Below, piece after piece: positions 1 to 64,000 of a stretch of 64,000 nucleotides of DNA. The stretch covers positions 211,336-275,335 of the forward strand of contig CAZOZL010000002.1 of NCBI GenBank assembly GCA_964584305.1, in the 5' to 3' direction. A model generated the notes under the pieces. The model made no database searches, had not been told where the DNA came from, and saw only the letters and a list, made by a program, of their open reading frames with translations. Origin of the DNA: an uncultured Burkholderiales bacterium (GTDB lineage: Bacteria > Bacteroidota > Bacteroidia > UBA8524). How positions within the stretch are numbered: position 1 is the first letter of the stretch; each line of letters starts with the position of its first letter. The translations under genes and the position numbers were made by a program.

Positions 1-3000
1 AGGACGAATAATTACTTGCTGCTGTACAGAGTCTCTACAATCTTTATCAGAAGTAGCTATTAAACGGATAGTGTAAGTACCATCCGTAGCATATATTTTG
101 GTAGGGTTTATTTGGGTAGATGTATCCGTTTGCGAAGGGGCATCAAAACGCCATAAAAAGGTTTGCGTTCCGTTACTTATAGTACTGCTATTAGTAAGTG
201 ATACTAAATGCCCTGGGAAACATTGTAAAGTATCATTAGTACTAAAATCGGGATTGGGTTTGGGCCATGTATATACCGTTCTGGTAATGGTATCGCCACA
301 GCCGCCCGTAGTTAGGTTTATAATAAGGCGTACCGTAAATGTATCAACTGTTGTATATGTTTTGGTAGGGTTAGTAGCTGTTGAGGTAGTACCATCACCA
401 AAATCCCAGTTGGTACTATATGCACCCGTAGTAGTTGAGGCATCGGTAAACGTGAAGCTATTACCATTTATACATTGGGCAGTATCATTAATAGTAAAAT
501 TGGCGGTAGGCTCTTGGAATACCTCCATGGTTTTAGTAATAGAATCTTTGCAGCCAAAATTTGAAGTACCCACCAGTTTCACAGGATATACTCCTGCTGT
601 ACCATAAATTTTTGATGGGGTGTTTAAAGTAGAAGTATCCGTGGTGCTATTACTAAATTGCCATAAATAAGTAGCCGTACCACTGGCTATACTTGATGTA
701 TTGGTGAAATTGAAAATATGCCCATTAAAACATTGATCACTATCATTCACTGTATAGGCTATATCGGGTTTGGGGCGCACATATACCGTTGCTGAAGTGC
801 TGTCTGCACAGCCTTCATTAGAAGTAGTTACCAATACTACCTTATATACCCCCTCTTGTGTAAACACTTTTGTAGGGTTGGCTTGTGTGGAAGTATCCGT
901 AGCACTTCCCCCAAAGTTCCATAAATAGCCTAATGTACCCGCTGATAGTGTAGAGCTATTAGTAAAAACAAAGCTATTGCCGTTTTCGCACTGGTCGGTA
1001 TCATTTATTGTAAATGCGGGTGCGGGTTTAGGATACACGAACACGTTTGCACGCGAAGAGTCTGCACACCCTTCATCTGAAACACTTATTAGTTTTACCT
1101 GATAGTTTCCTACTGCACCATATACTTTTACGGGGTTTGTTAGTATTGATGTATCGCTTGCAGTATTGCTAAATTCCCATTTATGGGTGATTGTTCCGCT
1201 ACCAATAGTAGTAGTATTAGTAAAAATGAAATTATTACCATTAATACACTGAGTAGTGTCGTTTACAGTAAAATCAGTATTTGGATTTGGAAGTAAATAT
1301 ATCAACCTACTAAAAGTATCCACACAACCACTATCGGTAGTAGCAATTAGCTGAACAGTATAAGTACTTCCAGCAACATAAGCTATTGTAGGGTTTTTTG
1401 CTGATGAAGTATCTCCATTACCAAAATCCCATAAGTAAGTAGCTACCCCTCCACTACTAACGGTACTGGTATCTGTAAAAACAAAATTGTTATCTTGTAG
1501 GCATTGGGCGGTATCGTTTATACTAAAACCTGCTATGGGTATTGGATTTATGACGACAACCTGAGTGGCGGTATCTGTTCCGCATTCGTTACCATATATT
1601 ACTTTAACTATATAAATACCTGCCGTTGAAAAATTAATAGTAGGGCTATGCACCGTAGAATCTCCACCTGCATAACTATATCCCGTTGCCCCTGTTATTA
1701 TCCATTGATAGGTTAAGCTATCACCTAAACGCCTGTCGTACACAGGGCGGTGGCGAGGTACTGAACCCGCCGAGTCATAAAACAATATTTGCGCGCCGCA
1801 ATAGGTTTGCGTATCGGGTAGTGCTACAATGGGTACATCTTTAACTACAATGGTATCTGTTAAACTATCAATATTGCAACGGTTTTCTGTAAATAACTCA
1901 ACAAAATACTCACCTATGGTATTAAACACTAATACAGGGCTATCAGAGGTTAGCGTACCCGATTGTAAAAAGAAACCGCTATTGGGTGTTATCTCCCACC
2001 TATAAGTTATATCATCACCTGTTGAGTTATTATTAAATAGTACCGTATGGTTTAAACATCCGCTTGCCCCATTCCCATCAATAGTAAAACTGGAGGTGGG
2101 TGGGTTAAGCACCCTTATCACCCTTCGTATGGTATCATCGCCACACACACTTAAACCTGCTTGTGCTATATTCCCCACTATTAACTCTACTGTATATACG
2201 CCCGTATCGGTAAAAGTCATGTTCAACTCTTGACTGCCCCAGTTGGCAGGGTTATTATTCCAGTTGGTGGCATTACCAAAACCTCCTGTGTTCAATGTCC
2301 ACCCTGTTCCGGGTAAAACATCCCACAAACGACGAGGCGTTTGATTACACCCACTATTTGAAGATACACTACCCGTATCTGATACATCACGAATAACGAA
2401 GGGAGCGTTTAAGCACACAGTATCACTGTTATCAGGCTGAATTTCAATTCTTGCTTCGGGCTTGGTAGAGATATAAATAGGGCGAATAGTAGCACTGTTT
2501 GTTCCGCAAGGGTTGTTTACCGTTAATACAGCCTCGAAAGAATTGGGAAACCCAACGGTATTAACACCACAAGATGGTTCTGTAAGTGTTTTTATTATTG
2601 ATGGAGGCGGTAAATGTGTATACGTTGTAGCCGTAGAACCATCATTAAAACTTAAAGTATAGGTAGTACCAGTAGCATTAGCTCCCACCCCTGTTACGCT
2701 AGTATCAATAGTAAAAGTAATATCATAAGGAGTACAGCCTGATGTACTGCCAGTGTTTCCTAAACTAACCGCTGGGTTTCCTCCATTAAATACACTATAT
2801 GTATTGGTGTTTACACAGCCAAAAGAGTCGGTAGTGGTTACCGTCATAGTAAATGCACCAGTGGTAGCGTATATATGAGTTGTATTAGTAAAACCGTTAA
2901 AAAAATTTTGTAAACCGCTACCATCTCCCCAATCAATAGTATAAATACTATCATTATTATTAGTGCCTGAAACATTATCTATTTGCAATGAAAATGGAGA

Positions 3001-3879
3001 TGACACCACATTGCATTGAACAAACTTGGGTATATTATTAAAATCATCAACTTGCCCATCGGGCTTGCGCCTAACATAAATAATTTTAGTAATAGTATCA
3101 CCGCAATTACCTGGTGTTGTAGCTATAAGAATAACTGGATAGCTTACATACGCAGGTGCGCCCACCGTATCAAAAACATTAGTTGGGTTTTGTAATGCTG
3201 ATGTATTGCCATTACCAAAATTCCACTGGTAACTAAGCAAGCTACCAGTGGAACTATTGGTAAAACTAATTGTAGAACCTGAACATAAACTATCGGAGGT
3301 AAACACAAAATCAGCATTGGGAAAATTATAAATGGTTACCGTTGTTGCGGCACTTGTATCCACACACCCATTTTGTGTGGCTATCACAGTGTAGTTGCCT
3401 GTTGTATTAACGGTTAGTGAGTCGTTGGTTGCGCCACCAATACTTACCCCATTTCTTTGCCACTGGTAGGTAATCCCTGCTCCAGCATTGGCTACCAAAA
3501 TTGTAGAACCACCTGCACATACATTTTGTGCCGCCGCTGGGGTAACTGTAGCTACTGTTTGATTAACCGTAAAAGTTTGAAAAACAGTATCAGAGCAATA
3601 AGGTCCACTAAAAAAACGGTACATCCATACCCCCTCAGTAGTACCTGTGGTATACTGTTTAGTAACTGTATCACCCTTTACAAGGCTGTTATCGCTGCTA
3701 AATCTATAAATTATACTATCCGTTGTGGCACTTGTAGTGTCAGTAAAAGTAATAGTTTGGTTTATACAAAAAGACGATGCTGTAATAGTAAACCCGCTTG
3801 CACCAACACACTGCGCTTGTACATTTTTAGCAAAAACGAATACTAATAAAATGGGTACTATTTTAAAAAATTTTCTCAC
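1..3879 (-). CDS. Giant secreted PKD/Ig-like repeat protein (adhesin-like); C-terminus lies beyond the left window edge; probable GTG start with signal peptide VRKFFKIVPILLVFVFAKNVQA
   Basis: Reverse-complement translation gives an open frame across the whole region with many ~90-aa repeats carrying the PKD signature W-D/N-F-G-D/N-G (e.g. rc of 391-430 = GAYSTNWDFGDG). The N-terminus at 3879 has a classic signal peptide, and in-frame stops (TGA, TAG) lie just upstream of the GTG. It is absent from the ORF track because no stop codon falls inside the window. Confidence 0.8.
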   Translation of the reverse strand, partial: MRKFFKIVPILLVFVFAKNVQAQCVGASGFTITASSFCINQTITFTDTTSATTDSIIYRFSSDNSLVKGDTVTKQYTTGTTEGVWMYRFFSGPYCSDTVFQTFTVNQTVATVTPAAAQNVCAGGSTILVANAGAGITYQWQRNGVSIGGATNDSLTVNTTGNYTVIATQNGCVDTSAATTVTIYNFPNADFVFTSDSLCSGSTISFTNSSTGSLLSYQWNFGNGNTSALQNPTNVFDTVGAPAYVSYPVILIATTPGNCGDTITKIIYVRRKPDGQVDDFNNIPKFVQCNVVSSPFSLQIDNVSGTNNNDSIYTIDWGDGSGLQNFFNGFTNTTHIYATTGAFTMTVTTTDSFGCVNTNTYSVFNGGNPAVSLGNTGSTSGCTPYDITFTIDTSVTGVGANATGTTYTLSFNDGSTATTYTHLPPPSIIKTLTEPSCGVNTVGFPNSFEAVLTVNNPCGTNSATIRPIYISTKPEARIEIQPDNSDTVCLNAPFVIRDVSDTGSVSSNSGCNQTPRRLWDVLPGTGWTLNTGGFGNATNWNNNPANWGSQELNMTFTDTGVYTVELIVGNIAQAGLSVCGDDTIRRVIRVLNPPTSSFTIDGNGASGCLNHTVLFNNNSTGDDITYRWEITPNSGFFLQSGTLTSDSPVLVFNTIGEYFVELFTENRCNIDSLTDTIVVKDVPIVALPDTQTYCGAQILFYDSAGSVPRHRPVYDRRLGDSLTYQWIITGATGYSYAGGDSTVHSPTINFSTAGIYIVKVIYGNECGTDTATQVVVINPIPIAGFSINDTAQCLQDNNFVFTDTSTVSSGGVATYLWDFGNGDTSSAKNPTIAYVAGSTYTVQLIATTDSGCVDTFSRLIYLLPNPNTDFTVNDTTQCINGNNFIFTNTTTIGSGTITHKWEFSNTASDTSILTNPVKVYGAVGNYQVKLISVSDEGCADSSRANVFVYPKPAPAFTINDTDQCENGNSFVFTNSSTLSAGTLGYLWNFGGSATDTSTQANPTKVFTQEGVYKVVLVTTSNEGCADSTSATVYVRPKPDIAYTVNDSDQCFNGHIFNFTNTSSIASGTATYLWQFSNSTTDTSTLNTPSKIYGTAGVYPVKLVGTSNFGCKDSITKTMEVFQEPTANFTINDTAQCINGNSFTFTDASTTTGAYSTNWDFGDGTTSTATNPTKTYTTVDTFTVRLIINLTTGGCGDTITRTVYTWPKPNPDFSTNDTLQCFPGHLVSLTNSSTISNGTQTFLWRFDAPSQTDTSTQINPTKIYATDGTYTIRLIATSDKDCRDSVQQQVIIRP
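150..3400 (-). repeat. Intragenic tandem array of ~270-nt PKD-domain coding repeats (at least 10 copies)
   Basis: Motifs such as aaaatcccagtt, aaagttccataa, aaattcccattt and aaaatcccataag (reverse complement of W-D/N-F-G codons) recur about every 260-280 nt. Flanking Thr/Ser/Asn-rich codons are conserved. Confidence 0.6.
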
Positions 3880-3924
3880 TGTCCAAAATCAGAACTAAGT
3901 TAGTAAATTATTGCCAATATACAG

Positions 3925-3932
3925 CAAATTTA
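3925..3932 (-). promoter_or_regulatory. Candidate Bacteroidetes -7 promoter box TAAATTTG (TAnnTTTG consensus) about 45 nt upstream of the PKD gene start
   Basis: The reverse complement of caaattta at 3925-3932 is TAAATTTG, which matches the Bacteroidetes sigma-A -7 consensus. Confidence 0.25.
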
Positions 3933-4056
3933 AAATTTTGAGTAAAATATTTTAACTTTTTAACGGTATAGTATGAATAGTAATATAAAATTACCTGTTT
4001 ATTACTACTTCAAAGGGTATTGTTTTCTCATCTACAAACATTTTCAGTACTCTCTA

Positions 4057-4920
4057 TTAATCAGGCTTTATCGCCCAAATATGACAACGCAAATTACTTA
4101 TCTCATCAATAAATTTAGTAGCAAAATGCGGTGCTAAATTTATTTTTCTTAACCTTTCCACTTCTCCATCACTTGCTTTGGTAACTTGCATCTGCGTGAG
4201 TGTAAAGCCTGCCTTAGCAAATAATGCCCCATACTCGTTTGCCAAAAGCCTATTTTGATACTGTAAATTGTTATTGTACTTACTATTCCATTCTTCCCAA
4301 TCATATTGGTAAAAGTTAAAAGGAGAAATACTATTATCATTGTATTGATAATGGTCTTGTAAATCTATAATACAACTAATAACACCGCCTGCTTTTAACA
4401 GCCGATAACACTCTTGCAAAATGGGCAAAATATCGTTTTTGGGAATATGCTCTAAGGTATCAGTAGAATGAATATAGTTAACACTTTCAGTTTCAAAATT
4501 AGTAGCTCGGGCATCAATATTTGGGTGGTATTCTATTCCCGTTTTACTTTTTAAATCATGCCTACTTTTAATTAACCCTATACCGTAAGAACCTTTTTCT
4601 ATAACATGGTTTACCAGCTCTTTTTTAAAAAGTGGGTTTACATCTGTTACTATCTGTTTTTTAAATCCCTCGTTCCAAAAAATAATGGGTACTGCTAAAT
4701 CATACCCTGCACCAAACTCATACACAATACTATCAAAATTACATTTTTTTGTACTAAAAGCAGTAAGGTGTTTTTTTGCCGCTACTTGTTTTTGGGCAAG
4801 CACCTTATCACTCATTGGCAAACTACGGTTTACCCTTCGTTGCAAAAAATAATTTAGCCCTTGGGCAAATGGTGTTTTGCTTATTGTTTTTTGAATAAAT
4901 GCCTTAGCTACCCAATTCAT
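4057..4920 (-). CDS. Class I SAM-dependent methyltransferase
   Basis: Motif I-like VYEFGAGYDLAVP and a post-I acidic residue. Rossmann-type methyltransferase architecture, 287 aa. Confidence 0.6.
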   Translation of the reverse strand: MNWVAKAFIQKTISKTPFAQGLNYFLQRRVNRSLPMSDKVLAQKQVAAKKHLTAFSTKKCNFDSIVYEFGAGYDLAVPIIFWNEGFKKQIVTDVNPLFKKELVNHVIEKGSYGIGLIKSRHDLKSKTGIEYHPNIDARATNFETESVNYIHSTDTLEHIPKNDILPILQECYRLLKAGGVISCIIDLQDHYQYNDNSISPFNFYQYDWEEWNSKYNNNLQYQNRLLANEYGALFAKAGFTLTQMQVTKASDGEVERLRKINLAPHFATKFIDEISNLRCHIWAIKPD

Positions 4921-5123
4921 TTTTTGACTAAACTAATTATGAAAAAAAACTTAGAAACACTAAATAGTATTGGCATACGCCGCTCACCTATTGTATATAG
5001 GCTTGCATACTTAGGCTTTATCTGTAACGGAGACATACTGCTTAATGCAGTATTGTTAAGACATTTAAACATGGTTTATTAGGGTTGTTTATACTTTTTC
5101 AGGAAATTTTATTCCCTATTGGG

Positions 5124-5348
5124 TCAGGAGACATTTTTAACCACTTCGCTCAGGGTGTAGCTGCCCACACTGCTAAGTTTTTGATTTAATACTTCCGTAT
5201 CTACCACAGTATCAAACTCTAATTTACCTTGTGGTGCATCTATCTGTATATCGGCAATTTTTACTTCGGGCAAGGTTTCTAACGTATTTTTAACCGCAGT
5301 AGCGCAGCCACCGCAAGTTATTCCTGTAATATTATACTCTTTTATCAT
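5124..5348 (-). CDS. Heavy-metal-associated (HMA) domain protein, CopZ-like metallochaperone
   Basis: 74 aa with the metal-binding loop ITGITCGGC (GMTCxxC-type) and a ferredoxin-like HMA fold pattern. Confidence 0.8.
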   Translation of the reverse strand: MIKEYNITGITCGGCATAVKNTLETLPEVKIADIQIDAPQGKLEFDTVVDTEVLNQKLSSVGSYTLSEVVKNVS

Positions 5349-5557
5349 AACACAAATATCGGTATATTATCCTCTCCTATACATTACACTATTCTGATAT
5401 TAGTTTATATGTTTTTGAGATTTAGATGCGGCATAGGGTGGCAGTTGTAGTCTCTTGCTCTAAATAAAATTTATATTTTAACTTTCCGCCTTACTTTTTT
5501 AAGGATAACGAATGTACATAGAAATAAAAAAACTTTCAGGTAAAGACACTACCGACC

Positions 5558-5773
5558 TTGCAGTATTATACCCAATACCAACGAAAAGGGATTGGTAAAA
5601 AGCTAATTTCAGCTTTATGCGAATATTGCAGCAAAAATGGGTTTAATGAGGTATTTGTTCAGGCAGAAACAGCCGATACGCAAGCAGTTAATTTTTATAG
5701 AACAACACCAATAAGTGATGAGTTACAAGCAACGCATTTTACCTATTCATTTGATAGTATTGATGATAAATAA
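5558..5773 (+). pseudogene. Truncated GNAT N-acetyltransferase remnant (C-terminal motif A/B portion only)
   Basis: 71 aa containing the acetyl-CoA motif RKGIGKKL (Q/R-x-x-G-x-G/A). It lacks the N-terminal half of a GNAT fold (normally ~150 aa). Confidence 0.5.
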
Positions 5774-6019
5774 TTGAGTATAATGTGTATATCAAGACTG
5801 TTTCAAGATGAAAGCCTTAGCATTCCTGCCCGCCCATTCGTTCGGGTAAACCTGCCCGAACGGCATGGGTCAGCTCGTTTATGCCAGTAAGTATAAGTGG
5901 GCGGTTTCAACCTATCGCTATGTTAATTATATTACTTTAAAAAAAACATAATCCTTGCAACGGTCTTATACCACTAACAAAGTTAGGGTGTTTGCCTATT
6001 ATTTTTTTGGATGATGGCT

Positions 6020-7588
6020 TTACTTTTCAGCTTCTTTTTTGGCTAAATACTTATAAAAGAAAGAATTAGTAGTACCCAAATATTGTTGGCTTATACTATT
6101 ATCTATCACATAGTTGTCAGTGTACTCGGGCTTTACCTGCACCAACCATTCATTATGGCTTAGTATATTGTACTTTTGAGGTACTTGGGCAATGGTATAT
6201 TTCTTAGTTTTTAGCTGTGGCGTATAGGCAATGGTTTTATATACTTGCCACAATCGGGGTAGCAACATTAAACCAATAATACCATACACTACAATGTACT
6301 TTTTAATAGGTTCAATACGTATTTTTTGCAGAAAAAATACTATCCATAGCAACATTACAAAATAAAAAGGAATGGAAGCACGGGCAATTAAATCATTATA
6401 TGCCCCAAACTTATAAAAACTCATCAATATTAGGCACACAATAGAAATAAAGCCCAGTCTCTTGTAGCTTCCAATAAAATCCAACCTTTTATCTTTATAA
6501 AGTAAATACAAGAAAATAATGCCAAATTTTAACACTATAAATACCAAGGCATAAAGCAACCAATTACTGCCTGTAATTTGCCATACAAAACCATGCTGCA
6601 GCGCAAGATGATGTGCCAATAAGTAACTTATAGTAAAAAAAAGAAGTACACCTCCAAACACATAAAACCTGATATTTTGTTTGAAAAAAACCTGTTTTCT
6701 ATCAAGCCAAAGGTGATATACAGCAAAAGGAAGTAAACCAAGACCCACCAGTGGCGACCAAAACACCACTAATGCCACCAGTACAGCAGTGTACCTAAAC
6801 GAGAGTTTTTTAGTGATTGCATACACCACTACTGCCGATGCTAAAAAACCGGACAAAACGTGTTGTGGTGCTGATAAAAATCCTACAAAAAAAGAAGGTA
6901 TATTTTGGGTGAAATACGGAACAATCAACTCTGACCGTGTATAAGTGACAGTACCTTTTAGCAAAGCTATTAAACCATACTGCGGGTAGTAGGTAAACAA
7001 GTAGTATATATAATGCCCTGCCACCCACAGAAACTCAAAACCCGATATACCCAAAAACACTACCCACAAAATAAAATTGTTGGTTTTCAGTACCGCCCTT
7101 AACCATAGAAAAAGCAAGCCAAGTCCCATAGCTGTCCACAAAAAAGAGGTGAATACCATCGCCCCAATACCCGCAATTTTGCCCACACCTGCAGGAACCA
7201 TATACCAGCCTAAGTAGTAGGTAAGCATAGCTGGTTCTTTTGTTGCTGTATAGGTTACGGGCCAGTTGTTCCGTAATAAATCACTAAAAATAAGGTTGTG
7301 CTTAAAAAAATCATCACGTTGCCACAGCATTTCCCCAATACCCGAAAAAGCCGCTAAACCCAAGCAAAAAGCAAGCAAGTACAGTATTTGCGGTTTACTC
7401 AAAGTTAAAGTCTCGCCTATACTCGTATCGTTTTGGGTATGCTTTACCATCATATACCCTAAAAAAAGTAATGCGGCGGTAGCAGGCAGTGCAATACCTA
7501 ATTGTACCCACCCTAAAATAAAAATTAAGTGAGGAGCGAACAGGTAGGCAATAGTTAAAAGTAAAAGCCTAACAACAGTAATTTTCAT
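6020..7588 (-). CDS. Large polytopic integral membrane protein (~13 TM helices), possibly a GT-C-fold glycosyltransferase or polymerase-like; last gene of the polysaccharide operon
   Basis: 522 aa that is highly hydrophobic throughout, with a short soluble C-terminal tail. The position and orientation are contiguous with the XrtF pair and the glycosyltransferases. Confidence 0.5.
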   Translation of the reverse strand: MKITVVRLLLLTIAYLFAPHLIFILGWVQLGIALPATAALLFLGYMMVKHTQNDTSIGETLTLSKPQILYLLAFCLGLAAFSGIGEMLWQRDDFFKHNLIFSDLLRNNWPVTYTATKEPAMLTYYLGWYMVPAGVGKIAGIGAMVFTSFLWTAMGLGLLFLWLRAVLKTNNFILWVVFLGISGFEFLWVAGHYIYYLFTYYPQYGLIALLKGTVTYTRSELIVPYFTQNIPSFFVGFLSAPQHVLSGFLASAVVVYAITKKLSFRYTAVLVALVVFWSPLVGLGLLPFAVYHLWLDRKQVFFKQNIRFYVFGGVLLFFTISYLLAHHLALQHGFVWQITGSNWLLYALVFIVLKFGIIFLYLLYKDKRLDFIGSYKRLGFISIVCLILMSFYKFGAYNDLIARASIPFYFVMLLWIVFFLQKIRIEPIKKYIVVYGIIGLMLLPRLWQVYKTIAYTPQLKTKKYTIAQVPQKYNILSHNEWLVQVKPEYTDNYVIDNSISQQYLGTTNSFFYKYLAKKEAEK

Positions 7589-7638
7589 AGGTATAAAGCC
7601 TATTGTTGCCCAAACCTACACATAAAATTAGTGTTTAT

Positions 7639-8106
7639 TTAGTCTTGCTTTATTTTTTGTTGGAAATAGAATGCGGGGATGAGTAACACCATAAGAATAG
7701 GGTTCATTACCAATCGGTAAAGAGGGACTACAAGAGAATAGTCGGCATAGGTGTCTGCTTTTAGGGTAAGAAATATATAGATAGGAAATAATACTAATAA
7801 GCCAAAAATTTGCATATAAAAGCCAAATACAACATATCGCCTATTATTAAACAAGGCATATATTAATAAAATACACAGTAAGTCATTAGCTATAAATCTT
7901 ATTAAACGGCTAATGGCAAAGTTTACTTCTTTACCTTCTTGAATGCGCCCACCAAAACTTTGATTGAAGCGGTGTTGCCCATCTACAAAATCAAAATCTT
8001 GAAAGGTATAAAAAAAAGCAAGCCCTATAAGGGCCAAAAATACTAAACCAATACGTTTAAGTCCTATATCAAGTAGGTTCATCAGTTTTGGATTTAGGTG
8101 TAGCAA
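7639..8106 (-). CDS. Exosortase F system-associated small membrane protein (XrtF partner family)
   Basis: 155-aa multi-TM protein whose start overlaps the XrtF-like gene by 38 nt. The XrtF/partner pairing is an established Bacteroidetes signature. Confidence 0.5.
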   Translation of the reverse strand: MLHLNPKLMNLLDIGLKRIGLVFLALIGLAFFYTFQDFDFVDGQHRFNQSFGGRIQEGKEVNFAISRLIRFIANDLLCILLIYALFNNRRYVVFGFYMQIFGLLVLFPIYIFLTLKADTYADYSLVVPLYRLVMNPILMVLLIPAFYFQQKIKQD

Positions 8107-8641
8107 TAGGGTTTATTTTGGTTACCCAAAAATACCATAACACAAATACTATTGCGTATATAGAAAGTGTAAACAGGTATTTGTGCGTGAAATGGAAAAG
8201 GGGACTATTTGTAAGTGCCATTTGTGCTAATAGCAATAAACGAAACAAGTTGGCTATATGTATAACTACTATACCCAGTATTGAGAACCAAGCCAGCTTT
8301 TTAAGCCCGCCCCAAAAACCTACTAAAAACGAGAAAAAGAGATTTGCAATAGCAACGCCATTACACCCCTCAAACACAGAAATAGAGTATTTACCATTAA
8401 TATATATATCCATAGAAGGGTTACCCGTTCTATCGGTTGAGGTTACCGCTTCGTAAAACCATGCTAATATACCCCGTATTTGCGTGGCAACATTACGCGT
8501 AATAGGGTCTGCCACATCTTTATACCCTGCTACCCAAGAACTATATATCAAACTAAGCACCGTAAATGCTATGCTAAAGCGCAACAAAAATAAGATAGCG
8601 GGCTTAAACTCGTTATAAAAAATTTTAATTTTTTGCTTCAC
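8069..8641 (-). CDS. xrtF: Exosortase family protein, XrtF-like (EpsH/exosortase superfamily)
   Basis: 190-aa multi-TM protein with a candidate active-site Cys in EGCNG and an N-x-x-R motif (ANLFRLLLL) as in exosortases. The size and Bacteroidetes polysaccharide-locus context fit XrtF. Confidence 0.55.
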   Translation of the reverse strand: MKQKIKIFYNEFKPAILFLLRFSIAFTVLSLIYSSWVAGYKDVADPITRNVATQIRGILAWFYEAVTSTDRTGNPSMDIYINGKYSISVFEGCNGVAIANLFFSFLVGFWGGLKKLAWFSILGIVVIHIANLFRLLLLAQMALTNSPLFHFTHKYLFTLSIYAIVFVLWYFWVTKINPIATPKSKTDEPT

Positions 8642-9440
8642 TTCTTAAGTAGTTTTTATAAATTTTTTTTGCCCAAATTATCGGTAATAACCTCACTATG
8701 GTTCGCACAAATATATTAAACAAAAAATGATGCGCCCTTATAAACCCTTCTTCCCAAAGTTGTTTAATCGCCTTATAGTCGTTTTGTAATGCTTTAACTC
8801 CCAGCCTACGCACATAATTTTGGTTTTGTGCATACACTAATATTTTGGGTATATTGGCTGATGTATAGCCCTTTTCAAACATCCGTAGCCACAAGTACCA
8901 ATCTTCGGCAAAGTAAAAATTTTTATATCCGCCAGCATCCAACACCGTTGTTTTTTTATAAAATACCGTAGGATGGCTGTGCGGTGTTCTATACTTCGAA
9001 AAACGCCTAATTTTGTTAAAAACCAATGGCACTTTACGCACATAGGTCTTTCCTTTGGGCTGACGTTCCCCGTAATACGACCCTACTAAATCTATTTCGG
9101 GGTGTTGTTTTATAAAGGCTATGGTGTCTTCAAATCTATTAAGCTCGGCTTTGTCATCGGCATCCATACGTGCCACCCACTCATTAGTACAATGTTTCAA
9201 CCCTTCGTTTAAGGCATTGCCCACCCCCGTATTTATAGGTAGTGTTATCACTTTTATTTTCGCCTGCTTTCTTAACTCTGCTAATTGTATGGAAATTCCA
9301 TCTTCAACAGGTCCGTCTTGCACAACAATAATTTCATTTGCAGGCAGTGTTTGCGATAAAATACTATTTAGCGCAATGGTAAACTCATGGGTAGTATTGC
9401 CATGATATACAGGAAAAAGTACTGAAAATTGATAATTCAC
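8625..9440 (-). CDS. Family 2 glycosyltransferase
   Basis: GT-A N-terminal domain (VYHGNT...IVVQDG) and a DxD-like MDADD motif. Confidence 0.85.
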   Translation of the reverse strand: MNYQFSVLFPVYHGNTTHEFTIALNSILSQTLPANEIIVVQDGPVEDGISIQLAELRKQAKIKVITLPINTGVGNALNEGLKHCTNEWVARMDADDKAELNRFEDTIAFIKQHPEIDLVGSYYGERQPKGKTYVRKVPLVFNKIRRFSKYRTPHSHPTVFYKKTTVLDAGGYKNFYFAEDWYLWLRMFEKGYTSANIPKILVYAQNQNYVRRLGVKALQNDYKAIKQLWEEGFIRAHHFLFNIFVRTIVRLLPIIWAKKIYKNYLRSEAKN

Positions 9441-9467
9441 TTAAAAAATATCGGTAGCAGGTAAGTA

Positions 9468-10430
9468 TTAGGCTACGGGTTTAATAGCCCCTTTTAATAC
9501 TAAATATTTTGTGGTGATGTATAACACCCCCAATATTATTAAAATAGCAATAGGTTGCCACCACAACATAGTAGCATTAGTATTTATAAGCCAAATACCT
9601 ATTATAGCCTGAATAGTTGCATATATAGCACTCACCACTAAATGTGGTAACTTTATCTCGTTACTTAGGTACTGGTATAAATGGCGGCGGTGCGCGCTAA
9701 AAATATTTTCTTTTAAAAACAAACGATGAATGATGGTTAAAACACTATCCACCCCATAAACAGCCAATAGTAAAATATACTTATAATCACCTGTAAAAAT
9801 AATGAGTTGGGTAAGCAGAAATAGCACGATAAATGCCATTGATACACTGCCCACATCACCCGCAAAACATTTTGCTTTTTGCCTAAAATTAAATATCAAA
9901 AATACTACTACCCCAATAATAGAATAGATGATAAAACTTGCATCAACAAAACCATAGCTACTGTTTAACACGTACAAAGGCAATAAAACACTAAGGCTAT
10001 AAGCACCTGTAATGCCGTTTATACCATCCATAAAATTATAAGCATTTATAGTACCTATAACCAATACATACCCCACCACAACCCATACCCAATGGTAGGC
10101 AAACCACTCCGCTTGATAAAACAATAACGATACTGCCACCAAATGCACCAAAATGCGCACCTTACCTGATAGTGTTTTTATATCATCAATAAAACTAACT
10201 ATACTAATAACTACTAAGCCCATTACAAACCACGGGTAATTGCCTGTGGTTACAAAATATGCCAATATAGAAAAGGGGAATATTATTCCCCCACCACGTA
10301 ACGTTATTTTTGTATGTGAGCTTCGCTCATTGGGTTTATCAATAATATTATACTTATCAGCAATGCGAAAGTATGCCAACTCTGCCACCAACAATACCGC
10401 AAAAACTACTATATAAATGACGTATTCCAT
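9468..10430 (-). CDS. Undecaprenyl-phosphate N-acetylhexosamine-1-phosphate transferase (WecA/MraY family, initiating transferase)
   Basis: Multi-TM protein with the MraY/WecA signature NAYNFMDGINGI and a cytoplasmic DD motif. Confidence 0.85.
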   Translation of the reverse strand: MEYVIYIVVFAVLLVAELAYFRIADKYNIIDKPNERSSHTKITLRGGGIIFPFSILAYFVTTGNYPWFVMGLVVISIVSFIDDIKTLSGKVRILVHLVAVSLLFYQAEWFAYHWVWVVVGYVLVIGTINAYNFMDGINGITGAYSLSVLLPLYVLNSSYGFVDASFIIYSIIGVVVFLIFNFRQKAKCFAGDVGSVSMAFIVLFLLTQLIIFTGDYKYILLLAVYGVDSVLTIIHRLFLKENIFSAHRRHLYQYLSNEIKLPHLVVSAIYATIQAIIGIWLINTNATMLWWQPIAILIILGVLYITTKYLVLKGAIKPVA

Positions 10431-10460
10431 CGTCTTAAATTTCTTAAAACAGCTTTAAAA

Positions 10461-11501
10461 CTATTTCTTTTTAAGTTTAGTTAAGTCCCTTGTCTCGTAA
10501 ATGCGCTCTATAATATCTACTACTTTCAACCCCTCTAAAGCATTAGCGGTAATAGTATCCTTCCCGTTAAGTGTATTCACCACATTCTCAATCACATAGT
10601 GGTGGTTTGCCGCACTGCCCTTAAATGGTCCATAATCATTAGGCGGGTTAGTAGGTGCTAACTTTGGTATTTCATAGTTTTCTATATGGCAGTACTCAAT
10701 CTCGTTCATGTATTGCCCCCCCACTTTATAACTTCCTTTACTACCCACTACGGTAATGCTACTTTCCATATTGGTCTCGTAAATAGAAGTAGAAAAGTTG
10801 ATGCAGCCTATGCCCCCGTTTACAAACTCAAAATTTACCACTCCGCTATCTTCAAACTCGGTAGTGTTAGCATGGTTAAAGTCTTTAAAAATGGCTTTTA
10901 TATTTTTTATATCGCCAAATACCCAATACATAATATCTACAAAGTGGCTAAATTGGGTAAACAAAGTACCCCCGTCAAGGTTTAGTTTTCCTTTCCATCC
11001 ATCCACTTTATAGTAACGGCTATCTCTATTCCAATAGCAGTTTACTTGTACCATTAGCACATCGCCAATAGTCCCTTCACTCACTACTTTTTTCATCCAC
11101 TTACTTGGAGGGCTGTATCGGTTTTGTTTCACCACAAATACTTGTTTCGAAACATTAAGAGCTTTAAAAATTACACTCTCACACTCTGCCTTGCTTAAAC
11201 CCATTGGTTTCTCTATCACTACATGGCTGCCATTGTCTAATGCCATTAATGCCTGTGAACAATGAAAACCATTTGGCGTAGCAATATTTAATACATCTAC
11301 TTTTATATCTGACGCAAAAAACTCCTCAATGGAGTTAAAAAAGGGAACTCCAGCAGGATATAAATCATGTTCTTTTGCCTTTGGGTCTATATCTATAATT
11401 GCAGCCAATTCAGACCCTTCATACTCATTTATTATAGTAGCGTGCCTGCGCCCAATATGCCCAAACCCCGATACCGCAAATTTTATATTAGCTTTTTGCA
11501 T
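10461..11501 (-). CDS. Gfo/Idh/MocA family NAD(P)-dependent sugar oxidoreductase
   Basis: N-terminal Rossmann fold (FAVSGFGHIGRRH) and the EKP motif (VVIEKPMG) typical of the family. Confidence 0.85.
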   Translation of the reverse strand: MQKANIKFAVSGFGHIGRRHATIINEYEGSELAAIIDIDPKAKEHDLYPAGVPFFNSIEEFFASDIKVDVLNIATPNGFHCSQALMALDNGSHVVIEKPMGLSKAECESVIFKALNVSKQVFVVKQNRYSPPSKWMKKVVSEGTIGDVLMVQVNCYWNRDSRYYKVDGWKGKLNLDGGTLFTQFSHFVDIMYWVFGDIKNIKAIFKDFNHANTTEFEDSGVVNFEFVNGGIGCINFSTSIYETNMESSITVVGSKGSYKVGGQYMNEIEYCHIENYEIPKLAPTNPPNDYGPFKGSAANHHYVIENVVNTLNGKDTITANALEGLKVVDIIERIYETRDLTKLKKK

Positions 11502-12651
11502 ACGTTTTGCTAAATCTCTTTTTTAAAAAATCTTTTAATTGTGTAGGCCAATTCTTATCCATACACGGTTGCTCTATTAGCTTGAAAAAAACGGCTGACA
11601 CTGTCAACAACCCAATAAGGGCAACACCAAAATTAACCACTATACTAAGCACAAAATTACTTATTGGTATAAGACTCATGCCTTTCATAACTGCAAACAA
11701 TACAGGGTAATGTAACAAGTATATGGTATAACACATACCGCCCACTATCACAATAAACTCACGTGTAAAAATATAGTTAAAAACAAAACCTCTAAAAACA
11801 GCCATAAATAAGCCAAATACACCAATATCAAAATAGATGCGCTCATACTTAACAGTATCAGGATGGAAACTAAATAGCAATACCAAAGATATTGCCCCCA
11901 CCACATCCCACAAATAGGCTTTCTTTATTTTTTTTAATCCAAAAAGAAATACATCAACAAAGGCGAAACCCACTAAAAAGCTGTGTATATAATTGATAAT
12001 GGATTTATGCAGGTGATACTCACGCAAATCTGCTAATGTATAAGGAACTACAAAATCTAATATTAGTATAGTGGCTACTACTAATATACGCCTGCGGGTA
12101 TGGTTTTTTATAAAAAGAACTGACGATATAAGCGGTGCTAATAAATAAAACTGCACCTCCGTTTCTAAACTCCAAGTAACAGGATTTATGGGGTTGAACT
12201 CGCTAAATATAAAAAAATGAACATAGAAAATGCCTGCAACAAAATCATCTAATAAGCTAAATACACTCTCATTAAAAAACAGTACATATAGTACAAACAG
12301 TATTACTAAAGATATTATATAAGGTGGTTCTAACCTTGTGAGCCGCCTTATGAAATAGTTTTTTATATTCACCTTTCTACCTTCTGCCAAATAGTACTTG
12401 GCAAAGGGCAAACCCAGTATAAACCCACTAATAGCAAAAAAAACATCTACTCCTAAACCACCTTGCGTAAAAAGGTGATGAATAAATGAATCTAAATAGC
12501 CTTGCGGAATTATATCGGCATATACCCTTTTATAGTTGGTATTGGTATGTAGAAATATGACCGTTATTATGGCTACAAAACGTAACCCATCTATTTCAGG
12601 AATGAAATTGTTGGTAGAAGTTACTCTTCGAAACGATTTTAAACTAAGCAC
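11488..12651 (-). CDS. Acyltransferase family 3 (OafA/OatA-like) membrane O-acyltransferase
   Basis: EIDGLRFVAI...FLH motif and about 10 TM helices, 387 aa. Confidence 0.8.
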   Translation of the reverse strand: MLSLKSFRRVTSTNNFIPEIDGLRFVAIITVIFLHTNTNYKRVYADIIPQGYLDSFIHHLFTQGGLGVDVFFAISGFILGLPFAKYYLAEGRKVNIKNYFIRRLTRLEPPYIISLVILFVLYVLFFNESVFSLLDDFVAGIFYVHFFIFSEFNPINPVTWSLETEVQFYLLAPLISSVLFIKNHTRRRILVVATILILDFVVPYTLADLREYHLHKSIINYIHSFLVGFAFVDVFLFGLKKIKKAYLWDVVGAISLVLLFSFHPDTVKYERIYFDIGVFGLFMAVFRGFVFNYIFTREFIVIVGGMCYTIYLLHYPVLFAVMKGMSLIPISNFVLSIVVNFGVALIGLLTVSAVFFKLIEQPCMDKNWPTQLKDFLKKRFSKTYAKS

Positions 12652-13555
12652 TAAGCGGGGTATCTATAAAAGAGTTTGAAGTCCAGTCTATTTCTTTTCG
12701 TGCCTTATCATCAGCAAAAGTAAGCGTGGAGGTTATTTTTTTATACTGCCTTGTTTTGAGTGGAAATTTAGGAATAAAACTTCCAAATATTGCCACTGTT
12801 TGTGCTACAAAAGCAGGAATTTTAATTTTTACTTTAGTATTGATTTCATCAGCCATTTTATCCTCTATTTGAGCAAAAGTAGGATGTACACCATCCGTTA
12901 GATTATACTCGCCCGATTGTGTTTTACTAAACAACGTAGGAATAAAATTAGCCACATCACTTGCCAACACTATCGATTTTTTTGCCTCTCCCCTGCCAAT
13001 TCTAAAATAGTAGCCTTTTTTAAGGGCTTTTATCATACTGCCTAAGTTACCAGGTGGATTTGCCCCCCCCAATAAAGGTAAACGAAGGTTAAAATAATTT
13101 ATCCCTTGAGGTTTGCACCATTCAGCTATTTTTTCTTCGGCTTTTATTTTGCTTTGCCCATAAGGGTCGGCAGCGTTTAATGGATGAGCCTCCGTAATAT
13201 TTTCACCACTATCTACCCCATATACAGCAACAGAACTTATAAATATTATGGCTTGTGGAATATTATTGCTGTTTTCTAAAGCCCTTAGTAAATTCTCTGT
13301 TCCTCCCAAATTTACATCCCAAAAGGCTTGTTTTTGTTCTTCGGTTTTTGGAATACTGTGCGCCTTGCCCGCCGCATGAAGCACCGCCACATATTTCCCT
13401 TTTAGTTCAGGAATTTCTTTACTCAAATCGCAAGTAATATCATTGCCTTCGCCTGCCAAACCGATAGTTTCTATCTCGTATCCAGCATTAAGCAAACCTT
13501 GTTTAAGGTAGTTGCCTAAAAAACCTCCTGCACCTGTAACTAATACTTTTGGCAA
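12644..13555 (-). CDS. NAD-dependent epimerase/dehydratase (extended SDR)
   Basis: VLVTGAGGFLGNYL glycine-rich motif and the SSVAVYG region. Confidence 0.8.
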   Translation of the reverse strand: MPKVLVTGAGGFLGNYLKQGLLNAGYEIETIGLAGEGNDITCDLSKEIPELKGKYVAVLHAAGKAHSIPKTEEQKQAFWDVNLGGTENLLRALENSNNIPQAIIFISSVAVYGVDSGENITEAHPLNAADPYGQSKIKAEEKIAEWCKPQGINYFNLRLPLLGGANPPGNLGSMIKALKKGYYFRIGRGEAKKSIVLASDVANFIPTLFSKTQSGEYNLTDGVHPTFAQIEDKMADEINTKVKIKIPAFVAQTVAIFGSFIPKFPLKTRQYKKITSTLTFADDKARKEIDWTSNSFIDTPLSA

Positions 13556-13627
13556 TTCTTTTTTTGCTTTTATCTTGTTAGCCTTTAGCTACGGAGATTA
13601 CCCATATCAAAGACTAAATGCAGTATT

Positions 13628-14266
13628 TTACTCCATTACCCAACGCATTACCTCAAAGGCTTCTGCGTACTGTGTGCCAATTTGCACCCCTCTTGCTCGG
13701 GCAAGCGAGGTTATAAAATCAGCTTTCATATAATCTCTATGGCTTTGCGATTTGTATTCGCCTAATGCCTCCACTTTGCTATCTATATGGCGTTGCTCCA
13801 ATTTCACAAAGCATTGTGTATTAAAGGTAAGATTGTTCCAAATAAGCTCGTAGCCTAAAAGGGTAGTGGTTTTAAAAGCCCTGCGCCCTTCACTGGCAAT
13901 AGTGCTATGATCTTGGTGTATATCGCCCAAGGTGGGCATAAACACAGCATCAAAAGTCTGTGTTTTACTAATTTTTATTAGCTCTTCTAATATTTCTTGG
14001 CGCACATAGTTTAGTTTACGCACCTCATAGTCAAATATTAAAAGGTTTTCAGCAGGAATACCCAATTTTTGAGTAGCTGCTTTTACTTCTTGTTTTAAAA
14101 TATCTTTCGGATACCCATCAGGCACAGATTTTTCAGCAGTAGAAAATGCAGCATACCAAACGTTTGACCCGTTTTCTATTAGCTTGGCTATTGTACCGCC
14201 CGCCCCTAATTCTCCATCATCGGTATGCGGTGCTAAAACAAGTATATTTTTAAGATTGGTTAACAA
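13628..14266 (-). CDS. PIG-L/LmbE family N-acetylglucosaminyl de-N-acetylase
   Basis: The PHTDDGELG motif (HPDDE type) and a downstream H-x-D-H motif (DIHQDH). Confidence 0.8.
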   Translation of the reverse strand: MLTNLKNILVLAPHTDDGELGAGGTIAKLIENGSNVWYAAFSTAEKSVPDGYPKDILKQEVKAATQKLGIPAENLLIFDYEVRKLNYVRQEILEELIKISKTQTFDAVFMPTLGDIHQDHSTIASEGRRAFKTTTLLGYELIWNNLTFNTQCFVKLEQRHIDSKVEALGEYKSQSHRDYMKADFITSLARARGVQIGTQYAEAFEVMRWVME

Positions 14267-14363
14267 TTTTGCTATTGGTTGGTGGTATTTAGCCTTTAGT
14301 TCGTGTTATAATAGCTAAGGAATAAAGGTTTCCTAAATAGTTCATTAAACAATGACGAAAATA

Positions 14364-15575
14364 TTAATTAAACAGTTCTGCGTAACGGTCTGCCAAGTTT
14401 TCTATACTGTGAAATTTTTTTACGTAAACACTTCCTTTTGCTCCCATTTCTGCACGTTGTTCGGGTGTTATTGCTTTTAACTGTAATACCCCTTCTTTTA
14501 TTGTCTCAGCAGAATCAGGAGTTACTATTATACCACAGCCCGACATTTCTACGGGGTCTTTTATCAGGTTATTACTATCTAATATTGGTTTTTCAGCCAG
14601 CATATAATCAAAAAATTTATTTGCTGATACTCCATGCTCAAATAGGGGTGTGTTGTTTCGTCCTACAAAACACGCATCAAAAAACTTGAGCATATTTTGT
14701 ACTTGGTTTTTCTTGATTTTTGAGATGAAAGTAATGTTTCCAAAATCTTTGCTGGTTTCAACCAGTTGCTCTTTTAGGTACCCATCACCCACCACTACAA
14801 AGTGAATATCTTTATGGTTTTTTAGCAGCCCTGCTGCATCAACAAAATACTCTAAAGCATTTGCCAAGCCTATTGTGCCTGTATAGCCTATTACAAATTT
14901 ATCTTTTGGAATATCTTTTGTAATTTCTTGAGGCAAAGGTTCATCAACCAATTGGTTTGCACTTAACCCATTAGGAATATATCTAAACTTCTCGGGCTTG
15001 CCCGAAATGGCATCAATATATTTATTTGCATTAGGCAATAACGATACTATATAATCGGCTTTTTTATAGCCAAACTTTTCTACCCAAGCCAATAGCATTA
15101 TAAATGGATGACTTTTTTTATAACCCGCCAAATACATGGGAGTTAAAGGCCATAAATCTCTAATTTCAAATATCAATCGTTTTGCATTGAATTTTTTTCT
15201 TAACCTATGCCCTGTAAGAATAGGAAATATTGGCATTGAGGATACTACAATATAATCAGGCTTGCCCAATTCTTTTGCCGAAAGGAACAAGCACCGCCAT
15301 GCAAACACCATCATGCTCCAAAATCGTTTAATGCTTTGCCCTTTATATACAGGTACTTTTACCCAACAAAAGGTGCGCCCGTCTACATCCTCGTAATTAT
15401 ACTTATTAGGTGCATATGGAAGATTATTAAAAACATGGTTGTATGAGCCTGAAATAATTTTTACCTCATAGCCTTTTTTTATCCAGTATTCACTGAAATA
15501 GAAATGACGCTCGCCCCAACCCGATGTGGGTGTTCCTGCAAATTGATTAATTATCCAAACTACTTTGCTTGCCAC
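14364..15575 (-). CDS. GT4 glycosyltransferase, WbuB-like (L-FucNAc-type transferase family)
   Basis: N-terminal QFAGTPTSGWGERHFY, characteristic of WbuB-like GT4 enzymes. GT-B C-terminal domain. Confidence 0.8.
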   Translation of the reverse strand: MASKVVWIINQFAGTPTSGWGERHFYFSEYWIKKGYEVKIISGSYNHVFNNLPYAPNKYNYEDVDGRTFCWVKVPVYKGQSIKRFWSMMVFAWRCLFLSAKELGKPDYIVVSSMPIFPILTGHRLRKKFNAKRLIFEIRDLWPLTPMYLAGYKKSHPFIMLLAWVEKFGYKKADYIVSLLPNANKYIDAISGKPEKFRYIPNGLSANQLVDEPLPQEITKDIPKDKFVIGYTGTIGLANALEYFVDAAGLLKNHKDIHFVVVGDGYLKEQLVETSKDFGNITFISKIKKNQVQNMLKFFDACFVGRNNTPLFEHGVSANKFFDYMLAEKPILDSNNLIKDPVEMSGCGIIVTPDSAETIKEGVLQLKAITPEQRAEMGAKGSVYVKKFHSIENLADRYAELFN

Positions 15576-15579
15576 TATT

Positions 15580-16671
15580 CTATTTTTTGTTGTGATATTG
15601 TATCAGATGCTCGCACATATTGTGTGCCGCTGTTCCGCCACCATATAATTCTGCGGTTTTATGAAAAGTTTTGCCCAAATATTCGTTTGCCGCAGTAATA
15701 ATCTTATCTCCATCAGCACCTACAATGGTATTGTAGCCATTGCTTATCAACTCTACCCACTCTGTCTCATCACGTAGGGTAATGCAGTATTTATTAAAAA
15801 AGTAGGCTTCTTTTTGTAGCCCTCCACTATCTGTCATTACCAGTTTACACTCGGCAATTAGTTGTAGCATATCAAAATATCCCACGGGGTCTATAATGGT
15901 AAATTCAACGGCTATACCCTTGCTTTTTAATATTTTAGCAGTACGTGGATGTAAAGGTACTACTACTTTGGTGGTAGTGTTAATAGTGTTTAAAGCACTC
16001 ACAATACTTTTTAGCCTTGTCTCATTGTCTGTATTTTCGGCACGGTGAATAGTGCCTAAAACAAACTCGCCTTTAGTTAAACCTAAATCGCTAATAATGG
16101 TGGACACCTTATCTGATTTTTCTTTGTAAAAAATGGCTGTATCCTGCATTAAATCACCAGAAAGAACATAGGTGGTATCTATATTTTTGTAGCCTTCTTT
16201 GTTAAGATTATCTATTGCTGTTTGTGTAGGGCAATATAAAATATCGCTAATTCTGTCAGTAAGTATTCGGTTTACCTCCTCGGGCATACGCATATTAAAA
16301 CTACGCAAGCCTGCCTCAATATGTATTACTTTTATATGCAATTTTTTTGCTGCCAATGCCCCTGCAATAGTACTGTTGGTATCACCATACACCATTACAT
16401 AATCGGGCTTTTCATCTTGAAGTATTTTTTCTATTCCTTCTAGCATTTGCCCTGTCATAGCACCGTGTGAAAGCCCATGAATATTAAGGTTATAATGGGG
16501 TTGAGGTATCTCCATTTCTTCAAAAAACACGTCCGACATATTTTTATCGAAATGTTGCCCTGTATGTATTATTACCTCACAAATATCGCTTCTATATTCT
16601 TGAAATTTTCTTGACAGTGCTGCTGCTTTAACAAACTGAGGACGTGCGCCTACAATGGTTATAATTTTCAA
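15580..16671 (-). CDS. UDP-N-acetylglucosamine 2-epimerase, non-hydrolysing (WecB/FnlC/Cap5G-like)
   Basis: N-terminal VGARPQFVKAA, HTGQHFD and DSGG motifs. Confidence 0.9.
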   Translation of the reverse strand: MKIITIVGARPQFVKAAALSRKFQEYRSDICEVIIHTGQHFDKNMSDVFFEEMEIPQPHYNLNIHGLSHGAMTGQMLEGIEKILQDEKPDYVMVYGDTNSTIAGALAAKKLHIKVIHIEAGLRSFNMRMPEEVNRILTDRISDILYCPTQTAIDNLNKEGYKNIDTTYVLSGDLMQDTAIFYKEKSDKVSTIISDLGLTKGEFVLGTIHRAENTDNETRLKSIVSALNTINTTTKVVVPLHPRTAKILKSKGIAVEFTIIDPVGYFDMLQLIAECKLVMTDSGGLQKEAYFFNKYCITLRDETEWVELISNGYNTIVGADGDKIITAANEYLGKTFHKTAELYGGGTAAHNMCEHLIQYHNKK

Positions 16672-16678
16672 AATATTG

Positions 16679-17431
16679 TTACTTATTAAGTAGTTGCTCT
16701 ACTTTATTTTGATAATATGAGTGCATACGGTACCATTTTTTTCCCTCGTTAGCAGCGTGTTGTTGAGGGGTAATTTTACCTTCCTCATTCAACATTACCG
16801 TTTTACCTGCCATACGAATTACTCGGTCGAAGGCATACTCGCGAGCATCAAGCAAAGTTTTCTTTCCGCTTATATCTATTTCTTCTTCCAGCCAAATAGA
16901 TCCAGAGTCTATACCTGTATCTATTTGGTGAATAGTGCCATATACTTTTTCTTCATTGCAAATAGCCCACTCTACCACATTCATGTTTTTAAACATTGGT
17001 AGCCTGCCTGCGTGAGCATTAAGAATAACTAAGCCTGGTATTTCTATCACACGTTTTCTAAAAATACCTGCACCACAATTTATAAGATACTTTATACCCA
17101 GTTGTTTAATTTGTTTTATGATCTCATCACTATTAAGTTTAGAAACGGATATAGTATTGGGTATAGGTATATTTACTTCTTCTTGTGAGAATGATTTTTT
17201 ATTACCCGAAAACTTCTTGAATTGAGGTAACAAAAACTCTTTAAAAAAAGAGAGTTTGTATTTCCTAAGCTCTTTTTTAAGCCTATCGGTAGGTTTTACA
17301 TATATAAGATGCTTAGGCTGTAACCCAACATCTCTAAACCCCACTTGTGCCGATTTCAGAAAATTACCCCTTGGGTTGATGGTAATATAAGCTATCTTAT
17401 CTGATAGTTCTTTTAATTGCTCGTTAGTCAA
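16679..17431 (-). CDS. Formyltransferase-fold (Formyl_trans_N) protein, candidate sugar N-formyl/N-acyl transferase
   Basis: Catalytic-triad-like N-x-H (ILNAHAGRLP) followed by HQIDTGIDSGSIW (Asp of the N/H/D triad), as in FMT/PurN/ArnA-N. Confidence 0.55.
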   Translation of the reverse strand: MTNEQLKELSDKIAYITINPRGNFLKSAQVGFRDVGLQPKHLIYVKPTDRLKKELRKYKLSFFKEFLLPQFKKFSGNKKSFSQEEVNIPIPNTISVSKLNSDEIIKQIKQLGIKYLINCGAGIFRKRVIEIPGLVILNAHAGRLPMFKNMNVVEWAICNEEKVYGTIHQIDTGIDSGSIWLEEEIDISGKKTLLDAREYAFDRVIRMAGKTVMLNEEGKITPQQHAANEGKKWYRMHSYYQNKVEQLLNK

Positions 17432-18638
17432 GGTTTGTGTGTTTTTTAATTAGCATCATTAAATCGATATAGTATTTTGTAGCCCACGATGGGTATTTAA
17501 GTGGGCAATACATACCCCAAATTGGATATGACCCTGTAATACCACCACTACGGTACTCACCTACTGCATTTAAATCTTGTGTATAGGCTAAAAAATCAGC
17601 TAATTTAAGTGCCGCATTTACATAGCGTTTATCATTTGTAAGCTCATACAGGCGGAAGAAAATAATACCTAATTGTGCATTACCTGTAAGGCAAGAGTAG
17701 TTAGCTCCTTTTTTCCAATCTTTATAAAACCGCCCAGGCATTATATTAGTAATTTCAGCTTTGTGTAATAAATGGTCTGCGGCAAGTTTACCTGCTTGTA
17801 CATATTTATCTTCTTTTAGGTTTAATCCTGTTTCTATTAAACCATCAATAGTATAAGCAATGGTGTGCAATACGGGTGCATCGTTATTTAAAAGTGTATT
17901 ATCCGCCATGTCAAACCAACCATTTTCATGTTGGTTTGCTAATACAAAATCACCGTTTTTACGGCACGCTTCTGCATACTTCTCATCTTTTGTAATAAGG
18001 TATAATTCAGACATTGGTGCAGTTACATATGTATCGTACACACGTTTCATTTGCTTAAAGTTGGTAGATGTCCAGCTACCGTCTTCGTCTTGGGTACTTA
18101 CCACCCAGTCCGCAGAGCGTTTTGCTGCCTCTAAATATTTTTCGTCTTTGGTTTCGTTATAAGAGCTTATCATACCTCTTATAACTTGCCCAGTATTAAA
18201 TACTACTGATGGTTTTCCATCTCCTTCGTATTGTCCTTCCCAGCCACCATCTTCATGCTGAATTCCCAATTCCCAATCGGCCATGCGTATAGCACGTTTT
18301 TTTAAATCTTCATCATTGTAATGGTGTGCTGTTTCCCACGCTGTTGGAATAATATATCCTGTTACTTCGGGGTAGCCTGTTGTCCATCTGTAATATTCAT
18401 AACACCCTACACCGCCTGAACCTACTTTGTCTTGTGAGTTTTTAATCCATGTAAGTCCTTTTTTAATCAGACTGTCATATGTTAAGTTGTTCTTTTTTAC
18501 ATAGTCGTTCCATTTTGGTCCACTATTTACACTCCAAAAATTTCTTAACAGTACTGACGCATTTGCTGGCTTAAAAAAACTGAAGAAAAGAGGAATTAAT
18601 TTTCCTGTGTGGTTTTTAATTAATTTAAAGGTATTCAC
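17424..18638 (-). CDS. alpha/alpha-toroid repeat protein with terpene-cyclase/prenyltransferase-like QxxDGxW repeats; function unknown
   Basis: Repeats QHEDGGWEG and TQDEDGSWTS are spaced as in squalene-cyclase/prenyltransferase alpha-alpha barrels. There is a hydrophobic N-terminus. This is not a family expected in glycan loci. Confidence 0.4.
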   Translation of the reverse strand: MNTFKLIKNHTGKLIPLFFSFFKPANASVLLRNFWSVNSGPKWNDYVKKNNLTYDSLIKKGLTWIKNSQDKVGSGGVGCYEYYRWTTGYPEVTGYIIPTAWETAHHYNDEDLKKRAIRMADWELGIQHEDGGWEGQYEGDGKPSVVFNTGQVIRGMISSYNETKDEKYLEAAKRSADWVVSTQDEDGSWTSTNFKQMKRVYDTYVTAPMSELYLITKDEKYAEACRKNGDFVLANQHENGWFDMADNTLLNNDAPVLHTIAYTIDGLIETGLNLKEDKYVQAGKLAADHLLHKAEITNIMPGRFYKDWKKGANYSCLTGNAQLGIIFFRLYELTNDKRYVNAALKLADFLAYTQDLNAVGEYRSGGITGSYPIWGMYCPLKYPSWATKYYIDLMMLIKKHTNLD

Positions 18639-18663
18639 TGTTTATAGTGCTTGGTTTGTTTTA

Positions 18664-19995
18664 CTAAAGAATTTTGCTCACAACAATTTGTGGTTTGCCT
18701 GATGGGCTTGGTGGAATATTGTCTTTTTTAAGGTAGTTTATTTTTAGTTCGCCTTCACTTACGTGTGTCCTAATTTCAGCATCAATCTCTTTTAAAGAGT
18801 CTTGATCAAAGCTAGGCGAGGGAATATACTCAAAATCTATTTCGTATTGTTTTTCTTGCACAATTCTAAATTGAGCAACATCATCACGCTTACCCATAAT
18901 TGCTGTAAAGAAATGAACTATAAGCGTTTTACCACTTGCTGTTTTTACAATATCAGTATCTCGCCCTATTACTCTTTTTATTAGTGGATATGCTAATGTA
19001 TTCGCATCACTAGCTTGATGTTCTGAAAGCTCCATTAAATCGCCAATTTTATAGCGTACTAATGGCATATAATTATTTTCTAAACCAGTAATAATAGCAT
19101 GCCCCATTTCACCATTAGGAACATTGTTATTATCATCATCTAATATCTCAACATGCACGTAGTTGCTAAGTAAATAGTAATTGTCATCATGAGCTATAAA
19201 ACCAACTGTAAGCCCTTCGTTAGATCCATAGGTTTCGCATACTTTACACTTAAACTGACTTTCTATTAGATATTTATAATGACTAAACATTTTATCTCCA
19301 AAAGAGATAGCTGCCTTAAAAGTGATGTTTAAATTATACTTTTTTGCTACTTGTGCATAGGTATATATACCCGATGCATAGCCCACGAAGTATACATTGT
19401 TTTCTTTGTTATTATACTTTTTTAGTACACCTAGTACTTCTTCTTCTGTAAGATTAAAGGCTAACTGGTAGTCTACCCTAAAGAATAAATCTTTAATTTT
19501 TTTTATTAAAGACCTTTTCTTAGTCATACCTAGTTGTAGGGTAGCACTACCAATACGGTAACCTGTATCTTCCCATATAAAGGTATTTATAGCTCTTAAT
19601 TTTGATAGTGCCTCATTGGGTAAAAATACTTTGCCTTGCACACCTGATGAACCACTGCTGTATAATGTATTTATCTTCTCACCAGTAGTGTTTACAACAT
19701 GAAACTGGTCTAGGTTAGCAATTATTGTTTTCTTATCAACTATAGGAAATTGCTTTAGAATCTCATTAGGGTTGCCACTTGAAAAATCTATATCTAGCTT
19801 TTGATAATAAGGAACTTTTTGATGCGCCAGTTTTAAATTAGCTAACAGTTTTGTTTTCTGTAACTCTTCAAGCTCGATTTTACTTTTTGAACCTTCTTTA
19901 CGAAAATTATTTAGTTGTTTTATATAAGAAGTTTTTGTTAGTGCATCTCCTATGGGAAGAATAACTTTCTCAAGAATGAAATTCCTTAACATCAA
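18664..19995 (-). CDS. CapK-like adenylate-forming enzyme (phenylacetate-CoA ligase / F390 synthetase family)
   Basis: AMP-binding P-loop YSSGSSGVQGK and a C-terminal subdomain. This family is known from capsule loci (Cap5K/Cap8K). Confidence 0.75.
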   Translation of the reverse strand: MMLRNFILEKVILPIGDALTKTSYIKQLNNFRKEGSKSKIELEELQKTKLLANLKLAHQKVPYYQKLDIDFSSGNPNEILKQFPIVDKKTIIANLDQFHVVNTTGEKINTLYSSGSSGVQGKVFLPNEALSKLRAINTFIWEDTGYRIGSATLQLGMTKKRSLIKKIKDLFFRVDYQLAFNLTEEEVLGVLKKYNNKENNVYFVGYASGIYTYAQVAKKYNLNITFKAAISFGDKMFSHYKYLIESQFKCKVCETYGSNEGLTVGFIAHDDNYYLLSNYVHVEILDDDNNNVPNGEMGHAIITGLENNYMPLVRYKIGDLMELSEHQASDANTLAYPLIKRVIGRDTDIVKTASGKTLIVHFFTAIMGKRDDVAQFRIVQEKQYEIDFEYIPSPSFDQDSLKEIDAEIRTHVSEGELKINYLKKDNIPPSPSGKPQIVVSKIL

Positions 19996-20024
19996 TCGGC
20001 TTCTCTACTTATTATTATTAGTTC

Positions 20025-21071
20025 TTACTTTTTTGCAGCTTTAGCTACAACTCTTTCTACAGCATTAAACCATAAATGTTTAACACTCTTTTCCCAGTCT
20101 AGTTTCTCTACTTTTTCTCTCCCTGCCTTAGATAATTTTTCCACTAAATCGGAGTTTTCAACTAACTCACTAATTCTATCAGCCATCATTTGTGGGTTTT
20201 GCTTTTCTGTAAGTAACCCATTCTCACCATCTTGAATTAAATAAGGTATCCCACCAACGTTGGTGCTTACAATTGGTAAACCCAATGCCATAGCTTCGAT
20301 AACACTAAATGGCGTATTATCGAAGTTGGTAGTATTAATAAATACATTAAAGTCTTCTGATGCTTTGCCCCATACATCTTGCGATACAGAACCTGGCATT
20401 TTTGCCTTATCCTCTAAGCCATACTTCTTAATGGTGTCTTCTGTTTTATGCCAGCTATCATCAAGGTGAGGACCATACATAGTAAGTTCAGCATCTGGGT
20501 ATTTTTTTAGTAATAGGTTTAGCATCTCTACTGCCATTGCAGGGTTGTAGATTTCTTTAAATGCTCTTACAAAAAGAACCTTCGGTGTAATTTCACTACG
20601 TTGCTTAAAGGTATATTTCTCAATATTAACTGGGTTAGGGATAAGCTCTACCGTAAAGCCAGCATTGGAAAACTCTGTAAGCAAATAGTCTGAAGGAGCC
20701 ACATTTAATGAAGCATTATTGAAGATTATTTTACAAAATTTTTTATAGTTCTTTAATCTCCAAGGCAAGTTGCCTCCCTGTAGGTTAGTGATATAAGGTA
20801 AGCCCATTACCCTACAAAGTTGGGTAACTACAAGAGCGTAATAAAAGTTTTGAGAACTAAACACATCCACAATTAAAAAATCGGCTTTGCGACCATACTT
20901 TATTGTATGCCAACCCATATCTAATAATCGTAGCAGTTTATTGTCCTTGGTAGATGTTAGAGTCATGTCGTAACGCTCTACCAATCTACCACCAACATGG
21001 TCTACAATAGATAAATAGTTACGTCTTTGTAATCTATTACCTACGTGTATGCCTCTTATCTTACGCTCCAT
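20025..21071 (-). CDS. GT4 glycosyltransferase
   Basis: GT-B fold with the EX7E-type motif (GGIPYLIQDGENG). Confidence 0.85.
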   Translation of the reverse strand: MERKIRGIHVGNRLQRRNYLSIVDHVGGRLVERYDMTLTSTKDNKLLRLLDMGWHTIKYGRKADFLIVDVFSSQNFYYALVVTQLCRVMGLPYITNLQGGNLPWRLKNYKKFCKIIFNNASLNVAPSDYLLTEFSNAGFTVELIPNPVNIEKYTFKQRSEITPKVLFVRAFKEIYNPAMAVEMLNLLLKKYPDAELTMYGPHLDDSWHKTEDTIKKYGLEDKAKMPGSVSQDVWGKASEDFNVFINTTNFDNTPFSVIEAMALGLPIVSTNVGGIPYLIQDGENGLLTEKQNPQMMADRISELVENSDLVEKLSKAGREKVEKLDWEKSVKHLWFNAVERVVAKAAKK

Positions 21072-21097
21072 TATAATTTTAGTCTGTTAGTTGTAAA

Positions 21098-22039
21098 CTA
21101 CTTTTTTAGGTATGTGTGTTTGTATATTTTTTGCAAACCCTCTTTTAGTAAAGTGGTTGGCTTCATACTTGTATGAGATTCTAATTTCTCAGAAGTACCC
21201 ACACGTCTTTCAACTTCATAATCATAGCGATTTTTTGGTGCTTCGATAAATGTTACTTCAGACTGTGAGTTTGTTACTGCTTTTATTTCGTATGCTAAAT
21301 CTAAAATGCTCCACTCGTTCTCATTAGAAATATTAAAAATTTCAAATCCCTTAACCTTTCCCATTAGCCTAATACAAGCTTCTACAGTATCTTCTATAAA
21401 GGTAAAATCACGCGTTTGCCCACCATTACCAAATACGGTAATGGGTTTATTGTTCAATGCTTGCTCAAAAAAACGAGGAATTACCATACGATTATCTTGC
21501 TTATAACCATAAACATTAAAGAAACGTAGGGCTACTGAGTTGATACCCTTTTCTTCATAAAGAGCAGAAAGGTAAATTTCGTTATAACGTTTTGCCATTG
21601 CATAACTGGTTTTAGGATCAACTAGCATTTCTTCATCTACTGATTTTTCCATAGCAGAATGCCCGTAAATACCACTAGTTGAAGCGTATAAAATTTTCTT
21701 AACCCCATTTATTTGTGCTGCTTTACTAATATTTCTCAGCCCAATAGTTTCAACTTCCATAGTTTCAACAGGATTATCGGCTACAATATCTACCCCAAGT
21801 ATTGCTGCAAAATGATATATTATTTCACATCCCTTTGAAGCTTTTAAAACGGTATCATAATCTCTCACATCGCCTTGAATAAACTCTATTCCGCGCAAAA
21901 CATCAGAATCCAACTTGTTGCCTCTCAACAAATTATCTAGAACGGTAACACTGTATCCTTTCTCAATTAATCTTTTAACTAGGTTACTGCCAATAAAACC
22001 TGCACCACCAGTAACTAATATTTTATTTATTTTTTCCAT
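21098..22039 (-). CDS. NAD-dependent nucleotide-sugar epimerase/dehydratase (extended SDR)
   Basis: ILVTGGAGFIGSNL motif and YxxxK (YAMAK). Confidence 0.85.
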   Translation of the reverse strand: MEKINKILVTGGAGFIGSNLVKRLIEKGYSVTVLDNLLRGNKLDSDVLRGIEFIQGDVRDYDTVLKASKGCEIIYHFAAILGVDIVADNPVETMEVETIGLRNISKAAQINGVKKILYASTSGIYGHSAMEKSVDEEMLVDPKTSYAMAKRYNEIYLSALYEEKGINSVALRFFNVYGYKQDNRMVIPRFFEQALNNKPITVFGNGGQTRDFTFIEDTVEACIRLMGKVKGFEIFNISNENEWSILDLAYEIKAVTNSQSEVTFIEAPKNRYDYEVERRVGTSEKLESHTSMKPTTLLKEGLQKIYKHTYLKK

Positions 22040-22057
22040 TATAATTAATTTTTTATT

Positions 22058-22960
22058 TTATTTAAATTGACTTTGTATTATTTTTAACAATATTCTAAAA
22101 GGTGTATCGTGTTCATAAATTCCTATACGTGGAATTAGCATAGGATTGGTAGATTTTTTAATACTACCTGTTTGCAAAGTTACTCCATGGGTATAGTATT
22201 TACTAGCCGTAGTATATGTATTGCCTATATGTTTCGCACTACCATATGGGTAGCATATAAGGTATTGCTCTTCGCCTGTAACATTTTGTAGATATCTTTT
22301 TGATTCTTCAAACTCATACGCCAACTCTTCTTCAGTTTGCATATATAGTTTAGGGTGTGTAACTGTATGAGATTGAAATGAAAACAAATCATTCTCTGCA
22401 TACATTTTTATGACCTGCTCATCTATCACCTTATCAGCTTCAGCAGCTATATAGCCATTTAATTGGCTAATTTTTTCTACTTTACCCTCAATCACTTCTG
22501 TTTGGTCTTCATCCCAAACTAGTTCATTAATAAGGTTGCTTTTAAAAGTTAACTTCTCTGCCTTTTCTTTAAATATAACCTCTTTTCCGGTTTCGTCTTT
22601 ATACTTAAGCTTTTCGGTTGCTAATATCTTAACAATCTTTAGCGGCCATAAGGGTGTATTATCAATACTATATTTAGTAGGCACGAAAAACGTACATGGC
22701 AAGTTGTGTTTCTCTAATATTTGAGTAGCATTTACAAAATCTTCATAATAGCAATCGTCCATTGTTAATGCTATAGCAAATGTTGGTTTTGCATTAATGC
22801 TATCATCAGCCAAAGCCTTAAAAGATTTTACAGGGGCTAGTTTTTTAAAGAATATAACCTGTGCATCAAATTTTTGTTTGGTAATGCGGTGGTAGCAAAG
22901 TACCACTGGTTTGTTAGTGATTTTTAAAAAAAAAAATATTATGTGCGTTATTAAGTCCAT
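22058..22960 (-). CDS. Polysaccharide deacetylase (NodB homology domain, CE4)
   Basis: TMDDCY (TFDDG-type) motif and HTVTHP (H-x-x-x-H) motif. Confidence 0.75.
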   Translation of the reverse strand: MDLITHIIFFFLKITNKPVVLCYHRITKQKFDAQVIFFKKLAPVKSFKALADDSINAKPTFAIALTMDDCYYEDFVNATQILEKHNLPCTFFVPTKYSIDNTPLWPLKIVKILATEKLKYKDETGKEVIFKEKAEKLTFKSNLINELVWDEDQTEVIEGKVEKISQLNGYIAAEADKVIDEQVIKMYAENDLFSFQSHTVTHPKLYMQTEEELAYEFEESKRYLQNVTGEEQYLICYPYGSAKHIGNTYTTASKYYTHGVTLQTGSIKKSTNPMLIPRIGIYEHDTPFRILLKIIQSQFK

Positions 22961-22975
22961 TAAATAACTTAAAAA

Positions 22976-23728
22976 TTATTTGTTTATGTATAATTTCTCG
23001 TACTGCTCTTTTGTCCAATAAGATTTATATCTATTTTTAACTTCACCCCCATCATCTTCAAGTTTTTCAACTCCTTCAGTTATTAATTTTCCCAATATTT
23101 CACACTCATTTTTAACTATCCAATACATATAACCTGAATGATGATTTATCAAATCATCTTTCTCAATTCTTTTTCTTACGATGGGTTTACCAGTATCAAT
23201 ACCGTAATCAATATAATGTAGTGTAGTGCCTAACCACTCATACTTTTTATAATATAGAGCCCAAAATGTAGGACTAACTCCTCTTATTCCTGGTAAAATT
23301 CCTGGGTGAAAGTTTAAAATTGGAATACCAATATCAATAATTTTATCTGGAATAATACCCACTCCTGTTTGAAAAATATAATCAGGGGTTTCTTTTTTTA
23401 TGAAATTAATTAAAGAGCTTGTAAAACCTGGGAAGTGTTTATCAACTCCTTTAGTAATAGGTATATCAAGTTTTTTTATTGCTTCATCTTCTATTTCTAA
23501 AGATTGGCTAACATAATCACCTAATTGACTAATGTTCTTCCTTCTTTTTATAAACCAAGTAATACCGTTTTTCTTAACGAGCTTCAGGTTTCTTATTATT
23601 CTCTGAAAGGTTAGCATATTACCTGAAATATCTATAATTATAACTTCTGCACCTGCATCAAACATTTTTTGCATTTGCGTTTTGTATCTTAATCCTGCAG
23701 CAGTATTTGTTAAAGCTATTATCTTCAT
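22976..23728 (-). CDS. Formyltransferase-fold protein (second copy), candidate sugar N-formyl/N-acyl transferase
   Basis: LNFHPGILPGIRG (N-x-H...LP...RG) and YIDYGIDTGKPI (Asp motif). Confidence 0.6.
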   Translation of the reverse strand: MKIIALTNTAAGLRYKTQMQKMFDAGAEVIIIDISGNMLTFQRIIRNLKLVKKNGITWFIKRRKNISQLGDYVSQSLEIEDEAIKKLDIPITKGVDKHFPGFTSSLINFIKKETPDYIFQTGVGIIPDKIIDIGIPILNFHPGILPGIRGVSPTFWALYYKKYEWLGTTLHYIDYGIDTGKPIVRKRIEKDDLINHHSGYMYWIVKNECEILGKLITEGVEKLEDDGGEVKNRYKSYWTKEQYEKLYINK

Positions 23729-23730
23729 TG

Positions 23731-24954
23731 TTATCTATATCTGTTTTGCAACAGATTATAAATATAATCTGTTGATTTCTCCAAAGTATTCTCTCGCAAT
23801 AATGCTTGGGAGTTTTTTACTAAAGTTTTTTGGAGTTCACTATTACCATCTAATTCTCTAATTTTTACCAATAAGTCTTCTAAGCTATTTTGCTCAAATA
23901 TTAATGCCTCTTGATTAGTGAAAAATTGTCTTATACCTAAATAACTAACACAAATGGTTGGTATACCAGCAGCAAAACCTTCCCAAAGAGTACGTGGATA
24001 CCCTTCATTTGTGCAGGTATTGAATATGTAAATATCAGATTGATTAAAAACCTCTACCTTTTTGTTATTATGTATCTCGCCTCTAAAGTTTATATAATCT
24101 TTTACATCTAACTCATCAATAACACTGTTTATCAAACTCATGTAAGAAGGGACTGCTGTTCCTCCATATACGTCTAGTATAGCTTCACGCCCACCTTTTC
24201 TAAGTTTGCTAACTGCTTTTATTAGCAATTCAACATTCTTTTCAGGGTCTAACCTGCTATAAAATATTAAGCGCAAAGGTCCCTCGTGTTGTTCCCTATC
24301 TCTATAAACAATCTCGCTATCTCTAATTAAACCTTTTGATATAAGATTAAACCTGTTGTCTTTAATTTTATAAGACGACTCCATTGCGGGATTATTACCC
24401 AAAACAATATAACTATACTTGTTTACCAATGCACGTGTTAAGTAGTTGGTAGTATATATACGCAATACGTTTTTAAAGAACTCTCTAATAGCTCCATTTA
24501 AACCCGCAGGGCGATAAATTTCTTTTGGTGATTTGGTTAGTATACCTACCAATAAGCTCGCAATTTTACAATTGGGGTGTACTGCTTTTGCCACAGGGTT
24601 TTGTTGTGGCGTAGGCCCTTGTATTATAATATAATCAAGGTTTTTAGTGCCGTTATAAATGGCTTTTTTATCTAAGCCAATTCCAAAACCTTTAATACGA
24701 TGAGGTGCTTGCTTTCCTATATCTACTATTGAAGATTTTGCAGTTAGTATATGGTAAGATTTGGGTACATTATCACTACTTATAGTACCTCCATTATTTA
24801 AAAAACAAGTAAACTCTTCGCACAACTCTCCAAAACGTTCAGCCCAAATAGCTATATCAAAAGCAACATATTGTTGCCCCTTTTCGTCAGTTAAAAAATG
24901 TCCGTGATTAAAGTAGCCTATTTTCATTTTTTTAGTTACCTGATAGCCATTCAT
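23731..24954 (-). CDS. GT4 glycosyltransferase
   Basis: C-terminal NEGYPRTLWEGFAAGIP (EX7E motif). Confidence 0.75.
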   Translation of the reverse strand: MNGYQVTKKMKIGYFNHGHFLTDEKGQQYVAFDIAIWAERFGELCEEFTCFLNNGGTISSDNVPKSYHILTAKSSIVDIGKQAPHRIKGFGIGLDKKAIYNGTKNLDYIIIQGPTPQQNPVAKAVHPNCKIASLLVGILTKSPKEIYRPAGLNGAIREFFKNVLRIYTTNYLTRALVNKYSYIVLGNNPAMESSYKIKDNRFNLISKGLIRDSEIVYRDREQHEGPLRLIFYSRLDPEKNVELLIKAVSKLRKGGREAILDVYGGTAVPSYMSLINSVIDELDVKDYINFRGEIHNNKKVEVFNQSDIYIFNTCTNEGYPRTLWEGFAAGIPTICVSYLGIRQFFTNQEALIFEQNSLEDLLVKIRELDGNSELQKTLVKNSQALLRENTLEKSTDYIYNLLQNRYR

Positions 24955-26644
24955 AGTTATCGTTGTTCCTCAAAACTCTTGTTGCTATTTTTTCAAACCC
25001 CGCTTCACTAATCCTTTTTTGTAATGCAACATTCCAGTCGTTAGTATAAATCAGCACATCACTGTTTTGCCTTACTGAAATTATATTTAATAAATATGAG
25101 TAGTATCCTTTACCTCGTTGGCTTTTTGCTGTAAAGCAGTCTATTATCACTTGTGGATTTCTCAGTTCTGTTTTTTTAGGTATCTCCTCATCCTTAGGAG
25201 ATGTCATCCAAGCAATACAGGCTATTGTTTTATCTTTATTATACAAACAATAAGGTTTTTTTTTGTTCTCTGCAATTGTTGTTAGGTAGTATTGTCTTTT
25301 AGCAGTTGTTAGCACAATCTCTTTTTCAAAAAAGTCCATAATATCATATACGGCACCTGTACCATAAGTAACATCGTTACAGGGTTTTACTACTATTTTA
25401 TTAGGTATAAATTTATAAAAATGCTGTGTATCGGATTTTGTTATTACCTTTATTTTTTTAGAAATAAATTTCTTATCTGTTCTTAACTCGTTAAGTATAT
25501 ATCTCAATTTACTCTTACAGGTACTAACTTTTAACTTTATTTTTGAGATAGTAACTCGAACTTTATTGTTTAAAAAGTTTATTAGGCGTGGGCTTTTTTG
25601 ATAATGGTAATCTATTACCCCTTTTATGTATGTTTTAGAGTATATCGATTTTGCTCCATATAACCTCACTAAGTGAGGGTCTTTATTTGCGTACTCATAC
25701 TTATAGGATTCCATGCCTACACCAAAATCAAGAACTAATAGATTATTATCTGCCATCCATTTTGATAGCTCAAATATCAACAGCTTATTAATTCTGTATT
25801 TCAAATAAATTCCGTTAACAGAATATGCTATTTGATGGTATATTACTGAGTCCTTTGTTTTGAGACAGATAGCCATTGATGTTGGTTTATCATCCACATC
25901 TAAAGAAAAAAGAATACACGACTTTTCTTTAAGCCATCTTTTAACTTTTTCATTTAATTGCTCTCTTTGTGCCTTGCTATTATAGATTGATGGTGTTGAA
26001 GTTGGATTCCATCTAATCTCATGATACATGAAGAAGTAATCCATCCAATTATTAAGTCTCTCCTCATCAAAGCCTTCGACAACACTCGCTTTGTAAGCGT
26101 GTTCACGCCTAAACTTGTTTGAATAATTTCTTGTATTACTCTTATTAAAGATACCTCTAAACTCTTTCTCTTCGGCAGTACTACGCAATATTTTTACAAA
26201 GAGATTTTTCCATGATTTTACAAATACTGTTTTAAAATTTAACTCATTTACTGCCTTTATTACAAGAAATAAATATGTATTTGCAGTACACAATTTTTTA
26301 AACTCAATATTTTGAGGATTAATCTGTGTTAGTGCCTCTTTAATGGCTTGATACTTTTGGGTAATTGAGACCGAATACAAAAAAGGAAATTGTATTGAAT
26401 CTGACATTGCCTCTCCAGCTATGTGTAATGTAGTACCTATAAAAGTAAATGGTATGGCTCCTATTAGTAAGTTTTCATTATAAATATAAACTATGCTTAG
26501 TGCTCTTATATTCTCATAGCTTAGTTTTAGAATATCAGCGGAAATAAATGGATTTCTTGTGTTTGATTTATCCCAAATTTTGGAATAGTTAGCCCAATCT
26601 TCTTCACTAAGCTGATTTATAATCTTGATATTAATATCACTCAC
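24932..26644 (-). CDS. Didomain acyltransferase: N-terminal FemAB/CelD-like (Acetyltransf_6/BioF2-like) domain plus C-terminal classical GNAT
   Basis: About 340 aa with FemAB-like GNAT-duplication architecture. The C-terminal 150 aa carries the motif A RGKGYYSYLL. Confidence 0.55.
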   Translation of the reverse strand: MSDINIKIINQLSEEDWANYSKIWDKSNTRNPFISADILKLSYENIRALSIVYIYNENLLIGAIPFTFIGTTLHIAGEAMSDSIQFPFLYSVSITQKYQAIKEALTQINPQNIEFKKLCTANTYLFLVIKAVNELNFKTVFVKSWKNLFVKILRSTAEEKEFRGIFNKSNTRNYSNKFRREHAYKASVVEGFDEERLNNWMDYFFMYHEIRWNPTSTPSIYNSKAQREQLNEKVKRWLKEKSCILFSLDVDDKPTSMAICLKTKDSVIYHQIAYSVNGIYLKYRINKLLIFELSKWMADNNLLVLDFGVGMESYKYEYANKDPHLVRLYGAKSIYSKTYIKGVIDYHYQKSPRLINFLNNKVRVTISKIKLKVSTCKSKLRYILNELRTDKKFISKKIKVITKSDTQHFYKFIPNKIVVKPCNDVTYGTGAVYDIMDFFEKEIVLTTAKRQYYLTTIAENKKKPYCLYNKDKTIACIAWMTSPKDEEIPKKTELRNPQVIIDCFTAKSQRGKGYYSYLLNIISVRQNSDVLIYTNDWNVALQKRISEAGFEKIATRVLRNNDNYEWLSGN

Positions 26645-27052
26645 GTTTACTATTCTTTGTTCAATTTACTTTTGAAAATTGCTGCACCACCAATTGCAAT
26701 AAAATACCACGTAAACGAGTCTAACTTTGCCGAAATAGTATATATATTAGCATCAGCGACAAGTCTCAAAGTTTAGGGTGCTGAATATTATCTAACTTTG
26801 AGTATTTTCGGAATAGTGTTACAAAAATAATAAGGAGAATTAATATAAAAGAAACAATCTTCCTTCTCCTAAAAAAGAGATACAGGAATTATGTGTACTA
26901 AACTTTTCTTTCTCCCTAAACAAAATTTCCCCTAAAATTAACTTTATGTTTACTCCAAGTTAAAGCCTAAGCTTGTGAGTGGTTCATTCTCAAAAAAAAA
27001 TTAACCCCTTTTGAACCATTGCTTTTCGTAGTAAAATTGAACCCTCATTTAC
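26645..27052 (-). promoter_or_regulatory. 408-bp intergenic region inside the locus; probable internal promoter/regulatory region for the downstream sub-operon (26644 to 6020). It contains an imperfect direct repeat tctaactttg...cgaaatag twice
   Basis: This is the only long non-coding gap in an otherwise overlapping or abutting gene string. tctaactttgccgaaatag (~26721) and tctaactttgagtattttcggaatag (~26801) lie ~80 bp apart. Confidence 0.3.
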
Positions 27053-28267
27053 CTACTTTACTGGATAAAAATATATCTGTTTTCTAAGTGTGTAGGTAGC
27101 TGCAATGGCTATTAAAAACCATGCAAATACATTTACAATAGCAGAAATAACATACATATGTATGCACATGCCTACAAAGCCCCATAAGGCAGCCTTTTTA
27201 AAGTTATTTATCTTGTTATAATTTTTTACAAAAAAGAAAATAGTTGACGCCAGTAATAAAATCAATGGCACAAACAACATTAATCCTCCTTCTGCCAATA
27301 TAGATATATAAGAATTATGTGCACTTTTTTGACTAAGATCTTTGTACTTAAGCACTTCACCTCCCTCAAAATCTAAATCAATATCTACATCGTATGCCAC
27401 AAAGTTATTAAGCCCAATACCTGTGATGGGATCCTCCATAAAAATTTGAAGACCTTTGTTTACCATTGCCACACGCGTTAGATAAGATTGATCTTTAGTG
27501 GTCAAATCTTCAGTTTCGTATAATATTGAGTGTATCCTACCGTTAGTACTTTTTATCATAGATTCTACAAAAACCGTATTAAAAGCTATTGTCATAAACA
27601 TTACAGCTACTAAAGAGACTGCTATACTTCTAGCTCTAACTTCAAGGAAAAAGAAAAGCATAAACGCTTCAAGACTAACCAATAATAGCCCTGCTCTTCT
27701 ACCTTGTAACAGCATTGCCATTAGTATAATCAACAACAATGTTATCGCCTGAAACCTTTTTTTATTACTTAAATAGTAATAGATAGCAATAGGACTAAAA
27801 CATATCATTAGAAATGCAAAACCATTCCCGTAAAGGGGTCGTAAAAATGGTATAAAAGCTAGGTAATCTTGGATAAAGTAATATACTACCGAGGATATAA
27901 TGCCATATGTTATTCCTTTATATATAACATACATATTTACCCTAATTAGGTAAGATGAAAATATAACTAGTATAGTACACCAATATATATAGTTGGGCAA
28001 TACTGTTAGTGCTCTTTTCAGTGAACCATCGAACTTTTTAACATCAAGCACTGAAACTATGGCTCCAATAACTATTAAAGCTGCATAAGTAGTTACTTTA
28101 GAGAACTTTAACTTTATATTTTTAGAGAAGAGATTATAAAACAACAATATCATTAAGAAAAACGATACGTTTTGCCCAAGTAGGAGAAAAGCAGGGAATA
28201 CCATAAAATAAGAAAGCCAAAAAAGCACTTTATTATTGCTAGTATCTATTACTTGTTCTTGAATCAT
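27053..28267 (-). CDS. wzy: O-antigen polymerase/ligase family membrane protein (Wzy-like)
   Basis: Multi-TM protein with a periplasmic loop carrying the GRRAGLL and SAHNSYISILAEGG (Wzy_C-type) motifs. Confidence 0.65.
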   Translation of the reverse strand: MIQEQVIDTSNNKVLFWLSYFMVFPAFLLLGQNVSFFLMILLFYNLFSKNIKLKFSKVTTYAALIVIGAIVSVLDVKKFDGSLKRALTVLPNYIYWCTILVIFSSYLIRVNMYVIYKGITYGIISSVVYYFIQDYLAFIPFLRPLYGNGFAFLMICFSPIAIYYYLSNKKRFQAITLLLIILMAMLLQGRRAGLLLVSLEAFMLFFFLEVRARSIAVSLVAVMFMTIAFNTVFVESMIKSTNGRIHSILYETEDLTTKDQSYLTRVAMVNKGLQIFMEDPITGIGLNNFVAYDVDIDLDFEGGEVLKYKDLSQKSAHNSYISILAEGGLMLFVPLILLLASTIFFFVKNYNKINNFKKAALWGFVGMCIHMYVISAIVNVFAWFLIAIAATYTLRKQIYFYPVK

Positions 28268-28290
28268 TTATGCTTTACTTTTTCTAAAAT

Positions 28291-29328
28291 TTACTCAGAA
28301 AAATTTTTCTTAAATGGCTTCAGAAGATAGTAGCTTAGTTTACCTAACATATTTAAGAGTACTAATATATATGTTGTTTTACTACTAAACATCTTATTAG
28401 GATAACTTGCAAAACCTAAGCACAAAATTCTAAATGCATACATAGGAGCACCTATTTTTAGTTTACGGAATGCTTGTTTATGGATTACATTTTTTATGTA
28501 TGCTCCTTGCAATACATCATCACTAATGGAGGCACTTCTTAGCATTTCGGTGCTTCTTTCAAAAGTACTGCGATACTCATCTATATAGTACTTTAATGCC
28601 CCACTTTTATTTTGTTGTGCCTGTTGATTATTTTGATGCCAGCGGTATCCAAAAAAAGGAAAATCGATAAAATAACAGTACTCCGTTTCTGCTAATACCT
28701 TCCAATGAAACCATTTATCAGGATTGTACAAGCGCGAGCCGCTATAACCACCTACTTTTTCATAAATCTCTTTGCTATATATTGTTGCCGCAAAATATAA
28801 CGGTCCCATAAAGGTTTTCATACTTCTTTTCAGTAGATCGCCAGATTTTATCTTATATACTTTGTGTCCAATTTGTTCGGTTAGTTTAGTATCAATATCG
28901 CTTTCAAACCAAAGTTTTCTTGGAGGAGAAATATACCCTAAATAATTTCCATCAGCGTCTATTTTTTGACAAGTCGTACCTGCCATAGTAAAATTATCCC
29001 CTTCAATATCTTTTAATTTCTTAAAAACCTCTAACGCGCCAGCATTCATCACATCGTCCGATGAAAGAAGTATCATATACTCTCCAGTTGCATTTTGAGA
29101 CACGGCATCTAAATTTCCGGCAAAACCTAAATTAGTGATATTTTGATGTGCCTTAACTCTTGAGTCTTTGTTAACGTATTCTTGAATTACTTCCCAAGAG
29201 TTATCTGTGCTTTTATTATCAGATATCAATACCTCAAAATTATCGTACTCCTGCTTTAATACCCCATTAATCGTGTCGCCAATGTAGTTGCCGTAATTAA
29301 AGTTTGGTATACATACAGATATTTTCAT
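28291..29328 (-). CDS. Family 2 glycosyltransferase
   Basis: ISVCIPNFNYGNYI...ISDNKSTD...SSDD GT-A motifs. Confidence 0.85.
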   Translation of the reverse strand: MKISVCIPNFNYGNYIGDTINGVLKQEYDNFEVLISDNKSTDNSWEVIQEYVNKDSRVKAHQNITNLGFAGNLDAVSQNATGEYMILLSSDDVMNAGALEVFKKLKDIEGDNFTMAGTTCQKIDADGNYLGYISPPRKLWFESDIDTKLTEQIGHKVYKIKSGDLLKRSMKTFMGPLYFAATIYSKEIYEKVGGYSGSRLYNPDKWFHWKVLAETEYCYFIDFPFFGYRWHQNNQQAQQNKSGALKYYIDEYRSTFERSTEMLRSASISDDVLQGAYIKNVIHKQAFRKLKIGAPMYAFRILCLGFASYPNKMFSSKTTYILVLLNMLGKLSYYLLKPFKKNFSE

Positions 29329-30050
29329 TATTTTTGGTTGAGGTATTCTTCAAAGGCAAGTTTTGCTTCGGGCGTACCCATATCCCAAATTTCTTGAGCC
29401 ATTGAAAGTGTTATATGTTTGTTTTTTTGTATGTATCTATTGTAAAGTGGCATTATATAATACTCACCTTTAACGGTTTTTTTACTGGCTATTAAGTTTT
29501 GTGCTTCTTGCTGGAAGTACTTTGTATCGCTAAAATAGTAAAGCCCTGTACTGGCATTGTCTGATATGCGTTGTTTTTCTGCTACTTCTATAACATTTCC
29601 CACTTCATTTGTTTTGGCAAAACTCCAACGGTTTCCAAGCAATTTGGCTACTGATATTATGCCTTCACAGTTTTGGGGGCTTTCTTTAATCTCATTCCCT
29701 ATATCGCTTTTTATATAAGTATCTGATGCAGCAATAAGCAGCCCCTCCCCTTCAACAAAAAATTTTTTGGCTTCTAATACTGTACATAACTGCCCTTCTG
29801 TAACATCGTCTAGTAAAACTAATTCAAAATTGACCGTGATATTGGTTTCTATTATCTGCCTTAAATTGTATTTTTCTTGGTGTTCTTTCAGAGCTACAAA
29901 TACCAATTTAGTACGAGGTATGTTTGCTACTGACTGATAGGCATGGAAAAGCATTGGCTTCCCTGCCACCTCTATTAGTGGTTTAGGAGTTGTAAACCCT
30001 ACATTGGCAAACCTGCTCCCCCTACCTGCTAGTGGTATTACAATTATCAC
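29328..30050 (-). CDS. Sugar-/alcohol-phosphate nucleotidyltransferase (GlmU/RmlA/LicC/IspD-like fold)
   Basis: N-terminal IIVIPLAGRGSRF (G-x-G-x-R pyrophosphorylase motif), 240 aa. Confidence 0.75.
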   Translation of the reverse strand: MIIVIPLAGRGSRFANVGFTTPKPLIEVAGKPMLFHAYQSVANIPRTKLVFVALKEHQEKYNLRQIIETNITVNFELVLLDDVTEGQLCTVLEAKKFFVEGEGLLIAASDTYIKSDIGNEIKESPQNCEGIISVAKLLGNRWSFAKTNEVGNVIEVAEKQRISDNASTGLYYFSDTKYFQQEAQNLIASKKTVKGEYYIMPLYNRYIQKNKHITLSMAQEIWDMGTPEAKLAFEEYLNQK

Positions 30051-30409
30051 TTATCTTTAGCTAATTCTTGAAGTTTTTTTTCGCTTAAACTATCCCAACT
30101 TTCAAACCTAAGCGCCCTATCGTCTATATATATATCTCCATTGGGTTTCCCAAAGTATATCTCATCGTACTCAATATTGTACTTGTCCAACCATTCTAAT
30201 GTAATTTTTCCAACGTTTTTTACTACCTTTCCTAAGTTTGCCTGACAAGTAGCCATATTTCGAGCTGTTTGTATAATTACATAATGCCCTTGTTTTCTAA
30301 GCCCTGAAATAAACTCCGAAGCTCCTTCTTTGGGCAATACATCAGTGTAAGATTGATTTTTTTGTTTTAGGTAACAAATGGTACCGTCTAAATCTATAAT
30401 TAATCGCAT
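30047..30409 (-). CDS. Small HAD-superfamily phosphatase
   Basis: Motif I IIDLDGTI, motif II TAR, motif III/IV GKP...IYIDDR. 120 aa. Confidence 0.8.
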   Translation of the reverse strand: MRLIIDLDGTICYLKQKNQSYTDVLPKEGASEFISGLRKQGHYVIIQTARNMATCQANLGKVVKNVGKITLEWLDKYNIEYDEIYFGKPNGDIYIDDRALRFESWDSLSEKKLQELAKDK

Positions 30410-32025
30410 AGTTCGTTTAAAATAAAGAGCCCCTGTAAATACATCATTTTCTGTCTTTCAAAGTAATCAGCGTGATAAGGCAACATTGAAAGAAATAACA
30501 GCCCCTCTATCAGTTTTATTTCTTCTAAATTATAATTACTGTCTTGTATAAGTCTATCTAAATGTTTTCTTAATTCTGTCGTATTAGGGTTATTAAATAT
30601 TGAGAATTCAAACTTGTTCTCCACACTCTCCACATAAAATAAATCGCCTACTATATAGTCATAACTGCCAGATATACTATGCCTCATTTTGGCTATATCA
30701 TATCTAGAATCACCATATATCCCTTTTTGACCAAAGCTACCTCTTGGGTCTATCAATTTTACTATCTGATTTTTCACATCATATAATATGTTGGAAAGAC
30801 AATAATCACCATGTATAATAGTAAAGTTAGTAACCGAAGAGAGAGATTTTAGTTTATCATCCAGTTTCTGAAGCAGGAATTTATAATTATGAAATTTTTT
30901 GCCATTCGCTTCAATCACGTCGTAGTCCCAAACAGATTTCCAATATTCACTTTGTTCCTGTAATGCCAACACTCTGCTTTGGGTTTTAGTAATATACATA
31001 TTTTCAATACTTGAACTATCACTTGGCACTGAGTATTTTAAGAAAAGTTTGTGCACATCAAATAAATAACTCAGTATTGATTTCCAAACAGATAGGCTCA
31101 AGTCTCCATAAACGTATAATTCTGACAGTGGCGGATAGCCGTAAAATTCTTGGGTTATAGAAACTTTACCCTCTTTAAATTCTTTTCTAAGAATGCGAGG
31201 CGTAAGAACTTGTAGTTCTTCAGGAAGAAGTATGTACCAGTTTAACTCATCATATAACTTATCATTATTCTTACTAATTTTAGTTATAGTATTGTATAAA
31301 GGGTGAATAACTAACTGATTAAAGTGTCTAGGTCTTAGTAAAGATTTTTTTGAAACAATAAAAGTCTCCATATGTCCAAAATCAAACCAGTCTACAGCTT
31401 CAATTGTTTTGATTGACCTTTTTGTGCTATAGTTCAATAAAACACTACTAAGTTCTTTTTTTTGTAGTTTTTTAGCTACACTAACACTATTTCTCAGCAA
31501 GGCAGAATCTAAGAAACTATAATACCCTGCCAGCGCATTAAAGGTATCGCCTGGCAGTTTTTGTTTATCGGTTAATGCTGTTATTTTATTTTCACTATTT
31601 GTTTCTGCCACACACCAATTTTCGCTATCCACTACGTTTGATATATAAACAAAATCTTGGTCAATATTGTATTTGTCAAATATAAGGGTGTCCCCTAGTA
31701 TAATACGTGTTCCGTAGTTTGTTTCTATATGTTGCAATCCTGCTTCAAGTGAATCTATAATTGATTTTGGGTCTACTACTTTTACTATAGTAATATTTAG
31801 CCTTTTATAATAGTGTTTCTCTAATACTTCGCTAAGTTTGTTATTCTCCGCCCTAATTACTACGATTACATTTTCAATTTCTTTACTAATAAGGTCGTCT
31901 AAAATCCAACTAATAACGGGTTTTCCGTTTATAGGTATTGTTGCATTAGATTGATGGCTCCCTATTGGTAAGCGAGTATAATCTATTTTTCCTGCTGCTA
32001 AAAGTATTGTATTTTTAATACTCAT
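30400..32025 (-). CDS. Fused nucleotidyltransferase (N-term) / APH-ChoK-family phosphotransferase (C-term); LicC-LicA-like or MurU-AmgK-like bifunctional enzyme
   Basis: N-terminal ILLAAGKIDYTRLP nucleotidyltransferase motif. The C-terminal kinase catalytic loop IIHGDYCLSNILYD (HGD-x-x-x-x-N) and a downstream Asp motif are typical of choline/aminoglycoside-kinase-like enzymes. Confidence 0.65.
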   Translation of the reverse strand: MSIKNTILLAAGKIDYTRLPIGSHQSNATIPINGKPVISWILDDLISKEIENVIVVIRAENNKLSEVLEKHYYKRLNITIVKVVDPKSIIDSLEAGLQHIETNYGTRIILGDTLIFDKYNIDQDFVYISNVVDSENWCVAETNSENKITALTDKQKLPGDTFNALAGYYSFLDSALLRNSVSVAKKLQKKELSSVLLNYSTKRSIKTIEAVDWFDFGHMETFIVSKKSLLRPRHFNQLVIHPLYNTITKISKNNDKLYDELNWYILLPEELQVLTPRILRKEFKEGKVSITQEFYGYPPLSELYVYGDLSLSVWKSILSYLFDVHKLFLKYSVPSDSSSIENMYITKTQSRVLALQEQSEYWKSVWDYDVIEANGKKFHNYKFLLQKLDDKLKSLSSVTNFTIIHGDYCLSNILYDVKNQIVKLIDPRGSFGQKGIYGDSRYDIAKMRHSISGSYDYIVGDLFYVESVENKFEFSIFNNPNTTELRKHLDRLIQDSNYNLEEIKLIEGLLFLSMLPYHADYFERQKMMYLQGLFILNELCD

Positions 32026-33233
32026 ATTGTACTAAGAAGTTCTTGATAAATAGCCTCGATTTTTCGCATATTAGTAGCAGGGTTAAACTTTTCTTTTGCA
32101 TACGCTCTTCCCTTTTTGCCCATAGTTTTTCTCAACTCAGGATTATTTATTAATGTCTCTACTGCACCTACCAACTCGTCTATTTTTACAGGACTGTTAA
32201 TAATTGTACCTCCTTCGCCATTAACAACAATTGAAGATTTCCCACTATGCCCTTGTGCCACAACTACAGGAACCCCAAGAGCCTGAGCTTCTATAGGTTG
32301 ACGACCCATTACCGCATTATTATTAGCAACTATCAAAATATCTAAAGCCGCCATTAGTTGCAATGCGTCAGAACGAAAGCCTGTAATAATAACTCTATCT
32401 TTAAGGTTATTCTCTTCGAGGTAATCTTCGATGTATTTCTTTGGGCTTTTATGTACAACGTGTCCATCGTTTAAAAGGGTATTTCCATCCTCTAATATCT
32501 TACCCACTATTATAAATTTTTGTGGTTTATTAGAGTATTTCTTTGTGAGCTTATTTGCTAAATCAAGAAAATGCCAAGCTCCTTTTTTTGCATTTACCAC
32601 GCCTACCAGTCCAATTAAAATTTCATCAGCTTTAATACCCAAATCTTCTCTAGTAGAATCGCGTTTCGAAACCGCATTTTCTACCTGATTAGGATGCACT
32701 GTATTGTTTATTATATGCAAATTTTTATGGCTTTCTAATCCGTCAACCTCATCCTCAGAAATAGCAATAACAGCAGCGCTGTTTTTTAAAACAAAACCTG
32801 AGTTTAATGCCTTATTAATTGGTGACGCAGTTATAGCATAAGAACTTCTAGAATGTTGGACTACTGGTTTACCTAATTTCTTAAGGCTTATACCTGCATT
32901 AACGGCAGCTTTATCATTAATATGAATGATATCAGGATTGATTTCTTGTGATTTTTTATAAAAACCTAGATCAGAAAAAATTGCCTTGTATTGTTTAAAG
33001 CTTGCTCTATTATACCAATTTGGTCCTGGAAAAGTCCACAATCTAGGGTAAGTATATATGTGCACTTCTATGCCCAATTCTTCATACAATTGCCTTGCAG
33101 GCCCTTCTTCAGCTAAAAGCACAATGGGCTGATATATATTTCTATCTATAGCTGTAAGAAAATACTTTAAACTTATAGCAGACCCCGTTATCAAACCATC
33201 TTGATGAATATATAGAACTTTAATTTTTGCCAT
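32022..33233 (-). CDS. GT4-like glycosyltransferase (GT-B)
   Basis: Two-domain Rossmann GT-B architecture and a C-terminal nucleotide-binding region (VVVAQGHSGKSSIVVNGEGG). Confidence 0.7.
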   Translation of the reverse strand: MAKIKVLYIHQDGLITGSAISLKYFLTAIDRNIYQPIVLLAEEGPARQLYEELGIEVHIYTYPRLWTFPGPNWYNRASFKQYKAIFSDLGFYKKSQEINPDIIHINDKAAVNAGISLKKLGKPVVQHSRSSYAITASPINKALNSGFVLKNSAAVIAISEDEVDGLESHKNLHIINNTVHPNQVENAVSKRDSTREDLGIKADEILIGLVGVVNAKKGAWHFLDLANKLTKKYSNKPQKFIIVGKILEDGNTLLNDGHVVHKSPKKYIEDYLEENNLKDRVIITGFRSDALQLMAALDILIVANNNAVMGRQPIEAQALGVPVVVAQGHSGKSSIVVNGEGGTIINSPVKIDELVGAVETLINNPELRKTMGKKGRAYAKEKFNPATNMRKIEAIYQELLSTI

Positions 33234-34667
33234 TTAAGCTGAAATTTGTTGGGGTAATATCTCTGTATGAAATTTTTGAATATTTGAAAAATTAGCGAAA
33301 TACTGATTTACTATTTCTTTTGCTTCTAGGCTTATACTAAAATCATTCTCTAACAAATTATCTAGCGTTTTATATACTTTTTCTTTGGTTTTGCAATGGT
33401 AGGTTGCCCCTTGTTGGATAAATTTTGTTTCGTGATCAAACTCGCCTTTTAAATCGATGGTTATTACAGGTTTTTCCATATACATTGCTTCTAAAGCTGT
33501 TGTTGATGCCCCCGTTAATACAACATCTGCTATTTTAATCCAATCGAAAATGGTATCTCTTCCTTGAAAACGGTCGAACTTATATACTTCACTAAGCTCT
33601 TCTGTATCATCATTCCCAATAATATTGTCGTAGTACTCAATGTTATCTTTTCCGTGAAGTTTAAAAACAAAATAATACTCTTGCTTTTTATCAACTATCA
33701 AATTCTCAAGTACTTCTAATATAGCTTTATGGTGTTCTATGCTAACTGTATGACCTGGACCTGATAGTAGTACTAAAGCAATTTTCCTGTTTTTTGGTAA
33801 CGATTGAACTACTTTTTCTTGGAAAAAAGTAGTAGGCTTAGCTTTTAGCTGTTCTCTAAGGTATGGAGCTCCTAATGTTATAACTTTATCATTGTTAATG
33901 CCTTCTTTTTTTATTAATACATTACGCGCATAATCACCAAAAACAAGGTAGTTAGAACATATGTGTAAATTCTCTATAAACTCGTCGGACAAAAGCCCAT
34001 GCATTAAATAATAAGTCTTAATGTTTTTCTTATTACATATGTCAATAATCACTCTACCAGTAAAAAGTAAATCATTGAATATATACACAAATTTTATTTT
34101 GTTTACATCAGTAATTTTATAAATAAAGCGTTTTATAATTGAGTAGTTACTATAATTATCATTAAGCAATTGTGTTATATCATCTCTATTCTCAATTCCA
34201 ATTCGAAATTTAGAAATAACATTTTGTATTTGTACGGCTTTAAATTTTGATGCCCTAATTATAATTTTTGGAATAAACACAATATCGTCTGTTTTAAACC
34301 CCTCTGAAATTGATTTTATATATTTTTTTTTATTTGTTACAAATAATGGTTTAAATTTAATTATATCTTCCTTTAAAGGTATGGCGTGTTTTAAATGACT
34401 TGGCTCGTTTATGACAACTATGCAGCCAAATGATTTAGATTTTAGTACCTTATTAAGTCTTCTTTTTGCTAAGTAGAGTTCTTTAATTGAGAAAAGAACT
34501 CTTTTTATAAGACTAATCTCACTTTTAGCATAGGCTTCACGTCCTTTAACTAATAGGTAAATTTTTAAAAAAGAGTAGTTGATAAATTTCTTTAATTCAC
34601 TAACCTCTTTTTGTTGGTTTACTGAACGATAAAAATTTAAGAATTTCTCGTCTAAGCTATCCTGCAC
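33234..34667 (-). CDS. GT-B-fold transferase resembling the CDP-glycerol glycerophosphotransferase (TagB/TagF, Glyphos_transf) family; KpsC/KpsS-like alternative
   Basis: The C-terminal motif ADVVLTGASTTALEAMYMEKPVITI parallels the TagF LITDYSS...E...KP motif. Conserved His residues (LMHGLL, KLHGKD). Confidence 0.45.
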   Translation of the reverse strand: MQDSLDEKFLNFYRSVNQQKEVSELKKFINYSFLKIYLLVKGREAYAKSEISLIKRVLFSIKELYLAKRRLNKVLKSKSFGCIVVINEPSHLKHAIPLKEDIIKFKPLFVTNKKKYIKSISEGFKTDDIVFIPKIIIRASKFKAVQIQNVISKFRIGIENRDDITQLLNDNYSNYSIIKRFIYKITDVNKIKFVYIFNDLLFTGRVIIDICNKKNIKTYYLMHGLLSDEFIENLHICSNYLVFGDYARNVLIKKEGINNDKVITLGAPYLREQLKAKPTTFFQEKVVQSLPKNRKIALVLLSGPGHTVSIEHHKAILEVLENLIVDKKQEYYFVFKLHGKDNIEYYDNIIGNDDTEELSEVYKFDRFQGRDTIFDWIKIADVVLTGASTTALEAMYMEKPVITIDLKGEFDHETKFIQQGATYHCKTKEKVYKTLDNLLENDFSISLEAKEIVNQYFANFSNIQKFHTEILPQQISA

Positions 34668-34678
34668 TTAATTATCTA

Positions 34679-35326
34679 CTAAAATTCTATAAAAGTTTTT
34701 AAAATGCTAAGCCCATTTTCGCCACTCTTTTCTGGGTGAAATTGTGTGCCAAAAATATTATTTTTCTGAAAAGCAGAGGTGAATTTTATGTCCCCAAAAT
34801 TAGTATATGACAATACATCATTTTTATTGGCAATATTAGCAAAATAAGAGTGAACGAAGTACATGTACTGTGCCTCTTGATTGTTCTGAAAAATACTTTT
34901 TTCCCAAGTTTTACCAACTGGCATATTTATTTGTGCCCATGCTACATGTGGTATTTTATTCTTACTTCCATTACTATTAATGGAGTGGAGTTTTATTATT
35001 TCACCATCTACAAGGTTTAACCCCTCGGTTTCTTCTATTTCAAAACCCTTGGTTAGCATCATTTGCATACCTAAACATATTCCTATAATAGGTATTTGCT
35101 TTTTTGATAAAACATTTTTTATCTCATCAAAAAAACCACGCTTTTTTAACTCTGAAATTCCCAGCGGGAAAGCTCCTACGCCTGGTAATACGATTCTATC
35201 GGCAGTAGCAAGTTTCTTAGGGTCATCTGTAATCTCTGTCTCAACTCCAATATGCTCAAAGGCACGTGTTATACTTAGCAAATTACTAAGCCCATAATCT
35301 ACAATTACAACTTTTTTAGTCATCAA
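34679..35326 (-). CDS. HisH-like class I glutamine amidotransferase (WbuY/PseA-partner type, not histidine biosynthesis)
   Basis: Catalytic Cys in IIGICLGMQ and His-Glu in the FHPEKS region. It is adjacent to the HisF-like and amidotransferase genes in a glycan locus. Confidence 0.85.
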   Translation of the reverse strand: MMTKKVVIVDYGLSNLLSITRAFEHIGVETEITDDPKKLATADRIVLPGVGAFPLGISELKKRGFFDEIKNVLSKKQIPIIGICLGMQMMLTKGFEIEETEGLNLVDGEIIKLHSINSNGSKNKIPHVAWAQINMPVGKTWEKSIFQNNQEAQYMYFVHSYFANIANKNDVLSYTNFGDIKFTSAFQKNNIFGTQFHPEKSGENGLSILKTFIEF

Positions 35327-36068
35327 AACGTACGTTTAAATCATGTTCACGCGCTAGTTGTTTTACTTCGCGTATGGTTGTTTTCTTAAAGTGTAGTTGT
35401 TTAGCAATTGCAACTGCATCAGCATATTGGCAAGCATCAACAAAGTCCATAGGTTTGCCAAAACCGCCGCTTGCTATTATGGGAACATCTACAATTTGAG
35501 AGACTCCTTTAATCAAATCTATATCCATACCTTTTGAAGTGCCATCCATATCCACAGAGGTTAAGAATATTTCTCCTGCACCTCTATCAACCCCTTGTTT
35601 CACCCATTCCATAACATCAATATCGGTAGCTTCTCTTCCAGTATCAATATAGCACACCCATTTACCAGGGGCTGTTTTTTTGGCTTGAACACTAAGTACC
35701 ATACATTGATTACCAAAGTTTTTAGCAACCTCGGTAATCAATTCAGGATTTTTTATTGCGCCAGTATTTATAGCAACCTTATCCGCTCCACTTCGCAACA
35801 TTTCTTGTGCTTGTTGCACCGAACGTATTCCTCCACCTACTGTTATAGGTACGAATACATTACGGGTAGTTTCAGAGACTAACTCTTTCATAGAGTTACG
35901 GTTGTATAAACTGGAGATTGAGTCTATATATATAATTTCATCAATTCCACTCTTATAATAATCTATAAAGAAGGGTTTGGGGTCTCCCAAGAAACGCCAG
36001 CCTTCTAGGTGAATACCTTTAATAAGACGGTTTAATTTTATATCAAGTCTTGCAATGACTCTTTTCAT
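35316..36068 (-). CDS. HisF-like cyclase subunit (WbuZ type)
   Basis: TIM-barrel HisF motifs (RLDIK, VGGGIRS, DKVAINT, SGG). Confidence 0.85.
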   Translation of the reverse strand: MKRVIARLDIKLNRLIKGIHLEGWRFLGDPKPFFIDYYKSGIDEIIYIDSISSLYNRNSMKELVSETTRNVFVPITVGGGIRSVQQAQEMLRSGADKVAINTGAIKNPELITEVAKNFGNQCMVLSVQAKKTAPGKWVCYIDTGREATDIDVMEWVKQGVDRGAGEIFLTSVDMDGTSKGMDIDLIKGVSQIVDVPIIASGGFGKPMDFVDACQYADAVAIAKQLHFKKTTIREVKQLAREHDLNVRFDD

Positions 36069-36069
36069 A

Positions 36070-37275
36070 TTATACAGTAGGGAATTTCAGTTTCCACTCT
36101 CCATTTACTTTCTCCCAAAGATGAGGGGAACGTGATACGTCTATTACTTCCCAATATTTCTCTTCAGTAATACCCATATATTCTATTACATCTTGGAAGT
36201 ATTTTTTAGGAAATTCGCCATCGTATTTTTTCATTAAATCAACAGCCTCTTCACGGGTAATAAAGCCGTCACGAATATCACGGTTAGCATCATTCATTGC
36301 TCTACCTTGACCGAATTTAGCATACATAGTATAGTAGTGTTGTCCGTCTATTTTATCATCTAAACTAGCAAACTTGGTATATGTGCCTTCACTACGTCCA
36401 TCAGGGTTAGATTCGAAGCCAGTGTTTTCTTTAACATAGTAATAGTTCTCTTGTGGAGACCAGTTTACATAATAGCTAAAGAAGTGAACTTCCATATTAA
36501 TTTTACGTACTTCTTCTTCTAATAATGGCTTATATAAAAACAAATCATTATCAGTAATGTCATAATTTTTCTTTAAATCATTTATATGAACTCCACCAAA
36601 GTATATATCTTCATCGTAGGATTTTGTACTAAAATGGCTTATGTCCATTAGTGGAGAAAGATTTTCGCTAAAGTGATTGTGTGCCTCGGCTTGGTTTTCT
36701 CCATACATAATTAAAGGCACATCGTATTGTATTGCTGCACGTGGTGCAACATTCTTTTGCCCTATAATAAAAGGTTGGAATGGATTTACTAAGTTTTCGA
36801 AGGCTAAACGAGTGAGCAAGCGATGTACTTTACCATTTGGCGTAACTTTAATATTATCCAAACCAGCGTCAATCATATGATTAAAGTTTTTCCACCCAAT
36901 ATCTGTGTACATATGTGGTGCCCATGTAACAGTTAAAGGGTTCATGTTATACTTGTTTTTAAGCAAGTGTGCTACATAAATACTATCCTTACCACCTGAG
37001 GCTGGAACTACAACATCATAACGACCATCATTTCTACGGTGGCGGTCACAAAGTTCAGTCAATTCTTTTTCTCTATCATCCCAATTTATTTGGGTATTTT
37101 TATACTCAAACCACTTACAGGTATCGCATATACCATCCTCCCCAAAACCGACAGTATCAATAATAGTATCTACCTTTTTAAACTCACGTTGAGTACTTGG
37201 TCTTTGATTTGAGATTACACATTTTTTGCAAAAAATTACATTTTCGGGTAATCCGTGAAGTGTTGTTTGTGTCAT
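36070..37275 (-). CDS. N-acetyl sugar amidotransferase (WbuX/PseA/WbpG family, PP-loop ATP pyrophosphatase)
   Basis: PP-loop SGGKDS and N-terminal Cys cluster (CKKC...CDTC). It is co-located with the HisH/HisF homologues, as in E. coli O145 wbuXYZ and C. jejuni pseA-hisH-hisF. Confidence 0.8.
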   Translation of the reverse strand: MTQTTLHGLPENVIFCKKCVISNQRPSTQREFKKVDTIIDTVGFGEDGICDTCKWFEYKNTQINWDDREKELTELCDRHRRNDGRYDVVVPASGGKDSIYVAHLLKNKYNMNPLTVTWAPHMYTDIGWKNFNHMIDAGLDNIKVTPNGKVHRLLTRLAFENLVNPFQPFIIGQKNVAPRAAIQYDVPLIMYGENQAEAHNHFSENLSPLMDISHFSTKSYDEDIYFGGVHINDLKKNYDITDNDLFLYKPLLEEEVRKINMEVHFFSYYVNWSPQENYYYVKENTGFESNPDGRSEGTYTKFASLDDKIDGQHYYTMYAKFGQGRAMNDANRDIRDGFITREEAVDLMKKYDGEFPKKYFQDVIEYMGITEEKYWEVIDVSRSPHLWEKVNGEWKLKFPTV

Positions 37276-37279
37276 TTAT

Positions 37280-38185
37280 TTACTTTTTAATTAAAATACT
37301 TCTTGAGTTAATTGAAAGAATATCGGCAATTCTAGAATCCTTTAAAATAGGAACTCTATGAACATACCTAAATAAAAATTTAAATATATGCTTACCAGGA
37401 ACAGATACATTAAACCATTGTATTTTGTATCCGGTTTTAATTGCAATTTGTTTAAATTTTTTAATTGTTATACCATTTAAATCTTTATATGCTCTTATGT
37501 CTTTAACCTTTGTAGGTTTATCTACCAAACCAGGATAAATTTTATAAAGATTTTTATTCTCTTCTGCCAGCTTAATCATTACATTACAAATAGTTTTCTC
37601 ACTAAATAAAACATTTGCCCATGGTATTTTTAAACCATGTTTAAGATGTAAGCCATATTTGCTGTAGATTGATGGAAATGCTGGAACAAATAACATTCCA
37701 CCCGGTCTCAATATTTTATGTACTTGCTCCATAACTTTTGCAGGTTCCATAAAATGCTCAAATACATTGTCTGCAATTACGATGTCAAAGCTTTCTGGTT
37801 CAAAAGTCATCTCATAGGCATTCATCTCCAAATACTCCACAGGTAATCCTTTTTCAACTCCTATCTTGTCTTCTACCATCTTTTTGAACTTATTGGCTAC
37901 AGACAGGTTTTTTGTATTCAGGTCAATTGCTTTTACACTCTTAGCCATGTTTATGGCCATAAACATGGATATACCTCCGTGTCCACAGCCTATTTCTAAT
38001 ACCTCTTTATCTAAAAAATCTATATCCAAACCATGTTTAACTTTTCTAAAGTATTGATTATGTAAAGCATAATTCATTAGGTATTCATCCGACTCAAAAT
38101 CTTGTCCTGTATATTTATACTCTTTCTTATATGGGCTTGACCACATTTTAGAAAGCTTATATAAAATTATTTCGTTAAGCTTCAT
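37280..38185 (-). CDS. Class I SAM-dependent methyltransferase
   Basis: Motif I LEIGCGHGG and the acidic post-I residue (IDLN). Confidence 0.8.
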   Translation of the reverse strand: MKLNEIILYKLSKMWSSPYKKEYKYTGQDFESDEYLMNYALHNQYFRKVKHGLDIDFLDKEVLEIGCGHGGISMFMAINMAKSVKAIDLNTKNLSVANKFKKMVEDKIGVEKGLPVEYLEMNAYEMTFEPESFDIVIADNVFEHFMEPAKVMEQVHKILRPGGMLFVPAFPSIYSKYGLHLKHGLKIPWANVLFSEKTICNVMIKLAEENKNLYKIYPGLVDKPTKVKDIRAYKDLNGITIKKFKQIAIKTGYKIQWFNVSVPGKHIFKFLFRYVHRVPILKDSRIADILSINSRSILIKK

Positions 38186-38198
38186 ATTAGTCCTAAAA

Positions 38199-39638
38199 TT
38201 ATCTTTTTAGTATGGTTTTGTAGTTCTTATGCAGCTTAAACCTAAATACAAAAAAGGTTAATATACATACTACTATTAGACTCCTTAAAAATATAGCATC
38301 TTTTTGAAGCATAAGGGATAGTGCTACTGTAATTGCAGCAACCAATATTGCTAAACCTATATTTTTAGCTTTAAAATATCTTAAAAATTCTTTACCCGAG
38401 TAAAAGTAGGCAGCAACAGCCCATGCTATAAAACCAAGACTGTTAGCCCATGTTATTGCATATATTCCTAAAGTATCTATAAACGTAATTGTAATAATTA
38501 AATTTACGATTACCCCTATTCCTGTAATTAGTGATATGAACTTAGTTTTCTTATTATAAAATATCTCAACCGTAAACAGCATATAAAACACTTGTCCAAT
38601 AAAGCCAATTGCTAGTATTGGCACCAAATCTGCCGATTGATGAAACCGTTCTGGTGTCATAATCGGAATAAGAGCAGGGAGTAAAATAAATACTGAAGAG
38701 AAAAGTACACTTGCTCCCAAAACAACCATTTGATAAATGTTTTTTATACTGCTCTCTTTCTCTTCTTTTCTTAATGAAAAATATACAGGGGAAAAAGCTC
38801 TGTTAAACATATTATAAAATATATCTAACGGTTGAATAAATCTTAGTGCCAAAGAAAAGATACCTAAAGCAGCAGTTGATTCCTTATAATTTAATATACC
38901 CTTTGAAAGTAAAGGTGCTGCTGCAGCAAAAGCGTGGTGTGGCAACAAACCTAAACCATATTTTAAAGATTCTTTAAGCATGCTAGGGTCAAAAGAACCA
39001 TTTACATACTTACGCAAATAGTATTGTGCTTGAAGAAAGAATAATAACGTAGTAATAAGTTGAGACATGAATAATCCCAGAACACCCATTTCAAAAACTA
39101 CAACAAAAAGAACTGCTAATAATATACCTAAAAACACATTAGATACATTTATAATAGCCATGTAGCTTGACTGTTCCTTACTCTGTATCAAACGTTTTTG
39201 TAAGTCACTATTTGCACTAAATGAAGAATTAATTAATACTATGAGTATAAAGGGAATAAACAGTACTCCTGGTAATATACTTTGTGAATAAAAGTAAAAA
39301 ATTACTCCGACTACAATAGCTAATACACTACTCGATACTAACAGTAACCTGTGAACTGTGGTAATATAATCTTTTAGCTTACCCTCATCATCCTTATAGT
39401 CGAAATAGAATCTATTTACTGAACCTGGAACGCCTAAACGCATAAAAATCACTAAGAAAACACTAAAAGAAGCACATAATTCTAGAACTCCATAATCTTC
39501 TGGCGATAAGTAGATGGTATATAAAGGTATCAGAAAGAAACCTATTATTTTGGCTATAACATTGGCTGCACCATAATTTAGTGTTCCCATTGCTAGCCTA
39601 TAAAAGGTGGATTTATGACTGATATCTTTTATTGCCAC
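38199..39638 (-). CDS. wzx: Wzx-type oligosaccharide flippase (MOP/PST family)
   Basis: 479 aa with about 12-14 TM helices and polysaccharide-biosynthesis-protein topology. Confidence 0.85.
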   Translation of the reverse strand: MAIKDISHKSTFYRLAMGTLNYGAANVIAKIIGFFLIPLYTIYLSPEDYGVLELCASFSVFLVIFMRLGVPGSVNRFYFDYKDDEGKLKDYITTVHRLLLVSSSVLAIVVGVIFYFYSQSILPGVLFIPFILIVLINSSFSANSDLQKRLIQSKEQSSYMAIINVSNVFLGILLAVLFVVVFEMGVLGLFMSQLITTLLFFLQAQYYLRKYVNGSFDPSMLKESLKYGLGLLPHHAFAAAAPLLSKGILNYKESTAALGIFSLALRFIQPLDIFYNMFNRAFSPVYFSLRKEEKESSIKNIYQMVVLGASVLFSSVFILLPALIPIMTPERFHQSADLVPILAIGFIGQVFYMLFTVEIFYNKKTKFISLITGIGVIVNLIITITFIDTLGIYAITWANSLGFIAWAVAAYFYSGKEFLRYFKAKNIGLAILVAAITVALSLMLQKDAIFLRSLIVVCILTFFVFRFKLHKNYKTILKR

Positions 39639-39645
39639 TTAGTTT

Positions 39646-40365
39646 TTAAGTTAATAAGGTTTTTTCATACAATATCTCTGCTAACTCAAAATCTATTATT
39701 TCATTTATATCCACTGATGTCTCGGGGGGCATTATATACCCTAAACTATCAGGACTAATAGCTGATTTTCTTTTTAATATACTTTCTTTTCTTGTAGCAT
39801 ATACGGCACAATTGCGCACATAAATATCGGGTAGCTCATGTGCAGCAAAACGACCGTCCTCTTCTTCCATTAGCGGCACTAATTCGTTTCCCTCCATTTT
39901 TTTCAACTTTATAGGATGTACCATATGGTCTACCTTTACTACGCTAACTGCTGACTCTTTATGAGGGTTGCTAAGTAATAACTCTATCGTATTATCAATA
40001 TCCGATGGGGTGCGTAGTGGTGAACTGGGTTGTAGTATAACTATAATATCATACTTGTATCCTTTTTGTTCTTCTAAAATATCTAATGTGTGTGTAACAT
40101 AGTCTATTGCAGGAGACTCATCATCTGATAATTCGACAGGACGTTTAAGGTTTATTATTTGAGGGTATTTTTCACCTATCGCCAATACTTCATCACTATC
40201 TGAACTCAAAACAATATCAGTTAACAACTTAGTCTCTAAACTCTGCTGAATAGCTATATCTACCAATGTTGTCTTTGCAAACGGACGAAAATTTTTGTGC
40301 TTCACCCTTTTTGAGCCCTCTCTTGCAGGAATAATAGCTACTATTTTAGGCATCTTGGTATTCAC
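39646..40365 (-). CDS. CMP-nonulosonic acid synthetase (acylneuraminate cytidylyltransferase family: NeuA/LegF/PseF)
   Basis: N-terminal IVAIIPAREGSKRVKHKN signature. Short form, without an esterase domain. Confidence 0.85.
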   Translation of the reverse strand: MNTKMPKIVAIIPAREGSKRVKHKNFRPFAKTTLVDIAIQQSLETKLLTDIVLSSDSDEVLAIGEKYPQIINLKRPVELSDDESPAIDYVTHTLDILEEQKGYKYDIIVILQPSSPLRTPSDIDNTIELLLSNPHKESAVSVVKVDHMVHPIKLKKMEGNELVPLMEEEDGRFAAHELPDIYVRNCAVYATRKESILKRKSAISPDSLGYIMPPETSVDINEIIDFELAEILYEKTLLT

Positions 40366-41308
40366 TTTGGAAGGCTTCTTTTAATTTCTCTAACAAAAAC
40401 AATTCTGTTTTTGTGAATGATTCGTAAGTGTTGCCGCCTATATGTGGGGTGATAATTAAATTATCGTTTTGTTTGGCATAGGCTATAAGCCTATTGTTTG
40501 CCGTGTTATATTCATCTTCAATAACATCTAATGCTGCCCCTGAAATAGTCTTATTTTTTAGTGCTATGGCTAATGCCTCACTATCAATTACTCCACCACG
40601 TGCTGTATTAATTAAGATAGCAGTAGGTTTCATCTTTTTTATTAAATCTGCATTAACCAAATGGTGTGTACTTTCTTTATACGCCACATGAATAGTTAGT
40701 ATATCAACGGTAGAAAAAAGTTTTTCAATTGTATCTACTTTTTTGCAAATAGAAGTATCAAACGTTTTTATATCATAGCCGTAAACATCAGCACCAAATG
40801 TTTTAAAGTAGCCAGCAGTTATAGTTCCTAATCTGCCTACACCTAATATGCCTACTTTTTTACCGTAAATTTCACTGCCTTTAAATAGGTCTCTATTCCA
40901 AACTCCTGCATTTACTGATGCAATAGCTTGTGGTACTTTACGCAACAATGAGAGTGTTAAGCCTAAAGTATGTTCAGCAGTTGCACGAACTGATTTTAAA
41001 AAATCAGTTTCTCCACGCAGTGAAAGCACTTGAATACCTCTTTTTTTACAGGCTTCTAAATCAATATGGTCTAAGCCTGTTACGGGACAAAGAATAAAAC
41101 GGGTTTTGGTTTCAATAGGGAAGTCTTTCTCCTCTATTCTATACTTTAAACGAAACCAAAATACATCGTATTTAGCCAATGCTTGTGTAAGTTTATCTTT
41201 CTCAATCTCTTCTAATGTAACATTACCTATAGCTTGTAGGCCTTTTACGGCTTCGGAGCTAAAGTTTAGTGTTTCTGCTACTAAAATATTTGGAGATGTG
41301 TTTCCCAA
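40346..41308 (-). CDS. D-isomer-specific 2-hydroxyacid dehydrogenase family (glycerate / phosphoglycerate dehydrogenase-like)
   Basis: NAD motif GILGVGRLG and the catalytic R/E/H region (NTARGG...ITPHIGG). Confidence 0.85.
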   Translation of the reverse strand: MGNTSPNILVAETLNFSSEAVKGLQAIGNVTLEEIEKDKLTQALAKYDVFWFRLKYRIEEKDFPIETKTRFILCPVTGLDHIDLEACKKRGIQVLSLRGETDFLKSVRATAEHTLGLTLSLLRKVPQAIASVNAGVWNRDLFKGSEIYGKKVGILGVGRLGTITAGYFKTFGADVYGYDIKTFDTSICKKVDTIEKLFSTVDILTIHVAYKESTHHLVNADLIKKMKPTAILINTARGGVIDSEALAIALKNKTISGAALDVIEDEYNTANNRLIAYAKQNDNLIITPHIGGNTYESFTKTELFLLEKLKEAFQSEYQDA

Positions 41309-41309
41309 C

Positions 41310-42467
41310 TTAATACATTAATATTTTTTCAATAGAAAGTGGTGCAGTGGCTAACAAGTCGGCAATTTTTTTACCCGCCGTGCCATCACCATAAATCTTA
41401 TCACTTTGGTAGTGCCCATTTTCTATTTGCTTTGATATAGCTTGCTTAATGGCCTCTTTATTATATCCAACATCAACAACATTTTTGCCTCGCTCTCTGC
41501 CTGCTTGCCTACCGCCTATATTTATAACGGGTATGCCTAAATAAGCACTTTCCCTAATACCAACACTAGAGTTCCCTACTAAGCACTTTGCATTTTTTAA
41601 TAGTTTTAAGAAATCTTCTGATTCCATATTTTTAAAGAAATGGAAGTTTGAAGTATCTCTTAATTCTCTAAACTCACGTATTCCTTTTGATGTTCCGTCT
41701 GATCCTGCATCCACATTAGGCCAAAACCACAAAGCAGGAATATTTAATTCTTGCACAGCAAAAAGCGTCTCTTCAATATGGTTGCGCGAAAGTTCATATT
41801 CAGTAGTTAAAGGATGTTGCATTACTACAATATATCCTTCACTCATATCAACTGTTTTTCCTGCCCCAACATATCTCTCGAAAGGGTCGAAATCAAGAAT
41901 AGGGTTTTGAAGTATCTTATCTGCTAAATCTATTGAAGGGCAACCTGTTAGAAATATTTTCTTGGGGTTTTCGCCCATTTTTATCAATCGCTCTTCTGCT
42001 TTTGGGGATGCCACAAAGTGTAAATCGGCAAGTTTGGTAATTGCATGGCGTACTTTCTCATCAATATTACCTGTTACTTCACCGCCTTGTACATGGGCAA
42101 GTGGAATATTCATGTATGATGCTGATATAGCCGTTGCCATAGTTTCAAAACGGTCTGCCACTGTTACTACAATATCTGGCGAAAGGTTATCAAAAACGGT
42201 TGAGAGTTCTAATATCCCAATACCTGTGGTTTTTGCTGCTGCGGTAAGGTTTTCGCCTTCAAGTACATTAAATACTTTGGCAGTAATTTCAAACCCATCT
42301 TCTTTTATAAAATTAATTGCTGAACCATAGCGGTCTAATAATGCTGATGCCGCTACTACTAATTGTAATTCTAAATCAGGATGATTTTGTATTTCCTTTA
42401 ATGCCGTTTTTATGCGACTATAACTGGGTCGGGCGGTTACAACTACACAAACTTTACGTTTCGCCAT
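41310..42467 (-). CDS. Hydrolysing UDP-N-acetylhexosamine 2-epimerase (NeuC/LegG-like)
   Basis: The VVVTARPSY...HVQGGE motif is typical of NeuC-type hydrolysing 2-epimerases. Confidence 0.8.
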   Translation of the reverse strand: MAKRKVCVVVTARPSYSRIKTALKEIQNHPDLELQLVVAASALLDRYGSAINFIKEDGFEITAKVFNVLEGENLTAAAKTTGIGILELSTVFDNLSPDIVVTVADRFETMATAISASYMNIPLAHVQGGEVTGNIDEKVRHAITKLADLHFVASPKAEERLIKMGENPKKIFLTGCPSIDLADKILQNPILDFDPFERYVGAGKTVDMSEGYIVVMQHPLTTEYELSRNHIEETLFAVQELNIPALWFWPNVDAGSDGTSKGIREFRELRDTSNFHFFKNMESEDFLKLLKNAKCLVGNSSVGIRESAYLGIPVINIGGRQAGRERGKNVVDVGYNKEAIKQAISKQIENGHYQSDKIYGDGTAGKKIADLLATAPLSIEKILMY

Positions 42468-43468
42468 TACTTAATATCGTTATCGGTTAAAAAGTCCCAC
42501 TTGTTTAAATCACGGAGCAAAACTTTGCCCAACACTTCCTTATATAAAGTGGTGCTTATGCCTTCTGTTGCAGGTTTCTTACTCTCCAAATCACTAAAGG
42601 TTAGGATATGCCCTTGAGGAAGGTTCTTATTTACTGCCAGCGATTTACCAAACATGGTTTTTAGCTGTGCATATTTCTCGTTATCGTTTTTGTTTACTGG
42701 GTTTTGCAGTGATGTATCAATATAGTTCACGCCTTCTCTTAGTTGTTTCAGTTGCTGTATTGTAAGTGATGAGGTAGCATCAGGACCAAACATTTTTTTA
42801 TCAAACACTGCATGAAACTCTATTAACTCGGCTCCTAAAGCTACTGCTGCCAAACTTGGATAGATTGTACCCGAATGGTCTGAAAGTCCTACTTTTAATC
42901 CATAACGCTGTTTCATTTCAGAAACAACATTTAACCCTGAGTTTTGCGCTTCGGTGGGGTATTGTGTAGTACATTGAAAAAGTACTATTTCATTTCCAAA
43001 ATCTTTTATAAAATCAACAGTGGCGTCTAATTCTTTATAATTACTCATACCAGAGGATAGTAAAATAGGTTTCCCTGTTTTGACTATTTTCTCTAACATC
43101 AAAAAATTAGTTACTTCTCCTGATCCTATTTTATACCGTTTTACCTTTAGTTTTTCTAATAAATCAACTGCTGCTAATGAAAATGGGGAAGCCATAAACT
43201 CTACTCCTTTTTCTTCGCAATGTTGTTTTATACCTGCCCATTGTTCGGCGGTAAATTCCATACGTTGCCAATAATTGTATCGGGTGGCATCTTCATAAGA
43301 AAAATTCACTCGAAACGGCTCTTTGGCACTACTTTCAGCTTCGGCTATATGTATTTGCCACTTTATAGTGTTTACATTGGCTTCTGCTAAAGCATCAATA
43401 TATGAGTGTGCTAAACCAAGGCTTCCATCGTGAGCTTGCCCTATTTCAGCTATTAATTCTACGTTCAA
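42467..43468 (-). CDS. Nonulosonic acid synthase (NeuB/LegI/PseI family) with a C-terminal SAF domain
   Basis: N-terminal IAEIGQAHDGSLGLA, a TIM-barrel NeuB domain, and a C-terminal antifreeze-like domain. Confidence 0.9.
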   Translation of the reverse strand: MNVELIAEIGQAHDGSLGLAHSYIDALAEANVNTIKWQIHIAEAESSAKEPFRVNFSYEDATRYNYWQRMEFTAEQWAGIKQHCEEKGVEFMASPFSLAAVDLLEKLKVKRYKIGSGEVTNFLMLEKIVKTGKPILLSSGMSNYKELDATVDFIKDFGNEIVLFQCTTQYPTEAQNSGLNVVSEMKQRYGLKVGLSDHSGTIYPSLAAVALGAELIEFHAVFDKKMFGPDATSSLTIQQLKQLREGVNYIDTSLQNPVNKNDNEKYAQLKTMFGKSLAVNKNLPQGHILTFSDLESKKPATEGISTTLYKEVLGKVLLRDLNKWDFLTDNDIK

Positions 43469-44526
43469 GAATTGGGTAGTTTATATCCGTAATAATCAAC
43501 AAACCAATCTACAAAATGCTTCACACCATCTTTTATATTAGTACCTGGCTTAAAGCCTATATACTCAAAAAGACTTTCTACGTTTGCGTAGGTTTTGGGA
43601 ACATCGCCCATTTGTAGTGGTTTCTTAATAATTTCTGCTTTTGTACCTATTACCTCCTCAATAGCTTCTACAAAACCCATAAGTAATACAGGGTTGTTGT
43701 TTCCAATATTAAAAATTTGATAGGGTGCAGAGCTTAGATGAGTGGGCAAATCATCGTTTGCCAACTCGGGTTTAGGATTAGGTGCTTTATCAATTAAACG
43801 CGATATACTCTCGGTTATATCATCTACAAAGGTGAAATCACGCATCATATCTCCGTGGTTAAATACTTGTATGGGTTTACCATCTAATATATTTTTGGTG
43901 AAGATATATAGTGCCATATCAGGACGACCCCAAGGACCATACACTGTGAAAAAACGCAAGCCTGTTGTTGGCAACCCGTATAAATGTGAATACACGTGCG
44001 CCATAAGCTCATTGCTTTTTTTAGATGCTGCGTATAAAGACATAGGGTGGTCAACATTTTGCTCAACCGAAAATGGGTTGCGTTTGTTTAGCCCGTACAC
44101 CGATGAGCTTGATGCATATATAAGGTGTTTTACCTTATTGTGCCTACAAGCCTCTAATATATTTAAATAGCCTTGTATATTACTATCTAAATATGCTTGA
44201 GGATGGGTTAGTGAATAACGAACGCCTGCCTGTGCAGCAAGATTAATCACTACGTCAAATTTTTCAGTTTCAAATAGCTTATAAAGATTTTCTTTATCAC
44301 CCATATTTAACTGGATAAAGAAACTATTTTTATCTCCTTCTATTAGGGTATTATACTCTATATTTTCTACAATAAATCCTTGATTACGAAGTCTATCTTG
44401 TTTGATTTTAACATCGTAATAATCGTTTATAGAGTCTAATCCATAGACAGCATTTTTGCCATTATTTAACTTTTTAGCTAAATGATGCCCTATAAAACCT
44501 GCTGTTCCTGTAATTAAAATTTTCAA
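43465..44526 (-). CDS. NAD-dependent nucleotide-sugar epimerase (UDP-glucuronate/UDP-GlcNAcA 4-epimerase-like, CapI/WbpP type)
   Basis: ILITGTAGFIGHHL and YAASK motifs, 353 aa. Confidence 0.8.
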   Translation of the reverse strand: MKILITGTAGFIGHHLAKKLNNGKNAVYGLDSINDYYDVKIKQDRLRNQGFIVENIEYNTLIEGDKNSFFIQLNMGDKENLYKLFETEKFDVVINLAAQAGVRYSLTHPQAYLDSNIQGYLNILEACRHNKVKHLIYASSSSVYGLNKRNPFSVEQNVDHPMSLYAASKKSNELMAHVYSHLYGLPTTGLRFFTVYGPWGRPDMALYIFTKNILDGKPIQVFNHGDMMRDFTFVDDITESISRLIDKAPNPKPELANDDLPTHLSSAPYQIFNIGNNNPVLLMGFVEAIEEVIGTKAEIIKKPLQMGDVPKTYANVESLFEYIGFKPGTNIKDGVKHFVDWFVDYYGYKLPNS

Positions 44527-44544
44527 AATGCTAACCGCTTTTTG

Positions 44545-45837
44545 TTAAAGTCTTCCGTCAACTTGATTTCTATCTAAAAAACCTTTCACATCGTATATCA
44601 CACTTGTATCACCAGTCAAGTCGTTCAAATCTAATGATGCAAACTCATTGTGAGATACTGCTAATATGACGGTGTCAAATTTTTTGTTTACCCCATCCAA
44701 TGTTTTAATCGTATCATATCCATACTCGCGTTTCACCTCTACAGGCTCTGCCCAAGGGTCGTATATAGTTACATTGGTATGATACTCGTTTAATTCTGAA
44801 ATAATATCTACTACTTTGGTGTTACGAACATCAGGGCAGTTTTCTTTAAAAGTAAAGCCTAATAACAATACATCAGCGTCTTTTACTTTAATGTCTTTCT
44901 TCAACATTAATTTAACGACCTCATTGGCCACATGAGCACCCATACCATCATTTAACCGGCGACCTGCTAATATAATTTCAGGGTGATACCCTGTTGTTTG
45001 TGCTTTTTGTGCTAAGTAATAAGGGTCAACGCCTATACAGTGTCCGCCAACTAAACCTGGTTTAAATTTTAAGAAATTCCATTTAGTTCCTGCGGCTTCT
45101 AATACATCGTTAGTATCTATACCCAAACGGTTAAATATTTTTGATAGTTCATTTACAAAAGCAATGTTAATATCACGTTGTGAATTTTCTATCACTTTTG
45201 CGGCTTCTGCTACTTTTAATGTTGGTGCAAGGTGCGTACCTGCTACAATTACCGATTTATATAAATCATCAACTACTTTACCAATTTCAGGCGTTGAGCC
45301 TGCAGTAACTTTTAATATTTTAGTTACCGTGTGTTCTTTATCACCTGGGTTAATACGTTCAGGCGAGTATCCGCAATAAAAGTCTTCATTAAACTTCATT
45401 CCTGATACACGTTCTAACACAGGCACACACTCTTCTTCTGTAGCACCTGGATATACTGTTGATTCATAGATTACTATATCGCCTTTGTTTAATACTTTAG
45501 CTACTGTTTCACTTGCCTTGTATAAAGGGGTTAAATCAGGATGGTTATAGCTATCTACAGGTGTGGGCACAGTAATTATATATATATTACTGTCAGCTAT
45601 ATCTTGTACATCATAACTAAACCTAATATTAGAACCTGGCTCACAGTCTTCACCATTTATTACTGATTTTAAATAGTCATTAGTAACTTCTAATGTAGCA
45701 TCATGCCCACTGCTTAACTCGCTAATTCTATTTTGATTTATATCAAACCCAACGGTTTGATATTTTTTACCAAACTCAACGGCTAATGGTAAACCCACAT
45801 AGCCAAGTCCAATTATTGAGATTTTATGCTTATTCAT
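44545..45837 (-). CDS. UDP-N-acetyl-D-glucosamine / mannosamine 6-dehydrogenase (WbpA/WecC/TviB family)
   Basis: [14 protein letters not shown] Rossmann motif and catalytic Cys in GGHCIGVDP. Confidence 0.9.
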
Positions 45838-45840
45838 AAA

Positions 45841-46404
45841 TTACTTATTCCAGATTAGTAAATGATTTTTAGGTAATATTTGACTTTTCAATTTAGAAAA
45901 TTGCTCCGATGTATAAACTAAGTACCTCACTTTTTTATTGATAATTGCTTCCGCTTTTTCAATCAACTTCATTAAGTACTCTTTGCTAATATTGCCAATA
46001 ATTAATAGGTCTATTATTGGGCTATCTATTCCCTTGCCTAACTCTCCTACCAAATACACTCGCTCCAGTTCTCCTAAGTTTGATAATACTTGCCCTACTA
46101 TCCTGTCTAAGCCAGTGTATTTAAACACTATGCTATTAATATCAGGAAATAATGGATGAGATGTATTTGCTCTAAAAATTTTTTTGTTTCCTTGCGCTTG
46201 GCTTTTAAGTAATCCCGCATCTTCAAGTTTATTAAGTTCTAACCTAATGGCATTAGAACTCTCTCCAAACTCAGACTCTAAACCACGCAAATGGGCTTCG
46301 TTATCTTTGTTCAAGAAAAATTTTAATAAGAGTTTTACTCTTGTCTTTGAAGAGATTAGTGTGTCTAACACTTTAGTATTATTTACTATAAAAACAGGGA
46401 GCAC
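45841..46404 (-). CDS. Winged-helix (ArsR-like) DNA-binding protein with a C-terminal domain of uncertain fold; candidate locus regulator
   Basis: The N-terminal region (residues ~14-70) has an HTH pattern (KTRVKLLLKFFLNKDNEAHLRGLESEFGESSNAIRLELNKLEDAGLL). It sits between the wzc terminator and the nucleotide-sugar genes. Confidence 0.45.
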   Translation of the reverse strand: MLPVFIVNNTKVLDTLISSKTRVKLLLKFFLNKDNEAHLRGLESEFGESSNAIRLELNKLEDAGLLKSQAQGNKKIFRANTSHPLFPDINSIVFKYTGLDRIVGQVLSNLGELERVYLVGELGKGIDSPIIDLLIIGNISKEYLMKLIEKAEAIINKKVRYLVYTSEQFSKLKSQILPKNHLLIWNK

Positions 46405-46410
46405 TTACAC

Positions 46411-46447
46411 AGCTTCGCCACATCAGTCCCAAAAAAGAACCAATATT
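46411..46447 (-). terminator. Rho-independent terminator downstream of wzc
   Basis: Perfect 7-bp inverted repeat ttgagta-gaaaaag-tactcaa (46427-46447), followed on the minus strand by a T-tract (ttcttttttgg). Confidence 0.45.
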
Positions 46448-46558
46448 GAGTAGAAAAAGTACTCAAAGTTAACACTTTTTTTAATATTTTAAACCTTATT
46501 TTACAGATTACTGGCTTCAATCAGCAACTGCTTGAAACCAACAAGTAAGTATTTAGTC

Positions 46559-49048
46559 TTACTTAAGTCCCAAGATACGTTTCCAAAGCGACCGCTTAGC
46601 AGGTGCTTCTTCTTCGTAGTAACCATAACCACCATAACTCCCGTAACCGTAACCATAGCCGTAACCATAACCGTAGCCATAACCATAACCATATTGATTA
46701 CCTGCTTTAACATCATTCATTATGATATTAATATTTTTTACCTGCTGTTGTTTATACAAATCGTCAACAAACAATACCATATCCTTAACAGTGTAGTTTT
46801 GGCGTACTACATATAGATTTATATCAGAATATTTCATCAACTCAGAGGCGTCTGATACTACACCAAATGGCGGTGTATCCATAACCACATAGTCAAACTC
46901 TTCTTGTAGTTCTTTTAATAATGAAATAAAACTATCACTCAATAACAACTCTGACGGGTTTGGAGGTGTTGGTCCTGCGGCTATAAAATATAAGTTTTCA
47001 AACTTCGTTTTTTGAATGATCTGCTCTTTCGTTGACCTACCTATTGAGTAGGTAGAAATTCCATGTTCATTAGTCAATTCAAAATCATTATAAATTTTAG
47101 GTTTTCTCAAATCTAACCCTATCAAAAGGGTTTTCTTCTTTCCAAAAGCTAAAATACTTGCCGTATTTATTGAACAAAATGTTTTCCCCTCACCACTTAT
47201 ACTTGAGGTTATTAGAATGGTAAGGTTGTTCTGTTTTTCACCCGACAAAAATTGCAAACTACTCCTAATAGCTCTAAACTGCTCACTAACTGATGACTTA
47301 GGGTTATTATACACCACCAAATTAGTTTCTTTATCGCTATGCCCTATGCCCCCAATAACGGGTATATTGGTTATTTTTTTTATGTCTTCAGTACTACGAA
47401 TTTTATTGTTAAAAAACTCAATAATTGAAATAATTAAAATAGGTAGTATTGCTCCTAACAAGCCTCCCGTTAAAAAGTTAACTCCACTTTGTGGGCTAAT
47501 TTTTTCTTTAACACTTGCCCTATCAATAATTTTGTTATCTGGCTTTGTTGATGCTTTTAAAATTCCTAACTCAGCCCTTCGTTGTAAAAGAAAATTATAA
47601 ATGCCCTCATTCACCATAAATTTCCTCTGAATTACAAAAAACTCTCGTTCTTTACTTGGCAGCAAGTTTATTTCAGATTGTAATTTACCTAACCGTGTCT
47701 CTACCTCGTCTTCAGCAATTTTAACACTTTGCTGCATATTCTTAACCACCTCTAATAAACCCGCACTGTACTGATTAATTGCCTCTAACTGTTTTTTATA
47801 AATTGGATTTATATCTGTACCAGTTTGCTTGGTTTTCTTAAACTCAATTTGCAAATCAACTAATTTCTGGATACGCTCTCGAAGATCATCGCTCTCTATT
47901 CCTATAAGAGAAGGTGCAATAAGGTCTGATGTGTAATCTTTTTTATTTATATATTCAGAAAGGTAATTAAGGTAACTGGTTTGTAATTTTATTTGTGCTC
48001 TCTCTTCAAGAATACTATTTAAGCGAGTAAGTAATAAACCACCTTGTGCAGAAAGATCAATAGCATTCTTATTTACTCTAAACTTTTCTAAATGATCTTC
48101 GACTAGTTGTAAAGAATCGCTAATGGTTGAAAGCTGACTTTCAATAAAATGAATAGCACTTTGGGCAATTTTATTTTTCTCTTCCAAGCCCACTTCCATA
48201 AAAATATCTTGTAGCTTATTTATATAAGCTTTCATTTTTTCACGGCTATTTCCTTGCAACTTTATACTTACACCTGCTGACCCTTTTGAAAGAGCATCAA
48301 GTTGTAAGTTTTTTCTAAAAGCGTTTACAACATCTTTATTTTTGTTTAATACAATTTTTACTTTAGCACCCTTTGAAAAACTTTTAGTGCTAATGATTTT
48401 AAATTTATAGCAACTTGATTGTATCCACTCTCCATATTTCTTTTCTCCTGCTGGGTATTCACAATCTTTTACTTTAACTGGCTCTTGGGTATTCAGCATA
48501 GAGTTAATGCCTACTTGTGGCATAGAAACTATATATTTATTATCATCAACACTTTCTACTATTATAACTCCGCCAAGTGGTTGAGGGGACACAGTATCAA
48601 AAACAATTTTCACAGGTGATTCTACACCAAAAACTTCATTTGATACAGCTCTTCCAACGGTATAATAACTGGTATTAAACTCTGAGTCTTTTATAACCCT
48701 TGCATGCAACTCATACGATTTAAGGACTAATAAAGAGTTCTCAAATATTAATCTTGAATCTGAAAAGAATATTGATTGTATGCTTGAACCTAACCCTTGT
48801 TTGTTTTGCTCCTCTTGCAAAAGCATTGTGCCTTCTACCGAATACACGGGTTTGGTGTATCTGTTTACTAAAAACGAGCCAAAAAGACCTACCAAAACAC
48901 TAAGTATAATAAAAGGAAGGATATTTAGTACATTAGTGAACAAAAACTTCTTTATATCAAAGCCCTCTTGGGTTTCTTGCTCAATAGCACCATTTGGGAT
49001 TATGTAATCAGTATTTCCAGTATTGTCCGAAGAAGATATTTTCATCAA
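46559..49048 (-). CDS. wzc: Wzc-type polysaccharide co-polymerase / BY-tyrosine kinase (PCP-2a)
   Basis: N-terminal Wzz-like domain with a TM helix, a long coiled-coil periplasmic region and a second TM helix. C-terminal P-loop ATPase with Walker A SISGEGKT and Walker B VVMDTPP, followed by a Tyr-rich tail. Confidence 0.9.
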   Translation of the reverse strand: MMKISSSDNTGNTDYIIPNGAIEQETQEGFDIKKFLFTNVLNILPFIILSVLVGLFGSFLVNRYTKPVYSVEGTMLLQEEQNKQGLGSSIQSIFFSDSRLIFENSLLVLKSYELHARVIKDSEFNTSYYTVGRAVSNEVFGVESPVKIVFDTVSPQPLGGVIIVESVDDNKYIVSMPQVGINSMLNTQEPVKVKDCEYPAGEKKYGEWIQSSCYKFKIISTKSFSKGAKVKIVLNKNKDVVNAFRKNLQLDALSKGSAGVSIKLQGNSREKMKAYINKLQDIFMEVGLEEKNKIAQSAIHFIESQLSTISDSLQLVEDHLEKFRVNKNAIDLSAQGGLLLTRLNSILEERAQIKLQTSYLNYLSEYINKKDYTSDLIAPSLIGIESDDLRERIQKLVDLQIEFKKTKQTGTDINPIYKKQLEAINQYSAGLLEVVKNMQQSVKIAEDEVETRLGKLQSEINLLPSKEREFFVIQRKFMVNEGIYNFLLQRRAELGILKASTKPDNKIIDRASVKEKISPQSGVNFLTGGLLGAILPILIISIIEFFNNKIRSTEDIKKITNIPVIGGIGHSDKETNLVVYNNPKSSVSEQFRAIRSSLQFLSGEKQNNLTILITSSISGEGKTFCSINTASILAFGKKKTLLIGLDLRKPKIYNDFELTNEHGISTYSIGRSTKEQIIQKTKFENLYFIAAGPTPPNPSELLLSDSFISLLKELQEEFDYVVMDTPPFGVVSDASELMKYSDINLYVVRQNYTVKDMVLFVDDLYKQQQVKNINIIMNDVKAGNQYGYGYGYGYGYGYGYGYGSYGGYGYYEEEAPAKRSLWKRILGLK
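46612..46696 (-). repeat. In-frame hexanucleotide microsatellite (ccRtaR)n encoding the Wzc C-terminal (GY)n tyrosine cluster GYGYGYGYGYGYGYGYGSYGGYGYY
   Basis: The plus strand reads ccataaccgtaaccatagccgtaaccataaccgtagccataacc..., i.e. about 12 tandem GGn-TAY codon pairs. Confidence 0.9.
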
Positions 49049-49058
49049 TTTTTTACTA

Positions 49059-49859
49059 TTATCGGTTAATGAATGTTACTACTACTAATGTTGCTGAAAG
49101 GATAGAAAGAATTGTAGTTAAGGTTTGTAACCCATTAACTCCCACTCCGTAAGCTCTCCGCTTCAAGGGTTCAACATATAAAACATCATTAGGCTGTAAA
49201 TAAAAGTATGGAGAGTTAATCACATTTTTATCTAAAATATCTATGTAGTGTATTTTAGCCCCATCAGGATACTGCCTTAATAGTACAATTTTATCTCTTC
49301 GTGCTATTTCTTTTAAGTCGCCCCCAGTAGCAAGTGCCTCAAAAATATTCACTTGGTTCTGCATAACTACGTACTTACCTGGTCGGTTAAATTCTCCTAA
49401 AAGTGAGAATCTGACGCCCCCAATTCTTACCACAACATACACACCTGATTGAAGTTTTTTTATCTCTTCCCCAATCTTTTTTTCTGCCTGAAAAACTGTT
49501 AACCCATCAACTTTAATAAGCCCTATAACAGGGAAATTTATATAACCAGAATCATTAATAGTGTATCCGCTTGTATAAAACAAATCACCTCCTTGTGCCG
49601 CACTTACGTTACCCATATTTTGAGCGGCTTGGTTATCAAATGTAAAAAAACTTGTAAACTCTTTATTAGCACCAATCACATCAATATTTATAATATCGTT
49701 AGTTTGTAATCTATACAGCTTCCTATCAAGTTTAAAACTATCTGAATATGAAACATTATCATCCTTTTCTTGTAGATAGACCACTTTCTTGTTTGATATA
49801 CAAGATCCTAAAAAAAGGGTTACAAGTAAAAAAATTGTAAATTTAAACTGTTGCTTCAT
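49059..49859 (-). CDS. wza: Wza-like polysaccharide export outer-membrane lipoprotein (short Bacteroidetes form)
   Basis: Lipobox LFLGSC, a Poly_export (PES) motif region and an SLBB-like domain. It lies immediately upstream of wzc. Confidence 0.85.
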   Translation of the reverse strand: MKQQFKFTIFLLVTLFLGSCISNKKVVYLQEKDDNVSYSDSFKLDRKLYRLQTNDIINIDVIGANKEFTSFFTFDNQAAQNMGNVSAAQGGDLFYTSGYTINDSGYINFPVIGLIKVDGLTVFQAEKKIGEEIKKLQSGVYVVVRIGGVRFSLLGEFNRPGKYVVMQNQVNIFEALATGGDLKEIARRDKIVLLRQYPDGAKIHYIDILDKNVINSPYFYLQPNDVLYVEPLKRRAYGVGVNGLQTLTTILSILSATLVVVTFINR

Positions 49860-50025
49860 ATATGCTAATACGTTTAATTTCTAACCGCTATAACCTGTTT
49901 CACTACTTGTAAAACAGATGGATTATGGTGGTATAATCTATTTAATTTTGGAAAGTTATTTAAAACTGCTTTTAAAATTTTGCAAATATATGTGTTTTGA
50001 AGTAATGAAACGTGCAAAGTCAGCA

Positions 50026-51021
50026 TTAACTAATCATAGTTATTTGTTGCTCAATAATTTTTGCTATTTGCACTGCATTTGTAGCCGCCCCTTTTCGCAA
50101 GTTATCAGCTACAACCCACATATTTAGACCGTTATCCAGCGACATATCCCTACGCAACCGCCCCACAAAAACCTCATTTTTATTTGCCGCCGTTATAGGC
50201 ATAGGGTATTTTAATTGGGTTATATCATCCACAACCTCAATACCATTAGTATTGTTTAATATTCTTTTTACTTCGTTTATATCAAACGGTTTTTCAAACT
50301 CAATATTAACTGACTCCGAGTGTCCTCCTATTACAGGCACTCGTACTGCGGTAGCCGTAATTTTAATACTATTATCATTCAATATTTTTTGAGTTTCGTT
50401 TACCAACTTCATTTCTTCTTTGGTATATCCATTTTCTAAAAAAACATCGCATTGAGGGATACAATTCATATCGATGGTGTAAGGGTAAGCCATTTCCCCT
50501 TCAATTCCTTTTCTTTCGTTTTGCAATTGAGTTACCGCTTTTTGCCCTGTACCTGTTATAGATTGATAGGTGGATATTACCAAACGTTTTATAGTGTACT
50601 GTATATGCAATGGTGCTAATGCCATTACCATTTGTATGGTGGAGCAATTGGGGTTGGCTATTATTTTATCATCAAGGGTAAGAGTAGCACCGTTAATTTC
50701 AGGCACTATTAGTTTTATGTTTTTATCCATGCGCCAAGCACTACTATTATCTATTACTACAGTGCCTACTGCTGCAAACTTTGGAGCTTCTTGTTTTGAA
50801 ATATCACCCCCCGCCGAAAATAAAGCAATATGAGGCTGTTTCGCTATTGCATCTGCCATGCTAAGTATAGTATAGTCTTTCCCCCTAAAATGAAGTTTTT
50901 TACCCACAGATTTCTCGGAGGCAACGGGGTAAAACTCTGAAATAGGAAAATTCTCCTCTTCAAGAACTTTCATTATCATGCTGCCTACTAAACCAGTGGC
51001 TCCTACTAAGGCTACTTTCAT
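50026..51021 (-). CDS. asd: Aspartate-semialdehyde dehydrogenase
   Basis: VALVGATGLVG NAD(P) motif, catalytic Cys in NPNCSTIQ, and His in GGHSES. Confidence 0.9.
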   Translation of the reverse strand: MKVALVGATGLVGSMIMKVLEEENFPISEFYPVASEKSVGKKLHFRGKDYTILSMADAIAKQPHIALFSAGGDISKQEAPKFAAVGTVVIDNSSAWRMDKNIKLIVPEINGATLTLDDKIIANPNCSTIQMVMALAPLHIQYTIKRLVISTYQSITGTGQKAVTQLQNERKGIEGEMAYPYTIDMNCIPQCDVFLENGYTKEEMKLVNETQKILNDNSIKITATAVRVPVIGGHSESVNIEFEKPFDINEVKRILNNTNGIEVVDDITQLKYPMPITAANKNEVFVGRLRRDMSLDNGLNMWVVADNLRKGAATNAVQIAKIIEQQITMIS

Positions 51022-51043
51022 TACTAAATTTTATATGCCGCTA

Positions 51044-52558
51044 TTATTGTTTTATAAAAGCTGTGGAACTAATAGTACTATTGCTATGGTGTAAACGAAG
51101 ATAATACAACCCATTAGTTAAATTCTCTATATTAAAATATAAACTCCCATCTGTTAATTTTATATAGGTTTTTAATACTACCCTCCCCATTGCATCATAA
51201 ATTTCTATCTTATCTACATTGGTTTCAGTATCCAGTATAATATTTAAGTGTTTTGATGCAGGATTTGGATATACCTGTATAGCGATTTCTTTGGTTTCAC
51301 TAAGCCCTGTAAAAAAGCCTCGTGCTATGCGTAAATCATTTGTATCGTTACACATAAACTTATAGCCTATAATATCCGCCTCAACCGTCCACTTTAGTTC
51401 TTGACTAATCCAGTTTTTTCCAAAAATTTTATCCAAAGAATCTCTTAAATCTCCATAGCGAATGATATAGGTAGTATCGTTTGTGTTTTTACTTAATTTA
51501 AAAATAGGGTTTTCAAAATCTAAAGTAGCTGCTTCTGAAAACAGTATCGCATACTTTGCCACATTAGGGAGACCTGTATTTGTTTTGTTCCATGAGAAGA
51601 TAATAGAATCAGTAGTGTTTTTCTCTAATTTAAAAACAGCATTATCAATAGGGGTTTTAAGAAAGAAGGGGGTGTTTTCAAAACGCATTAACCCTCGTAA
51701 AAGACTTATACGATTAGCATCAGTAACAAAAAACTGCTCTCCGTTGCCAAACACTTCAATTGTCCATTTATAGGTTTTGGGGGTGTTTATAGGTATTCCT
51801 TCATCATACATCATTTGTGCTAATACATCTTGTCTCAAATCAAACAAGGTATCAGATGAAATAGGAATATCAAAAAAGTACAATGGCTTGCTAAAATCCC
51901 CACTCAAATTATCAAACAAAATTCTGTATTCTGGAGCATCACAACCTGCTGGGCAGGTAGCCTTAGTCCATTGGAATTTTAAATTGACAGAGGGGTTGTC
52001 TTCCACAAAAAAACTTGAGTTATCTAATGGGAAGCTAAGAGTTACGGGCACATATTCAGTATCAAACTGCCCTCTCACAAAGGTTATTGTTTTGGTTTGT
52101 GTTTGTCTATTTTCATAAGTAGGTCCAAATCCAACGGCGTTACTCATTATTATCCACTCAAGTGTAATACTATCGCCCTGCTTAAATCGCTTTTTATACT
52201 TCTTATTCAGTACAAAATCCAACTCATCAGCCAAGTATTCTAATGATATCTCCATTATAGTATCATTAAAAAAGGTAGCACAGCAAAGTTCACTCACAAT
52301 AGACCATGGATTACCAAACCCGCCTCCAATAGTGTCTAATTGAAATGAATAAAGAAGGGTTGAATTAGGCACATTCAAATCGGCACTTGTCCACTTAAAA
52401 TTTAATTTAGTGGTTTTATCTCCTTTAAGTTCTACCCTATAATTATCTGCAACGGCAGTGCTGCTAAACGCTTTACTAATTTGAGCATCAGCGTTATAAC
52501 ATACCGAAGCAAACATAAAAAAGCTTACTAAAATTTTACCTACCTTCATTATTATCAA
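51044..52558 (-). CDS. Secreted protein of unknown function with a T9SS C-terminal sorting domain (type A CTD)
   Basis: Signal peptide. The C-terminal ~80 aa (IQVYPNPASKHLNI...YDAMGRVV...NGLYYLRL) matches the Por_Secre_tail pattern. Confidence 0.8.
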   Translation of the reverse strand: MIIMKVGKILVSFFMFASVCYNADAQISKAFSSTAVADNYRVELKGDKTTKLNFKWTSADLNVPNSTLLYSFQLDTIGGGFGNPWSIVSELCCATFFNDTIMEISLEYLADELDFVLNKKYKKRFKQGDSITLEWIIMSNAVGFGPTYENRQTQTKTITFVRGQFDTEYVPVTLSFPLDNSSFFVEDNPSVNLKFQWTKATCPAGCDAPEYRILFDNLSGDFSKPLYFFDIPISSDTLFDLRQDVLAQMMYDEGIPINTPKTYKWTIEVFGNGEQFFVTDANRISLLRGLMRFENTPFFLKTPIDNAVFKLEKNTTDSIIFSWNKTNTGLPNVAKYAILFSEAATLDFENPIFKLSKNTNDTTYIIRYGDLRDSLDKIFGKNWISQELKWTVEADIIGYKFMCNDTNDLRIARGFFTGLSETKEIAIQVYPNPASKHLNIILDTETNVDKIEIYDAMGRVVLKTYIKLTDGSLYFNIENLTNGLYYLRLHHSNSTISSTAFIKQ

Positions 52559-52673
52559 AGCCTTTAGTTATACTTGAAGCTCCAAAGATACCAATTGTTT
52601 AATATTTTTGTTGGGTCAATTTTTTTTACCCGCTTTTTTTCTATCTTTGCCGTCCTTTAAAAATTACACTTAC

Positions 52674-52838
52674 ATGGCACAAAAAAGAACATACCAGCCT
52701 TCGGTAAGAAAAAGACGTAACAAACACGGCTTTAGAGAGAGAATGGCGACTAAAAACGGTCGGAAAGTGCTGGCAAGACGCAGAGCCAAAGGCAGAAAAA
52801 AACTTACCGTATCAAGCGAAGGAAAACATAAGGCTTAA
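52674..52838 (+). CDS. rpmH: 50S ribosomal protein L34
   Basis: [46 protein letters not shown] is highly conserved L34. An internal ATG at 52674 is preferred over the ORF-track start at 52608. Confidence 0.9.
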
Positions 52839-52870
52839 CTTTTGTTAGGTCTTTTTTTATTTGAATAATT

Positions 52871-53269
52871 TTGGTAAATCAAAGGTTTACTAAAAATGAA
52901 CGTTTGACGGCAAAAAAAATAATTGACCGCCTTTTTAAAGAACCTACGGGTTCTTTTTTTGCTTATCCTATCCATTTCACTTATACACTAAGCAGTGTGT
53001 CCACCAATGCACCTGCACAAGTCTTAATTACTGTACCCAAAAGAAATTTTAAAAAAGCCCACGATAGAAATCGTATTAAAAGACAATTGCGCGAGATTTA
53101 TCGAAAAAATAAACCCATATTATATGATTGTTTAACTTCGGAGCAACAAAAGGCGTGCTTTTTGATAGGGTATGTAGCAAAACAACATATACGAACAGAT
53201 GCTTTGGAGCAAAAGATTGTTGGCTTGTTTAAACAATTTGCTAATGCAATGGCTAAAGATAATACTTAG
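52871..53269 (+). CDS. rnpA: Ribonuclease P protein component
   Basis: Basic ~130-aa protein with an RNR-type motif ([12 protein letters not shown]). Canonical rpmH-rnpA-yidD order. Confidence 0.85.
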
Positions 53270-53477
53270 TACGCCCCTTATTTTACTGGTAAAAATTTAC
53301 CAGTGGTTTATCTCGCCTTTGCTGCCGCCAACGTGCCGCTATACTCCTACGTGTTCTGTATATGCAGTGCAAGCATTAAAAAAATACGGCCCACTAAAAG
53401 GGGGATATTTGGCAATAAAACGAATATGGAGTTGCAACGGTTACTGGGGCGGTAGCGGATACGACCCTTTAAAATAA
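53244..53477 (+). CDS. yidD: Membrane protein insertion efficiency factor YidD
   Basis: Signature [23 protein letters not shown]...GYDP. Start placed at the internal Met (MQWLK), overlapping the rnpA end. Confidence 0.85.
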
Positions 53478-53542
53478 TTTGCCTCTTGCACTCGTTTTAA
53501 GAGTAGAATAACATAGAATTTTGTAAATAATTTAACCACCCT

Positions 53543-55210
53543 ATGGAACGCATACAATCTTTTTTAAAAAATAAACGCAAAGTAGTTATCACTACATTGG
53601 TAGTATTTGGTTTAGGTTTTACAGCCTTTAAAAGTGTTGATGAATACTTTGCAATATCAAAAAACATAGATATTTACACTACGCTTTATAAACAGGTAAA
53701 CACCTACTATGTAGATGAGATAGAGCCTGCCAAACTAATGCGAAAGGGTATTGATGCTATGCTAAACTCGTTAGACCCGTACACCAACTTTATTAGCGAG
53801 AGCGAGATTGAAGACTATCGTTTCCAAATAACGGGGCAGTATGGTGGCATAGGTGCTGCTATTGTAAAAAGAGACCATTATATAGCTATTAGAGAACCTT
53901 ATGAGGGCTTTGCGGCGCAAAAGAATGATTTACGTGCTGGCGATTTACTGATTGAAGCGGATGGAAAAAGTTTAAAATATTTAAGCATTAGCAAGGTGAG
54001 CAAGTTTTTGAAAGGGCAACCAAAAACCGAAGTTACACTAATAATTGAACGTGATGGAAAACGCATCACCAAAATATTTAAGCGTGAGGAAATTAAAATT
54101 AAAAATGTACCCTACTACGGTATGGTAAATGAAACCACAGGCTATATTGTACTTACAGAATTTAGAAGGAATGCGGGCAAAGATGTGGCAAATGCTTTGA
54201 AGGAGTTGAAGAAAAATGCCAGCATGAAATCGGTGATTTTAGATTTGCGAGGCAACCCTGGTGGCTTGCTGCACGAGTCTGTGAACATAGTAAACATATT
54301 TACCAAGCGCAACCAATTAGTAGTAAGCACTAAGGGTAAAGTAACCGAACTAAACCGTGATTATAAAACCATAAACCAACCTATTGATACTGAAATCCCA
54401 TTAGTAGTACTCACTAATAAAGGGTCGGCATCAGCATCAGAAATTGTATCGGGTACTATACAAGATTTGGATAGAGGTGTTGTAATAGGGCAACGTACTT
54501 TTGGTAAAGGCTTAGTACAATCTACCCGAATGCTTACCTATGGCACACAGCTAAAAATTACTACTCAAAAATACTATACCCCCAGTGGCAGGTGCATCCA
54601 AGCATTAGATTATAGCCACCGTAATGCCGATGGTTCTGTACCCAATATTCCTGATTCGCTACGTAAAAGTTTTAACACCAAAAACGGACGAAAAGTATTA
54701 GACGGCGCAGGTATAGACCCCGATATTAAAGTAAAGGGAACTAAAAACAGCAAAATAACTAAAAGCCTTATTCGTAAACTTTTAATTTTTGATTTTGCAA
54801 ATAAGTACAGAAACAGCCACAATAGTATTGCGACTGCCAAAACATTTAGCTTAACAGAAAAAGATTGGAACGCCTTTGTAGTCTTTTTACAAGATAAAGA
54901 TTACGGCTACCAAACTGATACTGAAAAAGCCCTTGCGAAGCTAAAAGAAAAAGCTACTAAAGAAGCGTATTTTGCAGGAATTAGTGAAGCATACACCCAG
55001 TTAGAAAAAGAATTGAAGCACGATAAAAAAGCTGATTTAGAAAAAAACAAAGCCGAAATAATAAAAGCATTAGAAAAAGAAATTGCCAGTAGGTACTATT
55101 ACCAACGGGCTAGATTTGAAGTTGCCTTTGATGATGATAAAGATATTATTGAAGCCATTGCTATACTTAACAATACTGAAAAATACAAAGCCCTTTTAGC
55201 AGGACAATAA
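53543..55210 (+). CDS. Carboxyl-terminal processing protease (S41 family, Ctp/Prc-like) with a PDZ domain
   Basis: The PDZ region (GDLLIEADG), the catalytic Ser in GSASASEI and the Lys in the TFGKGLVQ region. Confidence 0.85.
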   Translation: MERIQSFLKNKRKVVITTLVVFGLGFTAFKSVDEYFAISKNIDIYTTLYKQVNTYYVDEIEPAKLMRKGIDAMLNSLDPYTNFISESEIEDYRFQITGQYGGIGAAIVKRDHYIAIREPYEGFAAQKNDLRAGDLLIEADGKSLKYLSISKVSKFLKGQPKTEVTLIIERDGKRITKIFKREEIKIKNVPYYGMVNETTGYIVLTEFRRNAGKDVANALKELKKNASMKSVILDLRGNPGGLLHESVNIVNIFTKRNQLVVSTKGKVTELNRDYKTINQPIDTEIPLVVLTNKGSASASEIVSGTIQDLDRGVVIGQRTFGKGLVQSTRMLTYGTQLKITTQKYYTPSGRCIQALDYSHRNADGSVPNIPDSLRKSFNTKNGRKVLDGAGIDPDIKVKGTKNSKITKSLIRKLLIFDFANKYRNSHNSIATAKTFSLTEKDWNAFVVFLQDKDYGYQTDTEKALAKLKEKATKEAYFAGISEAYTQLEKELKHDKKADLEKNKAEIIKALEKEIASRYYYQRARFEVAFDDDKDIIEAIAILNNTEKYKALLAGQ

Positions 55211-55470
55211 GCCAAAAAAAACCGTACCTCTCCCCCACCACAACCCCAACTAATAAAGGAAAAACCTTTATAACCCTCAGCTTATAGTCCAGTTTTTTGT
55301 TATAAGTCCAAACAGCCGCACAGCCCTTTTATAACTTTAATGAAAGGTACACGAAGCACACACAAATCTATGCTAAAGGCTAAAAGCCAATAGTCAAAAA
55401 ATGAGCAATAGCCCCTTACAACGGTCTTTAATAGATAAAAGCCTATTTTTGTGCTTTTTATTATAAGATA

Positions 55471-56295
55471 TTGGATTTTAGTATTATTGATATAATTTTA
55501 CTGCTGTTAGCAGGTGCTTTGGGCGGTTTTATGTCTGGGTTGTTGGGCATTGGTGGAGGTATTATTTTTATTCCGATCCTTGATTTTGCTTTTAAGCGTT
55601 ACGGCATCCATACGGATGATTTGGTGCTATTTATTCTTGCCAACTCATTATTTATAATCATGTTTACAGGTTTGCTTAATAGTTATAAGCAATACCGTAT
55701 TAAAAATTTCCACCTCAAGCATATAGTTTCAACGGCCATACCTGCTGTAATATCAGGGTTAATTATGACCTATTTTATTAAAAATGGGACTTGGTATAGC
55801 AAAGAAAAATTTAACATCGTATTTTTAGCATTACTCACACCGCTTATTTTTAGGATGTTATATACTCGCAAAAAAATACCCGCTGAAGGTGCAGAAGAAG
55901 GTAAACTCTCAAAATTTAGCATCGCTGGTTTTTTTACAGGTATAGTTACTGCACTTTCAGGTTTGGGAGGCGGTGTAATTATGGTACCCACTTTCACCGA
56001 TATTTTAAAGGTTGATATTAAAAAAGCGACCTCAGTTTCTGCTGGCGTTGTTGCCCTAATAGCCCTTTCGCTTTCGGTAGGCAACTTGTTTTCTACCCCT
56101 CTAAACGCTGTTCCTATCCCCCATTTTGGCTATATAGCCTTCACAGTAGTGTTGCCTATAATAGTGGGTACTGTTTTTTCGGTAGGTTTTGGGGTTACAG
56201 TTGCACAAAAAACATCATCGCCAGTAATAAAAACCATTTTTGCCCTGTTCTCATTATTAGTAATAGCCAAAGTAGTTTACGAAACATTTTTTTAA
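55471..56295 (+). CDS. TauE/SafE (DUF81) family sulfite/anion exporter-like membrane protein
   Basis: Two internally duplicated 4-TM halves with GxxxG-rich helices (GALGGFMSGLLGIGGG; SGLGGGVIMVP). Confidence 0.8.
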   Translation: MDFSIIDIILLLLAGALGGFMSGLLGIGGGIIFIPILDFAFKRYGIHTDDLVLFILANSLFIIMFTGLLNSYKQYRIKNFHLKHIVSTAIPAVISGLIMTYFIKNGTWYSKEKFNIVFLALLTPLIFRMLYTRKKIPAEGAEEGKLSKFSIAGFFTGIVTALSGLGGGVIMVPTFTDILKVDIKKATSVSAGVVALIALSLSVGNLFSTPLNAVPIPHFGYIAFTVVLPIIVGTVFSVGFGVTVAQKTSSPVIKTIFALFSLLVIAKVVYETFF

Positions 56296-56298
56296 ACA

Positions 56299-56982
56299 GT
56301 GGCTTATATTATCAGCATAGAAACAGCAACGCCAGTAGGTTCAGTAGCCTTGCATAATAATGGCACACTATTAGCCCTTCGCAAAAACCACGACCAACGC
56401 AAACATGGTGAAAACATTACCCTGTTTGTAAATGAAGTGGTAAAAGAGGCAGGTATATCGCTGCAAAACATTGATGCTATTGCGGTAAGCAAAGGTCCTG
56501 GCTCATACACAGGTTTACGCATTGGTGTTAGTGCCGCCAAAGGGCTATGCTATGGGCTTAGTATTCCCCTTGTAGCTATAAACACATTGGAAGGGCTGGT
56601 GCACCATCCTTTATTAGACAGTTATAGAGAGAATGACATTCTTTTTTGCCCCATGATAGATGCACGAAGAATGGAAGTATATTGTGCACTATACACTAAT
56701 ACAGGCACGTTAGTACAAGATACACAAGCATTGGTAATTGATGACAATGCTTTTCACGCTCCACTTAATAAAAAACAAATACTATTTTTTGGTAGCGGGG
56801 CTGAGAAATGCAAAACCATACTAAACCATCCAAATACCCTATTTGTTGATGCAATTGAGGCATCAGCAGAAGTAGTGGGAAAATTGGTTTTTAAAAAATT
56901 TGAACAGCAACAATTTGAAAATATGGCATACTTTGAGCCATTTTATCTGAAAGAGTTTGTTGCCTTAGTCTCAAAAAAGTAA
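56299..56982 (+). CDS. tsaB: tRNA threonylcarbamoyladenosine biosynthesis protein TsaB (YeaZ)
   Basis: ILSIETATPVGSVAL..., AVSKGPGSYTGLRIG motif. Confidence 0.85.
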   Translation: MAYIISIETATPVGSVALHNNGTLLALRKNHDQRKHGENITLFVNEVVKEAGISLQNIDAIAVSKGPGSYTGLRIGVSAAKGLCYGLSIPLVAINTLEGLVHHPLLDSYRENDILFCPMIDARRMEVYCALYTNTGTLVQDTQALVIDDNAFHAPLNKKQILFFGSGAEKCKTILNHPNTLFVDAIEASAEVVGKLVFKKFEQQQFENMAYFEPFYLKEFVALVSKK

Positions 56983-57066
56983 AATTGTCGGTATTTTATG
57001 CTGGTGCATTTTTTGATAATATATATCATAGATTCAATAGCTTAACTTATTTAAATTTGTATCATT

Positions 57067-58467
57067 ATGTATATAGAACAACTTTATACCAACTGTTTAG
57101 CGCAAGCTACTTATTATATAGAATCAGAAGGTGAGGCCGTAATAATTGACCCCCTAAGAGATACCAACGACTATATAGCCATGGCAAAAGAACGTGGCGC
57201 AACCATTAAATATATTTTAGAGACACATTTCCATGCCGATTTTGTTTCGGGGCATATTGATTTGGCAAAACAAACGGGTGCAACCATAGTTTTTGGACCT
57301 ACCGCTAAAACAGGTTTCCCTATTCACGAAGCAAAAGATGGTGAAATACTTAAAGTAGGCAAAATTACCATAGAAGTACTGCACACACCTGGGCATACGC
57401 CTGAATCATCTTGCTTTTTACTGTATGATGAAAAAGGCTTACCCCACTGCATTTTCACAGGCGACACCTTGTTTGTAGGTGATGTAGGTCGCCCTGATTT
57501 GTTGGACGGTACAATGAGTAAAGAAGAATTGGCAGGCATGATGTACGACTCGCTAAACAACAAAATAAAACCCCTTCCTGATGATTTAACCGTTTACCCA
57601 GCGCATGGTCCTGGCTCTGCCTGCGGTAAGAACATAGGACAGGAAACCTATACTACCATTGGGCAGCAAAAGAAACTGAACTACGCCATGCAGGATATGG
57701 ACAAAGCTACTTTTATAAAAGTACTTACTGATGCTTTGCCACCTGCCCCCAACTACTTTTTTAAAGATGCTACTATGAACAAAGTAGGATATACTTCTTT
57801 TGAAGATGTAGTAGCAAAAGGCTTAACCCCGCTAACACTAAAAGATTTTGAAAAAGAAGCCAATGAAACTTTAATAATAGATTGCCGCAAGAGCATTGAT
57901 TTTGAAGCAGGTTTTATACCCAATGCGATAAGTGTGAGTTTAGACGGACAATTTGCCATTTGGGCAGCCTCTGTTGCCGATATAGCAAAACCTGTGATAT
58001 TAGTATGTGAAAACGGCACTGAAGAAGAAGCCGTAACCCGCCTTGCCCGAACTGGTTTTGAGCATATTAAAGGCTACCTTAAAGGTGGTTTTGCAACATG
58101 GAAAAAAGGCAAACACCCTATTGATATTTTAATTTCTATTGAACCTGATGAGTTGGAAGTGGATTATAAGCACGGTAAAATACAAGTATTGGATGTGCGA
58201 AAAGCCAGCGAGTTTAAAGAATCGCATATAAAAAATGCTAAATGGCTTACTTTGCAGGACTTAGAAAACCAAATAAACACTTTGGATAAAATTACCGACT
58301 ACTATGTGTACTGTGCTGGCGGCTACCGCTCGGTAGTGGCTTCATCAATATTAAAAAAACATGGTTTCACGAGGATTCGTAATGTTTACGGTGGTTTTAA
58401 TAAAATAAAAGAAACAGAAATACCGTTAGTAAATAACGTAGCCTCCAAAAAAACTATAAAGGTTTAA
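57067..58467 (+). CDS. MBL-fold metallo-hydrolase fused to two rhodanese domains (persulfide dioxygenase-rhodanese fusion type)
   Basis: The H-x-H-x-D-H motif (THFHADFVSGH), then rhodanese active-site Cys loops (CRKSIDF; CAGGYRS). Confidence 0.85.
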   Translation: MYIEQLYTNCLAQATYYIESEGEAVIIDPLRDTNDYIAMAKERGATIKYILETHFHADFVSGHIDLAKQTGATIVFGPTAKTGFPIHEAKDGEILKVGKITIEVLHTPGHTPESSCFLLYDEKGLPHCIFTGDTLFVGDVGRPDLLDGTMSKEELAGMMYDSLNNKIKPLPDDLTVYPAHGPGSACGKNIGQETYTTIGQQKKLNYAMQDMDKATFIKVLTDALPPAPNYFFKDATMNKVGYTSFEDVVAKGLTPLTLKDFEKEANETLIIDCRKSIDFEAGFIPNAISVSLDGQFAIWAASVADIAKPVILVCENGTEEEAVTRLARTGFEHIKGYLKGGFATWKKGKHPIDILISIEPDELEVDYKHGKIQVLDVRKASEFKESHIKNAKWLTLQDLENQINTLDKITDYYVYCAGGYRSVVASSILKKHGFTRIRNVYGGFNKIKETEIPLVNNVASKKTIKV

Positions 58468-58483
58468 ACCCTTCATTTATTTA

Positions 58484-59200
58484 GTGCAAACCAGTTTAGT
58501 AAATAATATCCGCTATTTTTTCATACAATTGTTTTGCCTGCTCGTCTTTTGTTTAATAGCCCAACAACCCAAAGCACAAATAAAACACTGGGATACCATA
58601 AAGCACTATGTAAGCACTGCAAAACCTACCTTTGCGCTTGAACTTGATGGCAGACAAAGTTTTTTTAGAGAGATACCCGTTACCATTGATGGGATAAGAA
58701 TAGGGGCTGATTTTGGTAACCGTGTTCGTTTTTTTATTGGTGGCTACTGGAATAGCAATACAGTATCACGCACACTTACCATTAATAGATACACCCCTGC
58801 TGAAAGAAAAATTAAGCAAGATTTGTCTATGTTTTATATTAGTGCAACGGTCGAGTATGTTTTTTATACCACCAAACACTGGGAGCTGGCTGTACCTGTA
58901 CAATTGGGTTTTGGTAGTGGTAAACGTACCCGCTACGATGCCACCACCAACAATAAAATAGAGCAGATACGTGCTGGTTTTGTACCGCTTGAATTTGGTT
59001 TTAAAGCCATGTATAAAATAACCGACTGGCTTAATATTAGCGTGGGATTGGGATATAGGTATGCCTTGTTTTCAAGCACCGTTAGCGATGATTTTAGTGC
59101 CGCATATTATACCTACGGTATAGGTATTTCTCCTATAAAAATATTAAAAAAAGTAGGGCTTTTAGAAGAAAAAGACGGAAAATTGAGGCTTAAACAATAA
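58484..59200 (+). CDS. Hypothetical secreted protein, possible small outer-membrane beta-barrel
   Basis: Signal peptide, alternating hydrophobic beta-strand pattern and an aromatic-rich C-terminal half. Confidence 0.4.
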   Translation: MQTSLVNNIRYFFIQLFCLLVFCLIAQQPKAQIKHWDTIKHYVSTAKPTFALELDGRQSFFREIPVTIDGIRIGADFGNRVRFFIGGYWNSNTVSRTLTINRYTPAERKIKQDLSMFYISATVEYVFYTTKHWELAVPVQLGFGSGKRTRYDATTNNKIEQIRAGFVPLEFGFKAMYKITDWLNISVGLGYRYALFSSTVSDDFSAAYYTYGIGISPIKILKKVGLLEEKDGKLRLKQ

Positions 59201-59204
59201 TACC

Positions 59205-60011
59205 TTGCCACAAACAATTATATACCACAATTCTACAATAGCCTACCAAATTTTTGGAACGGGTAAGGAATTGCTGATTGCCTTTCATGGTTATGGAAAG
59301 GATGCACAATCACTAAAAGTGCTGGAAAAGCAGTGTAGCAAAAAATTTACTATACTTAGTATTGATTTATTTTTTCATGGGTTTAGTGAGTGGAAAGAAC
59401 CAAAAGAACCCACACAAAAAGACTGGAAAGCCATCATTATCCAACTATTAGCCGTTTTTAATAATCCTGCTAAATTTTCTGTTTTTGGGTATAGCATTGG
59501 TGGGCAAGCAGCTACCTGCACCGCATGGTTGTTTAAAGAACAGATTAACACACTTTGGCTAATGGCTGCAACAGGTGTAGGCAACGATGGGTGGTATCAC
59601 TTAGCCGTAAATACCAACTTGGGAAACTCGCTTTTTAAAAAATTTATAGCTGCCCCCAACTTTATTTTATCTCCGCTAAAGTGGTTCACCGTTTTACGCA
59701 TATTTTCCCCTGCATATAAAGCCTTTATAGAGCGTAAAATTGACACGGAAGAAAAACGCGCCTTGCTTTATAAACGCTGGATGGTTTTAAAAAATTTTGG
59801 TGTTTATTCCAGCAAGCTCAAAAATAGCTTGAACAAAAATAATAGTACTGTGCTTTTAGTATATGGCAAAAAAGATACCGTAGTTACACCGCAGGCAGGT
59901 AAACTATTTGCAAAAGGAATACGCAATATTACCTTACTGCTGCCCAATGAAGGACACCACATACTTACTGATGAAGTATTAAAAGAAGCCTTCTTAAAAT
60001 TTAAGCTGTAA
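59205..60011 (+). CDS. alpha/beta hydrolase fold protein
   Basis: HGYG oxyanion region and the nucleophile elbow GYSIGG. A C-terminal His (GHH) is present. Confidence 0.8.
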   Translation: MPQTIIYHNSTIAYQIFGTGKELLIAFHGYGKDAQSLKVLEKQCSKKFTILSIDLFFHGFSEWKEPKEPTQKDWKAIIIQLLAVFNNPAKFSVFGYSIGGQAATCTAWLFKEQINTLWLMAATGVGNDGWYHLAVNTNLGNSLFKKFIAAPNFILSPLKWFTVLRIFSPAYKAFIERKIDTEEKRALLYKRWMVLKNFGVYSSKLKNSLNKNNSTVLLVYGKKDTVVTPQAGKLFAKGIRNITLLLPNEGHHILTDEVLKEAFLKFKL

Positions 60012-62498
60012 TTGTAATTTCACCCCAAATGGGCGTGCATTTGGATTATCAAGGTGGGTAATTCTGTGAATAAAATCAACCCTAATTATTTTAAAGATGT
60101 TTTCAACACCGTATCCTAATTCAACATAGGGTTCACGGTTTATTTCTCCAAATCCAGATACGGGTCTGCCTTGTGCATCATTTTTGGGTAATAGTGCTAA
60201 ATTTTCTTTGGTTACAGAACCCCAAACCCCTTTACCAGTAGCAAACAGCCTTAATTTCCATTTTTTAATTAGTGGCATTCTGTTGGTAAAAAAACCATCA
60301 AAATGATGCTCGTAGTTTAAGGCTACATATTGGTCGGTAACAAACTCAAAAAAGTTCATCAAGTTGTAGGCATTTCTACTACTCACAAAAGCCTCGTTAC
60401 CCCTTTGTACAAACAAAAGCGGATAGGGCAATGGGTTAAAAACTTTCCCTGCTGTTAGTATATAGTTTCCTTGCCCAAGCGTACCAAATACAATATACTG
60501 GCGCAGTTTTATATCTACCTTATCATAATTAAAACCACCATCAAAAACATCTTTTATCCCACGGGTATAGGCTATATCAAGTTGTGGGGCAAAGCTATTG
60601 CCAATACTTACCCTATTATTTCCATTAATAATAAAAAGCTCTTTCATGGCTATGCGTAGTTTTGCTGTAACCGAAGTATTGATAAAACTGTTTGAGACAA
60701 CAGGGTTGTTAGGGTCTTCTGTATTGGTAATGTAGGCAAAGTTAAAATCACGAATGGGAGTAAATGAGTAAGATTTATTTCTCACTGTCAACCTGCCTGT
60801 AAATCCTTTCCTAAACTCTCGGCTTGCCCATGCTTTATAGTCAATGGTTCTATTTAGTTGATCTGCCTGAAAAAGGGCTATTTGATTAAACAAGTTACTG
60901 GTAGAGTAATCTTGGTCGGTTACTCCTATTTGCTCTACATCATCTTTGTACGATATACTAAAGGTAGTCCAGTGTTTTCTTGATAATATCCTATCAATTT
61001 GCCCGCTATACTTAAACCTTCCATCACGCGTTCCATAGGCTAAATAGCCTCTCACCGTCCATTTTTTACTAAAATACTCATTGGTTCTAAAACCAAACCT
61101 AAAGCGGTTACCCTCAAGATTGTTAAATCCATATAATAAAGAGTAAGGACCTAAATCTACCTTGCCTACCTCTTTGTATCCGCTAACAATAATATCAACG
61201 TATTCAATCCATGTTTTAACGGCGGGTAAATTGCGTAAGGTATCCACCATTTGATATACGCGTTTTTCAGACTCGCTTATTTTTTCGTGACGATTTTCGT
61301 CCCAAAATTCTTTATCAAATTGTGTAGCGTCTTCAGCTACCTCTAAAGGTGTATCATAAAATTTTTTGGGCTTGGGTTGGTTTACTACAAAATCTCTGTT
61401 TGAAGTATAAAATAGTGCCACCATACCGGGTGAATTTTCACTAATTTCTTGAATACTAAGTAATACCCTAGTTTTTGAGGGCAACCAAGGACCTGCGCTG
61501 GTTTGTTCTAACTCTTGCTGAATTTTAAATTTATCAATAAAGTTAAGATTAGCTTGGCTACCAATTTTTAAAATCACCCGTTTTATGGCATAGGTAGAGT
61601 CTTGTATCCAAATTTTACCTTTAAATGCCAAATCGCCCGCTCTTTTAGGATTTACCTGTATCTCGTAGCACGGTTTTCCATCTATTTCTATGGTATCACG
61701 CAGTGTAAAAATATAAAAGTTTAATGATGCGCTGGCTATAGGCGATACAAAGTTCTTATCTAAAATATTTATCCAATTTGCATAAAAATTATACTGCTGA
61801 AAACTTGACCCTATAATTTGTGATATTACACTACCATCAGTAACACCTACGCCAACAATTTTTGTTGCCTTTATATATTCTCTAACACGGCGAGGTTTTT
61901 TTAGCACATAATAATCTGAAAGGGTTTCAGAAATAAATACGGGCAATACGGGTCGTCCATTTTCTGCAAGATGTGCCAGTGTATCAAACAGTGGTAGTAT
62001 TGGCTGCATTAGCTTTCTTTTCCTAATTTTTTCAGAAAGGTTATCTATTGCTAATTGTACTTTTGTAAAACTTTCGTATTGGTATGCTTCTAAAGATTTA
62101 TACTCGTTTATTTTTCTTCTTTTTTGTGCCCACTTAATAATTGTATTGGCGGGGTTTTCGCCCGGTCGCACTATTACCTCTTCAACTTCGGCAACGGCTT
62201 CAACCAACTGAAAATTTATAGTTTGTGTAATCCCTTTTTTTACTGGTTTTATTTGGGTTACAAACCCTAAAAAAGAGACTCTAATACTATCTGCTTTTTG
62301 GGTGGTTTTTAGGGTAAAATAGCCATCAAAATCTGTTGTTATACCTATGGAAGTACCCAAAAATAAAACACTTACATAAGGTATTGCCTCGCTTGTATTA
62401 GCATCAATCACACGCCCTTTTACCACTGTTTGCTGTGCCATAGCCTGCACCGCTCCAAACAATACAACAAATACTATGTAAATGTATTTTACCACCAA
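59994..62498 (-). CDS. Outer-membrane protein with an N-terminal CarboxypepD_reg domain and a large beta-barrel (DUF5686-like)
   Basis: Signal peptide, VVKGRVIDANTSEAIPYVSV (carboxypeptidase-regulatory-like domain), about 830 aa, and a C-terminal aromatic residue (…LQLQLKF). Confidence 0.7.
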   Translation of the reverse strand: MVVKYIYIVFVVLFGAVQAMAQQTVVKGRVIDANTSEAIPYVSVLFLGTSIGITTDFDGYFTLKTTQKADSIRVSFLGFVTQIKPVKKGITQTINFQLVEAVAEVEEVIVRPGENPANTIIKWAQKRRKINEYKSLEAYQYESFTKVQLAIDNLSEKIRKRKLMQPILPLFDTLAHLAENGRPVLPVFISETLSDYYVLKKPRRVREYIKATKIVGVGVTDGSVISQIIGSSFQQYNFYANWINILDKNFVSPIASASLNFYIFTLRDTIEIDGKPCYEIQVNPKRAGDLAFKGKIWIQDSTYAIKRVILKIGSQANLNFIDKFKIQQELEQTSAGPWLPSKTRVLLSIQEISENSPGMVALFYTSNRDFVVNQPKPKKFYDTPLEVAEDATQFDKEFWDENRHEKISESEKRVYQMVDTLRNLPAVKTWIEYVDIIVSGYKEVGKVDLGPYSLLYGFNNLEGNRFRFGFRTNEYFSKKWTVRGYLAYGTRDGRFKYSGQIDRILSRKHWTTFSISYKDDVEQIGVTDQDYSTSNLFNQIALFQADQLNRTIDYKAWASREFRKGFTGRLTVRNKSYSFTPIRDFNFAYITNTEDPNNPVVSNSFINTSVTAKLRIAMKELFIINGNNRVSIGNSFAPQLDIAYTRGIKDVFDGGFNYDKVDIKLRQYIVFGTLGQGNYILTAGKVFNPLPYPLLFVQRGNEAFVSSRNAYNLMNFFEFVTDQYVALNYEHHFDGFFTNRMPLIKKWKLRLFATGKGVWGSVTKENLALLPKNDAQGRPVSGFGEINREPYVELGYGVENIFKIIRVDFIHRITHLDNPNARPFGVKLQLQLKF

Positions 62499-62505
62499 AT
62501 ATGAA

Positions 62506-63186
62506 CTATTTTATTAGAGTAATAGTAAATTTTAAGTCTTTTACGGGGCGGTCTCCACGCCCTGTTTGCACTGCTGCAATTTTATCAATTACGTCCATAC
62601 CTTCAACAACTTCACCAAATACAGTGTATTGCATATCCAAAAATGGGGTGCCGCCTATTGTTTTGTATATTTCTATTTGCTCTAGCGTGTATTTCACGCC
62701 TGTTTGCATTGATAGTCTTTGTAGTTCATCCTCGGTTTGTGTTTTTCCATCTACAATATAAAACTGGCAGCCACTACTTTCTTTTTTAGGGTTCACCGCA
62801 TCGCCTTGCCTAGCGGCGGCTAAAGCTCCTTTTTTATGAATCAAGGCACTATCAAACTCGGCTGGTGTGGTATAGCCTATATCGCCTGCTCCTAACATTT
62901 TGCCTGCTGGCGCACCTTTAGAGTCTGGGTCGCCCCCTTGTATCATAAAATCGCCTATAATTCTATGAAACAGTAAATCTTTATAAAAATCATCTTTTAT
63001 TAGTTTTATAAAGTTATCACGGTGTAGTGGCGTTTCATTATATAGTTTCAATACTATTTTGCCGTATTCTGTTTCTATTTGTACTTTTTGTTCTTTCACT
63101 TTTTTCTTAAATAATTTAATACCACAACCCAACGAGAGTAATACTATAAGGGCAAAAAGAGTTTTTTTATTATTAATTGCTTTCAT
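62506..63186 (-). CDS. Cyclophilin-type peptidyl-prolyl cis-trans isomerase, lipoprotein
   Basis: Lipobox LSLGCG and cyclophilin motifs (HRIIGDFMIQGGDP; FYI; MDV). Confidence 0.9.
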   Translation of the reverse strand: MKAINNKKTLFALIVLLSLGCGIKLFKKKVKEQKVQIETEYGKIVLKLYNETPLHRDNFIKLIKDDFYKDLLFHRIIGDFMIQGGDPDSKGAPAGKMLGAGDIGYTTPAEFDSALIHKKGALAAARQGDAVNPKKESSGCQFYIVDGKTQTEDELQRLSMQTGVKYTLEQIEIYKTIGGTPFLDMQYTVFGEVVEGMDVIDKIAAVQTGRGDRPVKDLKFTITLIK

Positions 63187-63263
63187 GTTATTTAAAAATA
63201 TCTCTTCACTTAAAGACTTGGTTTGCTTGCTAATGGTTTCGGGTGATAATGCAAATGTTATTC

Positions 63264-64000
63264 CTATTCTTGTTCGGCTTCTATTAAAGTAATGTTAAAT
63301 TTAACATCGCTCACAGGTCTATTGCTATTACTTATTTGTACAGCAGCAATTTTATCTATCACCTCCAACCCTTCTATTACTTCACCAAATACGGTATAGT
63401 CCATATCAAGCTGTGGCGTTCCCCCAACAGTAGCATAGGTTTCCAATTGCTTTTGTGTGTAGGTAAACCCTTTACTTGCTGAAAATGCTTTTAGCTGTTG
63501 GGCGTGTGCGGGTTGCCCTTGTACAATATAAAACTGGCTACCACTACTTTCTTTTGCTGGATTTGAAGGTCCACCAAGCCTAGCCGCTGCTAATGCCCCT
63601 TTTTTGTGTACTAATTTCAAATTAAACTCGGCAGGTATGGTATAGCCAGGACCACCCGAACCTAAATTAACACTTGGAGCTGCCCCTTTTGAAGCAGGGT
63701 CTCCGCCTTGTATCATAAAGCTTTGTATTACTCTATGAAACAGTAAGTCTTTATAAAAACCCTCTTTTATTAGTTTTATAAAGTTATCACGATGCTTTGG
63801 TGTTTCATCATATAGTTTCAATACCATATCACCGTACTCGGTAGTTATTTTTACTTTTTGGTTCAATATTTCTTCTACTTCTTGGGGCGTTTCCGTCGGT
63901 TCTGCCTCAACAGTTGCTATTTGCTCTGTTTTGTTAGTATCCGTAGCTTCATCGTTATGCTTGGTAGTTTTGTTTTTACAAGCAGTAACAAGGAGAACGC
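63264..64000 (-). CDS. Second cyclophilin-type PPIase lipoprotein (tandem paralogue); N-terminus extends past the window edge
   Basis: Cyclophilin motifs (HRVIQSFMIQGGDP). The frame stays open upstream of the ORF-track TTG start to position 64000 and encodes ...LLVTACKNKTTKHNDEATD..., i.e. a lipoprotein signal plus linker. Confidence 0.85.
   Translation of the reverse strand, partial: VLLVTACKNKTTKHNDEATDTNKTEQIATVEAEPTETPQEVEEILNQKVKITTEYGDMVLKLYDETPKHRDNFIKLIKEGFYKDLLFHRVIQSFMIQGGDPASKGAAPSVNLGSGGPGYTIPAEFNLKLVHKKGALAAARLGGPSNPAKESSGSQFYIVQGQPAHAQQLKAFSASKGFTYTQKQLETYATVGGTPQLDMDYTVFGEVIEGLEVIDKIAAVQISNSNRPVSDVKFNITLIEAEQE

What the first reader, a model, noticed from the sequence alone, without database searches (positions are those of the whole stretch)
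7639..8641. XrtF-type exosortase and its obligate partner sit at the distal end of a polysaccharide operon
Two overlapping small polytopic membrane proteins match the XrtF (exosortase F) and 'exosortase F system-associated' families, with a candidate catalytic Cys in EGCNG and an N-x-x-R motif. Exosortases are transpeptidase-like sorting enzymes whose best-known targets carry PEP-CTERM signals. XrtF is Bacteroidetes-specific and has no experimentally defined substrate or sorting signal. Here the pair is translationally coupled to a GT2, a WecA-like initiating transferase and a 13-TM GT-C/polymerase-like protein, so it seems to be part of the glycan pathway rather than a separate system. It is a genuinely uncharacterised protein-sorting or glycoconjugate-attachment step.
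Basis: partly seen in the sequence, partly recalled or inferred. Interest (0 to 1): 0.7.

Follow-up and report, generated by a model that had tools for sequence, protein, structure and literature searches.

The report
XrtF exosortase pair in glycan operon
Two small overlapping membrane-protein genes are a genuine XrtF exosortase and its usual partner. They sit among the genes that start assembly of a surface sugar polymer, which makes this a correctly identified member of an already catalogued family whose substrate remains unknown.

Summary
Window 8069..8641(-) scores 121.7 bits on TIGR04128 XrtF (cut-off 90). Window 7639..8082(-) scores 51.4 bits on TIGR04127 (cut-off 35). The genes overlap by 14 nt, and XrtF overlaps the upstream GT2 by 17 nt. 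C93 (EGCNG), N131/R134 and H153 are invariant in 36 homologues.

The 'part of the glycan pathway' reading is supported by comparison. In the 80 closest genome loci, all Bacteroidota apart from mislabelled records, the partner directly follows XrtF in 75. A NeuD/PglD-type sugar N-acetyltransferase lies just upstream in 54 of 64. An initiating phosphoglycosyltransferase lies upstream in 47 of 64. A DegT aminotransferase, a ~1600-aa T9SS-tailed protein and a PglF-like dehydratase commonly lie downstream.

The substrate remains unknown and nothing here identifies it. A published F. johnsoniae study already shows that ΔxrtF and Δpartner lose biofilm formation. The neighbouring giant PKD protein is most likely a T9SS type-B cargo, not an exosortase-style target.

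Verdict: a new member of a known family in a variant context, of moderate interest.

The parts
8069..8641 (-). XrtF exosortase-family protein. It is 190 aa with a GTG start and about 4 TM helices. C93, R134 and H153 are predicted to lie at the periplasmic face.
   Evidence: TIGR04128 scores 121.7 bits against a cut-off of 90. EGC93NG, N131, R134 and H153-K-Y are invariant in 36 homologues. Hydropathy gives TM segments at 15-33, 95-113, 121-139 and 156-174. The JGI call on L081 gives the same gene.
7639..8082 (-). Exosortase F system-associated membrane protein, the partner. It is 147 aa with about 4 TM helices. Its C-terminus carries an invariant R-x3-N-P motif, then a hydrophobic helix, then a basic tail.
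   Evidence: TIGR04127 scores 51.4 bits against a cut-off of 35. In 71 locus-derived homologues R62, N66, D67, Y102, R123, N127 and P128 (numbering from the ATG start) are invariant. A partner lies directly downstream of XrtF in 75 of 80 loci. There is no homology to XrtF: hhalign probability is 0.6%.
8625..9440 (-). Family-2 glycosyltransferase of 271 aa. Its stop overlaps the XrtF start by 17 nt.
   Evidence: PF00535 scores 81.9 bits. The best NCBIfam hit, EpsE, is far below its cut-off. The gene is conserved immediately upstream of XrtF only in L001-L006.
9468..10430 (-). WecA/MraY-family (Pfam Glycos_transf_4) polyprenyl-phosphate N-acetylhexosamine-1-phosphate transferase, about 10 TM helices. 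It is the likely initiating enzyme of the locus.
   Evidence: PF00953 scores 73.1 bits. The TIGR02380 WecA equivalog scores only 59 bits against a cut-off of 326, so this is a family member, not WecA itself. The same family lies upstream of XrtF in 10 of 64 loci.
6020..7588 (-). A 522-aa polytopic membrane protein with a GT-C fold, a polyprenyl-phosphate-sugar-dependent periplasmic glycosyltransferase type. It is the last gene of the operon.
10461..14266 (-). Sugar-modification genes immediately upstream. They are co-directional, tightly packed, and syntenic in the window's clade: GFO/IDH/MocA oxidoreductase (10461-11501), Acyl_transf_3 O-acyltransferase (11488-12651), NAD epimerase/dehydratase (12644-13555) and PIG-L deacetylase (13628-14266).
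   Evidence: Pfam and NCBIfam hits come, plus the L081 table. The same gene order occurs in L001-L005.
1..3879 (-). N-terminal 1293 aa of a 4992-aa secreted PKD-repeat protein. This is context, not part of the XrtF module. It is probably a T9SS type-B cargo.
   Evidence: The reading frame is open from 3888 and runs off the window start. The L081 gene call is 4992 aa with PKD domains. The syntenic relative L083 carries a 5621-aa version that ends without a TM or basic tail. It has a weak TIGR04131 match and is followed by a PorP/SprF gene scoring 147.5 bits.

Best explanation
Shown. The two genes encode a bona fide XrtF exosortase-family enzyme and its TIGR04127 partner. Both are 4-helix inner-membrane proteins. 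They are translated from overlapping reading frames as one module.

XrtF keeps the invariant Cys93/Arg134/His153 set of the exosortase/archaeosortase family. Hydropathy and the positive-inside rule place all three at the periplasmic face. The partner's invariant polar residues (R62, N66, D67, R123, N127) are predicted to lie on the same face.

The module is not free-standing. Across Bacteroidota it is wedged into the 'initiation end' of surface-glycan loci. On one side are the enzyme that puts the first sugar on undecaprenyl phosphate and NeuD/PglD-type amino-sugar N-acetyltransferases. On the other are often a DegT aminotransferase and a PglF-like dehydratase. In this window it lies between a WecA-family transferase plus a GT2 and a GT-C-fold periplasmic glycosyltransferase.

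Inferred. XrtF plus partner works as a two-subunit cysteine peptidase/transpeptidase on the outer face of the inner membrane. Its job is tied to the lipid-linked glycan made by the same operon. Most likely it cleaves a membrane-anchored polypeptide and passes the acyl group to an amine on, or associated with, that glycan, or otherwise matures a protein-glycan surface conjugate. The partner acts as a substrate- or acceptor-binding subunit.

The physiological output is a surface layer needed for adhesion and biofilm, as shown genetically in F. johnsoniae.
For: Identity:
- HMM scores are above curated cut-offs.
- The catalytic-type residues are invariant. The Cys/Arg/His triad is the conserved feature of the family (PMC6098224).
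- TM topology comes from hydropathy.

One module:
- The partner lies directly downstream in 75 of 80 loci.
- It overlaps XrtF or starts within 30 nt in 66 of 69 loci.
- One 338-aa natural XrtF-partner fusion exists, P0298.
- In F. johnsoniae, deleting either gene gives identical phenotypes in all seven assays.

Glycan embedding:
- The upstream same-strand gene ends within 30 nt of the XrtF start in 66 of 73 loci, most often with a 4-nt overlap.
- A TIGR03570 NeuD/PglB/VioB acetyltransferase lies within four upstream genes in 54 of 64 loci.
- A Bac_transf or GT4/WecA phosphoglycosyltransferase lies upstream in 47 of 64.
- A DegT/LegC-like aminotransferase lies downstream in 36 of 61 and upstream in 13 of the 64 loci with upstream flank.
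- A PglF-like dehydratase lies downstream in 25 of 61.
- The window's locus is a Wza/Wzc/Wzx/Wzy glycan cluster.
- The 522-aa neighbour has a GT-C fold.

Precedent for amide-linking proteins to an amino-acyl sugar in Bacteroidota, and published speculation that exosortases use a similar acceptor: PMC7468200. In one search, ΔxrtF and Δfjoh_1449 have the same phenotype pattern as ΔporU, ΔporZ and a DegT aminotransferase mutant.
Against: - No substrate, sorting signal or acceptor was identified. The transpeptidation-to-glycan step is pure inference.
- Apart from polytopic proteins, the window encodes no protein with a C-terminal TM plus basic tail.
- The window itself lacks the NeuD/PglD-like, Bac_transf and DegT genes that define the common context. 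The amino-sugar link is therefore weakest exactly here.
- Neighbourhood statistics come from the best 80 of 291 confirmed loci. They are dominated by Cytophagales, and Flavobacteriaceae were not sampled.
- In F. johnsoniae, xrtF (Fjoh_1448) lies outside the 76.5-kb polysaccharide cluster that holds Fjoh_0334.
- Four Schleiferiaceae loci have an XrtF-scoring gene beside a glutamine amidotransferase with no partner.
- Exosortases in general sit near EPS loci, so co-location may reflect co-regulation only.
- The single fusion protein could be a frameshift artefact of two overlapping genes.
- The partner model is only moderate (pLDDT 73.9) and its fold search was uninformative.
Confidence: 0.55

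Rival explanations
1. Classical exosortase model. XrtF/partner is an independent protein-sorting system. Its many targets are encoded elsewhere in the genome and carry a C-terminal signal that has not yet been recognised. The glycan locus is only a co-regulated neighbour, and the acceptor is a membrane lipid, as for archaeosortase A or rhombosortase, not the glycan.
For: - The protein is a family member with an intact Cys/Arg/His set.
- Exosortases generally occur in EPS loci (PMC1569441 and PMC12188702).
- F. johnsoniae xrtF is not inside the large polysaccharide cluster.
- No target is encoded in the window.
Against: - The family's curators and later authors report no cognate signal for XrtF.
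- Coupling is unusually tight: a 4-nt overlap with a sugar N-acetyltransferase is the modal arrangement, and the position between sugar-biosynthesis genes is conserved. That is more than loose co-location.
- A dedicated polytopic partner is atypical for many-target sortases.
Confidence: 0.25
2. The partner itself is the dedicated substrate. Its invariant C-terminal (H/Y)R-x3-N-P motif, hydrophobic helix and basic tail would be a sorting-signal-like tripartite element. XrtF would cleave it near N-P and release or re-anchor a 3-TM product.
For: - The tripartite C-terminus is invariant in 71 homologues.
- The motif is predicted at the periplasmic face, like XrtF's Cys.
- It is the only conserved protein in the loci with such an end.
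- One-to-one enzyme/target pairs are usually adjacent.
Against: - Known targets are secreted proteins with a signal peptide and a soluble domain, not 4-TM proteins.
- Other invariant polar residues (R62, N66, D67, Y102) lie far from the C-terminus. That suggests a folded functional site, not a disposable tag.
- The hydrophobic stretch after N-P is short, about 12-13 residues.
- A natural XrtF-partner fusion fits a subunit better than a substrate.
- NCBIfam's own name for TIGR04127, 'exosortase F system-associated membrane protein', does not describe it as a target.
Confidence: 0.1
3. Non-proteolytic glycan-handling role. In this clade the GT2 - XrtF - partner - GT-C cassette would work like ArnC-ArnE/F-ArnT or GtrB-GtrA-GtrC. 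The two small 4-TM proteins would flip or present an undecaprenyl-phosphate sugar to the GT-C enzyme.
For: - The cassette order is GT2, two small 4-TM proteins, then a GT-C-fold enzyme.
- The locus also has formyltransferase and deacetylase genes reminiscent of Arn chemistry.
Against: - The XrtF/partner pair occurs in about 70 other loci without this GT2 or any homologue of the 522-aa protein.
- Neither protein matches the GtrA or EamA/SMR flippase families.
- An invariant Cys/Arg/His set is unexplained by a flippase role.
- The GT2 resembles chain-building EpsE/TuaG types more than ArnC/GtrB: 74 versus 19 bits.
Confidence: 0.07

Closest known systems
XrtF / exosortase F system (NCBIfam TIGR04128 + TIGR04127; F. 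johnsoniae Fjoh_1448/Fjoh_1449)
   Same: Both HMMs score above their curated cut-offs. The gene order and overlap are the same. The Cys/Arg/His residues are invariant. The lineage is Bacteroidota. Sizes are similar at roughly 180 and 145 aa.
   Different: The window's subclade is only 31-45% identical to the Cytophagales XrtF sequences aligned. It has a different immediate context: a WecA-family transferase, GT2 and GT-C in place of PglC/PglD/PglE/PglF-like genes. The window itself has lost the PglD-like gene that its five closest relatives keep.
XrtA/EpsH-PEP-CTERM exosortase systems of Proteobacteria and cyanobacteria
   Same: The catalytic signature domain is shared (TIGR04178, 34.7 bits against a cut-off of 23). 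Both are associated with exopolysaccharide loci. In both, mutants of the sorting system have floc, biofilm or surface phenotypes.
   Different: No PEP-CTERM-like target class is known or seen. The enzyme is much shorter, with 4 TM helices. It needs a dedicated 4-TM partner that PEP-CTERM systems lack. No EpsI-like protein is present.
Archaeosortase A (ArtA, Haloferax volcanii)
   Same: It is a homologous membrane enzyme with the same conserved residue set. It cleaves a C-terminal tripartite signal and leaves the protein attached to a membrane anchor (PMC6098224, PMC7157517).
   Different: ArtA has known PGF-CTERM substrates and a lipid acceptor. It acts alone and is not embedded among sugar-initiation genes.
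[quoted passage not shown]
   Same: It is a Bacteroidota-specific sortase-like reaction. It amide-links cleaved proteins to an amino-acyl sugar of a lipid-linked glycan made by an amino-sugar (Wbp/Vim) pathway (PMC7468200, PMC8545088). In F. johnsoniae, porU, porZ, xrtF and the partner gene give the same mutant phenotype pattern. T9SS cargo genes are conserved next to XrtF loci.
   Different: PorU is an unrelated outer-membrane, surface-exposed protease. XrtF is an inner-membrane protein. Any functional connection between them is speculation.

Membership tests
XrtF (TIGR04128) | Profile-HMM score at or above the curated cut-off and better placed than sister exosortase models | tested here: met
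   XrtF scores 121.7 bits against a cut-off of 90. XrtX scores 106.2 against 170, and XrtH 54.3 against 86.
XrtF (TIGR04128) | Conserved exosortase/archaeosortase residues (Cys, Arg, His) in the signature domain | tested here: met
   C93, R134 and H153 are invariant, and N131 as well, in 36 sequences. TIGR04178 scores 34.7 bits against a cut-off of 23.
XrtF (TIGR04128) | Adjacent TIGR04127 partner gene | tested here: met
   The partner overlaps XrtF by 14 nt. The same adjacency holds in 75 of 80 related loci.
XrtF (TIGR04128) | Bacteroidota lineage | tested here: met
   The closest loci, L001-L004, are 'Bacteroidia bacterium' MAGs. All 80 loci are Bacteroidota apart from mislabelled records.
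XrtF (TIGR04128) | Peptidase/transpeptidase activity on a defined C-terminal sorting signal | not testable with these tools
   No substrate is known for any XrtF. No candidate is encoded in the window.
Exosortase F system-associated protein (TIGR04127) | HMM score at or above the cut-off, small polytopic protein encoded next to XrtF | tested here: met
   The score is 51.4 bits against a cut-off of 35. The protein has about 4 TM helices. Family representatives are nearly all stand-alone proteins of 130-165 aa.
PEP-CTERM/exosortase A-type system | Cognate PEP-CTERM target proteins and an XrtA/EpsH-length enzyme | tested here: not met
   No XrtA- or XrtB-type model appears among the hits. The window has no secreted protein with a C-terminal TM plus basic tail. 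A genome-wide test was not possible.
GT-C fold glycosyltransferases (the 522-aa neighbour) | GT-C membrane fold with a conserved acidic residue in the first extracytoplasmic loop | tested here: met
WecA (TIGR02380 equivalog) | Equivalog-level HMM score | tested here: not met
   The score is 59.1 bits against a cut-off of 326. It is a member of the wider Glycos_transf_4 (MraY/WecA) family, with PF00953 at 73.1 bits.
Bacillosamine-type (PglC/D/E/F-like) initiation module flanking XrtF | Small Bac_transf PGT, NeuD/PglD acetyltransferase, DegT aminotransferase and PglF-like dehydratase next to XrtF | tested here: not met
   The module is present in most Cytophagales loci but absent from the whole 64-kb window (tblastn). 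Relatives L001-L005 keep only the PglD-like gene.

The most novel reading that the evidence does not exclude
XrtF plus partner is an inner-membrane transpeptidase whose acceptor is an amine on the reducing-end amino sugar of the undecaprenyl-diphosphate-linked glycan built by the flanking genes. It would covalently join a protein or peptide to a surface glycan before export. That would make it an inner-membrane counterpart of the PorU/A-LPS attachment reaction. It would also explain why xrtF mutants show the same phenotype pattern as porU/porZ mutants, and why T9SS cargo genes are conserved inside XrtF loci.
Probability: 0.15. Interest if true: 0.8.

Novelty: new member of a known kind. Interest (0 to 1): 0.4.

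Why it matters
XrtF is a widespread Bacteroidota exosortase with a published biofilm and colonisation phenotype. No substrate, signal or acceptor is reported for it in the papers found here (2024-2025).

This window does not solve that. The comparison it prompted does show that XrtF and its partner are almost always translated together with the enzymes that make and load the first (amino-)sugar of a surface glycan. That narrows the search for the missing acceptor or substrate to the lipid-linked glycan pathway. It gives concrete experiments in F. johnsoniae, where the mutants already exist.

If the glycan-acceptor idea held, it would describe a way of making protein-glycan surface conjugates that has not been shown for any exosortase. 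If not, this is simply a correctly annotated accessory gene pair.

Tried and rejected
1. Is the partner a degenerate paralogue of XrtF? No. hhalign probability is 0.6%.
3. Is there a solved exosortase structure? None was found by sequence or by profile in the PDB.
4. Is the giant PKD protein an XrtF target?
   - Its C-terminus lies 15 kb beyond the window, and an exact-match scan of metagenome contigs found nothing.
   - A syntenic relative (L083) ends without a TM or basic tail.
   - That relative has a sub-threshold T9SS type-B CTD match and is followed by a PorP/SprF gene.
   - It is therefore rejected as a classical exosortase-type substrate.
5. Is the ~1600-aa T9SS protein of Cytophagales loci homologous to the PKD protein? 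No, apart from weak repeat matches.
6. Do the loci carry VimA-like (FemAB family) genes? The conserved GNAT in Cytophagales loci is Acetyltransf_9, not the FemAB type, and there was no TIGR03019 hit. The window's 570-aa Acetyltransf_6 protein was not followed further.
7. Sigma-70 promoter and terminator scans around the operon were no better than shuffles for promoters and showed nothing interpretable. Bacteroidota promoters are not covered by the tool.
8. The F. johnsoniae supplement was searched for the neighbours of Fjoh_1448, without result.
9. A scan of the window for secreted proteins with a C-terminal TM plus basic tail found only polytopic membrane proteins.
Full report
**1. Observation**

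The minus strand of the window carries two overlapping ORFs at 8069..8641 (190 aa, GTG start) and 7639..8106. The second is most likely translated from the ATG at 8082, giving 147 aa. This is the start chosen by the gene call on the source contig (L081), and the homologues' N-termini fit it.

Against NCBIfam:
- The first protein scores 121.7 bits (E 3.6e-35) on TIGR04128 'exosortase family protein XrtF', curated cut-off 90.
- Its scores on the sister models XrtX (106.2 against 170) and XrtH (54.3 against 86) are below their cut-offs.
- The second protein scores 51.4 bits (E 1.2e-13) on TIGR04127 'exosortase F system-associated membrane protein', cut-off 35.

Pfam reports nothing for either protein.

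An alignment of 36 homologues down to 31% identity shows E91-G92-C93-N94-G95, N131, R134 and H153-K154-Y155 as invariant. Cys/Arg/His is the residue set that the exosortase/archaeosortase family shares with sortases (PMC6098224).

Hydropathy gives four TM helices in each protein. By the positive-inside rule, which is my inference, C93, R134 and H153 sit at the periplasmic ends of helices. The partner's invariant R62, N66, D67, R123, N127 and P128 sit on the same face.

XrtF's start overlaps the stop of the upstream GT2 by 17 nt. The partner's ATG overlaps XrtF's end by 14 nt. The WecA-like gene ends 27 nt before the GT2, and the 522-aa gene starts 50 nt after the partner.

**2. Surroundings in the window**

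Everything from about 49.9 kb down to 6.0 kb is on the minus strand and is glycan biosynthesis. In order:
- Wza-like Poly_export (49059-49859) and a Wzc-like protein (46559-49048).
- UDP-sugar dehydrogenase.
- NeuB, a 2-epimerase and a cytidylyltransferase, which together indicate a nonulosonic acid.
- A Wzx-type flippase (38199-39638).
- A WbuX/HisH/HisF-like amidotransferase trio.
- Several GT1 and GT2 enzymes.
- A Wzy_C protein (27053-28267).
- Formyltransferases and deacetylases.
- PIG-L, an epimerase, Acyl_transf_3 and a GFO/IDH/MocA oxidoreductase.
- A Glycos_transf_4 (WecA/MraY-family) transferase and a GT2.
- XrtF, the partner and a 522-aa membrane protein.

After position 6020 there is a 1.1-kb stretch. 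It holds an oppositely oriented GNAT fragment and a 74-aa HMA protein, followed by a methyltransferase and a giant PKD-repeat protein. 'Distal end of a polysaccharide operon' is therefore accurate.

**3. Related loci**

A scan of one genome per species confirmed 291 loci, and the best 80 were fetched with 10-kb flanks.
- The closest, L001-L006 at 55-80% identity, are 'Bacteroidia bacterium' MAGs.
- The rest, at 33-44% identity, are mainly Cytophagales: Fulvivirga, Ohtaekwangia, Chryseolinea, Cyclobacteriaceae and Roseivirgaceae. A few are Flavobacteriales.

I called ORFs, clustered them and mapped gene order.

A partner HMM finds a partner directly downstream of XrtF in 75 of 80 loci. One of the five exceptions is a truncated contig. 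The other four are Schleiferiaceae/Thermaurantimonas loci, where an XrtF-scoring gene (115 bits) sits beside a glutamine amidotransferase with no partner.

The conserved order in Cytophagales is:
- glycosyltransferases, a Wzy-like protein, a deacetylase and a GNAT;
- a small Bac_transf phosphoglycosyltransferase;
- one or two TIGR03570 NeuD/PglB/VioB sugar N-acetyltransferases;
- XrtF, then the partner;
- a DegT/LegC-like aminotransferase;
- a ~1600-aa protein with a T9SS type-A C-terminal domain;
- a PglF-like Polysacc_synt_2 dehydratase.

Counts:

| Feature | Loci |
|---|---|
| Acetyltransferase within four upstream genes | 54 of 64 |
| Initiating phosphoglycosyltransferase upstream, of either type | 47 of 64 (Bac_transf 42, WecA family 10; some loci have both) |
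| Aminotransferase downstream | 36 of 61 |
| Aminotransferase upstream | 13 of 64 |
| T9SS-tailed protein downstream | 31 of 61 |
| PglF-like dehydratase downstream | 25 of 61 |

The upstream gene ends within 30 nt of XrtF in 66 of 73 loci, most often with a 4-nt overlap. The partner overlaps XrtF or starts within 30 nt in 66 of 69 loci. These distances use longest-ORF starts, which biases them toward overlap.

The linkage is strong and is specifically to the initiation and amino-sugar end of glycan loci.

The window's own clade has a different version: epimerase, Acyl_transf_3, GFO oxidoreductase, WecA-family transferase, PglD-like acetyltransferase, GT2, XrtF, partner, the GT-C protein (only in L001-L003), then a methyltransferase. 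The window has cleanly lost the PglD-like gene. Nowhere in its 64 kb does it have a Bac_transf, NeuD/PglD-like or DegT homologue.

**4. The partner**

- It is unrelated to XrtF.
- In 1.84 billion representative proteins, its family has only 158 clusters at E≤1e-3. Nearly all are stand-alone proteins of 130-165 aa.
- One 338-aa protein, P0298, is an XrtF-partner fusion in gene order: the XrtF HMM matches residues 13-190 and the partner HMM residues 233-335. This fits a two-subunit enzyme. However, because the genes overlap, a single indel could create such a fusion artificially.
- Its C-terminus, (H/Y)R-x3-N-P followed by a hydrophobic helix and a basic tail, resembles a sorting signal. I keep 'the partner is the substrate' as a minor rival.
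- The fold search on the moderate model was uninformative.

**5. Candidate targets**

No protein in the window other than polytopic membrane proteins ends in a TM helix plus basic tail.

The giant PKD protein begins at 3879 and is 4992 aa on the source contig. In a syntenic relative, L083, the methyltransferase is 54% identical and the giant N-terminus 56% identical. There the protein is 5621 aa and ends '...GTVTLIR' with no TM or basic tail. It gives a sub-threshold match to the T9SS type-B sorting domain (21.8 bits against 35). It is followed by a PorP/SprF gene (147.5 bits against 90.55). It is best read as a T9SS type-B cargo, not an exosortase-type target.

**6. Literature**

XrtF is barely studied. 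One paper shows that in F. johnsoniae, ΔxrtF (Fjoh_1448) and ΔFjoh_1449 both lose sand colonisation, static biofilm and 'zorb' formation. Their phenotype pattern is the same as for ΔporU, ΔporZ and a DegT aminotransferase mutant from the large polysaccharide cluster. The paper states that the substrates are unknown and are expected to differ from PEP-CTERM (PMC10936215). A 2025 paper repeats that XrtF targets are not known (PMC12188702).

Veith et al. showed that T9SS cargo are amide-linked to an amino-acyl sugar made by a Wbp/Vim amino-sugar pathway. They speculated that exosortases may use a similar sugar acceptor (PMC7468200).

**7. Mechanism**

Shown:
- family membership and conserved catalytic-type residues;
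- an operon-level unit of XrtF and partner;
- conserved embedding among glycan-initiation and amino-sugar genes;
- a GT-C neighbour in this clade.

Inferred:
- The two proteins form one membrane enzyme whose active site faces the periplasm.
- It cleaves an amide bond in a membrane-anchored substrate.
- It resolves the acyl-enzyme onto a nucleophile connected with the lipid-linked glycan made by the same operon.

The last step is the weakest. I give it about 0.15-0.25 on its own, and the window's lack of amino-sugar genes weakens it further here. Three rivals remain open: an independent sorting system with unrecognised targets, the partner as substrate, and an Arn/Gtr-like glycan-handling cassette.

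**8. Comparison and novelty**

This is a member of the XrtF/TIGR04127 system by every feature I could test. NCBI's annotation pipeline uses these two models to name proteins, so it would be expected to name both genes. What differs is the context, and the window's loss of the PglD-like gene.

As far as I can tell from the papers found, the general pattern has not been described: XrtF wedged between PglC/PglD-like and PglE/PglF-like genes, with a conserved T9SS cargo gene. That pattern concerns the family, not this window in particular.

I rate it a new member of a known kind, with moderate interest. The open question is real and the comparison makes it more testable, but the instance itself is ordinary and comes from an uncultured organism.

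Noticed in passing
window 1..3879 (-); L081 11042..20864; L083 1073..19026: A 4992-aa secreted PKD-repeat protein lies just downstream of the operon. In a syntenic relative it is 5621 aa and ends in a weak T9SS type-B sorting-domain match (21.8 bits, below the cut-off of 35). A PorP/SprF gene (147.5 bits) follows it, the usual arrangement for type-B cargo.
   Followed up: yes
L075 12257..17050 and 36 other loci (cluster c6): A ~1600-aa protein has only one recognisable domain, a T9SS type-A C-terminal sorting domain. It is conserved in the same operon position, between the DegT aminotransferase and the PglF-like dehydratase, in 31 of 61 XrtF loci. Why a T9SS cargo gene sits inside a sugar-biosynthesis operon is unexplained.
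   Followed up: partly
window 9440..9468 versus L001 8602..9186: The five closest relatives have a NeuD/PglD-like acetyltransferase gene between the WecA-like gene and the GT2. In the window it is cleanly absent, leaving a 27-nt spacer. No homologue exists anywhere in the 64 kb.
   Followed up: yes
L007, L012, L016, L017 (Schleiferia / Thermaurantimonas): An XrtF-scoring gene (L012: 115 bits on TIGR04128; 116.5 on XrtX, below its cut-off of 170) sits next to a class-I glutamine amidotransferase. It has no adjacent partner and no glycan genes. This may be a distinct subfamily.
   Followed up: partly
P0298 (338 aa, from the representative library): A single natural XrtF-partner fusion protein in gene order. 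In its partner half the N-P motif reads Q-P and the N-D pair reads N-A. It could equally be a frameshift artefact of two overlapping genes.
   Followed up: partly
window 6020..7588 (-): The GT-C-fold protein belongs to a very rare family. The word-indexed search of 5.8 billion proteins found 17 relatives, and no Pfam or NCBIfam model covers it.
   Followed up: yes
window 4920..6020: This is the operon break. It contains a 71-aa fragment of a GNAT acetyltransferase on the opposite strand (5558..5773), a 74-aa heavy-metal-associated (HMA) protein (5124..5348, -) and a 51-aa ORF. It looks like a remnant of rearrangement.
   Followed up: no
window 24932..26644 (-): A 570-aa protein has an Acetyltransf_6 domain (PF13480, described by Pfam only as a GNAT domain). 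From memory, not checked here, this is the FemAB-like family to which VimA belongs. VimA adds the amino acid to the T9SS linking sugar in P. gingivalis. Polysaccharide deacetylase (22058..22960) and formyltransferase genes are nearby.
   Followed up: no
window 34679..37275 and 39646..43468 (-): The locus also encodes a WbuX (356 bits)/HisH-like/HisF-like trio, indicating acetamidino-sugar formation. It encodes a NeuB/2-epimerase/cytidylyltransferase set, indicating a nonulosonic acid. The glycan is therefore probably rich in modified amino sugars.
   Followed up: no
window 51044..52558 (-): A SusE-domain protein with a T9SS type-A sorting domain lies at the proximal edge of the glycan locus, just upstream of the Wza-like gene.
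   Followed up: no
L005 (CALRQL020000001.1); P0153: Two public records holding close relatives of this Bacteroidota locus are labelled 'Agrobacterium sp.' and 'Oscillatoria amoena'. These are probably mis-binned or contaminant contigs.
   Followed up: no

Follow-up and report, generated by a model that had tools for sequence, protein, structure and literature searches.

In haloarchaeal N-glycan assembly, the soluble six-hairpin proteins Agl32 (VNG1058H) and AglQ epimerize or isomerize a uronic acid within a lipid-linked glycan, a prerequisite for its sulfation, methylation or glycosylation in later steps (PMC12624080, PMC13308652, PMC3827465). Both are AGE-like barrels lacking the catalytic residues of AGE and GlcE (PMC12624080, PMC13308652, PMC3827465), and their existence makes outdated the view, expressed in a sequence-only reading of the DNA described here, that such barrels have no recognized role in glycan synthesis. 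A second described system, the Wbp/Vim pathway for the T9SS linking sugar, employs the VimE deacetylase and the VimA FemAB-like aminoacyl transferase and, as described, includes neither a toroid protein nor a formyltransferase (PMC7468200). Rare sugar configurations, together with N-acyl and amide decorations, account for much of the antigenic and physical diversity of surface polysaccharides, and many of the responsible enzymes are still missing. Here we analyze a family of toroid proteins that points to a step of surface-polysaccharide synthesis not yet described in bacteria or archaea.

The 64-kb window, by which we mean the whole stretch of DNA analyzed, carries a Wza/Wzc/Wzy capsule-type locus in which a formyltransferase-fold protein (FMT), a six-hairpin toroid protein and a CapK-like adenylating enzyme are encoded together (Table 1). 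All three genes named in the sequence-only reading are present as minus-strand open reading frames, and its WbpA-like dehydrogenase is likewise confirmed as a TviB/WbpA-like enzyme; CE4 and FemAB-like genes also lie within the window. The same reading described three overlapping genes between glycosyltransferases. The FMT and toroid genes do overlap, by 8 nt, but the CapK-like gene ends 25 nt upstream of the toroid gene with no overlap; similarly, the upstream neighbor of the trio is a GT4 gene, but the first downstream neighbor, separated from the FMT gene by 7 nt, encodes a WecB-type epimerase, and a GT4 gene follows only after it. Public collections contain proteins identical to the 404-aa toroid and to the 250-aa FMT.

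Table 1. Features of the trio locus and related genes in the 64-kb window
Feature	Coordinates	Strand	Evidence
PIG-L/LmbE-type de-N-acetylase	13628..14266	-	
GT4 (WcaI-like) glycosyltransferase, following WecB downstream within one gene string	14364..15575	-	
WecB-type non-hydrolysing UDP-GlcNAc 2-epimerase	15580..16671	-	TIGR00236, 304.6 bits, above cutoff
Formyltransferase-fold protein (FMT), 250 aa	16679..17431	-	Pfam, PDB matches, N138/H140/D175
Six-hairpin (α/α)6 toroid protein, 404 aa	17424..18638	-	AlphaFold model, fold neighbors, conserved core
CapK/PaaK-like adenylate-forming enzyme, 443 aa	18664..19995	-	NCBIfam and PDB matches, motifs
GT4 glycosyltransferase, directly upstream of the trio	20025..21071	-	
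TviB/WbpA-like UDP-GlcNAc 6-dehydrogenase	44545..45837	-	572.6 bits

The AlphaFold model of the toroid is an (α/α)6 barrel (pLDDT 94) whose closest folds are AGE-superfamily sugar 2-epimerases and GH88 hydrolases, with squalene cyclases ranking lower, although these fold neighbors share just 9–16% sequence identity with it. By predicted fold, the toroid therefore appears nearest to the CE/AGE barrels, and the suggestion in the sequence-only reading of a glycan-modifying (α/α)6 enzyme pointed in the right direction. The repeats reported there are present as hairpin motifs QHEDGGW (127), QDEDGSW (183) and QHENGW (236). A universal core is formed by Y89, E91, Y95, Q127, Q151, Y201, H258, Y262, Q322, Y377, K388, D392 and six Trp residues. 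Alignment and model together place its polar members at inner-helix N-termini and in long loops that form the classical six-hairpin active-site face, with invariant Y201 and Y262 starting consecutive inner helices. H258 is the sole invariant histidine of the family, which is further marked by the motifs YPETTGYIIPT, HTIAYT and PxWGxY...PxWAxKY. Sequence analysis revealed no transmembrane segment and no signal peptide. The toroid is a cytoplasmic six-hairpin enzyme of a large uncharacterized family.

The proposed terpene-cyclase or prenyltransferase likeness of this protein extends no further than the repeated QxxDGxW hairpin motif. DxDD (D.DD) is absent from the whole 404-aa sequence and from the conserved family columns, alignment is confined to the hairpin motifs, and cyclases score structurally below sugar-active barrels, leading us to reject the toroid as a terpene cyclase. 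The Zn site of prenyltransferase β-subunits and LanC-like proteins is also missing from the toroid, which has no universally conserved Cys and a single invariant His, and no conserved metal site was found in the family alignment. A pathway in which a terpene-cyclase- or prenyltransferase-type toroid, CapK and FMT install an isoprenoid-derived or other non-canonical substituent can draw on the QxxDGxW repeats and on weak squalene-hopene cyclase profile matches, but it is already largely refuted and we consider it barely credible. A different reading is a GH88-, GH76- or PL-like hydrolase or lyase that trims polymer or controls its length as an ordinary EPS accessory. We judge this very improbable: the toroid has no signal peptide, its Pfam matches span one hairpin motif only (residues ~146–250), and its gene shows translational coupling, and in other loci fusion, to genes for cytoplasmic enzymes that depend on folate, SAM, PAPS or acetyl-CoA.

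Members of the AGE superfamily (cellobiose 2-epimerase, glucose 2-epimerase, N-acylglucosamine 2-epimerase and YihS) share 10–16% identity with the toroid, and searches returned no Pfam GlcNAc_2-epim and no NCBIfam AGE match to it. AGE/CE enzymes use two or three histidines (H184/H243/H374 in RaCE) and need a free reducing sugar, whereas the toroid combines one invariant His with a Tyr-rich core containing Lys and Glu and is unlikely to share that substrate requirement. GlcE relies on the catalytic constellation E499/Y500/Y560/Y578, and a profile alignment of the toroid with 4pw2 for this comparison spans generic hairpins only. The closest parallels are Agl32 and AglQ, which like the toroid are stand-alone, all-α six-hairpin proteins of ~350–400 aa encoded inside glycan-assembly clusters, and which find the same best structural matches of cellobiose 2-epimerase, AGE and GH88 (PMC12624080; PMC3827465). 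However, an AglQ fragment rebuilt from published mutagenesis primers (residues ~30–122) scores only 6 bits against the toroid family profile, on a generic hairpin, and we therefore regard these proteins as probable analogs, not homologs, of the toroid; the toroid family motifs are not evident in the fragment, and Agl32 and AglQ have no known transferase fusions.

The FMT matches Pfam Formyl_trans_N (PF00551; E=3.3e-9, 37.2 bits against a gathering score of 26.1), and its best PDB matches are sugar N-formyltransferases, with which its N/H/D residues align. The catalytic signature noted from sequence is indeed kept as N138, H140 and D175, invariant in the FMT subfamily alignment. FMT shares this triad with ArnA and the sugar N-formyltransferases FdtF, QdtF, VioF and WlaRD; every NCBIfam match of FMT falls far below its cutoff. 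An FMT gene is present in 36 of 88 toroid loci and lies immediately downstream of the toroid gene, usually overlapping it, in about 34 of 83; conversely, nearly all FMT-subfamily matches on long contigs have a toroid match on the same contig. The two proteins also occur as a single chain. A toroid–FMT fusion family of 650–750 aa comprises at least 120 sequence clusters, with both domains covered in 120 of the 120 matches listed and N/H/D invariant throughout, and the model of a fusion (pTM 0.92, ordered linker) predicts a rigid two-domain protein. These fusions surfaced only with the fusion protein itself as query; searching with FMT gave none because the k-mer prefilter reached only 83 matches. 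ArnA similarly joins a formyltransferase to a second domain of the same sugar pathway, but the partner in the toroid–FMT fusion is a six-hairpin barrel in place of the SDR decarboxylase of ArnA or an ankyrin domain. Together, these data establish the toroid and its downstream N10-formyl-tetrahydrofolate-type N-formyltransferase as a fixed unit.

The third gene is less constant. The CapK-like protein contains the P-loop SSGSSG, YGxxE, RYxxGD and a C-terminal GK, confirming the AMP-forming P-loop recognized from sequence together with the remaining adenylation motifs, and the window protein shares all of these motifs with 14 toroid-linked homologs. The same P-loop, YGxxE, RYxxGD and C-terminal catalytic Lys characterize PaaK-type ligases such as phenylacetate-CoA ligase, DdaG and CapK of COG1541. 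PDB matches are phenylacetate-CoA ligases, no Pfam match was obtained, and NCBIfam matches to PaaK-type AMP ligases all lie below cutoffs (48.7 bits for PaaK, where the cutoff is 646). Ten complete loci, divided between the phyla Bacteroidota and Pseudomonadota, show the order CapK>toroid>FMT, as does one more locus cut at a contig end. The trio is thus a conserved module, although its conserved functional unit is the toroid with FMT and the CapK-like gene is replaceable: the window protein is only 19–27% identical to the CapK-like proteins encoded in this slot in sister loci, and an AsnB-type amidotransferase or an AMP-ligase and ACP set stands in that place at other loci. An AsnB, CapK or AMP-ligase gene adjoins the toroid gene in 31 of 59 long loci. 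The CapK-like gene is therefore a swappable third slot. With the genes co-conserved and the identity of the toroid to its fold neighbors so low, the trio does not reduce to a familiar lyase or AGE epimerase among unlinked accessory genes, an outcome that the sequence-only reading had contemplated.

At 50% identity, the toroid family comprises ~900–2000 bacterial and archaeal clusters, nearly all of uncultured origin; it has no curated model and no characterized member, and none of its homologs was traced to a cultured bacterium whose glycan structure is known. Beyond FMT, the toroid domain is fused with its invariant core to GT4, GT2 and WecG/TagA glycosyltransferases and to AAC(3)-like, FemAB-like, methyltransferase, sulfotransferase and LicD partners, giving at least nine attached transferase types. 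Across the family, one barrel with one invariant pocket thus accompanies the transferase that acts on the sugar, whatever its type. Fusion to so many kinds of transferase means that the role of the toroid is not confined to formyl or amide chemistry. This breadth is also an argument that the toroid may be a non-epimerizing module that holds an undecaprenyl-diphosphate-linked sugar or glycan acceptor in its aromatic-lined cavity and presents it to the attached transferase. The donors of the fused enzymes differ while the acceptor class is shared, and the partners include TarA/WecG-type enzymes, which use Und-PP-GlcNAc as acceptor. A similar cavity accommodates polyprenyl diphosphates in prenyltransferase and terpene-cyclase barrels, sequence profiles weakly pick up squalene cyclases, and the six invariant Trp with Tyr, His and Lys would be well suited to bind an isoprenoid and a diphosphate. 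Against such a module, the structural neighbors of the toroid are sugar-active and terpenoid barrels score lower, invariant acidic E91 and D392 with three invariant Gln would be atypical of a site that binds diphosphate, the family is rare compared with widespread Und-PP-dependent pathways, and the protein appears soluble. On balance, we regard an acceptor-presenting role as unlikely.

WecB-like genes lie near 28 of 88 toroid loci, often at position −1, and wecB with a nucleotide-sugar dehydrogenase accompanies both toroid–FMT fusions and haloarchaeal homologs; a constant association with UDP-sugar 6-dehydrogenase is rejected, since only 6 of 88 loci have this gene within ±8 kb. Operons of Bacteroidales and related MAGs combine the toroid gene with VimE-like (DUF7033/CE4), VimA-like (FemAB) and WecB/WbpI-like genes, and AsnB-type amidotransferases resembling WbpS adjoin it at other loci. 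In many CapK/AsnB>toroid>FMT loci, none of the genes that might provide an amine (CE4, PIG-L or DegT) occurs within ±8 kb, and N-acyltransferases of three unrelated folds (FMT, AAC(3)-like and FemAB-like) are found next to the toroid or fused to it. Both observations would fit a new sugar de-N-acetylase whose coupled N-acyltransferase re-acylates the amine, forming an N-acyl exchanger analogous to eukaryotic NDST. We nevertheless consider this improbable, since the family has no conserved metal site, the window and many other loci already carry PIG-L or CE4 deacetylases, and GT2, GT4, methyl- and sulfotransferase fusions would be left unexplained; no amidase of this fold is known.

We tentatively favor the toroid as a sugar epimerase or isomerase that works reversibly and without a cofactor, its product being captured by the transferase attached to it. 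H258 with Y262, K388 and E91 are candidate acid/base residues, and the substrate may be a residue of HexNAc or HexNAc-uronic-acid type, presented either as a UDP-sugar or as an undecaprenyl-PP-linked unit. Its makers in the locus would be the WecB and TviB-like enzymes, the second of which supplies a 2-acetamido uronic acid. The coupled transferase would modify the epimerized product only and would therefore pull the equilibrium forward. In the window, N-formylation would be the trap, capturing a free amino group that the PIG-L or CE4 deacetylase has exposed. As a specificity cassette, the CapK-like enzyme could adenylate a carboxylate, in the simplest case the uronic acid C6, for amide formation; AsnB-type amidotransferases may perform the corresponding job in sister loci, and the flanking GT4 enzymes would build the modified sugar into the repeat unit. 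Agl32 and AglQ provide functional precedents for such an enzyme. In ArnA, formylation drives an unfavorable preceding step, and GlcE is paired with a 2-O-sulfotransferase. Several points weigh against epimerization: H258 is a single possible counterpart, by position only, to the two or three catalytic histidines of AGE/CE enzymes; AGE-type C2 epimerization needs a free reducing end, which nucleotide- and lipid-linked sugars do not have; the AglQ fragment lacks significant similarity to the toroid family profile; few toroid loci have a UDP-sugar 6-dehydrogenase gene close by; a heparinase II/III- or alginate-lyase-like protein accompanies the toroid in five Acidobacteriota loci and one haloarchaeal locus, and could itself be the uronate C5-epimerase there; and a conserved pocket with many transferase partners would equally fit a non-catalytic acceptor-binding module.

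Broadened to the whole family, the proposal becomes somewhat more speculative: the toroids may constitute a widespread and new epimerase family that acts on glycans or nucleotide sugars without a cofactor. Because the toroid reaction is reversible, its genes would have been hard-wired repeatedly, by overlap or fusion, to those of a trapping transferase (formyl-, acetyl-, aminoacyl-, methyl-, sulfo- or glycosyl-). If so, toroid and transferase would form a prokaryotic counterpart of the GlcE–sulfotransferase pairing in heparan sulfate synthesis and exemplify a design principle of general use for making rare sugars in L- or epi-configuration, such as L-guluronic-type HexNAc uronic acids. If the toroid is an epimerase or any other acceptor-specific catalytic module, its fusions would map which transferase acts on its product, aiding glycan structure prediction from sequence and providing candidates for missing epimerization steps and bifunctional enzymes for glyco-engineering.

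The firmly established, obligate toroid–formyltransferase unit and its swappable adenylating cassette correct the annotation of thousands of proteins, which currently carry misleading labels including 'prenyltransferase/squalene oxidase repeat', 'GH88' and 'formyltransferase family'. Literature searches on DUF7033, on a six-hairpin formyltransferase and on the CapK/FMT/cyclase combination returned nothing relevant. In haloarchaeal glycan clusters, toroid homologs adjoin a sulfatase-family gene, and the only two homologs in a plasmid collection are both haloarchaeal.

The trio lies within a polysaccharide locus of ~45 kb on the minus strand of the window (roughly 7.6–52 kb), which contains numerous GT2 and GT4 genes and also encodes a nonulosonic-acid pathway. 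All three open reading frames described in the sequence-only reading (16679–19995) are present, although they overlap only in part: the toroid and FMT genes share 8 nt, but a 25-nt gap separates the CapK-like gene from the toroid gene. Placement between glycosyltransferases likewise holds on the upstream side, where a GT4 gene adjoins the trio, but the first downstream gene is a WecB-type 2-epimerase that starts 7 nt after the FMT gene and is followed by a GT4 gene and then a PIG-L deacetylase gene. The sequence signatures noted for the two flanking proteins were confirmed. The FMT-like protein passes the Pfam Formyl_trans_N threshold, keeps the catalytic residues N138, H140 and D175, and has sugar N-formyltransferases as its top PDB sequence matches, and the CapK-like protein carries a complete set of AMP-forming adenylation motifs with weak PaaK-type matches.

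Features of the polysaccharide locus and its surroundings (window numbering)
Feature	Position	Strand	Remark
522-aa ORF	6020–7588	-	no Pfam/NCBIfam match; inside or at edge of locus
Exosortase-F-associated membrane protein	7639–8106	-	
Exosortase XrtF	8069–8641	-	TIGR04128, 121.7 bits against cutoff 90
PIG-L deacetylase	13628–14266	-	
WecB-type 2-epimerase	15580–16671	-	
FMT-like	16679–17431	-	
Toroid	17424–18638	-	404 aa
CapK-like	18664–19995	-	
GT4	20025–21071	-	directly upstream of trio
SDR epimerase/dehydratase	21098–22039	-	
CE4 polysaccharide deacetylase	22058–22960	-	
Second FMT-like	22976–23728	-	N/H/D conserved; 35% identity to first FMT over catalytic core
570-aa protein	24932–26644	-	Acetyltransf_6 (FemAB/VimA-like) domain; no NCBIfam match
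Wzy	27053–28267	-	
HisH-like partner of WbuX	34679–35326	-	
HisF-like partner of WbuX	35316–36068	-	
WbuX N-acetyl-sugar amidotransferase	36070–37275	-	356 bits
Wzx	38199–39638	-	
CMP-transferase	39646–40365	-	
NeuC-like 2-epimerase	41310–42467	-	
NeuB	42467–43468	-	
UDP-GlcNAc 6-dehydrogenase, TviB/WbpA-like	44545–45837	-	
187-aa ORF	45841–46404	-	no Pfam/NCBIfam match; inside or at edge of locus
Wzc	46559–49048	-	
Wza	49059–49859	-	
Tandem paralogue, 226 aa	62506–63186	-	65% identical to next; outside locus
Tandem paralogue, 200 aa	63264–63866	-	outside locus

The toroid carries QHEDGGW, QDEDGSW and QHENGW, which include the repeats noted earlier, but the terpene-cyclase likeness drawn from them did not hold. 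Pfam matches to C5-epim_C, Pec_lyase, GH88, SQHop_cyclase_C, GH127 and LANC_like all fall on one ~100-residue stretch, a helix-hairpin motif shared across the six-hairpin clan, and profile-to-PDB alignments to squalene-hopene cyclase and zebrafish glucuronyl C5-epimerase cover only these hairpins. With hairpin-only alignment and no DxDD motif in the toroid, we rejected a squalene-hopene-cyclase identity, and terpenoid chemistry is highly improbable; a trimming hydrolase or lyase is somewhat less so, but still very unlikely.

The toroid instead belongs to a well-defined but uncharacterised and misannotated six-hairpin family. A word-indexed search returned >1,600 homologues, and in an exhaustive search of 1.84 billion representatives clustered at 50% identity, 912 clusters reached E ≤ 1e-30 and 2,034 reached E ≤ 1e-10. 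Almost all members derive from MAGs, Flavobacteriaceae and actinobacterial toroids share ~50% identity, and megaplasmids of two cultured haloarchaea carry a toroid gene annotated as 'prenyltransferase/squalene oxidase repeat-containing protein'. Cultured carriers include Halobellus limi and Haladaptatus sp. QDMS2. Across an alignment of 122 standalone bacterial, fused and archaeal sequences, twelve polar residues (Y89, E91, Y95, Q127, Q151, Y201, H258, Y262, Q322, Y377, K388 and D392) and six tryptophans are conserved throughout, and the conserved residues map to the six long loops and to where the inner helices begin, on the face that usually holds the active site in six-hairpin enzymes. Conserved-residue analysis found no conserved Cys/His metal site in the family, and the pocket is predicted to be of a metal-free acid/base type; we consider a novel de-N-acetylase improbable.

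To follow the trio across genomes we assembled 88 toroid loci, 80 of them drawn from a set with a single genome for each species and the rest from metagenomes and plasmids (L-numbers denote individual loci). CapK>toroid>FMT is found again, in this order, in Bacteroidota (L004–L008) and Pseudomonadota (L066, L070, L075, L079, L081; L067 is truncated), demonstrating that the trio is co-conserved. The adenylating slot nevertheless varies: AsnB>toroid>FMT occurs in Acidobacteriota and other loci, toroid>AAC(3)-like in four loci, and actinobacterial toroids are surrounded by GT4 genes only. The window CapK-like protein shares only 19–27% identity with CapK-like proteins in the same slot, including those of L004–L008 despite toroids 68–87% identical to that of the window, a pattern that a specificity-determining cassette would show. 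The trio is thus a genuine conserved module, which we interpret as a glycan-tailoring enzyme module, but the CapK-like enzyme can be exchanged for others and counts as an accessory, and the emphasis moves from the threesome to the toroid family and its transferases.

Coupling of the toroid to FMT is close. An FMT-like gene lies directly downstream of the toroid, mostly overlapping it, in ~34 of 83 loci, 36 of 88 loci have an FMT, and on long contigs nearly all matches of this small FMT subfamily share the contig with a toroid match. In L082 the two form one 706-aa polypeptide; with this as the query, all 120 matches listed were 650–750 aa and covered both domains, with hosts in Planctomycetota, Alphaproteobacteria, Gemmatimonadaceae, Binatia and others. 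N/H/D is invariant in this fusion clade, and the fusion is predicted, at pTM 0.92, as a single rigid body with an ordered linker. MEO0478455.1 is a natural example of such a fusion. These fusions provide Rosetta-stone evidence that the window toroid and FMT act as a unit.

About one-fifth of the best 150 toroid representatives are multidomain. By Pfam, partners are GT4 on either side (ten cases), a C-terminal FMT (four), an N-terminal methyltransferase (three), an N-terminal GT2 (two), and, once each, N-terminal AAC(3), FemAB-like or sulfotransferase domains and C-terminal WecG/TarA or LicD-GT4; four partners have no assigned identity. Two giant DUF2341 proteins, P0400 (1457 aa, with a LamG-like, 3-keto-disaccharide hydrolase domain) and P0470 (1294 aa), may be extracytoplasmic versions. 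Nearly all multidomain toroids keep the core residues, E91, Y95, H258, Y262 and Q322 are invariant, and only P0400 and the representative P0449 lack K388 and D392. Partner donors differ (UDP-sugars, formyl-THF, acetyl-CoA, aminoacyl-tRNA, SAM, PAPS, CDP-choline) and what the partners share is a sugar or glycan substrate, so toroid function must concern that substrate and not formylation specifically. What stands out is a toroid family whose obligate partner, separate or fused, is a formyltransferase here and elsewhere any of many other transferases. That the toroid is an acceptor- or lipid-carrier-binding module is unlikely.

Among the readings weighed, the one that appears to explain most, which we propose tentatively and at somewhat below even chances, is that the toroid reversibly epimerises or isomerises a HexNAc- or HexNAc-uronic-type residue without a cofactor, and that the attached transferase traps the product. 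Sugar epimerases are among the fold neighbours of the toroid model, the predicted metal-free acid/base pocket speaks for such chemistry, and reversibility would give a reason for coupling to many different irreversible transferases. Precedent comes from Agl32 and AglQ, AGE-like barrels that are soluble and lack the catalytic residues of AGE and GlcE. They convert a uronic acid of a lipid-linked glycan by epimerisation or isomerisation and are needed for later sulfation, methylation or glycosylation (PMC12624080, PMC13308652, PMC3827465). The AGE-like barrel is alike, but a fragment of AglQ has no significant sequence similarity to the toroid family, a weakness of the model. Comparable pairings are the ArnB equilibrium pulled by ArnA formylation and GlcE paired with a 2-O-sulfotransferase; a possible lead for the CapK-like enzyme is the S. 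aureus type 1 capsule, whose GalNAcA is amidated with taurine and which has a CapK. Under the epimerase model, the target of FMT in the window would be a free amine that the PIG-L or CE4 deacetylase has exposed, and amidation of a carboxylate would fall to the CapK-like enzyme, the part that AsnB would play in sister loci.

At toroid loci the commonest biosynthetic neighbour is a WecB-like 2-epimerase, found in 28 of 88 and often placed at -1. Eight loci have WecG/TagA-type ManNAc(A) transferases, and wecB with a nucleotide-sugar dehydrogenase accompanies toroid-FMT fusion loci and both haloarchaeal loci; uronic-acid dehydrogenases seldom lie within 8 kb, which weakens the epimerase model. Carboxylate-activating enzymes (CapK, AsnB or AMP-binding) occur in 31 and N-acyltransferases in 36 of 59 long loci. 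Fourteen Bacteroidales loci (L018, L021–L023, L025, L029, L033, L038, L039, L041–L044, L058; ~8000–15000 of the locus) encode, in order, toroid, AMP-binding ligase, ACP, GNAT, AAC(3)-like, VimE-like (DUF7033/CE4) and VimA-like (FemAB) proteins, and may represent a variant linking-sugar pathway installing a carrier-protein-derived N-acyl group. The VimE-like and VimA-like neighbours tie some toroid operons to Wbp/Vim logic, in which the N-acyl groups of 2,3-diamino uronic acids are exchanged (PMC7468200). The Bacteroidales operon often sits next to dnaX, radC and wecB and away from large polysaccharide loci.

In both haloarchaeal loci the toroid directly follows a 'sulfatase' gene and directly precedes a conserved small ORF of 65–75 aa. 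A heparinase II/III- or alginate-lyase-family gene lies at position +2 from the toroid in L072–L074, L080 and L083, and at 10169–11923 in L087, giving two different toroid-type proteins per glycan cluster; the heparinase II/III-like loci are biosynthetic, from Acidobacteriota and Haladaptatus, and this protein could itself be the C5-epimerase, a further weakness of the epimerase model for the toroid. Within the window, WbuX and its HisF- and HisH-like partners form an acetamidino-forming module beside the NeuB, NeuC-like and CMP-transferase genes, so an acetamidino nonulosonic acid is a probable further product of the locus. The second FMT-like gene lies directly upstream of the CE4 and SDR genes, an arrangement that resembles ArnA/ArnD formylate-then-deformylate logic or else marks a second N-formyl sugar. 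The 570-aa protein might N-aminoacylate an amino sugar from aminoacyl-tRNA, as happens in the Wbp/Vim pathway. The XrtF and exosortase-F-associated genes form the downstream end of the locus and EpsH/EpsI exosortase genes occur in L085, a toroid-FMT fusion locus, hinting at a link between the sugar modifications of toroid-type loci and exosortase-type protein sorting.

What the first reader, a model, noticed from the sequence alone, without database searches (positions are those of the whole stretch)
29328..34667. Five-gene putative activated phospho-substituent module: TagF-like transferase, GT4, fused nucleotidyltransferase-kinase, HAD phosphatase, second nucleotidyltransferase
The 541-aa protein fuses a pyrophosphorylase-type nucleotidyltransferase to an APH/choline-kinase-like phosphotransferase (HGD catalytic loop). 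This is the same logic as LicC-LicA (phosphocholine) or MurU-AmgK (anomeric sugar kinase plus uridylyltransferase) fusions. It is flanked by a small HAD phosphatase, another nucleotidyltransferase and a GT-B protein with a TagB/TagF-like C-terminal motif. Together this looks like a route making an NDP-activated alcohol or sugar phosphate that is transferred as a phosphodiester substituent (phosphocholine, phosphoglycerol, phosphoethanolamine, or a rare sugar-1-P) onto the repeat unit. The identity of the activated moiety is not predictable from sequence alone.
Basis: inference. Interest (0 to 1): 0.6.

Follow-up and report, generated by a model that had tools for sequence, protein, structure and literature searches.

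The report
Kinase–phosphatase–nucleotidyltransferase sugar-activation cassette
Three of the five genes, plus a glycosyltransferase just outside the interval, form a widespread but unnamed bacterial cassette that most likely turns a sugar phosphate into a nucleotide-activated furanose sugar (fructose or arabinose) for a surface polysaccharide, not a phosphate-linked substituent.

Summary
The five minus-strand genes exist exactly as described. The 541-aa protein is a nucleotidyltransferase (NT)-like domain fused to an APH-type kinase with intact catalytic residues.

- **477-aa protein:** it is not TagF-like. It has no Glyphos_transf match, and it passes Pfam Epimerase_2.
- **Functional unit:** fusion, then a 120-aa HAD phosphatase, then a 240-aa canonical NT, usually followed by a GT2 (here 28291-29328). 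This trio is conserved across phyla and recurs as HAD-NT, kinase-HAD and NT-HAD-kinase gene fusions.
- **Closest characterised relatives:** phage AfhE (NT-kinase) and AfhF (HAD). They convert arabinofuranose-5-P to the 1,5-bisphosphate, then to the 1-phosphate, then to UDP-arabinofuranose.
- **Closest bacterial relatives:** the EcbF/BcbF "capsule biosynthesis phosphatase" cassettes. In E. coli kps loci these have the same three partners. In Pasteurella multocida type B, bcbE and bcbG mutants lose the fructose side chain.
- **Difference from the phage enzymes:** the fused NT-like domain has lost the catalytic Lys (invariant Asn27), and its Arg is variable. A separate NT presumably does the chemistry.

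Best reading: an NDP-furanose pathway with HldE/GmhB-like logic. The sugar is unproven: fructofuranose is favoured and arabinofuranose is possible.

The parts
30400..32025 (-). 541-aa fusion protein. The N-terminal NT-like domain is about residues 1-232 (nt 31330-32025). The C-terminal APH/choline-kinase-fold kinase domain is about residues 233-541 (nt 30403-31329).
30047..30409 (-). 120-aa capless HAD phosphatase. Motifs: D6xD8, T48, K88, D96-D97.
   Evidence: Best NCBIfam family is TIGR01689 EcbF-BcbF 'capsule biosynthesis phosphatase', 83.6 bits, below the cutoff of 162. Best PDB match is 1XPJ, E 4e-20. The HAD motifs are invariant in alignment A2. The family profile matches the HAD of ara-phage LC53.
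29328..30050 (-). 240-aa canonical sugar-phosphate nucleotidyltransferase (G9-R-G-S-R13, K23).
   Evidence: Pfam NTP_transferase 48 bits. Best PDB match is 4EVW, an NDP-sugar pyrophosphorylase from Vibrio cholerae RC9, E 8e-24. It is 33-34% identical to the NT next to BcbF-type HADs in Teredinibacter and E. coli. It occurs fused to the HAD in many proteins.
28291..29328 (-). 345-aa GT2, the probable cognate transferase for the activated sugar. It lies outside the finding's interval.
   Evidence: A GT2 immediately follows the NT in the window, L005, L091 and L092. The window and L005 GT2 proteins are 35% identical over their full length, E 6e-61.
32022..33233 (-). 403-aa GT4 glycosyltransferase. 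It is a locus neighbour, not part of the conserved cassette.
   Evidence: Pfam Glycos_transf_1 91 bits. A GT4 sits immediately upstream of the fusion in L091 but not in L003, L005, L090 or L092.
33234..34667 (-). 477-aa GT-B protein of the Epimerase_2 / 'surface carbohydrate biosynthesis' type. It is not TagF-like. It is possibly the transferase for the nonulosonic acid made by the genes upstream.
   Evidence: Pfam Epimerase_2 34.0 bits against a cutoff of 30.6. NCBIfam BFO_1060 GT domain 49.5 bits and TIGR04396 40.2 bits. No Glyphos_transf hit. It lies next to the NeuB/NeuC/CMP-synthetase and WbuXYZ genes.
27053..28267 (-). 404-aa Wzy-type polymerase directly after the GT2. This is locus context.
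   Evidence: Wzy_C is recorded for this gene in L001 and L002. The same GT2-Wzy order occurs in L091 and L092.

Best explanation
The unit is a four-gene block on the minus strand: fusion (30400-32025), HAD (30047-30409), NT (29328-30050) and GT2 (28291-29328). It sits inside a large Wzx/Wzy polysaccharide locus. It most likely converts a furanose omega-phosphate from central metabolism into an NDP-furanose and adds it to the repeat unit.

**Proposed steps**
1. The APH-fold kinase domain phosphorylates the anomeric hydroxyl. This would give D-fructofuranose-6-P -> fructose-2,6-bisphosphate, or D-arabinofuranose-5-P -> arabinofuranose-1,5-bisphosphate.
2. The small HAD removes the omega-phosphate, leaving the anomeric sugar phosphate.
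3. The 240-aa canonical NT couples that phosphate to an NTP.
4. The GT2 transfers the sugar.

The NT-like domain fused to the kinase has lost the catalytic Lys, and in many members the Arg. It is probably non-catalytic, serving substrate or product binding, channelling or regulation.

**Shown here:** gene order, domain identities, intact kinase, HAD and NT catalytic motifs, homology to phage AfhE/AfhF and to EcbF/BcbF-type cassettes, and recurrent gene fusions.

**Inferred:** substrate identity, order of steps, nucleotide used, role of the degenerate domain, and GT2 as the acceptor-side enzyme. Fructose is favoured over arabinose.
For: **Conserved trio**
- The order fusion -> 120-aa HAD -> about 240-aa NT is found in Thermochlorobacter, Bacteroidota and Anaerolineae contigs.
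- The related kinase -> HAD -> NT arrangement is found in nearly all of 80 species-level genomes from many phyla. There, 533 candidates were confirmed as relatives.

**Rosetta-stone fusions**
- Among 150 cluster representatives there are HAD-NT, NT-HAD, kinase-HAD, HAD-kinase and NT-HAD-kinase proteins.

**Characterised homologs**
- PMC13326640 reports, citing work on phage HY126, that AfhE is a bifunctional D-arabinose-5-P kinase and UDP-arabinose pyrophosphorylase.
- The same paper reports AfhF as a Mg-dependent phosphatase acting on the 1,5-bisphosphate. Its phage HAD models hit 1XPJ, which is also the best PDB match of the window HAD.
- The fusion family aligns over both domains with the AfhE-like protein of ara-phage LC53, and the HAD family aligns with its HAD.

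**Bacterial anchor**
- In E. coli kps loci, a HAD that passes the TIGR01689 cutoff (200 bits) lies between an NT homolog (33% identity, E 5e-36) and a 525-aa homolog of the fusion (hhalign 100%, E 1e-46).
- P. multocida BcbF names that family. bcbE and bcbG mutants lose the capsule's fructose branch (PMC13552107).

**Catalytic residues**
- Kinase, HAD and NT motifs are intact.

**Split of labour**
- Phage fusions that lack a separate NT keep GxGxxR and PK.
- Every bacterial fusion examined has a degenerate motif and comes with a separate canonical NT.

**Fructose over arabinose**
- No arabinose-5-P isomerase gene lies near any bacterial cassette. In ara-phage LC53 one lies just upstream of the AfhE-like gene.
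- The cassette occurs in lineages I expect to lack Kdo (Chloroflexi, Firmicutes), from general knowledge.
- The window HAD is closer to the BcbF model (83.6 bits) than the LC53 phage HAD is (51 bits).
Against: - No biochemical data exist for this clade.
- The window HAD scores below the TIGR01689 cutoff.
- I could not obtain the P. multocida BcbE and BcbG sequences. Their equivalence to the NT and the fusion is inferred from E. coli loci with a bona fide BcbF-family HAD.
- The only enzymatically characterised homologs act on arabinose-5-P, and a Bacteroidota host would be expected to have that metabolite because it makes Kdo (from general knowledge).
- The API search used one phage query by tblastn and could miss divergent SIS proteins or genes located elsewhere in the genome.
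- The fused NT-like domain is very strongly conserved: S26-N27, G34-K35-P36-V37-I38, G111-D112-T113, D215-F216-G217. It may therefore keep an unrecognised catalytic role.
- The order of the phosphatase and nucleotidyl-transfer steps is not determined.
Confidence: 0.7

Rival explanations
1. The cassette makes NDP-D-arabinofuranose, exactly as phage AfhE/AfhF do. It would use arabinose-5-phosphate supplied by the host's Kdo pathway isomerase (KdsD).
For: - AfhE and AfhF are the only biochemically characterised homologs (PMC13326640).
- Homology covers both domains of the fusion and the HAD.
- E. coli kps loci with the cassette carry KpsF/GutQ, an arabinose-5-P isomerase.
- A Gram-negative Bacteroidota host is expected to have KdsD (general knowledge).
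Against: - No API-like gene lies within the flanks of the window or of about 90 bacterial loci, including Firmicutes and Chloroflexi. Ara-phage LC53 carries one just upstream of its AfhE-like gene.
- The nearest genetically studied bacterial cassette family (BcbE/F/G) is tied to fructose, not arabinose (PMC13552107).
- The phage proteins are only distant relatives: window HAD against 9IQW is E 1e-4, and the fusion against T-even-type phages is E about 1e-4 by tblastn.
Confidence: 0.2
2. A Lic-like route activates an alcohol or sugar phosphate (choline, glycerol, ethanolamine). A TagF-like enzyme then transfers it as a phosphodiester substituent.
For: - NT plus choline-kinase fusions are, from memory, known elsewhere.
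Against: - The 477-aa protein has no Glyphos_transf match and passes Epimerase_2. It is not a conserved neighbour.
- A Lic-type route has no place for the phosphatase, yet the HAD is fused to the NT or the kinase in many proteins.
- The partner NT is of the sugar-1-phosphate type. Its best matches are RmlA-long and archaeal GlmU, with PDB 4EVW as the closest structure.
- Characterised homologs yield a UDP-sugar used by glycosyltransferases (PMC13326640).
- No LicD-type or TagF-type transferase was seen among the scanned neighbours.
Confidence: 0.04
3. The cassette is a mutase-independent supply route for a common amino-sugar nucleotide needed by the adjacent nonulosonic-acid pathway. An example would be GlcNAc-6-P -> GlcNAc-1-P -> NDP-GlcNAc, analogous to MupP/AmgK/MurU or PtmE.
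For: - The block lies about 5 kb downstream of the NeuB/NeuC/CMP-synthetase and WbuXYZ genes.
- The NTs show weak matches to MurU and GlmU models.
Against: - Most loci with the cassette have no nonulosonic-acid genes. In L005 it stands alone with a GT2. In L006 and L007 it sits with GtrA, GT2 and an LPG-synthase-type membrane protein.
- Scores to the MurU and GlmU models are far below their cutoffs.
- NeuC-type pathways start from UDP-GlcNAc, which cells already make (general knowledge).
Confidence: 0.05

Closest known systems
Phage AfhE/AfhF UDP-D-arabinofuranose pathway (E. coli phage HY126; RB69 gp52:53 and gp51; DLP3 gp82 and gp81; Serratia phage LC53), as described in PMC13326640
   Same: - An NT domain fused N-terminally to an APH-fold kinase, followed by an overlapping small 1XPJ-like HAD gene.
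- Sequence homology over both domains of the fusion and over the HAD.
- The logic sugar-omega-P -> bisphosphate -> sugar-1-P -> NDP-sugar.
   Different: - Phage NTDs keep the canonical GxGxxR and PK motifs, and no separate NT gene is present.
- The bacterial fusion has Asn at the Lys position, and a separate canonical 240-aa NT is always present.
- Ara-phage LC53 carries an adjacent arabinose-5-P isomerase. The bacterial loci do not.
- The product goes to a polysaccharide rather than to DNA.
EcbF/BcbF 'capsule biosynthesis phosphatase' cassettes (TIGR01689): P. multocida bcbE-bcbF-bcbG and E. coli kps region-2 NT-HAD-525-aa genes
   Same: - The same three partners: a canonical NT of about 240 aa, a small HAD, and a degenerate-NT/kinase protein.
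- A role in surface polysaccharide synthesis.
- Genetic link to a furanose (fructose) side chain in P. multocida (PMC13552107).
   Different: - The gene order in E. coli is NT-HAD-fusion. Here it is fusion-HAD-NT.
- The window HAD lacks the 'PWxG' insertion and scores 83.6 bits against a cutoff of 162.
- Those loci are ABC-transporter (kps) capsules. This one is a Wzx/Wzy locus in a low-GC genome that looks like Bacteroidota.
HldE/GmhB ADP-heptose pathway
   Same: - A bifunctional kinase/nucleotidyltransferase works with a HAD-IIIA-type phosphatase.
- An anomeric kinase acts on a sugar omega-phosphate, the distal phosphate is removed, and the sugar-1-P is nucleotidylated (established knowledge).
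   Different: - Different folds. HldE uses a ribokinase-family kinase and a cytidylyltransferase-family NT. Here the kinase is APH-fold and the NT is RmlA-like.
- No sequence match to HldE or GmhB models was reported.
MupP/AmgK/MurU peptidoglycan-recycling route and LicA/LicC
   Same: - An APH-fold small-molecule kinase works with an RmlA-like/MurU-like NT.
- The MupP route also includes a HAD phosphatase (established knowledge).
   Different: - Only weak sub-threshold matches were found: MurU 27.7 bits against a cutoff of 250.
- The genomic context is different.
- In the Lic route no phosphatase is involved.

Membership tests
Phage AfhE/AfhF-type NDP-furanose pathway | NT domain fused to a C-terminal APH-fold kinase | tested here: met
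Phage AfhE/AfhF-type NDP-furanose pathway | Adjacent small 1XPJ-like HAD phosphatase | tested here: met
   The window HAD overlaps the fusion's stop codon. Its best PDB match is 1XPJ, E 4e-20. The A2 profile against the LC53 HAD gives 98.4%.
Phage AfhE/AfhF-type NDP-furanose pathway | Fused NT domain carries canonical catalytic Arg (GxGxxR) and Lys (PK), as expected for a pyrophosphorylase | tested here: not met
   The Lys position is an invariant Asn27. The Arg is present in only 26 of 58 family members. The phage proteins keep both residues.
Phage AfhE/AfhF-type NDP-furanose pathway | Arabinose-5-phosphate isomerase encoded alongside | tested here: not met
   tblastn with the LC53 API finds nothing in the window or in about 90 bacterial loci.
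Phage AfhE/AfhF-type NDP-furanose pathway | Substrate is D-arabinose-5-P and product is UDP-Araf | not testable with these tools
   This needs enzyme assays.
TIGR01689 EcbF-BcbF capsule biosynthesis phosphatase | Score at or above the curated cutoff (162 bits) | tested here: not met
   83.6 bits, E 1e-23. It is the best family but below the cutoff. The E. coli kps HAD scores 200.1 bits.
TIGR01689 EcbF-BcbF capsule biosynthesis phosphatase | HAD catalytic motifs I-IV present | tested here: met
   D6xD8, T48, K88 and D96-D97. The equivalent columns are invariant in A2.
TIGR01689 EcbF-BcbF capsule biosynthesis phosphatase | Flanked by a canonical NT of about 240 aa and a degenerate-NT/kinase protein | tested here: met
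   The same partners are found in E. coli L093 and L096 and in the window.
TagB/TagF CDP-glycerol glycerophosphotransferase (the 477-aa protein) | Match to Glyphos_transf (PF04464) or the TagF family | tested here: not met
   There is no such hit at E <= 0.01. Epimerase_2 scores 34.0 bits against a cutoff of 30.6, with further hits to BFO_1060 GT and TIGR04396.
LicC-LicA phosphocholine activation | Choline-kinase and CTP:phosphocholine cytidylyltransferase family membership, with a LicD-type transferase | tested here: not met
HldE/GmhB ADP-heptose pathway | Ribokinase-family kinase, cytidylyltransferase-family NT and a GmhB equivalog | tested here: not met
   No HldE or GmhB family matches were reported. 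The folds are APH-like and RmlA-like. Only the pathway logic is shared.
APH/choline-kinase-fold small-molecule kinases | Catalytic loop HxDxxxxN, Mg-binding Asp, and Lys-Glu pair | tested here: met

The most novel reading that the evidence does not exclude
The cassette is the missing bacterial route for activating a ketose. An APH-fold kinase would make fructose-2,6-bisphosphate from fructose-6-P. The BcbF-type HAD would trim it to fructofuranose-2-phosphate. The 240-aa NT would then make an NDP-beta-D-fructofuranose donor. This would explain the fructose branches of P. multocida B/E. From memory, it would also cover E. coli K4, K11 and K52, H. influenzae type e and C. jejuni HS:1. It would mean that proteins called 'fructosyltransferase' from knockout phenotypes, such as KfoE, may in fact be kinases. 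It would also reveal a pseudo-nucleotidyltransferase domain that regulates or channels the pathway.
Probability: 0.35. Interest if true: 0.8.

Novelty: new variant of a known kind. Interest (0 to 1): 0.55.

Why it matters
**Annotation gap.** The cassette is present in hundreds of bacterial species: 533 candidate stretches in the one-genome-per-species collection were confirmed as relatives. It also occurs in many phages, in a giant-virus metagenome and in bdelloid rotifers. Its annotation is nevertheless poor. Labels include 'dTDP-glucose pyrophosphorylase', 'glycosyltransferase family 2', 'phosphoheptose isomerase' and 'hypothetical'.

**An open question in glycobiology.** In the literature I could search, no activated donor for fructofuranose residues in bacterial polysaccharides has been defined. 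The 2026 P. multocida study assigns bcbE and bcbG to fructose addition without giving a mechanism.

**What the link provides.** Connecting these genes to the phage AfhE/AfhF chemistry yields a directly testable three-enzyme pathway. It would improve annotation of capsule and O-antigen loci. It could also supply enzymes for making rare NDP-furanoses.

Tried and rejected
**Interpretations rejected**
- TagF-like reading of the 477-aa protein: rejected on Pfam and NCBIfam results.
- A five-gene module: rejected. Only the fusion, HAD and NT are conserved together, usually with the downstream GT2.
- A supply route for the adjacent nonulosonic-acid pathway: rejected, because most cassette loci lack such genes.

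**Searches that did not deliver**
- P. multocida BcbE/F/G or E. coli K4 KfoD/E sequences. The three protein searches returned only the top 120 hits and none was from Pasteurellaceae. The genome scan returned the 80 loci most similar to the query, with no Pasteurellaceae. The older papers are not held. The gap was bridged indirectly through E. coli kps loci found by a low-GC DNA query.
- Literature on NDP-fructose or fructose-2-phosphate in bacteria: nothing relevant.
- The V. cholerae wav cluster and fructose in the LPS core: two full-text searches were unproductive. This lead (1XPJ and 4EVW as homologs, WavE genes beside the cassette in L003) rests on memory and was not used as evidence.

**Methods that were uninformative**

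Full report
**1. The observation**

Five minus-strand ORFs occupy 29328-34667 exactly as reported. They are 240, 120, 541, 403 and 477 aa. Neighbouring genes overlap by 1-10 nt or abut, as expected for one translationally coupled operon.

Pfam and NCBIfam confirm the domain calls:
- NTP_transferase in the 240-aa protein.
- A HAD fold in the 120-aa protein.
- NTP_transferase at residues 7-224, plus a weak APH(3') match at 391-454, in the 541-aa protein.
- GT4 in the 403-aa protein.

The identical 541-aa protein occurs on JGI metagenome contigs. Hundreds of full-length homologs of about 540 aa exist in Bacteroidota, Chlorobi-like, Rhodothermales and Chloroflexi assemblies. Almost all are unnamed.

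In an alignment of 58 homologs the kinase catalytic loop H405-G-D407...N412, the Mg-binding D426 and a K249/E260 pair are invariant. An AlphaFold model (pLDDT 89.8, pTM 0.84) shows two domains:

**2. What does not hold**

The 477-aa 'TagF-like' protein has no Glyphos_transf match. It passes Pfam Epimerase_2 (34.0 bits against 30.6). It also hits the BFO_1060 glycosyltransferase domain and the TIGR04396 'surface carbohydrate biosynthesis protein' model.

The protein sits directly downstream of a nonulosonic-acid and acetamidino module:
- HisH/WbuZ/WbuX-type amidotransferase genes at 34679-37275.
- A CMP-nonulosonate synthetase-like gene at 39646-40365.
- NeuC at 41310-42467.
- NeuB at 42467-43468.

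It is more plausibly a GT-B transferase for that sugar.

The whole region from about 6000 to 49900 is one minus-strand Wzx/Wzy polysaccharide locus. It carries Wza- and Wzc-like genes at 46559-49859 and a Wzy at 27053-28267.

**3. The true unit**

Contexts of distant homologs show which genes travel together.
- A Thermochlorobacter genome, a 5.4-Mb genome that looks like Bacteroidota, and an Anaerolineae MAG all have fusion -> 120-aa HAD -> about 240-aa NT with overlapping ends.
- GT4 and the 477-aa gene are not conserved partners.
- A GT2 directly follows the NT in the window, L005, L091 and L092. The window and L005 GT2 proteins are 35% identical end to end, E 6e-61.
- In L005 these four genes stand alone, outside any larger polysaccharide locus.

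An exhaustive representative search with the HAD found 2165 relatives. Local BLAST of the best 150 revealed repeated Rosetta-stone fusions:
- HAD-NT and NT-HAD, about 340-385 aa.
- Kinase-HAD and HAD-kinase.
- NT-HAD-kinase, about 620-720 aa.
- One protein with degenerate NT, kinase and HAD in that order (773 aa).

NT, phosphatase and kinase therefore belong to one pathway.

**4. A second, larger clade with the same trio**

The representative closest to the TIGR01689 model (P0304, 149 bits) led to Paenibacillus and Teredinibacter loci. It also led to 80 species-level genomes from Proteobacteria, Firmicutes, Cyanobacteria, Chloroflexi, Synergistetes and others. In that scan, 533 candidates were confirmed as relatives.

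In almost every one of these loci the HAD is preceded by a 480-565-aa kinase protein. It is followed, directly or within a few kb, by an NT of about 240-250 aa. GtrA, a DPM/GtrB-like GT2 and an LPG-synthase-type membrane protein usually lie upstream.

The 487-aa Teredinibacter protein matches the kinase half of the window family (hhalign 99.9%, E 7.5e-31). Its NT is 34% identical to the window NT, E 1e-37.

**5. Link to characterised enzymes**

The best PDB relatives are structural-genomics entries: 4EVW for the NT (E 8e-24) and 1XPJ for the HAD (E 4e-20).

A full-text search for 1XPJ led to PMC13326640 (NAR 2026). That paper describes how phages with arabinosylated 5-hydroxycytosine DNA make UDP-arabinofuranose:
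- An arabinose-5-P isomerase supplies the substrate.
- AfhE is an N-terminal pyrophosphorylase fused to a C-terminal APH-like kinase. It converts Araf-5-P to Araf-1,5-P2, and Araf-1-P to UDP-Araf.
- AfhF is a Mg-dependent HAD whose models hit 1XPJ. It converts Araf-1,5-P2 to Araf-1-P.
- The biochemical demonstration is attributed to work on phage HY126.

The window proteins have phage homologs by tblastn: 272 records for the fusion and 187 for the HAD. In Serratia phage LC53, named in that paper as an ara-5hoC phage, the gene order is API - small ORF - 564-aa NT/kinase - overlapping 121-aa HAD. The window family aligns with the 564-aa protein across both domains (98.6%, E 1e-15). The HAD family aligns with the phage HAD (98.4%).

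**6. Link to bacterial capsules**

The HAD's best NCBIfam family is EcbF-BcbF 'capsule biosynthesis phosphatase', named after P. multocida capsule genes.

PMC13552107 (Infect Immun 2026) shows the following:
- The type B capsule is a GlcNAc-ManNAcA chain with fructose and glycine side chains.
- bcbE and bcbG mutants lose fructose.
- BcbE, BcbF and BcbG had been predicted to add fructose.
- No enzymology is given.

I could not fetch those sequences. A low-GC DNA query did uncover E. coli kps capsule loci. In them, a HAD that passes the TIGR01689 cutoff (200 bits) lies between two genes:
- A 238-248-aa NT, mis-annotated as 'glycosyltransferase family 2', 33% identical to the window NT, E 5e-36.
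- A 525-aa protein that is a near full-length homolog of the window fusion: hhalign 100%, E 1e-46, window residues 59-537.

The bona fide BcbF family therefore has the same three partners as the window.

**7. A consistent difference from the phage enzymes**

Aligned to RmlA, the fused N-domain has an invariant Asn27 at the position of the catalytic Lys. The GxGxR Arg is present in only 26 of 58 members. The GD(T) and DFG-like sugar and metal motifs are retained.

The E. coli 525-aa proteins and the Firmicutes and Synergistetes versions are even more degenerate. Every one of these bacterial loci has a separate NT with canonical GRGSR...PK.

The phage fusions of LC53 and Enterococcus phage 9183 keep GxGxxR and PK and have no separate NT.

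**8. Mechanism proposed**

1. The kinase phosphorylates the anomeric OH of a furanose omega-phosphate.
2. The HAD removes the omega-phosphate.
3. The NT forms the NDP-sugar.
4. The GT2 adds the sugar to the repeat unit.

This is the logic of HldE/GmhB and of AfhE/AfhF.

The sugar is not determined. D-Araf-5-P and D-Fruf-6-P have the same ring configuration, because fructose is D-arabino-hexulose. One enzyme family could plausibly serve both.

I favour fructose, or at least a universally available substrate, for the bacterial cassettes, for three reasons:
- No API-like gene lies near any of about 90 bacterial loci, whereas ara-phage LC53 has one just upstream.
- The cassette occurs in lineages I expect to lack Kdo, such as Chloroflexi and Firmicutes.
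- The only genetic phenotype in bacteria is loss of fructose.

Arabinofuranose remains a serious alternative for this host, which should make arabinose-5-P for Kdo.

**9. Novelty**

The general scheme is known from phages (2025-2026) and, in logic, from ADP-heptose synthesis. This is a bacterial three-protein variant with a degenerate fused NT domain. It is widespread, essentially unannotated, and may be the long-sought activation route for fructofuranose in capsules.

I rate it a new variant of a known kind, of moderate-to-good interest.

Noticed in passing
window 34679-44526 (minus strand): A nonulosonic-acid module lies upstream of the finding. It comprises NeuB-like (42467-43468), NeuC (41310-42467), a PGDH-like 2-hydroxyacid dehydrogenase (40346-41308), a PseF-like CMP-synthetase (39646-40365), a flippase-like gene, a methyltransferase, and a WbuX/WbuZ/HisH amidotransferase trio (34679-37275). 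This suggests an acetamidino- and possibly methyl- or glyceroyl-modified nonulosonic acid.
   Followed up: partly
window 43465-45837: A TviB-like UDP-GlcNAc 6-dehydrogenase (572 bits, just under the equivalog cutoff of 592) sits next to a TviC-like epimerase. This implies UDP-GalNAcA (or GlcNAcA) as another building block of the same polysaccharide.
   Followed up: no
window 16679-26644: This stretch holds two formyltransferase-like genes (22976-23728, 16679-17431), a polysaccharide deacetylase (22058-22960), an AMP-dependent ligase (18664-19995) and a 570-aa protein with an Acetyltransf_6 GNAT domain (24932-26644). Together they suggest unusual N-acyl or N-formyl amino sugars or aminoacyl decoration. 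The deacetylase and formyltransferase pair recurs in L091.
   Followed up: no
P0296/P0524 and P0337 clusters: Triple-fusion NT-HAD-kinase proteins of about 620-700 aa occur in a giant-virus-like 'viral metagenome' contig (254 kb) and in the bdelloid rotifer Adineta steineri. The same pathway therefore appears to exist in eukaryote-associated genomes, possibly through horizontal transfer.
   Followed up: partly
L088 (Enterococcus phage 9183, 29756-31731) and Synechococcus phage S-SKS1: Phages of hosts without Kdo carry the HAD (annotated 'phosphoheptose isomerase') and a canonical NT-kinase fusion next to thymidylate-synthase-like and dUTPase genes. No arabinose-5-P isomerase lies nearby. This hints at DNA glycosylation with a sugar other than arabinose, or at a different source of the substrate.
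   Followed up: partly
L093, L095, L096 and L094 (E. coli complete genomes): RefSeq annotates the roughly 240-aa nucleotidyltransferase of the cassette as 'glycosyltransferase family 2 protein' and the 525-aa degenerate-NT/kinase as 'hypothetical protein'. One E. coli lineage carries the cassette between gnd and ugd, together with a GtrB-like GT2, an LPG-synthase-domain protein, a 926-aa protein and GtrA. That arrangement suggests an O-antigen side-chain modification through a polyprenyl-phosphate sugar.
   Followed up: partly
L003 12758-16676 (Thermochlorobacter): Here the cassette is followed by two WavE-family genes (PF07507, named after the V. cholerae core-oligosaccharide cluster) and a GT9 heptosyltransferase-like gene. 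The PDB homolog 4EVW of the NT is from V. cholerae, and from memory so is 1XPJ, the HAD homolog. From memory, the V. cholerae LPS core contains fructose. I could not verify this lead.
   Followed up: partly
L092 8616-9692: In one Bacteroidia relative an Acyl_transf_3 gene is inserted between the fusion and the HAD. This suggests O-acylation associated with the cassette's sugar.
   Followed up: no
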